Assembly (NCBI GenBank): GCA_038874655.1
Contig: JAVZBY010000002.1
Coordinates: forward strand, 1 to 24,000
Length of the DNA: 24,000 nt
Direction: 5' to 3'
Source of the DNA: Candidatus Woesearchaeota archaeon
GTDB taxonomy: Archaea > Nanobdellota > Nanobdellia > Woesearchaeales > GW2011-AR15
Shown: positions 1 to 24,000 of the stretch, piece by piece
How positions within the stretch are numbered: the first letter of the stretch is position 1
How the letters are laid out: each line of letters begins with the position of its first letter
Made by a program: the position numbers and the translations under genes
The notes under the pieces: generated by a model
Database searches by the model: none
Told to the model about the DNA's origin: nothing
What the model saw: the letters and a program-made list of their open reading frames with translations, nothing else

Positions 1-70
1 TTCTATCTCTTTGCTCTCTCCTCTCTGCCTCTCTAATTGCCTTTATAAACTCTTGTAAGGGTGATGTCAT
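1..70 (-). CDS. hypothetical protein, N-terminal fragment (gene runs off the window start)
   Basis: Not in the ORF track because it leaves the window. A reverse-strand ATG at 70..68 opens the frame MTSPLQEFIKAIREAERREQRDR... down to position 1. It is preceded by GAGGGGTGATAAAAA, an SD-like motif of the same GGGTGA type used by other genes here. Its ATG overlaps the TGA of the upstream gene as ATGA (67..70), suggesting translational coupling. Confidence 0.4.
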   Translation of the reverse strand, partial: MTSPLQEFIKAIREAERREQRDR

Positions 71-636
71 TTTTTATCACCCCTCTTCTTCTTTAATGCC
101 CTTATATAAATTGTCCAGATTGTTTTATTATTACGATTTAATAGTTTAGCAATCTCTATTAATTTTAATCCTCTATCCTTAAAATATAAGCAAATGCTTT
201 CAAAGCATGTTAATTTTTTTTCAAATATACTAAGGGGGATAGAATATTTATAATTTATGTTATTAAAGAGGTTTTTTTTCTTTTTAACAGCATTATTATA
301 ACTGCTAATAACATTAGAATGACTTCTTTTAATTAATTTTGAAATTTCTTTAAAACTTAAGTTTAGATTTTCATGTAAATATTTCACAATTGCTTCTAAT
401 ATGCCTAAATCTTTCTCAAAAATAGAACAGGGAATTTGAATTTCTTTTTTTTCAAAATAGATTTTAATTTCATACTCTTGTAAACCATTCTTTTCTTTTA
501 TTTCATTTAATAATGAATTTAATACTTTACTAAATATTTGTCTTTCCTCATCCTTTAGAAATTGATCTATCTCTATAATTTGTTTCTTTTTATTTTCTGA
601 AGTTTCTTTTAAATTTTTTTTTAATTTTTTTTTCAA
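67..636 (-). CDS. DNA-binding protein with two tandem sigma-70-region-4/LuxR/Tfx-like HTH repeats
   Basis: Track ORF of 189 aa. There is an internal duplication: aa 68-121 IPCSIFEKDLGILEAIVKYLHENLNLSFKEISKLIKRSHSNVISSYNNAVKKKK versus aa 133-185 IPLSIFEKKLTCFESICLYFKDRGLKLIEIAKLLNRNNKTIWTIYIRALKKKR. Each repeat fits the pattern L-x-x-E-x-(I/V)...(L/S)-x-x-EI(S/A)KL...R...(I/V)...Y...A-x-KKK, typical of three-helix region-4-type HTH units. The family call is by pattern only. Confidence 0.6.
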   Translation of the reverse strand: MKKKLKKNLKETSENKKKQIIEIDQFLKDEERQIFSKVLNSLLNEIKEKNGLQEYEIKIYFEKKEIQIPCSIFEKDLGILEAIVKYLHENLNLSFKEISKLIKRSHSNVISSYNNAVKKKKNLFNNINYKYSIPLSIFEKKLTCFESICLYFKDRGLKLIEIAKLLNRNNKTIWTIYIRALKKKRGDKK

Positions 637-645
637 ATATATTTA

Positions 646-882
646 ATTATTTAAGAAATAATATATAAATTTTACTAAATTATTTAATTAAATTAAAAAA
701 AAATTTTATTTTGTAATATTTTTTTAAATTATTTAAGAATATTTAGCTTATCTTTATCAAATACAAGTTAATTATATAACCTTTCTAATTATAATTTTTT
801 ATTATTTAAGAATTAATTAAATTATTTTTTATTTATAAATATTTTTATTAAATTATATATTATTTAATTTAATTATTTAAGA
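646..882. repeat. four dispersed direct copies of ATTATTTAAGA in a divergent intergenic region
   Basis: Exact 11-mer cores at 646..656, 728..738, 801..811 and 872..882, giving spacings of 82, 73 and 71 bp. A degenerate copy AATTATTTAATTA lies at 678..690. The G-containing core stands out in an almost pure A/T spacer. Confidence 0.5.
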
Positions 883-935
883 TATTATACTAAATAAAAT
901 AGCTAATATAAAAATAATTAGATCTACACTTTAAC

Positions 936-949
936 AAAATCTTTTTAAG
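936..949 (+). promoter_or_regulatory. candidate BRE/TATA promoter (AAAATCTTTTTAAG) for the first HAD gene
   Basis: The TATA-like CTTTTTAAG is centred about 28 nt upstream of the ATG at 973. No SD is present, consistent with a leaderless mRNA. The same 14-mer pattern recurs at 4594, 9851 and 17906. Confidence 0.3.
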
Positions 950-972
950 TTGAGTATTTTTTTATAAATTGC

Positions 973-1632
973 ATGTTAAAAGCAGTTATATTTGATAATG
1001 ATGGTGTTTTGTCAGATTCTCACTCTAATATTAATAAATTATTTACTACCCTAGTTAATAATGAATTAAACCTTAATATATCAGAATCAGATTTTGCAAA
1101 ATATCCTGGGATGAGATTTGAACAAAGAGCTGAACAATTTGCAAAAGAAAAAGGATTAATTATTCCAAAAGAGAAAATAGAAAAACTAATAGAAAAAGGA
1201 AGAGAAATATACTTTAAAGAGATATTAAATCAAATAAAACTTTATCCAGGAGTTATTGAATTGTTGAAAGAATTGAAAGAAAACAAAATAAAAATTGGAT
1301 TAGGCACAAATGGTAGCAAAAGAACAATAATGAGATTATTTGATAATTATAATTTGCATGACTATTTTGATTCAATTGTTACTTTTGATGATGCTTCACA
1401 AGGAAAACCTCATCCTGAAATTTTTTTAAAAAACGCAGCAAACATGAAAGTTAAACCAAAAGAATGTGTTGTTATTGAAGATTCTATTGAAGGTATAATG
1501 GCAGCAAAATCTGCACATATGAAAGTTATTGCAGTAAAAACAACTTTAACAGAGAAGGAATTAAAAGATGCAGATTTAATTGTAGAAAGCATTAAAAATT
1601 TAAACCTCAAAAAAATTCAAAGTTTGTTCTAA
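973..1632 (+). CDS. HAD-superfamily hydrolase, subfamily IA (beta-phosphoglucomutase/phosphatase-like)
   Basis: HAD motif I is FDNDGVL, motif II GLGTNGS, motif III GKPHPEIF and motif IV EDSIEGIMAAKSAHM. Confidence 0.85.
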   Translation: MLKAVIFDNDGVLSDSHSNINKLFTTLVNNELNLNISESDFAKYPGMRFEQRAEQFAKEKGLIIPKEKIEKLIEKGREIYFKEILNQIKLYPGVIELLKELKENKIKIGLGTNGSKRTIMRLFDNYNLHDYFDSIVTFDDASQGKPHPEIFLKNAANMKVKPKECVVIEDSIEGIMAAKSAHMKVIAVKTTLTEKELKDADLIVESIKNLNLKKIQSLF

Positions 1633-1658
1633 ATAAAAAAAATTAAAAAATTTAAAAA

Positions 1659-2318
1659 ATGATAAAAGGCATAATCTTTGACATGGACGGAGTAATTATT
1701 GATTCTAACACATTTCATTATTATAATTGGAACTCAGTTTTTAAAAAAAAATTTAATATAGAGATCTCAAAAGAGGATTTTGCTTCTAGGTTAGGAGAAA
1801 GTGCAATCCATTTTACTGAATTTTTTATTAAAAAATATAATCTTGATAAAGAATATAATATAACAGCAGAAAAACTTTTACCAGAAATAATAGAAAAATA
1901 CAAAAATATAAATCATTTAAAATTAAAAACAGGAATTAAAGAAAAATTACCTCTTTTTAAGAAAAATTATAAAATTGCATTAGCAACAGGAGCAAATAAA
2001 GATTGGGCTATACAAGTTTTAGAGCATTTTGAAATAAAAAATTATTTTGATTATATTATAGCTGGAAATGAAGTAAAAAGAGCAAAACCAGAACCAGAAA
2101 TTTTTATAAGAGCCGCACATGGTTTAAATTTAGATACAAGCCAATGTATTGTTATTGAAGATGCAGAATTAGGTATAATAGCAGCAAAAAAAGCAGGTTG
2201 CTTTGTAATAGCAATTCCAGATGATTTAACAAAAAATCAAAATCATAATCTAGCAGATTTAAAATTAAATTCTATAAATGAATTAAATAATGAAATATTG
2301 CAAAAATTAGTAATTTGA
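1659..2318 (+). CDS. HAD-superfamily hydrolase, subfamily IA (tandem paralog)
   Basis: Motif I is FDMDGVI, motif II ALATGAN, motif III AKPEPEIF and motif IV EDAELGIIAAKKAG. It has the same length (219 aa) and orientation as the preceding gene. Confidence 0.85.
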   Translation: MIKGIIFDMDGVIIDSNTFHYYNWNSVFKKKFNIEISKEDFASRLGESAIHFTEFFIKKYNLDKEYNITAEKLLPEIIEKYKNINHLKLKTGIKEKLPLFKKNYKIALATGANKDWAIQVLEHFEIKNYFDYIIAGNEVKRAKPEPEIFIRAAHGLNLDTSQCIVIEDAELGIIAAKKAGCFVIAIPDDLTKNQNHNLADLKLNSINELNNEILQKLVI

Positions 2319-2417
2319 AAATAAGAAATATCATAAACTTTTATAAACTTATTTTTATTTATGATAATAAAATAAACCAATTAATTAATTTATATTTTAA
2401 GATTAAAGGGTGAAAAA

Positions 2418-3815
2418 ATGGATTATTATGTTAAAGATTTATCATTAGCAGAATTAGGTAGAAAAGAAATATCATTGGCAGAAAAAGAAATGCCCGGTTT
2501 AATTGCTTTAAGAGAAAAATACGGAAAGGAAAAACCATTAAAGGGAGCCAGAATAACTGGAAGCTTACATATGACAACACAAACAGCAGTTTTAATTGAA
2601 ACATTGAAAATTTTAGGTGCAGAAGTAAGGTGGGCTTCTTGTAATATATATTCAACTAACGATGCAGCAGCAGCAGCAATTGCTAAAGCAGGAATTCCTG
2701 TTTTTGCTTACAAAGGTGAAACCCTAAAAGAATATTGGGAATTTACATTTAAAGCATTAAATTTTCATGGTAAAGGTCCTAATCTAATAGTTGATGATGG
2801 CGGTGATGCAACTTTAATGATACATAAAGGATATGAAATTGAAGAAAATCCAGAATTATTAAAAAAAGATTACTCTAATGAAGGACAAGATTTTATTGAA
2901 TTAATTAATGTTTTAAAAGAAATTTATTCAAAAGATAAAAAAATATGGCATAGATTTGTTAAAGAAATTAAAGGAGTCTCAGAAGAAACAACAACAGGTG
3001 TTCATAGATTATATAAAATGATGGAAGAAAAAAAACTATTGTTCCCAGCAATTAATGTGAATGATTCAGTAACAAAAAGTAAATTTGATAATTTATATGG
3101 TTGTAGAGAAAGTTTAGCAGATGGCATTAAAAGAGCAACAGATGTAATGGTTGCTGGAAAAACAGTTGTTGTATGTGGTTATGGTGAAGTTGGAAAAGGA
3201 TGTGCACAATCAATGAGAGGTTTTGGTGCTCGAGTCATAGTAACAGAGATAGATCCTATTTGTGCACTACAAGCATCAATGGAGGGCTTTGAAGTAAAAA
3301 CAGTCGAAGATTCTTTAGAAGAAGCAGACATTTATATAACAGCAACAGGAAATTGTGATGTTATTACCTTAGAGCATATGCAAAAAATGAAAGACCATGC
3401 AATTGTTGGAAATATTGGACATTTTGATAATGAAATTCAAGTAGATAGATTAGTTAATTTTCCAGGCATAAAAAGAGAAACAATAAAACCACAAGTAGAT
3501 AAATTCACATTTCCAGATGGTCATTCCATAATATTATTATCAATGGGAAGATTATTAAATTTAGGCAATGCAAAAGGACATCCAAGTTTTGTGATGTCAA
3601 CTTCATTTACAAATCAAGTTTTGGCACAATTAAAATTATGGAAGGAAAACTTAAAAATTGGGGTTTATATGCTTCCTAAAAAATTAGATGAAGAAGTTGC
3701 AAGATTGCATTTAGAAAAATTAGGTGTTAAACTAACAAAATTAACAGAAAAACAAGCAAAATACATAAATGTACCAATAGAAGGTCCTTATAAACCTGAG
3801 CATTATAGATATTAA
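2418..3815 (+). CDS. ahcY: S-adenosyl-L-homocysteine hydrolase (adenosylhomocysteinase), long insertion-containing type
   Basis: Diagnostic segments are [52 protein letters not shown] (NAD Rossmann motif), [10 protein letters not shown] and the C-terminal tail [10 protein letters not shown]. The SD GGGTGA lies at 2408..2413. Confidence 0.95.
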
Positions 3816-3916
3816 AATTTTTTATTTATATCTTTGTTTTTTTAGATTTCTATATCACTAGATTTTAATTAAAGCTTTTTTTTGTTTTTTTTTGAAATAA
3901 TAAAATTTTTTAATCT

Positions 3917-4477
3917 TTGTTTTTTTTTAATCTTGTGAAACAAAAAAATAAACTCTTTTTTGAAATTAGAAAAACAAACTTTTTTTTTAGATTACTTATT
4001 TTTTTGTTGTTATTCTATTTTATTTTTAAAGGAATTGCAGTTTTAGTAATTTTAATAACTCTCTCTATAGGATTAAGTTATTTAATAAATTCACTAAAAA
4101 TTAGATCTCTTGGTATAGAATTAATAACATTTATTGCAGTTTTATCAGGGATGAGATTTGGTTGGAAACTTTCTTTTATAATAACTTTTATATTGATTAC
4201 ATATCATCTAATTGCAGGAGGCTTTCTTGGAACCTATATCTTTTGGGTAATTCCTGCATATTGTTTAGCTGCGATTATTTCAAGTTTTTTTCCCCATGCT
4301 GATATCACAACATTAGGGATAATTATGACACTTGGAATTAATTTAAATAATATCTTCTTTACATCAATAACCAATATTGAATATTTACCAAAATATATGA
4401 TATATGTTATAACAAACATAATTTTTAATTTTTTATTATTTACAATTTTTGGGAAAATTTTTTTACTTTTGATGTAA
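3917..4477 (+). CDS. polytopic membrane protein, unknown function (non-ATG start likely)
   Basis: Five to six hydrophobic segments. The first in-frame ATG is codon 79, after two predicted TM helices, so a TTG (3917) or GTG (3935) start is needed to keep them. It resembles the ORF at 14996..15610 (shared ...V(I/L)TN(I/S)II... end and a basic loop before G-I-(E/N)). Confidence 0.5.
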   Translation: MFFFNLVKQKNKLFFEIRKTNFFFRLLIFLLLFYFIFKGIAVLVILITLSIGLSYLINSLKIRSLGIELITFIAVLSGMRFGWKLSFIITFILITYHLIAGGFLGTYIFWVIPAYCLAAIISSFFPHADITTLGIIMTLGINLNNIFFTSITNIEYLPKYMIYVITNIIFNFLLFTIFGKIFLLLM

Positions 4478-4593
4478 TTCTTTGTTTAAGGTTTTTTATG
4501 TTCTTTTATTAATTAAGCAAATATATTACTAAAATAAATTTAAAATAAACATTATTTTATATATTTTTTAAACTATATTTTTTAAAATCTATA

Positions 4594-4607
4594 AAAAACT
4601 TTTTAAA
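4594..4607 (+). promoter_or_regulatory. candidate BRE/TATA promoter (AAAAACTTTTTAAA) for the wHTH gene
   Basis: The TATA-like core is centred about 27 nt upstream of the ATG at 4630, and there is no SD. Confidence 0.3.
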
Positions 4608-4629
4608 TGAATAATTTTTTTTAATTTTT

Positions 4630-4902
4630 ATGGCAGACATCTTTAGTGTTTTTTTCAGAGAAAAACCAGCTAAAATGCTCATAGAAATGCGTAGAACAAC
4701 AAAAAAAGGTATATATGCTTCTAATATTGCAAAAGCAGTTGATTGTACTTATTCTCATGTTGTTAAAATATTACAACAAATGGAAAAATCTGGCTTAGTT
4801 GCTTTCAATAAACAAGGCAGATTAAAATATTTAACATTAACAAAAAAAGGAGAAGAAGTTGCTAATTATATTGATAAAATAAGTCAAACTTTAAAAGAAT
4901 AA
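4630..4902 (+). CDS. small winged-helix (ArsR/MarR-like) transcriptional regulator
   Basis: 90 aa. The segment IYASNIAKAVDCTYSHVVKILQQMEKSGLVAFNKQGRLKYLTLTKKGEEV matches the HTH + wing (beta-hairpin G-R) pattern. Confidence 0.65.
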   Translation: MADIFSVFFREKPAKMLIEMRRTTKKGIYASNIAKAVDCTYSHVVKILQQMEKSGLVAFNKQGRLKYLTLTKKGEEVANYIDKISQTLKE

Positions 4903-4959
4903 TTTTATAATTCTATTACATTACTTTATTTTTTAAAAACTTTTTATAAACTTAATTAT

Positions 4960-5032
4960 AGCCCTGTGGTGTAGCGGTCAATCATGCAAGGCTCTGGACC
5001 TTGAGACCCAGGTTCGAATCCTGGCAGGGCTA
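4960..5032 (+). tRNA. tRNA-Gln (anticodon CUG)
   Basis: Hand-folded cloverleaf. Acceptor stem AGCCCTG/CAGGGCT (7 bp, A1:U72), discriminator A, no encoded CCA. Anticodon stem CAAGG/CCTTG with loop CT-CTG-GA. T-arm CCAGG-TTCGAAT-CCTGG. Variable loop of 4 nt. It is a GC-rich island in AT-rich DNA. Confidence 0.9.
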
Positions 5033-5060
5033 TAAACAAGAAGAATAGCAATGACGAGAT

Positions 5061-5089
5061 AGAAAATGCTAATGGAATAAACATTTTCT
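5061..5089. terminator. stem-loop between the convergent tRNA and reductase genes
   Basis: AGAAAATG (5061..5068) pairs perfectly with CATTTTCT (5082..5089) around a 13-nt loop, with T-rich flanks. The function is not established. Confidence 0.2.
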
Positions 5090-5126
5090 TTACCTAGTAT
5101 GGCTATTTTTTAATTATAATCTTTAA

Positions 5127-5720
5127 TTATAATATTTTTAATTTCACTAAAAAACCTTCTCCTAATTTTTTAACAGACAAAACTTTTGCTTCTAAAATGT
5201 TATTGATTTCACCATTAATCATACTAACATGATTATTACCAGCAAATACATTTGCATAGTATATAAAAAAAATATCCCATTCCTTTTCAATAATTAAACT
5301 TCTTATTACTTTACCTCCACCTTCTACTAAGATTTTTTTAATTCCTTTTTCAAACAAAATTTTTTTAATATTTTTCCAAGAAAAATCATTTGTAATTACT
5401 AAATTTTCAATTTTCTTTTTTTCTAATTTCGTTTTTTCTGATGTAATTACAATGGGGTTTCTTTCAAAAATTTTTTTATTAGAATTTAAAACTGCTTCTT
5501 TATCTAAAATTATAGGAACAGGATCTTTTCCATATCCTTTTGAGGTTAAACTTGGATTGTCAATATTAATTGTATTAGCACCAACTAAAAGTCCATCAAC
5601 TTTTGTTCTTAATTTATAAACTCTTTCAAAATCTAGTTTATCTGATAAATATCTTAAAGAAGTTAATCTACCATCTAATGAAACAGCACAATTAATTATA
5701 ACTCTAACATCATTTTTCAT
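5127..5720 (-). CDS. 2,5-diamino-6-ribosylamino-4(3H)-pyrimidinone 5'-phosphate reductase (RibD C-terminal-domain / archaeal ArfC type)
   Basis: INCAVSLDGRLT, VDGLLVGANTINIDNPSLT, GIKKILVEGGG and LGEGFLVKLK match the archaeal stand-alone reductase pattern. I prefer the ATG at 5720 (MKNDVRVI...) because GGGAG lies about 6 nt upstream; the track start at 5753 is a less likely N-extension. It overlaps the ribA stop by 11 nt. Confidence 0.85.
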   Translation of the reverse strand: MKNDVRVIINCAVSLDGRLTSLRYLSDKLDFERVYKLRTKVDGLLVGANTINIDNPSLTSKGYGKDPVPIILDKEAVLNSNKKIFERNPIVITSEKTKLEKKKIENLVITNDFSWKNIKKILFEKGIKKILVEGGGKVIRSLIIEKEWDIFFIYYANVFAGNNHVSMINGEINNILEAKVLSVKKLGEGFLVKLKIL

Positions 5721-6414
5721 TATTTCTCCCTTTTTCATTATAAAATAAGTCATCTAACATATGATGTTGTTTTATCATTTTTGTTTCTAAATATTTTTCA
5801 TTAAATTTATTAGGTTTTATTAAAACAGGAATTCTGCCATTAACAATAATTCCATATTCTTTTAACTGTTCAATTTTATTAGGATTATTTGTAATTAGTT
5901 TAATTGATTTTATCTCTAATGCTTTAATCATCAATGAAGCTATTTTATAATCTCTTTCATCTTCTTTAAACCCAAGAATTAAATTCGCTTCAACAGTGTC
6001 ATATCCTTTATCTTGCAATTCATATGCTTTGATTTTATTAATTAAACCAATACCTCTTCCTTCTTGTCTTAAATATAAAACAACACCATTTCCTAGTTCT
6101 TCAATTTTTTTTAGGGATTCTATCAATTGTCTTCTACAATCACATCTCAATGAACCTAATGCATCACCTGTTAAACATTCAGAATGTAATCTTACAGGAA
6201 CATTCTCTTTATTAGAAACATCCCCTTTTACAATAGCCACATGCTCTTTTTGGTCTTTATTATTGTAAAAAGCAACAATCTTAAAATTTCCAAATTCACT
6301 TGGTAAATTTGCTTTAGCTACTATTTCAACGCAAACATCTTTATCACAATTTCTGCAATAATGATATCTCTTAAGTAGATCATCTGAAAAATTATTAAAA
6401 TTTATATTTAACAT
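5710..6414 (-). CDS. ribA: GTP cyclohydrolase II
   Basis: RLHSECLTGDALGSLRCDCRRQL (zinc Cys triad), YLRQEGRGIGLINKIKAYELQDKGYDTVEAN and KLITNNPNK. There is an N-terminal extension of about 30 aa containing CRNCDKDVC. Confidence 0.9.
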   Translation of the reverse strand: MLNINFNNFSDDLLKRYHYCRNCDKDVCVEIVAKANLPSEFGNFKIVAFYNNKDQKEHVAIVKGDVSNKENVPVRLHSECLTGDALGSLRCDCRRQLIESLKKIEELGNGVVLYLRQEGRGIGLINKIKAYELQDKGYDTVEANLILGFKEDERDYKIASLMIKALEIKSIKLITNNPNKIEQLKEYGIIVNGRIPVLIKPNKFNEKYLETKMIKQHHMLDDLFYNEKGRNNEK

Positions 6415-6526
6415 AAAATCTAAAATAAATATTAAATTTTTAAATTTATTCTTAAACCTAATAATTAAAATAATAAAAAGATAAAAAACCTTTATTTTTA
6501 TTGACTTAAATAAAGGAAAATTTAAA

Positions 6527-7876
6527 ATGAAAAGTCTATTTATATTCAGAAGAGATTTAAGATTAAATGATAATACTGGATTAATTGAAGCATTAAAAAA
6601 TTCTGATTTTGTTATTCCTATATTTATTTTTGATGATAGACAAATTAAACAAAATGAATATTTCTCTCAAAAAGCATTTTCTTTTATGATAAACTCATTA
6701 ATAGATTTAAACAATGAACTAAGAAAAATAAATAAAAGATTATATTTTTTTCAAGGCATAGCGCATCAAGTTATAGAAAAAATTATCAAAACTGAAAAAA
6801 TTGAAGCTGTTTATTTAAATAGAGATTACACGCCTTTTAGCATACAAAGAGATGAGTCCATGAAAAAGATTTGTAAAGAAAATAATGTAAAATTTTTTTC
6901 ATTTTCAGATGCATTATTAAATGAACCTTTTACTTTAAATAAAATTTATACAATTTTTACACCGTTTTGGAAAGCATATTCTCAAATAAAAGTTAAAAAA
7001 CCACAAAAAAACACATATACAAATTATTACTCTAATAAGATAATTTCTGAAATTTCTTTTGAAAAATTTATTGAACAAAATAAAGATAAACTTGTTAATA
7101 TAAATTCAAAAACAAAAGAAGAAGTAATCAAGGATATAACAAAATTACAAAATTATGATTTAACAAGAGATTTTCCAGAGAAAGAAACATCTTTTTTATC
7201 ATCACATTTAAAATTTGGCACAATATCTGTAAGAGAAGCATTTTACTTAGTTTATGAAAAATTAAATCCTTTTCATCCTTTATTGAGACAGCTTTATTGG
7301 AGAGATTTTTTTTATCATATAGCATATCATTTTCCTTATGTATTTGGAAACCCCTTCAATAAAAAATATCAAAATATAAAATGGGAATTTGATGAAAAAA
7401 AATTTAATGCATGGAAAAATGGTTTAACAGGTTTTCCTATTATTGATGCAGGGATGAGGCAATTAAATCAAACAGGCTATATGCATAATAGAGTTAGAAT
7501 GATAGTTGCTTCATTTTTAACAAAAGATTTGCATATTGACTGGAAAATAGGAGAAAAGTATTTTGCTCAAAAACTAATTGATTATGATCCTTGTATAAAT
7601 AATGGAAATTGGCAATGGTCTGCCTCAGTTGGATGTGATGCTCAGCCATATTTTAGAATATTTAATCCATGGCTTCAACAAAAAAAATTTGATCCAAATT
7701 GTATTTATATAAAAAAATGGGTTCCAGAACTAAAAGAGTTAAAACCAGAAGAGATTCATAATTTAGAAAAAATTGATCCTTCATTAAAAGGAATAAATTA
7801 TCCTAAACCAATTATTAATCATAGTATAGAATCTAAAAAAGCAATAGCTTATTATAAAAATACAATAAAAAATTGA
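6527..7876 (+). CDS. phr: deoxyribodipyrimidine photolyase / cryptochrome family (class-I-like)
   Basis: N-terminal FIFRRDLRLNDN, then WRDFFYH, TGFPIIDAGMRQLNQTGYMHNRVRMIVASFL and NNGNWQWSASVGCDAQPYFRIFNP. Confidence 0.9.
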   Translation: MKSLFIFRRDLRLNDNTGLIEALKNSDFVIPIFIFDDRQIKQNEYFSQKAFSFMINSLIDLNNELRKINKRLYFFQGIAHQVIEKIIKTEKIEAVYLNRDYTPFSIQRDESMKKICKENNVKFFSFSDALLNEPFTLNKIYTIFTPFWKAYSQIKVKKPQKNTYTNYYSNKIISEISFEKFIEQNKDKLVNINSKTKEEVIKDITKLQNYDLTRDFPEKETSFLSSHLKFGTISVREAFYLVYEKLNPFHPLLRQLYWRDFFYHIAYHFPYVFGNPFNKKYQNIKWEFDEKKFNAWKNGLTGFPIIDAGMRQLNQTGYMHNRVRMIVASFLTKDLHIDWKIGEKYFAQKLIDYDPCINNGNWQWSASVGCDAQPYFRIFNPWLQQKKFDPNCIYIKKWVPELKELKPEEIHNLEKIDPSLKGINYPKPIINHSIESKKAIAYYKNTIKN

Positions 7877-7902
7877 TTTTCAATTAAAATTCTTGATGAA
7901 GG

Positions 7903-8109
7903 TTAATTACTACTTTGTTTTGCTATTATGCAAATATTATTATTTTTTTCTGTAATAAAAACATTATAACTAAACTTAAACAAGCATTTAAAAACTTGTT
8001 TCCATTTAAAATTTCTATAATTAGTCACTTCAATTTCATAGCCACCATAATAAAGATTTAAGACACCACTATTTCCTATTATTTTTTTAAGTTCTTCTTC
8101 ATCTGTCAT
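7903..8109 (-). CDS. small hypothetical protein (68 aa), co-oriented 12 nt downstream of the permease
   Basis: A strong SD, GAGGGGTG followed by AAAAA, immediately precedes the ATG at 8109. I recognise no motif. Confidence 0.45.
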   Translation of the reverse strand: MTDEEELKKIIGNSGVLNLYYGGYEIEVTNYRNFKWKQVFKCLFKFSYNVFITEKNNNICIIAKQSSN

Positions 8110-8121
8110 TTTTTCACCCCT

Positions 8122-9543
8122 CTAAGGCATTAATGGTAATTGTAAAATAATTAATAATGCTGCAACAATAGAAGTTATTAAAGTTACAAAAAATCCATAT
8201 TTAATCCATGTTTTAAAACCTATATGTTCATAACCCCTTTTTTGTAAAATTCCTAAAGCAACAATATTTGCAGTACTTCCTATGTGTGTTAGATTCCCAA
8301 AAAAAGTTCCTGCAAAAAGCATTATCCACCATAAAGGAAAACCCATAGTAGGATCTAAGGATATTATATCCTTAACAATTGGAACCATAATAGCAACAGC
8401 TAAGACATTATCTAAAACAGCACTTAATAAACCACCAATTATCATAATAATAATAATTGTTTTTATAATATTATCACCTGTAATATTTCTTAAATTTTTG
8501 CTTAAGATATCAATAACACCTGTATATTCTAATGAACCTACAGAAGCAAACAAGAATATAAAAAATACAAGTGTCCACCAATCAACTCGTCTTTCAATTA
8601 ATTCAGCAGCTTTATCTTTTTCAATAAGCATTGCAATTCCAGCTCCAAACATAGCAAAACCTATTAACATAGTATTTTTCTCTAAATGTAGCATTTTTTC
8701 CACATTTGAATGAAAAACCAACCCTAAAAAAATCAAGCCAAATAAAATAGATGATAAAATTAAATTTTCACCCTCCATCATTGTTTCTTGTCTTTTTTTC
8801 TTTTTAGAATGTTTTATTTTATTTTCCAACTCAGATATTTCATTTTTAAAAAATAAAAAAAACAATCCAATAGTTATACTTAAAGCAATAAAACTTATAG
8901 GAGCAGCCCACCTTAGGAAGTCAGAAAAAGTCAAACCCCCATTTAATGCTACCATAACACCAACAGGATTACCAACAACAGTAGCACTACTGCCAATATT
9001 TGTAGCAAAAACAGTCATTAAAATAAAAGGAATTGGATTTAACTTATACTTGTTTGTTAAATGTAGTATAATAGAAACCATAATTATTATAGAAGTTACC
9101 TCGTCAATAATAGCTGCAGAGATTGCTGAAACAAGCATTAAAATTATAATTAATAATTTAGGATTATTCCCTACTTTATTTATTATTTTTCCAATAATAA
9201 ACTCAAAAAATTTGCTTTTTTCTAAAAAACCGACAAAAACCATCATACTAATCAAAAACAAGATTATATCAAAATGTGCAAACTCTAATAAACTTTTTAT
9301 GTCAATAACATTAAATGCCAATAACAATCCAATTCCAACAAAAGCAAATGACAATCTTCTATTCCAAAATAAGAATGTTGTAGATATTAAAACCACAATA
9401 ATCATCATAGAAATTGATTGCTTTGTTTGAAAACCAATAAACTTTGTAAAATAATAAACAAAAAAAACTAATATAAACAGAAAAAGATACTTTTTCCAGT
9501 TTTTACTGATTAAATTTAAATTTTCTTGATATTTTGAAAACAT
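8122..9543 (-). CDS. ion-transporter-superfamily permease (ArsB/NhaD/CitMHS-like)
   Basis: 473 aa with about 10-12 TM segments in two halves split by a charged loop (KHSKKKKRQETMMEGE). The two halves carry matching hairpin-like motifs, NIGSSATVVGNPVGVMVA and GNLTHIGSTANIVALG. The substrate is not inferable. Confidence 0.55.
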   Translation of the reverse strand: MFSKYQENLNLISKNWKKYLFLFILVFFVYYFTKFIGFQTKQSISMMIIVVLISTTFLFWNRRLSFAFVGIGLLLAFNVIDIKSLLEFAHFDIILFLISMMVFVGFLEKSKFFEFIIGKIINKVGNNPKLLIIILMLVSAISAAIIDEVTSIIIMVSIILHLTNKYKLNPIPFILMTVFATNIGSSATVVGNPVGVMVALNGGLTFSDFLRWAAPISFIALSITIGLFFLFFKNEISELENKIKHSKKKKRQETMMEGENLILSSILFGLIFLGLVFHSNVEKMLHLEKNTMLIGFAMFGAGIAMLIEKDKAAELIERRVDWWTLVFFIFLFASVGSLEYTGVIDILSKNLRNITGDNIIKTIIIIMIIGGLLSAVLDNVLAVAIMVPIVKDIISLDPTMGFPLWWIMLFAGTFFGNLTHIGSTANIVALGILQKRGYEHIGFKTWIKYGFFVTLITSIVAALLIILQLPLMP

Positions 9544-9553
9544 AATACATAAA

Positions 9554-9573
9554 CTATATAAGTAATATAAAAA
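9554..9573. promoter_or_regulatory. back-to-back TATA-like boxes in a 41-bp divergent spacer
   Basis: CTATATAAG (9554..9562) is centred about 27 nt from the Smr ATG at 9585. TAATATAAAA (9564..9573; reverse strand TTTTATATTA) is centred about 25 nt from the permease ATG at 9543. Neither gene has an SD. Confidence 0.3.
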
Positions 9574-9584
9574 ATTTATTTTTT

Positions 9585-9830
9585 ATGCAACCCCTTCCAA
9601 AAATAGATGTTCATGGTTTAAATTCACAACAAGCATTAGACTTAATTAGATATAACCTTTATGATTTCTATAAAAGAGGCTTTAATGAAGTTTATATTAT
9701 TCATGGTCATGGTAAGGGTATTTTAAAAACAAAAATAAGACAGATGCTTAAAACCTTTAGTTTTGTAAAAAAAATAAAAAGAGCTTCTCAGTATGAAGGA
9801 GGAGATGGTGTTACAATAGTAATTTTTTAA
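9585..9830 (+). CDS. stand-alone Smr (small MutS-related) domain protein
   Basis: 81 aa. IDVHGL...ALDLI, then VYIIHGHGKGILKTKIRQML and GGDGVTIVIF match the Smr pattern (DLHG ... IIHGKG ... GG.G...V.L). Confidence 0.8.
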   Translation: MQPLPKIDVHGLNSQQALDLIRYNLYDFYKRGFNEVYIIHGHGKGILKTKIRQMLKTFSFVKKIKRASQYEGGDGVTIVIF

Positions 9831-9850
9831 ATTTATATTAAAATAGCATC

Positions 9851-9864
9851 AAAATCTTTTTAAA
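9851..9864 (+). promoter_or_regulatory. candidate BRE/TATA promoter (AAAATCTTTTTAAA) downstream of the Smr gene
   Basis: Same 14-mer pattern as the promoters predicted at 936 and 4594. It would place a transcription start near 9885-9890, just upstream of the twin hairpins. Confidence 0.25.
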
Positions 9865-9906
9865 TTGGTTAAAATTTCTAAAAATATATTTGAAGAATTT
9901 TGAAAG

Positions 9907-9964
9907 ATAAACCTTGTAGAAATACAGGTTTATACTGGAGAATTGCTATAATGCTTTTTCTCCA
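9907..9964 (+). ncRNA. candidate structured RNA: two adjacent stem-loops (sRNA or rps15 leader)
   Basis: Hairpin 1: ATAAACCT (9907..9914) pairs with AGGTTTAT (9926..9933), 8 bp. Hairpin 2: TGGAGAA (9936..9942) pairs with TTCTCCA (9958..9964), 7 bp, plus an inner GC/GC. The region looks more G+C-rich than the surrounding spacer. No known RNA family was recognised. Confidence 0.25.
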
Positions 9965-10054
9965 AATTATAAAAAAATTATAAAAATATAGATAAAGAAT
10001 AGTTTAAAAATGTGTTTAAGAAATCAAGAAATAAAAAATCAATGAGGTAAGAAA

Positions 10055-10510
10055 ATGGCAAGAATGCATTCAAGAAGAAAAGGTAAATCAGGAAGCAAAA
10101 AACCATCTAAAAAAAGCACATATTCCTGGATGAGTTATAAGCCAAAAGAAATAGAAATGTTAATCATAAAATTAGCAAAAGAAGGAAATACACCATCAAA
10201 AATCGGTTTAATTCTAAGAGACACTTATGGTATTCCAGATGTAAAAGCAATTTTAAAGAAAAATATCTCAGATATTTTAGAGAAAAAAGAATTATTGCCT
10301 AAAGTTCCAGAAAATTTAGCAGCATTATTAAAAAGAGTAATTGACTTACAAAAACACTTGGAAAATAACAAAAAAGACCAAGTTGCAAAAAGAGGTCTAT
10401 TACTTACAGAATCCAAAATAAGAAGACTAGTAAAATATTACAAAAAGACAGGAAAATTACCAGAATCCTGGAACTATGATCCAGCAAGAGTAAAATTATT
10501 AATTGAATAA
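10055..10510 (+). CDS. rps15: 30S ribosomal protein uS15 (archaeal S15P/S13e type)
   Basis: MARMHSRRKGKSGSKKP N-terminus, 151 aa, with ...KDQVAKRGLLLTESKIRRLVKYYKKTGKLP. The SD GAGGT lies at 10044..10048. Confidence 0.95.
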   Translation: MARMHSRRKGKSGSKKPSKKSTYSWMSYKPKEIEMLIIKLAKEGNTPSKIGLILRDTYGIPDVKAILKKNISDILEKKELLPKVPENLAALLKRVIDLQKHLENNKKDQVAKRGLLLTESKIRRLVKYYKKTGKLPESWNYDPARVKLLIE

Positions 10511-10520
10511 ACTTAAACAA

Positions 10521-11924
10521 ATGGTTTATTCAAATTTTTTTTCTTTTCTTAAAGAAGTTTCTGAAAAATTTAAAAAAATAGACAAATCTGAAACTATAAG
10601 ATTAATAAGCCATCATGATGCAGATGGTATTTGCTCAGCTTCTATAATGATTAGAGCATTAGAAAATGAAAACTACAAATATAATTTGTCTATAATAAAA
10701 CAATTAACAGAAATAGAATTAAAACAATATCAAAATGAAAATTACAATAACTATGTTTTTACAGATTTGGGTTCTGGGCAATATAATTTAATAAAAAAAT
10801 ATCTTGCTAAAAAAACAATTTTTATTTTTGACCATCACACTTTTGATTTAAATTTATTGAAAAATAATTCTGAAAATATAATAATGGTTAATCCTCATAT
10901 GTTTAATATTGATGGTTCAAGTGAAATATCAGGCTCAGGTGTTACCTATTTATTTGCACAAACCCTAAATGAAAAAAACAAAGAATTAAGTTATTTAGCA
11001 ATAATTGGTTCACTTGGGGATGTTCAAGAAAGTAATGGCTTTACCTCATTAAATAAATATATTTTGGATATAGCAATAAATCAAGGCAAAATAAAAATTG
11101 AAAAAAATTTAAAGTATTATGGTTTGGAAACAAAACCTATATATTATTTGTTAGCATATGGAGATATTTATATTCCTAATATATCAGGTAAGGAAAGCAA
11201 TGCAATACAATTTTTGAATGAGATTGGTATTGAACCAAAAATAAATGGTAAATGGAAAAAATTCAATGATTTAAATGAAAAAGAAAAAAAGCAATTAATA
11301 AGTTCAATCATAATAAAAAGAGGCTCACTTCAAGAACCTGAGAATATTATAGGAAACAGATATTTATTAGTTGATGAGCCAGAATCAAGTTCGTTAAGAG
11401 ATTTAAAAGAATTTGCTACATTAATAAATGCATGTGGCAGACTTGAAAAAGCTTCTTTGGGCATTGGTTTATGTTTAAATAATCCAGAATTGAAAAAAAA
11501 AGCATTACAATTACAAGATGAATATAAAAAAGAAATAATAAATGCCCTAAATTGGTATGAAAAAAACAATTCTCAACACATAATAAAATCAGAAAAATAC
11601 ATTATAATTAATGCAAAAAATAACATTATGCCTTCTATAATTGGGACAATAGCTTCTATTATCTCAAACTCAGATATTCCAATTGGAACATTAGTTTTAG
11701 CATTAGCATATGATAATGATTCAATAAAAGCATCTCTTAGAATAAAAACATCGCCTGAAAAAAAAGAAACCCTAAATTTAAGAGACTTTTTAGTAAAGCT
11801 TTCTGAAAAGACGGGTTGTCAAGCAGGTGGTCATAAAAACGCAGCAGGTGCTATTATTCCAAAGGAAAAAGAGCAATTATTTATAGATGAATTTATTAAA
11901 CTTATAGAACTTGAGAATTCATAA
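10521..11924 (+). CDS. RecJ-like DHH/DHHA1 phosphoesterase (archaeal GAN/Cdc45-RecJ family candidate)
   Basis: DHH motif I is SHHDADGICSA, motif II FTDLGSG, motif III IFIFDHH, and the DHHA1 motif is QAGGHKNAAGA. It starts 10 nt after the rps15 stop. I prefer the ATG at 10521 over the track's TTG at 10503. Confidence 0.8.
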   Translation: MVYSNFFSFLKEVSEKFKKIDKSETIRLISHHDADGICSASIMIRALENENYKYNLSIIKQLTEIELKQYQNENYNNYVFTDLGSGQYNLIKKYLAKKTIFIFDHHTFDLNLLKNNSENIIMVNPHMFNIDGSSEISGSGVTYLFAQTLNEKNKELSYLAIIGSLGDVQESNGFTSLNKYILDIAINQGKIKIEKNLKYYGLETKPIYYLLAYGDIYIPNISGKESNAIQFLNEIGIEPKINGKWKKFNDLNEKEKKQLISSIIIKRGSLQEPENIIGNRYLLVDEPESSSLRDLKEFATLINACGRLEKASLGIGLCLNNPELKKKALQLQDEYKKEIINALNWYEKNNSQHIIKSEKYIIINAKNNIMPSIIGTIASIISNSDIPIGTLVLALAYDNDSIKASLRIKTSPEKKETLNLRDFLVKLSEKTGCQAGGHKNAAGAIIPKEKEQLFIDEFIKLIELENS

Positions 11925-11978
11925 AAAACATTATAAAAAATAAAAAAATTTTTAAAAATTAACTAAAAATCAAAAAAA

Positions 11979-12719
11979 TTAATTATCCTTATTTTTCTCT
12001 ACAGCTTTCTCTTTAGTTTCTTCTTTGTTTTCTTCTTTAATTTCTTCTTTTATTTCTTCTTCATTTTCTTTTTTCTTTTTAGCTTTTAACTCAGATCTTT
12101 TTTTAGGCATTTCTGTTTCTTTAACTACTTTATTTTTTTCTTCTTCTAAAATTCTTATTTCTAAATTCTTTAGTGGATATATTTTATTTAACTTATCTCT
12201 TAACTCTTTCTGTAAGATATATTTAACAACACTTGAAAAGACAGTTTCATAATCATTTTTATTTACAAAATTTATAATTTCAGTTCTTAACATCATTCTT
12301 ATGTTATATTGTATTGTCTTTGAAACTTTGCTTCTTGTTAAAGCTAAGGGCTTTACTCTTAATAATTTATCATCTTTTGTTCTTACTACAATAGAATCAT
12401 CAATTCTAGACATATTTCTTCTTACTAATCTTTTAATTGTTGATTGTGAAAAATAATATCCAATTATTCTTGTTTCTAATTTGTTTTCATTTGCATTTAT
12501 AATCTCAAATTTTACATCTACAGTTTGACTTTTAATATCTCCTGTTAACTGCATCAAATTAACTTTTACAGTTCTTCCTACGCATGAATTTGGATCTTCA
12601 ACATAAGTTTCTCCAATTTCAACACTTCCCATGTTTTTTGGGGAGAATATTTTAATCCAACTCTTCTTTTTTATTTTACCTACGCTTTTTGATTTTTTTT
12701 GCATTTCACTTTTTGCCAT
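11979..12719 (-). CDS. rps3ae: 30S ribosomal protein eS1 (S3Ae) with a Lys/Glu-rich C-terminal extension
   Basis: KKKSWIKIFSPKNMG...VGRTVKVNLMQLTGD...RLVRRNMSRIDD...LRVKPLALT is characteristic of S3Ae. The tail reads ...KKKKENEEEIKEEIKEENKEETKEKAVEKNKDN. Confidence 0.9.
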   Translation of the reverse strand: MAKSEMQKKSKSVGKIKKKSWIKIFSPKNMGSVEIGETYVEDPNSCVGRTVKVNLMQLTGDIKSQTVDVKFEIINANENKLETRIIGYYFSQSTIKRLVRRNMSRIDDSIVVRTKDDKLLRVKPLALTRSKVSKTIQYNIRMMLRTEIINFVNKNDYETVFSSVVKYILQKELRDKLNKIYPLKNLEIRILEEEKNKVVKETEMPKKRSELKAKKKKENEEEIKEEIKEENKEETKEKAVEKNKDN

Positions 12720-12840
12720 GTTTGTTTGAATTTAATTTTTATTTATAAATATTTCTTTTGAAACCCGATTTTTTAGATAAAAATTTAAATTAATACATTT
12801 TACACAAATTATTTCTCACATAAAAAATAAAAATAAAAAA

Positions 12841-13458
12841 ATGTTAGAAAAAGCATTATTTAGAAAGCATACAAAATTGTTTTTATACATGTCTGTTAGG
12901 CAATATTTTAGTCAGAAAGAATTAATAATCTTTTCTTTATCTCATAGGGAATTTAAAGACAAGGATTCAATAGAAAATAAAGGACAATTTTTAGACAAAC
13001 TTATTAATTTAGGCATAATAAAAAAATACAAATATAAAGATTTTATAAAAAAATATCCTGAAAAAATAAGAGCAGCTTCTATAGCGTATCAAAAATCACA
13101 TGAGAGAAAAAGAATAATTTTAGAGTTTAAAATTGAACAATTCTTAGCTCTTGATTTTCCATTCATAAAAAAAATAAAAAATTTTGAATTGCCTTTTAAA
13201 GAATATATTAATCAATTTTATGATATAAATACAAATAAACTGCATAAAAATCTTAATTATTCCATTAAAGAATTAATTACCTTTTTTTTATATGGCTGTT
13301 CTCTTGCAAAAATCTACTTTACAAAATATGAAAAAATTTTAAACCAACTGAAAAAAATAAAATATCATACAACTTTAGAAAACTTAAATAAGGATAGTCT
13401 TTTTTTTATAAAAATTGCTCAAGAACAGATGGAATCAAAATTAAAAAATTCTTTTTAA
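12841..13458 (+). CDS. hypothetical protein (205 aa), possibly with an N-terminal winged-helix-like segment
   Basis: A long ORF in a coding-dense region with a K/I/N-rich composition. GQFLDKLINLGIIKKYKY is weakly wing-like. No confident motif. Confidence 0.4.
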   Translation: MLEKALFRKHTKLFLYMSVRQYFSQKELIIFSLSHREFKDKDSIENKGQFLDKLINLGIIKKYKYKDFIKKYPEKIRAASIAYQKSHERKRIILEFKIEQFLALDFPFIKKIKNFELPFKEYINQFYDINTNKLHKNLNYSIKELITFFLYGCSLAKIYFTKYEKILNQLKKIKYHTTLENLNKDSLFFIKIAQEQMESKLKNSF

Positions 13459-13471
13459 AAAATATATGTTT

Positions 13472-14764
13472 TTAATTTTTTATCTCTTTTTTATGACTTT
13501 GTTTATGTGATATTTCTTTTAAATTAGTCTTTAAATTATTATTTTCTTTATTATCATTATTATTATTTTTCAAAATAAAATAATCATATATAAATACTAA
13601 TACAGAGCTTAAAATTATAGAGAATAATATTGAGGATAATGTAATCATTATAAGATTATTAACCTCTTTGAATTGAGAAAAAAATTCTGATTTTAATGTC
13701 AATTGCGCTAAAACAGCTGGAGCCAATCCTTTTGGAGTTAAAATATTCATAAAGGTTCTATCTCTATTACTTATCTCTTTTGGCACAGAAATCTTGACAA
13801 TGTAAGGTCTTGTTATTGCAATTAAAATAGTAATTAAAAGTCCAATTAATAATAATACTATATTTGAGAAACTTATAATAATTCCCAAATAAACAAAGAA
13901 AAACACTTTCAAGAAAAATGATATTTCTGAATAAAAATTTTTTTCTGACTCATGTATAGAATATTCAGGTTCTTTACCAAAAAAAGTAAAAATTTTTTTA
14001 AAATTGCCTAAAAATATTCCAAAAGATAAAATTGCAATTGCACCATTTGCTTTAAAAAATTCAGCAAAAACATAAATTAAAATCATGTAAGCAATACTTA
14101 TCATATATGCTTTGTTAATTTGTTGAAATTTTTGTCTCAAAGCAATCCATAACCAGCCAGAGATAAAACCGATCATTAACGCAATAAAAAAAGTGCTTAA
14201 AATACTAACTATCGTATTAACAAAATCAAAATGATTAATCTTTATAATTTCTGCTATTGTTATTGCCCCAACTATACATAAAACATCTGTTATTGTTGAT
14301 TCTAAAGTTAATATTAAAGTGCTTTCATTATTTAATTTTAATAATTTTGTCATAGGTATTACAACAGCACTTGAAGTGCCTCCTAAAATTGCACCTAATA
14401 AAATAGATAAATGCAATGGATATCCAAAAATAACCATAACAATACTAACAATGACAATATTGCTTAAAAAAAATAAAAAAGCCAACTTAGTTCCAGGATA
14501 GGCTGTTTTTAAAAAATCATTTAATCTTATTGATAAACTACCTTCAAAAATAATAAGTATTAAAGCTAATGTAATAAAAATAGGTTCAATTGCACTAAAA
14601 GATTCTGCCTTAATAAAACCTAAAATCGGGCCTAACAAAATACCTAATAAAAACAAAAGTAAAACATCAGGAATATGTGTTTTATCAAAAAAATACTCAG
14701 CTAAAAATCCAATAATAATAACCAAACTAAAACCAACTAAGCTTAATAATAAATTTGATTCCAT
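13472..14764 (-). CDS. cation:proton antiporter (Na+/H+ exchanger, NhaP/CPA1-like)
   Basis: About 11-12 TM segments. It has the N-terminal HIPDVLLLFLLGILLGP, then LGAILGGTSSAVVIP and LTLESTITDVLCIVGA, which occupy the positions of the conserved exchanger motifs. The C-terminal tail is N/K-rich and low in complexity. Confidence 0.7.
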   Translation of the reverse strand: MESNLLLSLVGFSLVIIIGFLAEYFFDKTHIPDVLLLFLLGILLGPILGFIKAESFSAIEPIFITLALILIIFEGSLSIRLNDFLKTAYPGTKLAFLFFLSNIVIVSIVMVIFGYPLHLSILLGAILGGTSSAVVIPMTKLLKLNNESTLILTLESTITDVLCIVGAITIAEIIKINHFDFVNTIVSILSTFFIALMIGFISGWLWIALRQKFQQINKAYMISIAYMILIYVFAEFFKANGAIAILSFGIFLGNFKKIFTFFGKEPEYSIHESEKNFYSEISFFLKVFFFVYLGIIISFSNIVLLLIGLLITILIAITRPYIVKISVPKEISNRDRTFMNILTPKGLAPAVLAQLTLKSEFFSQFKEVNNLIMITLSSILFSIILSSVLVFIYDYFILKNNNNDNKENNNLKTNLKEISHKQSHKKEIKN

Positions 14765-14995
14765 TAATAAAAAACAAAAGTCTTCTTTTTAAATTTTTTA
14801 TGTTTTTTATTTTGAATTTTATTATTTATGAGTTTAATTAAATTGGATATTAAACTTTTAATATAAAAATAAGAAATAATATATTAAAAAATCATATATT
14901 AGTCTTATATTAAAAAGATAAAATCTGATATTATATAATTGTAAAAAAAGTTAAAAACCTATAATTTTTTATTCAATAGAATTTTTTTAATTTTA

Positions 14996-15610
14996 ATGTC
15001 ACTTTTAAAATATAATCAACTACTTAACTTTAATGATGAAAAAGATTTTCTAAAAAAAGAATTATCCTTCATAGATAAAATATTACCTTCTATAAAAAAA
15101 AATTTTATCCTTAAAATTTTAATATTTATTTTGATTTTGATTATGCTATATAAATATCATAAATTCTTTATAATAATTATTTCTATTTTGTTAATACAAT
15201 ATATAAAATTTAAAAGGACAAAACACGGAATTAATTTTGAGATAGAACCTTCTTATTTAATAGCATTAGCAATAACCTTAACATATGGTTTAGAATATGG
15301 AGTGATATTTATAATACTACCCCTAGTTTTATCTTTTTCAGGATTTAATATAGGTGTAATAGTTAATTTTTCAAATAAATTAATTTTTATAATTTCTGTT
15401 TATTTATATTGGACCTTTACAAAAAATATATTCTTTTTAACATATTTTGCCATATTTATTGTTATTTTAACTGATGTTATAGGTTTTTTTATAAGAAAGA
15501 GATTTGGACAAAATTTATTAGAAATATTACAAGTGGTTTTAACAAACTCTATAATAAGATGGATTTACTTTTCTTTTTTTCTAAATTTAATAATTAATAT
15601 AATTAAATAA
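14996..15610 (+). CDS. polytopic membrane protein, unknown function (possible paralog of 3917..4477)
   Basis: 204 aa with 5-6 hydrophobic segments and no cysteine. The basic loop KFKRTKHGINFEIE and the end VLTNSIIRWIYFSFF resemble KIRSLGIEL and VITNIIFNFLLFTIF in the other ORF. Confidence 0.5.
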   Translation: MSLLKYNQLLNFNDEKDFLKKELSFIDKILPSIKKNFILKILIFILILIMLYKYHKFFIIIISILLIQYIKFKRTKHGINFEIEPSYLIALAITLTYGLEYGVIFIILPLVLSFSGFNIGVIVNFSNKLIFIISVYLYWTFTKNIFFLTYFAIFIVILTDVIGFFIRKRFGQNLLEILQVVLTNSIIRWIYFSFFLNLIINIIK

Positions 15611-15682
15611 AAATTTAATAAAAAATAAACAAAAGAATAAATAAAAATGAAGTAGATAAAGAATGATTTTTTTAAAATATTA

Positions 15683-15712
15683 AGTAATTAAATAAAAAGT
15701 AATTAAATAAAA
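15683..15712. repeat. perfect tandem duplication, 2 x 15 bp (AGTAATTAAATAAAA)
   Basis: Copy 1 is 15683..15697 and copy 2 is 15698..15712, 4 nt downstream of the gyrB stop codon (15717..15719). Confidence 0.7.
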
Positions 15713-15716
15713 CTAT

Positions 15717-17615
15717 TTAAATATCCAAATTAACAACTTTTATTGCATTTTCTTGTATGAATTTTCTTCTTGGTTCTACTTCTTCTCCCATCAATTCTGT
15801 AAATGCTTTTTCAGCTTCAAAAGCATCTTCAATTGTTATTTTTTTCAAATATCTAGTACTAGGATCCATTGTTGTTTCCCATAATTGTTCTGGATTCATT
15901 TCACCTAATCCTTTATATCTCTGAATCACAATTCCTTGTTTTCCGTCTTTTTCCAATTCTTTTAATATCTTTTCTTTTTCAACATCATCTTTAGCATAAA
16001 CAGAGAACTTTCCTTTTTTTATTTTATACAATGGAGGTAATGCTAAATAAACATGTCCTTTTTCAATTAGCTGTCTCATATATCTAAAAAAGAAAGTTAA
16101 TAATAAAATTGCAATATGGCTTCCATCAACATCACTATCTGTCATAATAATAATTTTATGATATCTTAATTTTGAAATGTCAAATTCTTCTTCAATTCCA
16201 GTTCCTAATGCAGTAATTATATTAACAATCTCTTCATTTTTCAAAACTTTTACTAATCTTGATTTTTCAACATTTAAAACTTTACCTCTCAAAGGAAGTA
16301 TTGCCTGAAATTCTCTATTTCTTGCTTGTTTAGCACTGCCACCAGCAGAATCTCCTTCAACTAAAAATAATTCACATTTTCTTGCATCTTTTTCAGAGCA
16401 ATCAGCTAACTTTCCTGGCAAAGTTGATCCTTCTAATACATTTTTTCTTCTTACTAATTCTTTTGCTTTTCTTGCAGCTTCTCTTGCTTTAGCAGCACTT
16501 ACAACTTTCTCTATAATTACATTAACAGTTTTTGGATTTTCTTCAAAAAAAGTGCTTAATGATTCAAAAACAGCAGAATCTACAATTCCTTTAACATCAG
16601 AATTTCCTAATTTTGTTTTAGTTTGACCCTCAAACTGAGGTTCTGGAACTTTTACTGAAATAACAGCAGTTAAACCTTCTTTAATATCCTCGCTGTTTAA
16701 AGCTATTTCATCTTTATTTTTCACAATTTTCTCATAAAAATTATTTATGACTCTTGTTAAAGCAGTTTTAAAACCTGATAAATGTGTTCCACCTTCAACA
16801 GTATTTATATTATTAACAAAAGACAAAACATTTTCACTATAGCCATTATTGTATTGTAAAGCACCTTCTACAATAATATTATTTTTTGTTTTTTCAAAAA
16901 AAATGACAGGATGTAATTTTGTTTTTTCACTATTTAGATATTCAACAAAAGAAATCAAGCCACCTTCATAATGAAATTTTTCATTTTCATTTGTTCTTTC
17001 ATCAAATAATTCAATTACAATTCCTTTGTTTAAAAAAGCTAATTCCCTTAACCTTGTTGCAACAGTTTCATAATTAAATTCTGTTTCTGTGAAAATTTCA
17101 TTATCAGGAAGAAAACTAACACTAGTTCCAGTTTCATTAGTTTCACCAATTATTTGCAATTCTGTTAATGGATGACCTCTTGAATATTTTTGTTGAAAAA
17201 TTTTTCCATCTCTCTTTATTTCAATAGTCAATTCTTTTGAAAGTGCATTTACAACTGACAAACCAACACCATGCAAGCCGCCAGAAACTTTGTAAATATT
17301 TTTATCAAATTTTCCACCAGAATGTAATGTTGTTAATATCACTTCAACAGCAGGTTTATTATATTTTGGATGATTATCAACAGGAATGCCTCTACCATCA
17401 TCTATAATTGAAGCTTTTCCATCTTTATGTAAAATCACTTTAATATTTTTACAAAAACCAGCCATTGCTTCATCAATACTATTATCAACAATCTCATAAA
17501 TTAAATGATGTAAACCTCTACTTCCAGTAGAACCAATATACATGCCAGGTCTTTTTCTGATAGCTTCTAAACTAGCTAAAACAGTAATATCTTTTGCTGA
17601 ATAACTACTTGTCAT
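15717..17615 (-). CDS. gyrB: DNA gyrase subunit B
   Basis: LEAIRKRPGMYIGS, HHLIYEIVDNSIDEAMAG, GGLHGVG, EGDSAGGSAKQARNREFQAILPLRGKVLNVEK, IIMTDSDVDGSHI and the C-terminal NLDI. The SD GGGTGG lies 4 nt upstream of the ATG. Confidence 0.95.
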   Translation of the reverse strand: MTSSYSAKDITVLASLEAIRKRPGMYIGSTGSRGLHHLIYEIVDNSIDEAMAGFCKNIKVILHKDGKASIIDDGRGIPVDNHPKYNKPAVEVILTTLHSGGKFDKNIYKVSGGLHGVGLSVVNALSKELTIEIKRDGKIFQQKYSRGHPLTELQIIGETNETGTSVSFLPDNEIFTETEFNYETVATRLRELAFLNKGIVIELFDERTNENEKFHYEGGLISFVEYLNSEKTKLHPVIFFEKTKNNIIVEGALQYNNGYSENVLSFVNNINTVEGGTHLSGFKTALTRVINNFYEKIVKNKDEIALNSEDIKEGLTAVISVKVPEPQFEGQTKTKLGNSDVKGIVDSAVFESLSTFFEENPKTVNVIIEKVVSAAKAREAARKAKELVRRKNVLEGSTLPGKLADCSEKDARKCELFLVEGDSAGGSAKQARNREFQAILPLRGKVLNVEKSRLVKVLKNEEIVNIITALGTGIEEEFDISKLRYHKIIIMTDSDVDGSHIAILLLTFFFRYMRQLIEKGHVYLALPPLYKIKKGKFSVYAKDDVEKEKILKELEKDGKQGIVIQRYKGLGEMNPEQLWETTMDPSTRYLKKITIEDAFEAEKAFTELMGEEVEPRRKFIQENAIKVVNLDI

Positions 17616-17663
17616 CTAACCACCCACATATTAATATTTTAACTAAAAACTTTCATTAAAATT

Positions 17664-17684
17664 TAGAGAAAAATAATTTCTCTA
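17664..17684 (-). promoter_or_regulatory. perfect inverted repeat TAGAGAAA-N5-TTTCTCTA in the gyrB upstream region
   Basis: The 8-bp arms lie at 17664..17671 and 17677..17684, about 50-70 nt upstream of the gyrB ATG (17615). Confidence 0.2.
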
Positions 17685-17993
17685 CTAAATCTTTAAGTCA
17701 ACTCTTTTTATAGCTTTTTTATTTTTAATTTTTTCAAATTTTTAGATACTTTATCGTCTATACTTTATAATAAAATTAAATTTTTAATTACTTATAAAGA
17801 TTGCGGAATTTTTTTATAGCAATTAAACATAATGTTTAAAAATAAACCTATTTCTTAAATAAGTTATATTTAGGAAATTCAACCAATAACTTTTAAATAA
17901 ATACCAAAAACTTTTTAATAGAATATTTATTTTAATTAAAATAAATTATAACTAAAAGTAATTTAATACTTAAATTTAGGAGGGGTGGTTTTT

Positions 17994-19832
17994 TTGTCAA
18001 CAAAATCTAAACCAATAAAAAAGAGCCATACAGAATTTCATGGTGTGGCAAGAAAAAGTAATAAAAAAACATGGATGCTAATCTCAGGTATATTAGCAAT
18101 AGCATTAATAATTTCAATATTTACAAATGGCTTTTATTTCAATAATTTAAAGTTAGCAGAAAACATTTTAAAAAAAGAATCACAAAAAATAACAAATTCA
18201 GAGGCAAAATCTAAATTAAATAATGCTTTAGAATCTTTAAGTAGTGCAATTTCTTTGATTGAATCAGAAAAAAAATCTTCAACAAGTTCTACATATACAG
18301 GAAAAAAAGTCAAACTTGAATTTTACGTTATGAGTCAATGTCCTTATGGTATTCAAGTAGAAAATGCAGTAAAGCCAGTTTTAGATAAATTAGGTGATGC
18401 TGTTGATTTTAGTATTAATTTTATAGCAACAGATTTAGGCAATGGTCAATTCCAAAGTTTACATGGACAAAATGAAGTTTTAGGAAATATTGTTCAATTG
18501 TGTGCAATGAAATATGAGCCAAAAAAATACATGGATTTAATTGTTTGTATGAATAAAAACGCAGCACAAATTCCAGATAATTGGGAATCATGTGCTAGAG
18601 AGAATGGATTAAATGTAGATAAAATAAAATCTTGTTATGTAGGAGATGAAGGAAAACAATTGCATTCTGAATCAATAAAAAAATCAGAAACAGTAAAAGC
18701 AACAGGTAGTCCTACAATGTATATCAATGGTAAACAATATAATGGTGGTCGTGATACAACCTCATTTTTTAGAGCATTATGCGCAGAAATACCAGATCAT
18801 AAAGCATGTTCAGAAATTCCAAAACCAAAAGATGTTAATTTAATAATAATAAATGATAAACAGTGTGCACAATGTCAACAATATAATTCATTAGCTGACC
18901 AATTAAAAAGTTTATTCCCAGGTTTGAAAACAAAAATATTGGACTATGAAGAACAAGAAGGACAAAAACTTTATAATGAATTAAACTTGAAATTTTTGCC
19001 TGTTTTCTTGTTTGATAAATCAGTAGAAGAAGGAGAGGGTTATAGTAATGTGCAAATGTATTTAGACAAAGTAGGGGATTACTATAGTTTAAGAATAGGT
19101 GCAAATTATGACCCAAAAGCAGAAGTTTGTAATGATGGTAAAGATAACAGAGACAATGATGGTAAAGTAGATTGTCAAGATGATGAATGTAAGAACTATT
19201 GGCAATGCATGGAAAAAAAGGATAAGCCAGAAGTACAATTATTTGTAATGAGCCATTGTCCATTTGGAACACAAATGGAAAAAGGCATTTTGCCTGTTGT
19301 TGAATTATTAGGAAACAAAATTGACTTTAAAGTAAGATTTGTATATTATGCAATGCATGGTGAAGTAGAAGTTAAAGAACAAATAAGACAATATTGCATA
19401 CAAAAGGAGCAATCTGATAAATACTTAAGCTATTTAAAATGCTTCTTAGAAGCAGGAGAAACAGATAAATGTTTAACACAAGCAAACATTGATAAGACAA
19501 AATTAGACACATGTTATGAAAAAACAGATAAAGAATTTAATGTAATGGCAAACTTCAATGATAAAACAACATGGTTAAGTGGCAGATATCCTCTATTTAA
19601 CATAGATAAACAACTAAATGAAAAATATGGTGTTCAAGGAAGTCCAACATTAGTAGTTAATGATGTTGTTGTTGAAACAGCAAGAGATCCAAATAGTTTA
19701 TTAAAAACAATTTGCACTGGTTTCAAAGAACAACCAAGTGAATGTGATAAGCAATTACCAACAACAGGATTTAGTGCAGGCTTTGGCTATAATGAAGCAG
19801 ATACTAATACATTAGCAGGTTGTGGTGTCTAA
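17994..19832 (+). CDS. membrane-anchored multi-thioredoxin-fold protein (GILT/DsbA-like module, CAQC Trx-like module, Cys/Asp-rich motif, second GILT/DsbA-like module)
   Basis: Basic N-tail followed by one TM helix (MLISGILAIALIISIF). Module A: EFYVMSQCPYG ... HGQNEVLGN..QLCA ... GSPTMYING. Module B: IIINDKQCAQCQ ... FLPVFLF. Linker: CNDGKDNRDNDGKVDCQDDEC. Module C: QLFVMSHCPFG ... GSPTLVVND. I prefer the TTG at 17994, which lies 5 nt after GGAGGGGTGG; the track's GTG at 17985 sits inside that SD. Confidence 0.75.
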   Translation: MSTKSKPIKKSHTEFHGVARKSNKKTWMLISGILAIALIISIFTNGFYFNNLKLAENILKKESQKITNSEAKSKLNNALESLSSAISLIESEKKSSTSSTYTGKKVKLEFYVMSQCPYGIQVENAVKPVLDKLGDAVDFSINFIATDLGNGQFQSLHGQNEVLGNIVQLCAMKYEPKKYMDLIVCMNKNAAQIPDNWESCARENGLNVDKIKSCYVGDEGKQLHSESIKKSETVKATGSPTMYINGKQYNGGRDTTSFFRALCAEIPDHKACSEIPKPKDVNLIIINDKQCAQCQQYNSLADQLKSLFPGLKTKILDYEEQEGQKLYNELNLKFLPVFLFDKSVEEGEGYSNVQMYLDKVGDYYSLRIGANYDPKAEVCNDGKDNRDNDGKVDCQDDECKNYWQCMEKKDKPEVQLFVMSHCPFGTQMEKGILPVVELLGNKIDFKVRFVYYAMHGEVEVKEQIRQYCIQKEQSDKYLSYLKCFLEAGETDKCLTQANIDKTKLDTCYEKTDKEFNVMANFNDKTTWLSGRYPLFNIDKQLNEKYGVQGSPTLVVNDVVVETARDPNSLLKTICTGFKEQPSECDKQLPTTGFSAGFGYNEADTNTLAGCGV

Positions 19833-19868
19833 AATTTTTTTACAAAACTAAATATATGAGGAATAAAG

Positions 19869-20240
19869 ATGAAAAAAATTTATTTTTTTTTATTTTTTAT
19901 AACATTTATTCTATTTTTAAGTTCATGTTCAAAAAATAACATAGAAACAAAAAATTTAGATAATTTTGCTGAATGTATTGCAAATTCTAATGCAAAATTA
20001 TATGCAGCATTTTGGTGTCCTCATTGTAAAGAACAAAAAGAAATGTTTGGTTCTTCATGGGATAAAATAAAAGATAGAGTTTATGTTGAATGTTCAAATC
20101 CAGATAGGACACAAACAGAAATATGCAGACAACAAAACATTAGAGGTTATCCAACCTGGAAATTCTCAGATGGTTCAGAATTATTAGGAAAACAAGATTT
20201 TTACACATTAGCACAAAAAACAGGTTGTGAACTTAACTGA
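19869..20240 (+). CDS. secreted/lipobox-anchored thioredoxin-like protein (homolog of the Trx domain fused to bacterial VKOR)
   Basis: Signal peptide MKKIYFFLFFITFILFLSSC with an L-S-S-C lipobox-like site. KLYAAFWCPHCKEQKEMFG ... YVEC ... GYPTW resembles the CPHC Trx-like domain of cyanobacterial VKOR fusions. The SD GAGGA lies at 19858..19862. Confidence 0.7.
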   Translation: MKKIYFFLFFITFILFLSSCSKNNIETKNLDNFAECIANSNAKLYAAFWCPHCKEQKEMFGSSWDKIKDRVYVECSNPDRTQTEICRQQNIRGYPTWKFSDGSELLGKQDFYTLAQKTGCELN

Positions 20241-20410
20241 ATTTAGAAAATTTTATTTTATATTTATTACTTTAAGTTTATTTACTTAAAAGCGATAAGA
20301 AATCTTTATAAATAAATTCTTTTCATTTCATTAAATACAAACTAAATACATAGTATATTAAAAAAATTCATAAAAAATTTTAAAAATAACTTTTTTTAAT
20401 TGGTGAAAAC

Positions 20411-20650
20411 ATGGCTAAACTCTATAAAGTAAGAAAGAAATGTATGATATGTGGAAATGTATTTTACCCAAAATATGCTGGCTCACTTTATTGTGAGGAT
20501 TGTAAAAAAAAAAAGAAAGAAGAAGCAAAAAAACAAAAAAAATTGGAAGAAAAACAAAAAAAAGAAAAAAAATCTCCAAAAACAAAAAAACCTAAAAAAG
20601 AATTAACTAAACAAAAAATTAGTAAGAAATCAAAAACTAAAAGAAAATAG
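20411..20650 (+). CDS. zinc-ribbon protein with a poly-lysine tail
   Basis: CMICGNVFYPKYAGSLYCEDC (CxxC-x15-CxxC) is followed by about 50 aa that are mostly K/E. The SD GGTGA lies at 20402..20406. The gene contains an A11 run at 20497..20507. Confidence 0.6.
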   Translation: MAKLYKVRKKCMICGNVFYPKYAGSLYCEDCKKKKKEEAKKQKKLEEKQKKEKKSPKTKKPKKELTKQKISKKSKTKRK

Positions 20651-20787
20651 TTTTATTAGTTTTAAAATAAGCAGTTTATAAAAAAATAATCCCCCTAATT
20701 TTCAAAACCTTTTTAGTAGTTCTTATTTTTAATTTTCTATATCACAACTCCGTTTTATTTTTAAATTATGTCTCTTTCTAAGATTTA

Positions 20788-21135
20788 ATGCTAAAAGTTG
20801 AAATTTTCACAAGTCCAACATGTCCTTATTGTCCTCATGCAGTAAAATTAGCAAAAGAATTATTGAAAGAAAGGAATGATTTCAAGATTGTTGAAACAAG
20901 CACAGGAACATATGAGGGAAGAAAAAGAGCAGAAAACTTTGATGTAAGAAGTGTGCCAACTTTATTTATAACAGGCCCCGGAACACAAGAAAGAATTGGT
21001 TATGTTGGAGTGCCATCAAAAAATACATTCAATAAAATGTTAGATATTGCATTAGGCAAAGAAAAATGGCCAGAACAAGAAAAAAAAGAATCAATCTTTT
21101 CAAGACTTTTTAATAAATTAAAAAGTACAAAATAA
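20788..21135 (+). CDS. thioredoxin/glutaredoxin-like protein (archaeal CPYC small redox protein)
   Basis: KVEIFTSPTCPYCPHAVKLAKELL ... VRSVPTLFI (cis-Pro loop). There is no signal peptide. The C-terminal tail is charged. Confidence 0.8.
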   Translation: MLKVEIFTSPTCPYCPHAVKLAKELLKERNDFKIVETSTGTYEGRKRAENFDVRSVPTLFITGPGTQERIGYVGVPSKNTFNKMLDIALGKEKWPEQEKKESIFSRLFNKLKSTK

Positions 21136-21207
21136 AAATAATAGTCCCTAAAAACTTAATCAAAATAAACAAAAATTAAAAAAATCAATATAATGGAGGT
21201 AATTAAA

Positions 21208-21447
21208 ATGCCAAGAGTAAAAGTTTATACTACACCAAGTTGCCCATATTGTTATATGTTAAAAGAATATTTAAGGGCTAACAAGGTTGATTTTGAGGAT
21301 GTAGATGTTTCAAGTGATTATGAAGCAGCAATGGAAATGATAGAAAAATCAGGCCAAAGAGGTGTTCCAGTAGCAGATATTGATGGCCATATTGTAGTTG
21401 GGTTTGATCAACCAAGAATTGCAAGATTATTAAATTTAAGAAGGTAA
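21208..21447 (+). CDS. glutaredoxin-like protein (NrdH/YruB-like)
   Basis: VKVYTTPSCPYCYMLKEYLRANKVDFEDVDV ... GQRGVPVADIDGHIVVGF. I prefer the ATG at 21208 because the track's upstream ATGGAGGT (21193) supplies the SD GGAGGT 7 nt before it. Confidence 0.8.
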   Translation: MPRVKVYTTPSCPYCYMLKEYLRANKVDFEDVDVSSDYEAAMEMIEKSGQRGVPVADIDGHIVVGFDQPRIARLLNLRR

Positions 21448-21547
21448 TTTATAACATAATTTATTGTAAATTTCCCCTTTTAATTTTTTATTTTTTATAG
21501 ATATTTATTTAGTTAATTTATTAAAGATTTTCTTTTTTTCATTTTTT

Positions 21548-22288
21548 ATGCTTAAAAATACATTTTTGCATATTCCCTATGTTAATGAAAAAACAGAATT
21601 TTTTCTATGGCAAAATGGTTTTTTAGACTGGGAATCTTGCTTAAATTGTAATAAAAAAATAATCTCACAAATGGATTTATTAAAAAAATTTATTTTATTA
21701 TCCATAAAAAATTATCAAAATCATGAGTTTTTTTCACAAAGATTAGAAGCTAAACATCATTGGCGAGCTTATCCTGATTTTAAAGAAAAAGCTTGTTTTC
21801 TAGATATAGAAACAACAGGGTTGGATAAAAAAAAAGACGATATTACTTTAATTGGAATTTATGAACCAATAACCCAAAAAGCAAAATTCTTTATCTTAGG
21901 AAAAAACATGCATTTATTTGAAAATGAAATAAAAAAATATTCCTATCTAATTACCTTTAATGGATTTTTATTTGATTTGCCATTTATTAGAGAAAAATTT
22001 AATATTGAATTAAATCAATTACATTCAGATTTAAGATTTTTATTATGTAAATTAGGATATACAGGTGGCTTAAAAAAAATAGAAAATGATTTGGGATTAA
22101 TTAGAAATACAAATGTAAAAGATGGTTTAGAAGCAATTAAATTGTGGAATTATTACAAGAAATATAATGATGAAATATCTTTACATAAATTAATTGACTA
22201 TAATTACGAAGACATAAAAAATTTGCATTTTTTAATGGAATTTGCTTATGAAAATTTAAAAAAACAAATATTTGAAAGAATAAACTAA
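21548..22288 (+). CDS. RNase-H-fold 3'-5' exonuclease-like protein (YprB/COG3359-type)
   Basis: CFLDIETTGL (Exo I-like), ITFNGFLFDLPFI (Exo II-like) and IDYNYEDIKNL (Exo III-like). The N-terminal FLHIPYVNEKTEFFLWQNGFLDW is typical of this family's leader segment. Confidence 0.7.
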   Translation: MLKNTFLHIPYVNEKTEFFLWQNGFLDWESCLNCNKKIISQMDLLKKFILLSIKNYQNHEFFSQRLEAKHHWRAYPDFKEKACFLDIETTGLDKKKDDITLIGIYEPITQKAKFFILGKNMHLFENEIKKYSYLITFNGFLFDLPFIREKFNIELNQLHSDLRFLLCKLGYTGGLKKIENDLGLIRNTNVKDGLEAIKLWNYYKKYNDEISLHKLIDYNYEDIKNLHFLMEFAYENLKKQIFERIN

Positions 22289-22311
22289 TACATATAAAAG
22301 AAGATGAATTC

Positions 22312-23775
22312 TTAATTTTCAATATTTTTTAAATAATCTTCTATTTTTTTCAAAACCTCTTCTTTATTTATGCTGCTAAATCTCAAAGTTCCTGCATAAT
22401 CATGACCACCGCCATCAATTAAAGCATATGGCATTTTTTCTTTTAAATAGTCTATTAATTTTATTAAACTAAAATTAACATCATCTGCTCTAAAAATTAT
22501 TGAATCTTCACTTATTACCATAGTAATTCTTTTTCCTGTAAATAAGTCATTAGTAATTCTAGGTAATTTACTTCCAATGTAATCATAATTAACAACATCT
22601 CTATTTATCTTTATTATTTTTATTCCATTAAGGTTTTCAATAACTGCGTTTTTTTCAATTGCTTTTTTAACTAAATCTTCTTTATACTTTATAAAATAAA
22701 ATATTTCTTGAATTATTTTTTCCCTTGTTTCATTATAAAAAAATAAATCATTCAATAATTCAGAGCTTTCATTAAATTTTAGATGATATAAATCATAATC
22801 AATTGCAATTGCCCATTCCTTTAATTTTTCTAAAGTAAAATTTGAAAGTTTCAAATATTCTTCATATTCATAACCATTAGATTTATCAGCAGTTCCAGAT
22901 AAAGCTGGTAAATGATTAAATTTATTTGGATTTAATTCAGGGTTAATAAAAAAAGCCAATTCTGTTGATAAAGATCCAGCATTAATTTCAGATCCGAAAT
23001 CAAAAACATGTGGATTTAAAAAAACTTTGGAAATTTCTTTATTCTCTTTATCATATTTATGATGATCAATAATAACAAAATCAAAGCCATATTTACTTAA
23101 TCTTTTTAATGAAGGATAACTTTGACTATTGCTTCCTAAATCGCACAATATAATTAATGGCGCTTTTTCATCATATTTTTCTTTTGCATCTAAATAGTCA
23201 TTTAAATCTCTTAAAGCATCAATATAATCATAATAAGGACTTCGTGATGATATTCTTGTTAAAAACAAATGGCTTTTATCATTAATCTCTTTAATTAAGG
23301 GCAAAATCGCTTTTTCTAAAATATAGCCAGACACATAACCATCAACATCATCATGATGTCTTATAATAATTGGTCTATTTTCATCTATGGTTTTTTCAAT
23401 AATTTTAGCAGCTTCTATAAACAAAGGTCTTAATTTTTCTAATTTTTCTGATTTTATTAGAAAAGGCTTTTTTTCTAAATTAATTTTTTCAATTACATTT
23501 TGATTTATTTTTTCATAATTTAAAAGTTCAACTTCAATATTTCCTAATCTCTCTTTTACTAAGATTTTTGCTTGAATATTATTTCCAATAACTAAATTAG
23601 GAAAGGCTCTTTCACCTGCTTTTAAAAAACCAGTTGCTTTAATAACACCAGTATTATCTTTTAAATCAAAAATCGTGGGCCCAGAGGTTTGCCTTATTGA
23701 TTTTACTTGTGCTATTAAAAAGTATTCTTTTCCAATCTTATCTTTGGTAATTTCTTTTATTTTTATATAATCCAT
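22312..23775 (-). CDS. DHH/DHHA1 phosphoesterase with an N-terminal OB-fold (second RecJ-like paralog)
   Basis: OB-like IAQVKSIRQTSGPTIFDLKDNTGVIKATGF...IQAKILVKE. DHH motif I is IIRHHDDVDGYVSG, motif II ILCDLGSN, motif III VIIDHHK, and the DHHA1 motif is DGGGHDYAGT. I prefer the ATG at 23775 over the track's TTG at 23790. Confidence 0.75.
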   Translation of the reverse strand: MDYIKIKEITKDKIGKEYFLIAQVKSIRQTSGPTIFDLKDNTGVIKATGFLKAGERAFPNLVIGNNIQAKILVKERLGNIEVELLNYEKINQNVIEKINLEKKPFLIKSEKLEKLRPLFIEAAKIIEKTIDENRPIIIRHHDDVDGYVSGYILEKAILPLIKEINDKSHLFLTRISSRSPYYDYIDALRDLNDYLDAKEKYDEKAPLIILCDLGSNSQSYPSLKRLSKYGFDFVIIDHHKYDKENKEISKVFLNPHVFDFGSEINAGSLSTELAFFINPELNPNKFNHLPALSGTADKSNGYEYEEYLKLSNFTLEKLKEWAIAIDYDLYHLKFNESSELLNDLFFYNETREKIIQEIFYFIKYKEDLVKKAIEKNAVIENLNGIKIIKINRDVVNYDYIGSKLPRITNDLFTGKRITMVISEDSIIFRADDVNFSLIKLIDYLKEKMPYALIDGGGHDYAGTLRFSSINKEEVLKKIEDYLKNIEN

Positions 23776-23796
23776 TTTAATTAATTTCAATTTTTT

Positions 23797-24000
23797 TTAT
23801 TCTTCTTTATTATTAATTATTTTTCCGTAATCTCTTTTTCCATAATCTTGCCAAGGAGAATGTCCAAAATGTATCAACAAATCAACTCCCAAATTTTTTA
23901 CTTGTAATGGCAAATCACAACTTCCATAATTACTTGACCCCCAAATAATAACTTGTGCATTTGTATTTTTTTCAATCTCTTTTTGTATAAATTCTGCTTT
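23797..24000 (-). CDS. Dph2-like (diphthamide synthase) domain-1 fragment ending prematurely; 5' end outside the window
   Basis: Not in the ORF track. My reverse-strand translation is ...KAEFIQKEIEKNTNAQVIIWGSSNYGSCDLPLQVKNLGVDLLIHFGHSPWQDYGKRDYGKIINNKEE*, with the stop at 23799..23797. The NYG(A/S)CD and LIH(L/F)GHS motifs match archaeal Dph2 domain 1. The Cys codon is at 23917..23919. Confidence 0.6.
   Translation of the reverse strand, partial: KAEFIQKEIEKNTNAQVIIWGSSNYGSCDLPLQVKNLGVDLLIHFGHSPWQDYGKRDYGKIINNKEE

Follow-up and report, generated by a model that had tools for sequence, protein, structure and literature searches.

The 24,000-nucleotide stretch analysed here (the window), from a contig of the small-genome archaeon Candidatus Woesearchaeota, contains, at positions 17994-21447, five consecutive plus-strand ORFs, g1 to g5, four of which code for thioredoxin-fold proteins. 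The region is a conserved g1-g2 surface module lying beside g3 and the cytoplasmic proteins g4 and g5, and not a conserved five-gene operon. We tentatively prefer the reading, to which we give slightly less than an even chance, that g1 and g2 form a PDI-like isomerase/reductase module of the cell surface, with a membrane partner encoded outside the window. The features of the region are:

17994..19832, plus strand: g1, 612 aa, membrane-anchored, extracytoplasmic, three thioredoxin-fold modules, 21 Cys
18075..18143, plus strand: N-terminal TM anchor of g1 (aa 28-50), a single hydrophobic segment
18303..18818, plus strand: domain A of g1 (aa about 104-275), GILT/DsbA-like, matched by Pfam GILT and by the profile of PDB entry 6NWX
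18828..19103, plus strand: middle thioredoxin domain of g1 (aa about 279-370), C291-x-x-C294, cis-Pro P336
19122..19214, plus strand: acidic four-Cys linker of g1 (aa about 377-407), C379, C394, C399, C405
19224..19763, plus strand: domain B of g1 (aa about 411-590), second GILT/DsbA-like fold
19764..19829, plus strand: flexible C-terminal tail of g1, ending in AGCGV and containing C610 (codon 19821-19823)
19869..20240, plus strand: g2, 123 aa, membrane-tethered thioredoxin-like protein, lipobox LSSC and CPHC
20411..20650, plus strand: g3, 79 aa, zinc ribbon CxxC-x13-CxxC and poly-Lys tail, cytoplasmic
20788..21135, plus strand: g4, cytoplasmic small thioredoxin, CPYC, most like the MJ0307 type
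21208..21447, plus strand: g5, cytoplasmic YruB-family glutaredoxin-like protein, CPYC, alternative start at 21193

The initial annotation had described five same-strand genes with these redox motifs, two of them coding for extracytoplasmic (g1, g2) and two for cytoplasmic (g4, g5) redox proteins. Both statements hold, the former upon re-reading of the ORFs and motifs in the sequence, and profile searches back the thioredoxin-fold assignments of all four. Random placement of four thioredoxin-fold genes on the 25 gene positions of the window would put all four inside a run of five with P ~0.007 (85 of 12,650 arrangements); the clustering exceeds chance expectation. The proposal that the five genes act as one functional unit was not supported by a comparison with related g1 loci, 75 of them from GTDB genomes and three from the closest relatives, since the five-gene order is not conserved and no neighbour of g1 is universal among these loci; g3 to g5 are scattered, and only the g1-g2 pair recurs. 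The g2 gene lies directly 3' of g1 in five loci (L005, L008, L027, L087, L088; gaps of 1-38 nt), g3 is found downstream in two (L008, L020), and a g5-like YruB glutaredoxin occurs within about 6 kb downstream of g1 in four (L016, L042, L059, L063), in the first of which a thioredoxin reductase gene adjoins it. A g4-like gene was seen at one locus (L026), 6 kb off. Of 72 genes immediately downstream of g1, about 10 code for thiol-disulfide proteins, and most g1 loci are devoid of any redox neighbour. Folding factors occur too: a SurA/PpiC gene adjoins g1 or is fused to a g2-type thioredoxin, and Lgt is encoded nearby in five loci. The cluster as such is moderately interesting; the real lead is the g1 family.

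Translation of g1, whose product is 100% identical to QXE31_01705 (NCBI; Ca. Woesearchaeota MAG), starts at a TTG located 9 nt downstream of GGAGG. A basic cytoplasmic tail (aa 1-27) precedes the anchor and a helical stalk (aa 51-94) follows it, with AF2-predicted helices at residues 24-42, 51-65 and 69-94; by the positive-inside rule, the K/R-rich N-terminus places the remainder of the protein outside. The AF2 model (mean pLDDT 90.5, dropping below 50 for residues 606-612) matched mouse GILT (6NWX; TM 0.72-0.74) and Staphylococcus aureus DsbA (3BCI/3BD2; TM 0.77-0.79) in Foldseek searches. GILT PF03227 scored 58 bits (cutoff 22.4), and Thioredoxin_4 and DSBA were further Pfam matches. Domains A and B each carry a single-Cys site (YVMSQ-C116-PYG and FVMSH-C422-PFG, respectively) and a cis-Pro loop (G-S239-P240-T241 and G-S550-P551-T); six more Cys are invariant in domain A (170, 185, 200, 214, 263, 272; alignments of 21 and 75 sequences), and six more are conserved in domain B. 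In the profile alignment of domain B, the Gly of CP(Y/F)G occupies the position of the second Cys of CPYC in S. aureus DsbA. The middle domain, with its CAQC site (C291/C294), gave weak matches to TIGR02187 (PDO) and Pfam Thioredoxin, and profile matches to the PDO structures 1A8L and 1J08. The linker weakly matches the acidic double-disulfide repeat NF033662; its Cys are nearly invariant in the alignments, and a few homologs lack it. Beyond the motifs noted initially, g1 has 18 more conserved Cys and the invariant C-terminal C610.

Rather than being a thiol-disulfide enzyme, the g3 product is probably a nucleic-acid-binding protein; its gene is preceded by its own AT-rich spacer of 170 nt, its profile matches (DUF7564, PRK00420) are both weak, and the N-terminus is highly conserved in the two orthologs, which lie downstream of g1 or g2. 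The g4 protein scored 59.4 bits against TIGR00411, under the cutoff of 92.75, and matched Pfam Thioredoxin_3 and Glutaredoxin above their respective cutoffs. For g5, scores of 91.6 bits against TIGR02196 (YruB; cutoff 88.55) and 64.5 bits against Pfam Glutaredoxin were obtained, and the ATG at 21208, situated behind GGAGG, is the likelier start, giving 79 aa as called in L001. Inspection of the g4 and g5 sequences revealed neither a signal sequence nor a TM segment.

The window had been said to lack a Cys-bearing polytopic membrane protein. This was confirmed; its four polytopic proteins have no or one Cys, and none has a CxxC motif:

3917-4477: polytopic protein, 1 Cys, no CxxC
8122-9543: polytopic CitMHS protein, 0 Cys, no CxxC
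13472-14764: polytopic Na/H exchanger, 1 Cys, no CxxC
14996-15610: polytopic protein, 0 Cys, no CxxC

Six-frame searches of the 24 kb with VKOR and DsbD_TM-type queries likewise gave no match. Among the relatives, a fusion of thioredoxin with a DsbD_TM/CcdA-like domain is encoded directly downstream of g1 in L004, L009, L034 and L042, and a thioredoxin-DsbD_TM-like fusion is encoded two genes downstream, no more than 1.5 kb away, in L059 and L014. These fusions have conserved NPC and PC motifs inside TM helices; the L034 protein scores 30.5 bits against Pfam DsbD_TM (cutoff 27.1), and an ArsG-type NCBIfam model was matched with an E value of 6.7e-10. In the g1 tree, g2 and DsbD_TM partner types are interspersed, L005 (g2) being sister to L009 (DsbD_TM), which suggests that g2 and the fusion may be interchangeable partners of g1. 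Since relatives hold such a fusion in the slot after g1, a known kind of conduit exists for the g1 family. Of the two options offered by the initial annotation, a relay of unknown wiring and a missing partner encoded elsewhere, the latter is favoured, as partner types are known for both surface proteins, namely DsbD_TM-linked homologs of g1 and VKOR-linked types of g2; the membrane partner is thus probably encoded elsewhere in this genome.

According to our preferred reading, g1 would be a membrane-anchored, outward-facing PDI-like enzyme with two one-Cys GILT/DsbA domains around a CxxC thioredoxin. Because a lone N-terminal active-site Cys can shuffle disulfides, but by itself can neither introduce nor fully reduce them, we infer that g1 is an isomerase or reductase. 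Its substrates would be disulfides of cysteine-rich surface proteins, mixed disulfides being resolved by the CxxC domain, the tail Cys, or both, and g2 would serve g1 as its dedicated thioredoxin-fold partner in electron exchange. From the fusion occupying the same slot, in some loci with genes for a YruB glutaredoxin and a thioredoxin reductase in the vicinity, we infer an electron flow from NADPH via thioredoxin reductase and a small cytoplasmic thioredoxin/glutaredoxin (g4/g5 type) to a DsbD_TM-type conduit, and on via a surface thioredoxin to g1, with the conduit gene of this genome expected beyond the 24 kb. A quinone-dependent oxidase is disfavoured. Several observations count against this reading. 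The window holds no DsbD_TM-type gene, no locus among those examined pairs a g2-type thioredoxin with DsbD_TM, the DsbD_TM scores of most fusions are near or under curated cutoffs, and the association of g1 with g5-type (four loci) and g4-type genes (one locus) is weak among about 75 loci. Moreover, about 11 structural disulfides have to be formed in g1 and g2 themselves; an oxidant is therefore required, and this model supplies none.

The properties of g2 bear on the direction as well. Judged by its sequence, g2 is a stand-alone homolog of the thioredoxin-like domain of bacterial VKOR: Synechococcus VKOR/Trx (3KP9) was matched with an E value of 2e-26, the preceding TM helix included, and Pfam Thioredoxin (PF00085) with 33.8 bits. 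The gene starts 36 nt past g1 and is preceded by GAGGA, so that g1 and g2 are probably co-transcribed. The Cys pairs C50/C53, C36/C120 and C75/C86 are invariant. The description of g2 as a lipobox-type secreted CPHC protein is correct for this sequence and fails as an ortholog-wide trait, the lipobox being confined to the closest orthologs and the remainder having a plain N-terminal anchor. The closest characterised relative of g2, the VKOR thioredoxin domain, works in the oxidising direction, and the CPHC dipeptide is that of Escherichia coli DsbA; both points count against the reductive reading. It is possible, though on balance unlikely, that the pair is an oxidative folding module in which g2 is the DsbA-equivalent oxidant, a split version of Synechococcus VKOR-Trx whose re-oxidation would fall to a stand-alone VKOR, or to a DsbB/MauE analogue, encoded in another part of the genome, with g1 as isomerase or major substrate and g3 to g5 as unrelated neighbours. 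The numerous conserved paired Cys of g1 and g2, which require an oxidant, argue for such a module, as do an N-terminal VKOR domain in four of the seven g2-type proteins (265-296 aa) that were tested and the bacterial g2 homolog P0132, whose gene shares 4 nt with the start of a stand-alone VKOR gene. VKOR also adjoins surface oxidoreductases in other organisms with small genomes, the CPR bacteria (PMC6744442). However, a VKOR HMM found no match at E values up to 10 in the window and 1.27 Mb around 88 g1/g2 loci. In a non-exhaustive word-index search of 5.8 billion proteins with a VKOR profile, the named matches in the top 120 were bacterial only, and none of the matches listed lay on the 274,043-bp source contig. 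The DsbD_TM-type fusions that fill the slot after g1 in relatives also speak against oxidation, DsbD_TM-type proteins being, to our knowledge, reductive in all characterised cases.

The g1 protein belongs to a large uncharacterised GILT/DsbA-like family of >1,000 proteins, known from no fewer than 595 genomic loci of DPANN archaea, Myxococcota and Spirochaetes, with a common layout of membrane anchor, two GILT/DsbA-like domains flanking a CxxC thioredoxin domain, and invariant C-terminal Cys. No variation at C291, C294, P336, C610 or the cis-Pro loops was seen in 75 sequences. In 120 homologs, CP[YF]G makes up 230 of 231 active-site motifs, CPYC being the sole exception, and the last Cys is 0-2 residues from the C-terminus in 116. 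Short forms (L042, L059) are devoid of domain A and retain the CxxC thioredoxin domain, domain B and the tail Cys; their even number of Cys (14) is compatible with pairing of tail and active-site Cys. It is improbable that the main role of g1 is non-catalytic, as a surface protein rich in Cys (an adhesin, chaperone or receptor) consisting of redox-dead thioredoxin-fold modules, with ERp29 and the thioredoxin-like domain in vacuolar sorting receptors of plants as precedents, and with nearby thioredoxin genes serving only its folding or being unrelated. Such a role would agree with the missing second active-site Cys of both GILT-like domains, the long stalk and anchor, the scarcity of redox neighbours and a match to Pfam VSR_TRX, a family described as non-catalytic. 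But archaea and bacteria alike keep the remaining Cys, the next Pro, the Gly and the cis-Pro loop without variation, which is unexpected for a decayed site and argues for a catalytic one, and the invariant central CxxC and the thiol-disulfide proteins among the downstream neighbours likewise oppose it. Slightly less probable still is a self-contained relay in a genome encoding no DsbB, VKOR or DsbD-type protein, with g1 and an orphaned VKOR-type g2 making and shuffling disulfides and exchanging electrons with an outside acceptor or donor, either a small molecule or one derived from a host (O2, cystine or polysulfide, for example): non-canonical chemistry is suggested by the extreme conservation of the unusual CP(Y/F)G and of the terminal Cys, most g2-family proteins stand alone, with a length below 200 aa in 109 of the best 150 representatives, DPANN genomes are reduced and devoid of respiratory chains, and no conduit gene occurs in the window or in the 0.1-10 kb of downstream sequence of five other g1-g2 loci (three end 0.1-0.8 kb past g2), but this argues from absence within short stretches, Pfam/NCBIfam profiles and Foldseek revealed no cofactor-binding or other disulfide-generating domain in g1, and g1 relatives do have an adjacent DsbD_TM-type conduit.

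Compared with known systems, both large g1 domains share the GILT/DsbA fold, and the active-site context YxxSxCPY matches GILT, as does SLHG-x2-E-x3-N-x4-C, which we take to be a portion of the GILT signature. Unlike GILT, a soluble lysosomal enzyme with CxxC, g1 has Gly in place of the second active-site Cys, lacks the first two Cys of the signature, and carries the domain in duplicate, joined with a CxxC thioredoxin domain and held by an anchor at the outer face of a prokaryotic membrane. With S. aureus DsbA (3BCI) and Bacillus subtilis BdbD (3EU3) it shares a thioredoxin fold with helical insertion (TM 0.77-0.79), the aligned CPY, the G-x-P-T cis-Pro loop and a membrane-tethered, extracytoplasmic location; however, g1 has three modules and no DsbB or VKOR nearby, and with one Cys instead of CxxC it cannot by itself cycle as a DsbA-type oxidant. 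The entire thioredoxin-like domain and preceding TM helix of Synechococcus VKOR-Trx (3KP9, 4NV5) align with g2, the WCPHC, YVEC and YPTW motifs being identical, whereas g2 is a separate protein without VKOR domain, has the extra conserved pair C36-C120, and has no VKOR in the window or adjoining any g1-g2 pair examined. As in DsbC/DsbG-DsbD of E. coli and CcdA-ResA of Gram-positives, a surface thioredoxin-fold isomerase would receive electrons of cytoplasmic thioredoxin through a DsbD_TM domain, such as that of the fusion directly downstream of g1 in relatives; the conduit is missing from the window, however, the fusions are divergent, and the architecture of g1 is unrelated to DsbC/DsbG. Eukaryotic PDI and archaeal PDO (Pyrococcus furiosus 1A8L) also combine several thioredoxin-fold modules in one chain. 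The flanking modules of g1 are of DsbA/GILT type instead of plain thioredoxin, and PDO is cytoplasmic, in contrast to the surface protein g1, but the N-terminal PDO unit matches the middle domain of g1, and PDI variants with the first active-site Cys only retain isomerase activity.

The row of five genes at positions 17994-21447 is a lineage-specific juxtaposition, not a new system, and is in itself only moderately interesting; its first gene, g1, belongs to a large, sharply conserved protein family which, as far as found, has not been described previously and is worth experimental follow-up. With a GC content of about 24%, the window is very AT-rich, and it encodes archaeal informational proteins, namely the ribosomal proteins S15 and S3Ae, two RecJ/DHH-family proteins, and GyrB. 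All five same-strand genes claimed in the initial annotation were found as open reading frames, with the redox motifs present as described there:

Genes of the five-gene row
17994-19832, + strand: g1, TTG start 9 nt past GGAGG
19869-20240, + strand: g2, ORF
20411-20650, + strand: g3, zinc ribbon with poly-Lys tail, weak family matches only
20788-21135, + strand: g4, ORF for a cytoplasmic CPYC protein
21193/21208-21447, + strand: g5, the ATG at 21208, preceded by GGAGG, being the likelier start

Profile searches backed the thioredoxin-fold assignments of g1, g2, g4, and g5. The idea that the row forms a functional unit is not supported: its gene order is not co-conserved in relatives. Of 75 g1 loci from GTDB genomes, 72 include at least 600 nt of downstream sequence. 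When all ORFs neighbouring g1 were clustered, no family appeared in more than seven loci, and the genes directly downstream of g1 span 81 different Pfam families. Only g1-g2 (five loci) and g3 (two loci) recur from the five-gene order: a g2-type thioredoxin directly follows g1 in loci L005, L008, and L027 and in the closest relatives L087 and L088, and g3 follows g1 or g2 in L008 and L020. A g5-like YruB glutaredoxin is encoded 0.8-5.6 kb downstream of g1 in L016, L042, L059, and L063, adjoined in L016 by a thioredoxin reductase, and a g4-like gene was observed near g1 once only, at a distance of 6 kb. The closest relative, whose contig ends inside g1, has kept the upstream order RecJ-like, S3Ae, Na/H exchanger, GyrB, then g1.

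The window had been annotated as lacking a Cys-bearing conduit, i.e., a membrane protein passing electrons across the membrane, and this proved correct. Its four polytopic membrane proteins, two of them ordinary transporters and two without family match, contain 0-1 Cys each and no CxxC; VKOR- and DsbD_TM-type queries gave no match when the window was searched in six frames, and no thioredoxin reductase is encoded in it. The only exported proteins predicted in the window are g1 and g2. The ORFs 3917-4477 and 14996-15610, with three and four predicted helices, respectively, were considered as cryptic conduits and rejected, as they have 1 and 0 Cys, no Pfam/NCBIfam match, and no homolog in related loci; the closest relative, L089, is otherwise syntenic but has no counterpart of 14996-15610, its gap there measuring only 494 nt. 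Elsewhere in the window, tandem 219-aa ORFs (973-1632 and 1659-2318) encode HAD-type hydrolase-like paralogs, judged by sequence only, and 10503-11924 and 22312-23790 (minus strand) encode two different DHH/RecJ-family proteins, one with a DHH-CID domain and the other with an N-terminal OB fold. In L008, an ortholog of the OB-fold protein is located about 1 kb upstream of g1, on the opposite side as compared to the window, so that the neighbourhood has undergone local rearrangement.

The g1 protein is 100% identical to NCBI QXE31_01705 of a Candidatus Woesearchaeota MAG, which places the source among the DPANN archaea. A search of 5.8 billion proteins retrieved more than 1,000 homologs, the named ones from Woesearchaeota, Nanoarchaeota, and Altiarchaeota, and when GTDB was scanned with each species represented by a single genome, at least 595 g1 loci were identified, including Myxococcota, Spirochaetales, Oligoflexia, and one Patescibacteria genome, with 55% identity for the closest homolog. 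Among the Myxococcota, Anaeromyxobacter-like MAGs encode a g1 homolog (L035). The protein matches GILT (PF03227) with 58.2 bits (cutoff 22.4, E 1.1e-15), as well as Thioredoxin_4 and DSBA, and some homologs carry the NCBI name "GILT family protein". A literature search found neither a published description of the family nor a characterised member.

As read from alignments of 21 and 75 sequences, g1 begins with a basic N-terminus, one TM helix, and a helical stalk. Two GILT/DsbA-like domains follow: domain A carries the M-S-x-C-P-(Y/F)-G site in invariant form, and domain B carries another such site. Between them are a thioredoxin domain, whose CxxC and cis-Pro are invariant, and an acidic four-Cys linker; the protein closes with a short tail that has an invariant Cys within the last one to three residues. 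The G-S-P-T cis-Pro loop is invariant in both DsbA-like domains in the two alignments. Among 120 homologs, CP[YF]G accounts for 230 of the 231 active-site motifs, and the last Cys is 0-2 residues from the C-terminus in 116 of the homologs. In the AlphaFold2 model (pLDDT 90.5, tail disordered), a Foldseek search matched the large domains to mouse GILT (6NWX; E 4e-8, TM 0.72-0.74, normalised to target length) and to Gram-positive DsbA (TM 0.77-0.79 for the S. aureus protein). Profile searches against the PDB matched the middle domain to archaeal PDO; in the alignment with DsbA, the second Cys of CPYC corresponds to the Gly of CP(Y/F)G. The protein has 21 Cys, of which 18 can be accommodated in nine plausible predicted disulfide pairs, leaving over the two active-site Cys and the tail Cys; short forms without domain A have 14 Cys, an even number. 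A GILT/DsbA fold whose single-Cys site is near-invariant, combined with a terminal Cys that is invariant, points to a mechanism that would differ from textbook DsbA, DsbC, or PDI.

The second exported protein, g2, matches the Thioredoxin profile. A profile built on g2 plus the 10 relatives nearest to it matched the Trx-like domain of the Synechococcus VKOR structure 3KP9 with E 2e-26, with CPHC aligned and the preceding TM helix covered. Exhaustive profile searching yielded 5,341 g2-type representatives, mostly stand-alone proteins of 120-200 aa. The thioredoxin is fused to VKOR (Pfam) in P0185, P0217, P0241, and P0255, while other fusions have a SurA/PpiC isomerase or an RDD domain as partner. 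In the bacterial relative L090 the g2-type and VKOR genes are both stand-alone, the former overlapping the start of the latter. By its homology to VKOR thioredoxin domains, its VKOR-fused relatives, and this one VKOR-adjacent relative, g2 is a split-off VKOR-type thioredoxin.

A VKOR fused or adjacent to g2 was found neither in the window nor beside any g1-g2 pair. A profile built from the four VKOR domains fused to g2-type thioredoxins had 224 matches in the protein database, the named ones among the matches listed all being bacterial; this search relies on shared words, and none of its 120 listed matches is on the source contig. As candidate partners, VKOR, the RDD domain, and the four-TM domain of P0258 had no match in the window or any locus. 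P0258 (276 aa) is a g2-type thioredoxin fused to a four-helix, Cys-rich membrane domain without Pfam match, which may be an unrecognised VKOR/DsbB analogue. A 159-aa gene upstream of the g2 homolog P0123 was considered as a candidate divergent VKOR and rejected, its product having only one TM segment. In the VKOR-Trx fusion P0241 (286 aa), the TM4 active site of VKOR reads CVYG instead of CxxC, echoing the single-Cys CP(Y/F)G sites of g1. In the archaeal locus L082 (6001-7163), the gene for the g2-type thioredoxin P0129 precedes one for a canonical DsbA-like protein of 223 aa (Thioredoxin_4, E 5e-44), again pairing a VKOR-type thioredoxin with a DsbA fold; no membrane partner is encoded within 6 kb.

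In several relatives the position occupied by g2 in the window is taken by a different protein, a thioredoxin fused to a six-/seven-helix membrane domain, which is encoded directly after g1 in L004, L009, L034, and L042 and one gene further in L059 and L014. NPC and PC motifs are conserved in its TM helices. From end to end the membrane domain matches Pfam DsbD_TM (30.5 bits for L034, cutoff 27.1; others weaker), and it also matches a DsbD-like NCBIfam transporter model. In a rough neighbour-joining tree of g1, the g2-type and Trx-DsbD_TM partners are interspersed. L059 (9875-13847) encodes a short g1 without domain A, then a protein of two canonical CPFC DsbA-like domains (Rcas_1661 family, 228 bits, cutoff 190), then the Trx-DsbD_TM fusion, as though a separate gene had taken the place of domain A. 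The richest thiol-redox neighbourhood among the loci seen is L016 (6739-12182), with cysteine desulfurase-like and IscU-like genes, assigned from sequence alone, upstream of g1, and genes for a 6-TM protein, a YruB glutaredoxin-like protein, and thioredoxin reductase downstream. The 6-TM protein is not supported as a new conduit, since it has one Cys, a weak GPDPase_memb match, and no homologs in other loci.

The cytoplasmic CPYC proteins g4 and g5 differ in how closely they fit known families. Since g4 misses the TIGR00411 cutoff (MJ0307 family; 59.4 bits, cutoff 92.75) and exceeds those of Pfam Thioredoxin_3 (33.7, cutoff 24.8) and Glutaredoxin (31.9, cutoff 22.9), it is a small thioredoxin/glutaredoxin-fold protein, closest to the MJ0307 type but not a certified equivalog; g5 matches TIGR02196 (YruB family) with 91.6 bits (cutoff 88.55). 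The g3 product is probably a nucleic-acid-binding protein. Its orthologs (L008:7318-7581, L020:2088-2303) keep the position after g1 or g2, and the N-terminal ~35 residues of g3 (20411-20650) and these orthologs are nearly identical where g1 is only 35-42% identical (L008, L020).

Genes related to lipoprotein maturation and folding were also observed near g1. Lgt is not a usual archaeal gene. Five loci of DPANN archaea nevertheless encode a bacterial-type Lgt (TIGR00544, 231 bits, cutoff 118.9), at a distance of 0-3.6 kb from the g1 homolog:

Lgt genes near g1 homologs (TIGR00544)
L042:12348-13142
L052:10988-11776
L023:3592-4530
L059:14784-15587
L034:13916-14668 (minus strand)

No Lgt is encoded in the window; its presence would make lipobox processing of g2-like proteins plausible. 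SurA/PpiC-type prolyl isomerases, one with a weak thioredoxin match, are encoded directly upstream of g1 homologs (L026:8644-9909, L066:106-1455), and in P0270 such an isomerase is fused to a g2-type thioredoxin, which links g1 and g2 to extracytoplasmic protein folding.

A thioredoxin-fold site with a lone N-terminal nucleophilic Cys can attack substrate disulfides and needs a second thiol to resolve the mixed disulfide, as isomerases or reductases do, in contrast to DsbA-type oxidants. We therefore lean, tentatively and with slightly less than even confidence, towards a reductive/isomerase role of the g1 system. Electrons would pass outwards, from cytoplasm to surface, with g4 and g5 as plausible cytoplasmic donors and g2 as the putative surface partner of g1. 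The DsbD_TM-type conduit, YruB glutaredoxin, and thioredoxin reductase near g1 in relatives fit this direction of flow, and a quinone-dependent VKOR is disfavoured. The link of g4 and g5 to g1 consists in their adjacency in the window and the YruB and thioredoxin reductase neighbours in a few relatives.

An oxidative module with a VKOR encoded elsewhere in the genome is rather unlikely in our estimation. It draws on the clear kinship of g2, with its CPHC motif, to the oxidising thioredoxin domain of VKOR, and on the structural disulfides of g1 and g2, which themselves need an oxidant; neither a DsbB nor a VKOR to re-oxidise g1 was found in the window or 88 related loci. We consider it improbable that g1 represents a disulfide catalyst of a new class, active outside the cytoplasm of organisms that have neither quinones nor respiratory chains, in which, taken jointly, two single-Cys GILT-like sites, the CxxC domain, and a swinging C-terminal Cys would make and shuffle disulfides, with the orphaned VKOR-type thioredoxin g2 as partner and no DsbB, VKOR, or DsbD-type membrane enzyme. 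If so, g1-type prokaryotic proteins would be the closest known relatives of eukaryotic GILT. That g1, with its conserved CP(Y/F)G sites, is largely non-catalytic likewise has little probability, and a conduit-free surface relay, set against the DsbD_TM-type fusions in relatives, appears very doubtful.

Disulfide formation and repair in surface proteins of archaea are largely unknown, above all in tiny anaerobic DPANN without respiratory chains, and gaps persist in prokaryotic disulfide pathways (2026 preprint). The g1 family spans DPANN archaea, Myxococcota, Spirochaetes, and other bacteria, and as GILT was said in 2008 to have no prokaryotic homologs (PMC2398784), it may bear on the origin of eukaryotic GILT. 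That one genomic slot is filled now by a VKOR-type thioredoxin, now by a Trx-DsbD_TM fusion, is a concrete, testable clue to the wiring of such systems.

Compared with known systems, g1 shares with DsbA the thioredoxin fold with helical insertion and the cis-Pro loop, but has no CxxC active site to switch between the dithiol and disulfide states; it shares with GILT the fold and the profile match, whereas the CxxC redox site of GILT is replaced by CPYG/CPFG. By sequence, g2 belongs with the VKOR-associated thioredoxins, but it has no VKOR partner in cis. The DsbD_TM-type protein of the DsbD/CcdA pathway, with its two TM Cys, is absent from the window but present beside g1 in relatives. In its predicted mode of working, g1 would resemble enzymes of the PDI/DsbC type.

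Follow-up and report, generated by a model that had tools for sequence, protein, structure and literature searches.

We identified a tandem GILT-like protein in which two GILT-type modules keep the nucleophilic cysteine of the active site and carry glycine at the position of the resolving cysteine. A plain thioredoxin-like module separates the two, and the chain closes with a tail that bears a further cysteine. The substitution of the resolving cysteine by glycine, or by alanine in some relatives, is a family-wide trait. By its sequence relationships the gene falls within a large branch of the GILT family, a family with a DsbA-like thioredoxin fold; this branch is prokaryotic and uncharacterised. 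We propose, with a probability of roughly one half, that the protein is a membrane-anchored, outward-facing thiol-disulfide exchange enzyme, namely an isomerase or reductase with a split active site that would be recycled by thioredoxin.

Gene and protein layout

The gene lies in a 24-kb window, by which we mean the whole stretch of DNA that was analysed, and its features are collected in Table 1. The NCBI copy of the protein (P0001, QXE31_01705) starts three codons later, is 612 amino acids long and is 100% identical; the identical 612-aa protein is encoded on a 274-kb Ca. Woesearchaeota contig. With this transmembrane signal-anchor, everything beyond it in the chain is predicted to lie extracellularly. 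Archaeal homologues have the same N-terminal layout, whereas bacterial homologues carry a signal peptide and a lipobox cysteine instead. Because the N-termini are either signal-anchors or lipobox sequences, an extracytoplasmic location is predicted for both groups. An earlier note on this DNA covered part of the gene, and the anchor, the stalk, the four-cysteine linker and C613 were not mentioned there.

Table 1. Coordinates of the tandem GILT-like gene, its parts and the adjacent thioredoxin gene.
Feature	Coordinates	Strand	Size or basis
Whole ORF, tandem GILT-like protein	17985..19832	+	615 aa + stop
Lys-rich cytoplasmic N-terminus (aa 1-29) and single TM signal-anchor (~aa 30-52)	17985..18140	+	sequence; AF2 helix 27-46
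Helical stalk (aa 54-97), joins membrane anchor to module A	18144..18275	+	AF2 helices 54-68, 72-97
Module A (aa 108-278), GILT-type Trx fold with helical insert	18306..18818	+	Pfam, PDB profile, Foldseek, DSSP
C119-P-Y-G122, active-site position of module A	18339..18350	+	translation, homologue alignment
Module B (aa 283-375), plain Trx-like fold	18831..19109	+	PDB profile matches, DSSP
C294-A-Q-C297 of module B	18864..18875	+	translation
Acidic four-Cys linker (aa 378-410; C382, C397, C402, C408), joins modules B and C	19116..19214	+	alignments
Module C (aa 415-590), second GILT-type module	19227..19754	+	Pfam, BLASTP, PDB profile, DSSP
C425-P-F-G428, active-site position of module C	19257..19268	+	translation, homologue alignment
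C-terminal tail (aa 591-615), ending A-G-C613-G-V	19755..19829	+	homologue alignments, models
C613 codon (terminal Cys, 21st cysteine of protein)	19821..19823	+
Adjacent gene, small exported lipobox-type thioredoxin with WCPHC	19869..20240	+	Pfam Thioredoxin 3.6e-8

Modules A and C are GILT-type duplicates

The earlier note had described modules A and C as an internal duplication of GILT/DsbA-like units that share active-site motifs, a cis-Pro loop and a matching skeleton of seven cysteines. The two modules align with E = 5e-20 at 25% identity (BLASTP), which marks them as internal duplicates and not as a chance resemblance. The translation places CPYG, CPFG and CAQC where the note had them, together with both cis-Pro-type loops, GSPTM (aa 241-245) in module A and GSPTL (aa 552-556) in module C. 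The cysteine offsets that it had given also match exactly: module A has cysteines at 119, 173, 188, 203, 217, 266 and 275 (offsets 0, 54, 69, 84, 98, 147, 156), and module C at 425, 471, 486, 496, 510, 577 and 587 (offsets 0, 46, 61, 71, 85, 152, 162). The shared skeleton is real, and it is the skeleton of the GILT family. All six non-catalytic cysteines of each module align with cysteines of mammalian GILT, with C173, C188, C203, C217, C266 and C275 aligning with those of the mouse and other mammalian proteins.

Profile and structure comparisons matched both GILT and DsbA and confirmed that modules A and C have thioredoxin folds of this type, as the note had supposed. On the 615-aa protein, the Pfam family GILT (PF03227) scores 58.2 bits over two stretches against a gathering cut-off of 22.4, with E 1.1e-15 listed for module A. 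DSBA (PF01323) reaches 34.4 bits (cut-off 25.6) and Thioredoxin_4 (PF13462) 36.6 bits (cut-off 23.2). Homologues carry precomputed PF03227 annotation, in some cases twice. The PDB profile search finds mouse GILT (6nwx, E 7.7e-9), and the same structure is the top PDB match in a Foldseek search with the AF2 model (E 1.8e-8, target-normalised TM 0.77), followed by DsbAs; the DsbA of S. aureus is among the best matches. The model has a pLDDT of 88.3 and contains three thioredoxin-fold units according to DSSP, and a second AF2 model, of a short-tail homologue, has a pLDDT of 90. In the models each lone cysteine caps the N-terminus of a helix and each S-P-T loop lies ahead of a strand. In module A, C119 caps helix 120-139 and S242-P243-T244 precedes strand 244-247; in module C, C425 caps helix 426-445 and S553-P554-T555 precedes strand 555-558.

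The profile alignment to 6nwx begins past the active site, which was placed by a direct MAFFT alignment with mammalian GILTs. There, the first cysteine of CPxG aligns with the first cysteine of the mammalian CxxC; a gap follows it, and G122 corresponds to the second GILT cysteine by position (+3) and not by aligned column. At the GILT signature, which we take to be C-Q-H-G-x2-E-C-x2-N-x4-C, module A reads S-L-H-G-Q-N-E-V-L-G-N-I-V-Q-L-C; the first two cysteines are replaced, and what remains of the signature is H, G, E, N with the final cysteine. Among homologues of module C, C486 and C496 are lost jointly (both in 16, against 1), and a C486-C496 disulfide is implied because the two disappear together. 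From this pair, 471-510 is predicted as a second one in module C and, by homology, 188-203 and 173-217 as their counterparts in module A; 266-275 and 577-587 are further predicted pairs. C119, C425 and C613 would then be free or linked to one another.

Single-cysteine active sites across the family

The CxxC of catalytic GILTs and of DsbA is absent from modules A and C. In the larger alignment, which comprises 195 full-length homologues, the nucleophilic cysteine is present in every sequence at both position 119 (195/195) and position 425 (195/195). The fourth position of the active site tolerates few residues: position 122 is glycine in 161 sequences, alanine in 25, cysteine in 3, serine in 3, phenylalanine in 2 and threonine in 1, and position 428 is glycine in 168, alanine in 21 and cysteine in 6. 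Over both modules, glycine or alanine accounts for about 96%, cysteine for about 2% and serine for about 1%. The earlier note had argued that the change is conserved and not a one-off mutation, and had named homologues mostly carrying CxxC as the observation that would speak against this; the alignment sides with conservation. A sequencing artefact or a lineage outlier is ruled out by the identical NCBI protein and by a motif that is invariant in hundreds of homologues.

The surroundings of the cysteine are conserved as well. Without exception, 40 homologues carry M-S-x-C-P-(Y/F)-G in module A and again in module C, and M116 and M422, three residues before the cysteine, are 100% conserved (n = 195). 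Both S-P-T and M-S-x-C-P-(Y/F) are strictly conserved in the two modules of archaeal and bacterial proteins alike. Such strict conservation argues that catalysis has been retained and that the site has not decayed.

The C-terminal cysteine

An invariant cysteine is found 0-3 residues from the C-terminus in the family, on a tail of G, A, S, T and P residues. The tails are at least 14 amino acids long (median 17), 76% of their residues are G/A/S/T/P, and glycine occupies position -2 in 74%. The terminal cysteine is present in 155 of 157 proteins with CPxG in both modules, is kept in the transmembrane-anchored archaeal and the lipoprotein bacterial versions alike, and is also retained in single-module relatives. 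Four of eight proteins from divergent branches that combine CPxA in module A with CPxG in module C are without it, and of the six proteins whose module C has CPxC, three possess it. In both AF2 models the last 4-5 residues have a pLDDT below 50 and the tail cysteine is undocked, which speaks neither for nor against a transient disulfide.

The earlier note had inferred a single-thiol chemistry. The resolving cysteine is indeed gone from the modules, but the inference may be incomplete, as the invariant tail cysteine could take over resolution from a distance.

Module B and the acidic linker

Module B resembles the N-terminal unit of the Pyrococcus protein disulfide oxidoreductase (1j08, 2.7e-6; 1a8l, 7.9e-6; PDB profile search) and has a beta-alpha-beta-alpha-beta order of secondary structure (DSSP). 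D291, C294, C297, F311, D320 and P339 are invariant in the homologue alignment, P339 being the cis-Pro position. The earlier note had taken the cysteine pair for a bona fide CxxC. Here the pair does sit at the canonical thioredoxin position, but its spacing ranges from two to four residues across the family (CxxC in 152, CxxxC in 26 and CxxxxC in 14 of 195 homologues). A catalytic role of the pair is insecure because the spacing varies and the two cysteines are separated by charged residues that differ between homologues.

The acidic linker has four cysteines in 165 of the 195 homologues, none in 26, eight in 3 and twelve in 1. The four-cysteine unit is gained, lost or duplicated as one block. 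It gives weak matches to the NCBIfam acidic double-disulfide repeat (NF033662) and to the teneurin Cys-rich region.

Neighbouring genes

The exported thioredoxin gene follows the tandem GILT-like gene after a gap of 37 nucleotides. In a PDB search its product matches the thioredoxin-like domain of VKOR (3kp8, 7.6e-15) and PDI a-domains. An exported thioredoxin gene is likewise located directly downstream of the homologue at three other loci (L004, L007 and L028), and a fusion of thioredoxin to a CcdA-like domain takes this place at six (L003, L009, L015, L035, L043 and L060). The CcdA-like assignment is based on a sub-threshold Pfam match (19 bits, E 9e-4) together with NPC/PC motifs. The exported thioredoxin is a likely redox partner of the tandem GILT-like protein. 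This idea is weakened by an association that is partial in archaea and absent from bacterial loci: of about 45 archaeal loci, about 10 have an exported thioredoxin or Trx-CcdA-like gene beside the homologue, no bacterial locus has either, and all-against-all clustering of the ORFs at 81 loci found no universal neighbour.

Proposed function and alternatives

In the exchange enzyme that we propose, C119 and C425 would attack disulfides of exported clients and form mixed disulfides. Attack on the mixed disulfide by a third thiol of the client would result in isomerisation. Alternatively, the tail cysteine would serve as the remote resolving thiol, so that the client would leave reduced and an intramolecular disulfide between active site and tail would remain. 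This disulfide, or the pair of module B, would then be recycled by an exported thioredoxin, here presumably the product of the gene 37 nt downstream and in some relatives a thioredoxin that forms one polypeptide with a CcdA/DsbD-like membrane electron transporter. Overall, the protein would act as a disulfide isomerase or reductase on surface proteins, which fits with GILT being a reductase. The isomerase activity of PDI requires only the N-terminal cysteine of CxxC and is retained with CxxS sites. A CxxS mutant of GILT initiates reduction and does not complete it (PMC6060088). The natural CxxS protein mosGILT has no detectable reductase activity, which weakens the proposal. Involvement of the tail is made less secure by the imperfect link between the terminal cysteine and the type of active site, and by the fact that one tail cysteine cannot serve both active sites simultaneously. 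The reducing direction of electron flow is in turn weakened by the resemblance of the downstream thioredoxin to VKOR-linked thioredoxin domains, which belong to oxidising pathways.

Electrons could indeed flow the other way if the protein were a DsbA-like oxidase, donating a split disulfide between the CPxG and tail cysteines (or the disulfide of module B) to exported proteins and being re-oxidised by the neighbouring thioredoxin or a membrane oxidase. Such an enzyme would have the DsbA-like fold and extracytoplasmic location seen here. CP(Y/F)x resembles the CPYC of S. aureus DsbA, one of the best structural matches, and the thioredoxin domain most similar to the downstream protein comes from VKOR, an oxidising system. 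In addition, these cells must have some oxidising route, since the protein itself, linker included, depends on many structural disulfides. However, neither DsbB nor VKOR was found among the Pfam-scanned ORFs of the 24-kb window, and several relatives are associated with electron importers of CcdA/DsbD type, which work in the reducing direction. GILT, the closest family that has been characterised, is a reductase, and many of the hosts are anaerobes, as inferred from organism names. On balance we regard an oxidase as unlikely. Catalysis might also be missing altogether, with the GILT-like modules serving as rigid, disulfide-stapled scaffolds for binding or chaperoning, as in the thioredoxin-like domain of plant vacuolar sorting receptors, and the lone cysteine being structural or tethering the protein, for example to a surface-layer partner. 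The lack of a resolving cysteine in about 96% of the family would suit this role, as would the inactivity of mosGILT (CxxS) as a reductase and the match of the module profile to the thioredoxin-like domain of VSR1 (8r4y, 2.5e-7). However, inactive thioredoxin-like domains normally lose their active-site and cis-Pro motifs, and in this family neither M-S-x-C-P-(Y/F)-G nor S-P-T varies in module A or module C, in archaea or as far away as Myxococcota. With the fourth position under selection for small residues only, and with recurrent genomic linkage to exported thioredoxins, we would be rather surprised by a purely non-catalytic function.

The full conservation of M116 and M422 allows for yet another role, in which the protein would handle a non-protein ligand and not protein disulfides. 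Together with the tail thiol, the Met(-3)/Cys pair would form a site for a soft metal, for example Cu(I), or these groups would carry sulfur as persulfide or polysulfide, or else a low-molecular-weight thiol. Two DsbA-like copper-resistance proteins (6nen and 6mhh) are among the weak PDB matches, and the linker, acidic and rich in cysteine, is a possible cation-binding site. However, these PDB matches are insignificant (E 0.3-0.7), modules A and C match no metal-binding family in Pfam or NCBIfam, and no genes of metal or sulfur metabolism were found nearby; a non-protein ligand therefore seems very improbable to us. Returning to thiol-disulfide exchange, its components might be joined in a more specific scheme, which we put forward tentatively and with some doubt. 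The family would represent a widespread, unrecognised class of prokaryotic extracytoplasmic oxidoreductases in which the CxxC of the thioredoxin fold is split, with the nucleophile on a GILT-type module and the resolving cysteine at the end of a flexible, swinging C-terminal arm that would connect the active sites with an exported thioredoxin or a CcdA-like partner by ferrying redox equivalents. The same class would also be the prokaryotic stock of the eukaryotic lysosomal GILT.

Relation to known thiol-disulfide systems

The protein shares with GILT the thioredoxin fold with a helical insert, the position of the nucleophilic cysteine, the H-G-x2-E...C core and six aligned cysteines. In contrast, GILT is a single-domain, soluble, lysosomal protein of eukaryotes with CxxC and with thiol reductase activity at acidic pH, whereas here two copies with CP(Y/F)G are found in a membrane-anchored prokaryotic protein from which the two cysteines of the GILT 'CQHGxxEC' signature are absent. 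The extra thioredoxin module, the four-cysteine linker and the tail with its terminal cysteine go beyond GILT. Mosquito mosGILT and further CxxS proteins of GILT type in eukaryotes are likewise natural members of the family that keep the first active-site cysteine only. However, they have serine where glycine or alanine is found here, and they are single-domain eukaryotic proteins with a hydrophobic C-terminus that are reported to be inactive.

DsbA, BdbD and MdbA are similar in their DsbA-type fold, their tethered or lipoprotein location outside the cytoplasm, the CPY-x context and the cis-Pro loop. They differ from the present protein, which is tandem, is without the second active-site cysteine, has no DsbB or VKOR in its window and carries the GILT cysteine skeleton. 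As in PDI and the Pyrococcus enzyme PfPDO (1a8l/1j08), several thioredoxin-fold modules are combined in one chain, and module B is close to the N-terminal unit of PDO. However, PDI and PDO consist of plain thioredoxin units with CxxC, whereas here the outer modules are single-cysteine units of GILT/DsbA type and the cysteine pair is confined to module B.

Relays through a cysteine near the C-terminus operate in the DsbA-like Deinococcus FrnE (C-terminal CxxxxC), mammalian thioredoxin reductase (GCUG) and Erv2 (CGC). The likeness is one of concept, namely a flexible C-terminal arm with a redox-active cysteine near the chain end and glycine neighbours; the PDB profile match to Deinococcus FrnE is insignificant (E 0.5). 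Their arms also have two redox residues beside a complete CxxC or flavin site, whereas a single cysteine would act here with a single-cysteine site. The tetrapeptide CPYG itself is found in the active site of another member of the thioredoxin superfamily, Sinorhizobium meliloti Grx3, a glutaredoxin domain fused to MauE (PMC6315971). However, SmGrx3 has a glutaredoxin fold, belongs to another family with another architecture and is without the GILT insert and cysteine skeleton. Membership of the monothiol glutaredoxins, whose site reads CGFS or, as in SmGrx3, CPYG, finds no support in the 615-aa protein, which has no Pfam Glutaredoxin match and a fold of GILT/DsbA type.

Distribution of the family

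The family is present in at least 597 species and comprises at least 2571 clusters at 50% identity. Archaeal members are transmembrane-anchored proteins of DPANN and Altiarchaeota, and bacterial members are lipoproteins of Myxococcota, Spirochaetales and Oligoflexia. The earlier note had not recognised the three-module architecture as that of a described protein. We likewise found no paper on it in the literature on GILT, DsbA, PF03227, CPYG, archaea and Myxococcus, and no curated NCBIfam model, the matches there being weak and sub-threshold. However, the architecture is widespread rather than lineage-specific, and databases already auto-annotate its members as 'GILT family' or 'DsbA family' proteins.

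GILT has been treated as a eukaryotic, lysosomal enzyme of antigen processing, and how the family originated is a question for which a large archaeal and bacterial branch with the full GILT cysteine skeleton is relevant. DPANN and Altiarchaeota rely on elaborate surface proteins, and the conserved, membrane-tethered protein, together with the exported thioredoxin encoded next to it, is a specific candidate for their extracytoplasmic disulfide machinery. If our reading is true, the CPxG/A site and the invariant terminal cysteine would constitute a new active-site layout among thiol-disulfide oxidoreductases. The lipoprotein orthologues of Myxococcota may offer experimental access to the family. 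As late as 2008, prokaryotic GILT homologues were stated to be unknown (PMC2398784).

Other features of the window

An ORF antisense to the tandem GILT-like gene (18835..19272) was rejected as a mechanical reading frame without support. As for a DsbB or VKOR in the window, none of the three ORFs without a family match (3917-4477, 12841-13458 and 14996-15610) carries paired cysteines. A tRNA-Gln was the single feature identified when the window was scanned with Rfam and for tRNAs.

The GILT-like protein and its active sites

The GILT-like gene lies in DNA of about 24% G+C that also carries genes for the archaeal ribosomal proteins S3Ae and S13/S15. Its product is 100% identical to a 612-aa protein (P0001) encoded on a 274-kb contig in a Candidatus Woesearchaeota MAG. 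Translation confirmed the CPYG, CPFG, CAQC and GSPT(M/L) motifs reported in the earlier note, as well as the seven cysteines of each outer module (A, aa 108-278; C, aa 415-590), with exactly the spacing it had counted. The proposed internal duplication is borne out by BLASTP, which identifies modules A and C as homologous (E = 5e-20, 25% identity). The N-terminal anchor, helical stalk, four-cysteine acidic linker and C613 were not part of that description.

Features of the GILT-like gene and of neighbouring genes (window nucleotides, or positions in a homologue's genomic locus where an L handle is given)
Feature	Coordinates	Strand	Residues or motif	Remark
GILT-like ORF	17985..19832	+	615 aa	GTG start
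Lys-rich N-terminus and TM anchor			aa 1-52	
Helical stalk			aa 54-97	
Active-site motif, module A	18339..18350	+	C119-P-Y-G	translation
S-P-T loops			GSPTM aa 241-245; GSPTL aa 552-556	translation
Module B			aa 283-375	plain Trx-like unit
Module B Cys pair	18864..18875	+	C294-A-Q-C297	translation
Acidic linker			C382, C397, C402, C408	
Active-site motif, module C	19257..19268	+	C425-P-F-G	translation
Terminal Cys			C613	21st Cys, three residues from C-terminus
Exported Trx	19869..20240		WCPHC	small, lipobox-type; 37 nt downstream of GILT-like gene
Zinc-ribbon protein	20411..20650			Lys-rich, DUF7564-like
MJ0307-type thioredoxin	20788..21135		CPYC	
Glutaredoxin-like protein	21193..21447		CPYC	
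Trx-multi-pass fusions	L003:7546-8766; L009:7724-8992; L035:7654-8814; L043:7067-8308; L060:8600-9847			
Trx-multi-pass fusion	L015:2285-3910			about 900 nt downstream, not adjacent

The protein scores 58.2 bits against Pfam GILT (PF03227; cut-off 22.4 bits), and its Thioredoxin_4 and DSBA matches likewise exceed the Pfam thresholds. In an AlphaFold2 model built from an alignment of 40 homologues (mean pLDDT 88.3), the lone cysteine of each outer module directly precedes a long helix (strand 109-115, C119, helix 120-139; strand 416-421, C425, helix 426-445), and the S-P-T loops directly precede strands 244-247 and 555-558. This modelled layout has the geometry of a canonical Trx-fold active site and cis-Pro loop. 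The top Foldseek match in the PDB is mouse GILT (6nwx, E 1.8e-8, TM 0.77 on target), followed by DsbA proteins of S. aureus, M. tuberculosis and others, and the GILT/DsbA-type fold anticipated for both modules is thus supported by Pfam, Foldseek and the model. Profile searches of PDB sequences match 6nwx (7.7e-9 with a module-only profile), the plant VSR1 Trx-like domain and DsbA/BdbD.

In the profile alignments C173, C188, C203, C217, C266 and C275 coincide with GILT cysteines, and direct alignment pairs C119 and C425 with the first cysteine of the mammalian CxxC (CGGC, CSGC, CGAC); in the MAFFT alignment a gap follows that residue, and G122 and G428 are matched to the second GILT cysteine solely by position (+3). 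The seven-cysteine skeleton is therefore that of GILT with the resolving cysteine replaced. As the protein has the HMM score, fold and skeleton of GILT and lacks the CxxC, we classify it as a GILT-family variant, a prokaryotic, tandem, single-Cys, tail-Cys branch distinct from a standard GILT or DsbA.

Conservation and distribution

The replacement is a family trait. All 40 full-length homologues of a first alignment carry (Y/F)(V/I/L)-M-S-x-C-P-(Y/F)-G in each outer module without exception, together with S-P-T. Among 195 aligned full-length homologues C119, C425, M116, S117, M422 and S423 are each present in all 195, position 122 is G in 161, A in 25, C in 3, S in 3, F in 2 and T in 1, and position 428 is G in 168, A in 21 and C in 6. 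We looked for the outcome that would have made this lineage an outlier, homologues mostly with CxxC, and found instead CPYG 303 times, CPFG 74, CP(F/Y)A 54, CP(Y/F)C 12 and CP(Y/F)S 4 in a census of 262 proteins. Replacement of the resolving cysteine is limited to small residues, unlike the Ser found in mosGILT and other CxxS members of the GILT-like proteins of eukaryotes.

A full HMMER scan with module A gave 2571 representatives of 50% identity clusters at E <= 1e-3, 245 of them at E <= 1e-30, and relatives occur in at least 597 species when each species is represented by one genome. Hosts among the matches listed include Woesearchaeota, Nanoarchaeota, Nanohalarchaeota and Altiarchaeota in the Archaea, and Myxococcota and other 'Deltaproteobacteria', Spirochaetales, Oligoflexia and Sumerlaeota in the Bacteria. 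The N-terminus is a Lys-rich stretch with a TM helix in archaeal proteins and a signal peptide with a lipobox Cys in bacterial ones; either layout places the modules beyond the cytoplasmic membrane. Relatives with a single module (220-250 aa) also exist. Many records with the DPANN-type gene (L002, L004, L008, L009 and other loci) are titled 'uncultured Methanosarcinales archaeon'; the gene there has the Lys-rich, TM-anchored N-terminus, and the titles may not match the real lineage.

Prokaryotic GILT homologues were stated in 2008 not to be known (PMC2398784). Our literature search found no paper on the present family, nor did we find a dedicated model in NCBIfam; members are labelled 'GILT family protein', 'DsbA family protein', 'glutaredoxin' or 'hypothetical'.

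The terminal cysteine

In all 40 homologues the chain ends in G-x-C followed by zero to three residues. The cysteine is present in 155 of the 157 proteins with Gly at both sites, the two exceptions being truncated fragments, and single-module forms keep it as well (P0165, P0173, P0200, P0209). It follows the last structural cysteine by at least 14 residues (median 17). G, A, S, T and P make up 76% of the segment between them, and Gly occupies -2 in 126 of 170; the last four to five residues have no confident AlphaFold placement in the window protein or in one short-tail homologue. Archaeal TM-anchored and bacterial lipoprotein forms share this residue. Because anchoring changes from one domain to the other and the terminal cysteine stays, this residue is unlikely to be a lipid or sorting signal specific to either domain; it is most simply read as a functional thiol carried by a flexible arm. 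The correlation with active-site type is looser in divergent branches: with CPxA in module A and CPxG in module C the cysteine is present in four and absent in four, and with CPxC in module C it is present in three of six.

Other cysteines and module B

C486 and C496 are both absent in 16 sequences and one alone in a single sequence. This co-loss implies a probable C486-C496 disulfide, and C471 would therefore pair with C510. The homologous pairs in module A would be C188-C203 and C173-C217, and C266-C275 and C577-C587 may serve as C-terminal staples. The linker cysteines vary as a unit, through gain, loss or duplication (four in 165 sequences, none in 26, eight in 3, twelve in 1), and the linker weakly resembles an acidic double-disulfide repeat. 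Of the 195 homologues, 32 (P0032 and P0117 among them) have a further four-Cys mini-domain, C-x-SDADC-...-C-...-C-EY, inserted between module A and module B; the window protein does not have it.

Among solved structures, module B is closest in sequence to the N-terminal unit of Pyrococcus protein disulfide oxidoreductase (1j08, 2.7e-6; 1a8l, 7.9e-6). The spacing of its cysteine pair varies among homologues: 152 have CxxC, 26 have CxxxC and 14 have CxxxxC, with variable and often charged residues inside (CKEC, CKDC, CAEC). A second model, of a short-tail homologue, puts the pair in a loop ahead of the helix, a predicted placement unusual for a catalytic CxxC, and module B may therefore be structural or only loosely redox-active.

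Neighbouring genes

Within the window the GILT-like gene is followed by a run of thiol-redox genes (19869..21447). The first product, the exported Trx, has as its nearest matches the Synechococcus VKOR Trx domain (3kp8, 7.6e-15) and PDI a-domains, and a similar small exported Trx lies downstream at the archaeal loci L004, L007 and L028. Six archaeal loci have, downstream of the homologue, a gene that joins an exported Trx (CxxC) to a multi-pass membrane domain in which NPC and PC motifs occur. This domain matches DsbD_TM/SfLAP weakly (19 bits, E 9e-4, below the Pfam threshold), which suggests that it is CcdA-like and that the fusion resembles a Trx-CcdA/DsbD-type electron conduit. Across 81 related loci no universal neighbour was found.

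Two multi-pass hydrophobic ORFs in the window have no Pfam match; with one Cys (3917..4477) and none (14996..15610), they are not DsbB- or VKOR-like. At L081, on a Woesearchaeota chromosome (OY970338.1), the gene at 4387-7662, which adjoins that of the homologue, encodes a 1091-aa fusion of STT3 (AglB-type oligosaccharyltransferase) and PPIase (rotamase) domains; it is unusual for two activities of extracytoplasmic protein maturation to be joined in this way.

Proposed function

The evidence fits best with a thiol-disulfide exchange enzyme that faces outward. Anatomy, conservation, location and partial gene linkage are observed; all chemical steps and the direction of electron flow are inferred. 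C119 and C425 would act as nucleophiles, forming mixed disulfides with client proteins. A client thiol might then resolve these, leaving the client isomerised; PDI with CxxS sites retains isomerisation activity. Alternatively, C613 could act as a remote resolving thiol, giving an intramolecular disulfide that the exported Trx partner would recycle. The interpretation given in the earlier note was largely right, and incomplete in that it missed the tail cysteine and the variability of module B.

Three rivals deserve mention. The protein could be an oxidase of the DsbA type whose disulfide is split; no DsbB or VKOR gene was found among the ORFs of the 24-kb window. It could also be a scaffold with no catalytic role, comparable to mosGILT or to the Trx-like domain of VSR. 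Thirdly, the invariant Met/Cys pair might bind a metal or sulfane sulfur. The predicted exchange enzyme would bear on thiol-redox biology and on DPANN cell surfaces.

Other features of the window

Within the GILT-like gene lies an antisense 145-aa ORF (18835..19272, minus strand), a mechanical ORF in AT-rich DNA for which we found no supporting evidence. Two adjacent same-strand genes for HAD-superfamily hydrolases of 219 aa each (973..1632 and 1659..2318) appear to be tandem paralogues. Two DHH-family proteins are encoded at 10503..11924 and 22312..23790, one with DHH-CID and DHHA1 and the other with an N-terminal OB fold (RecJ/GAN-like). The sole RNA gene detected is a tRNA-Gln (CTG) at 4959..5033.
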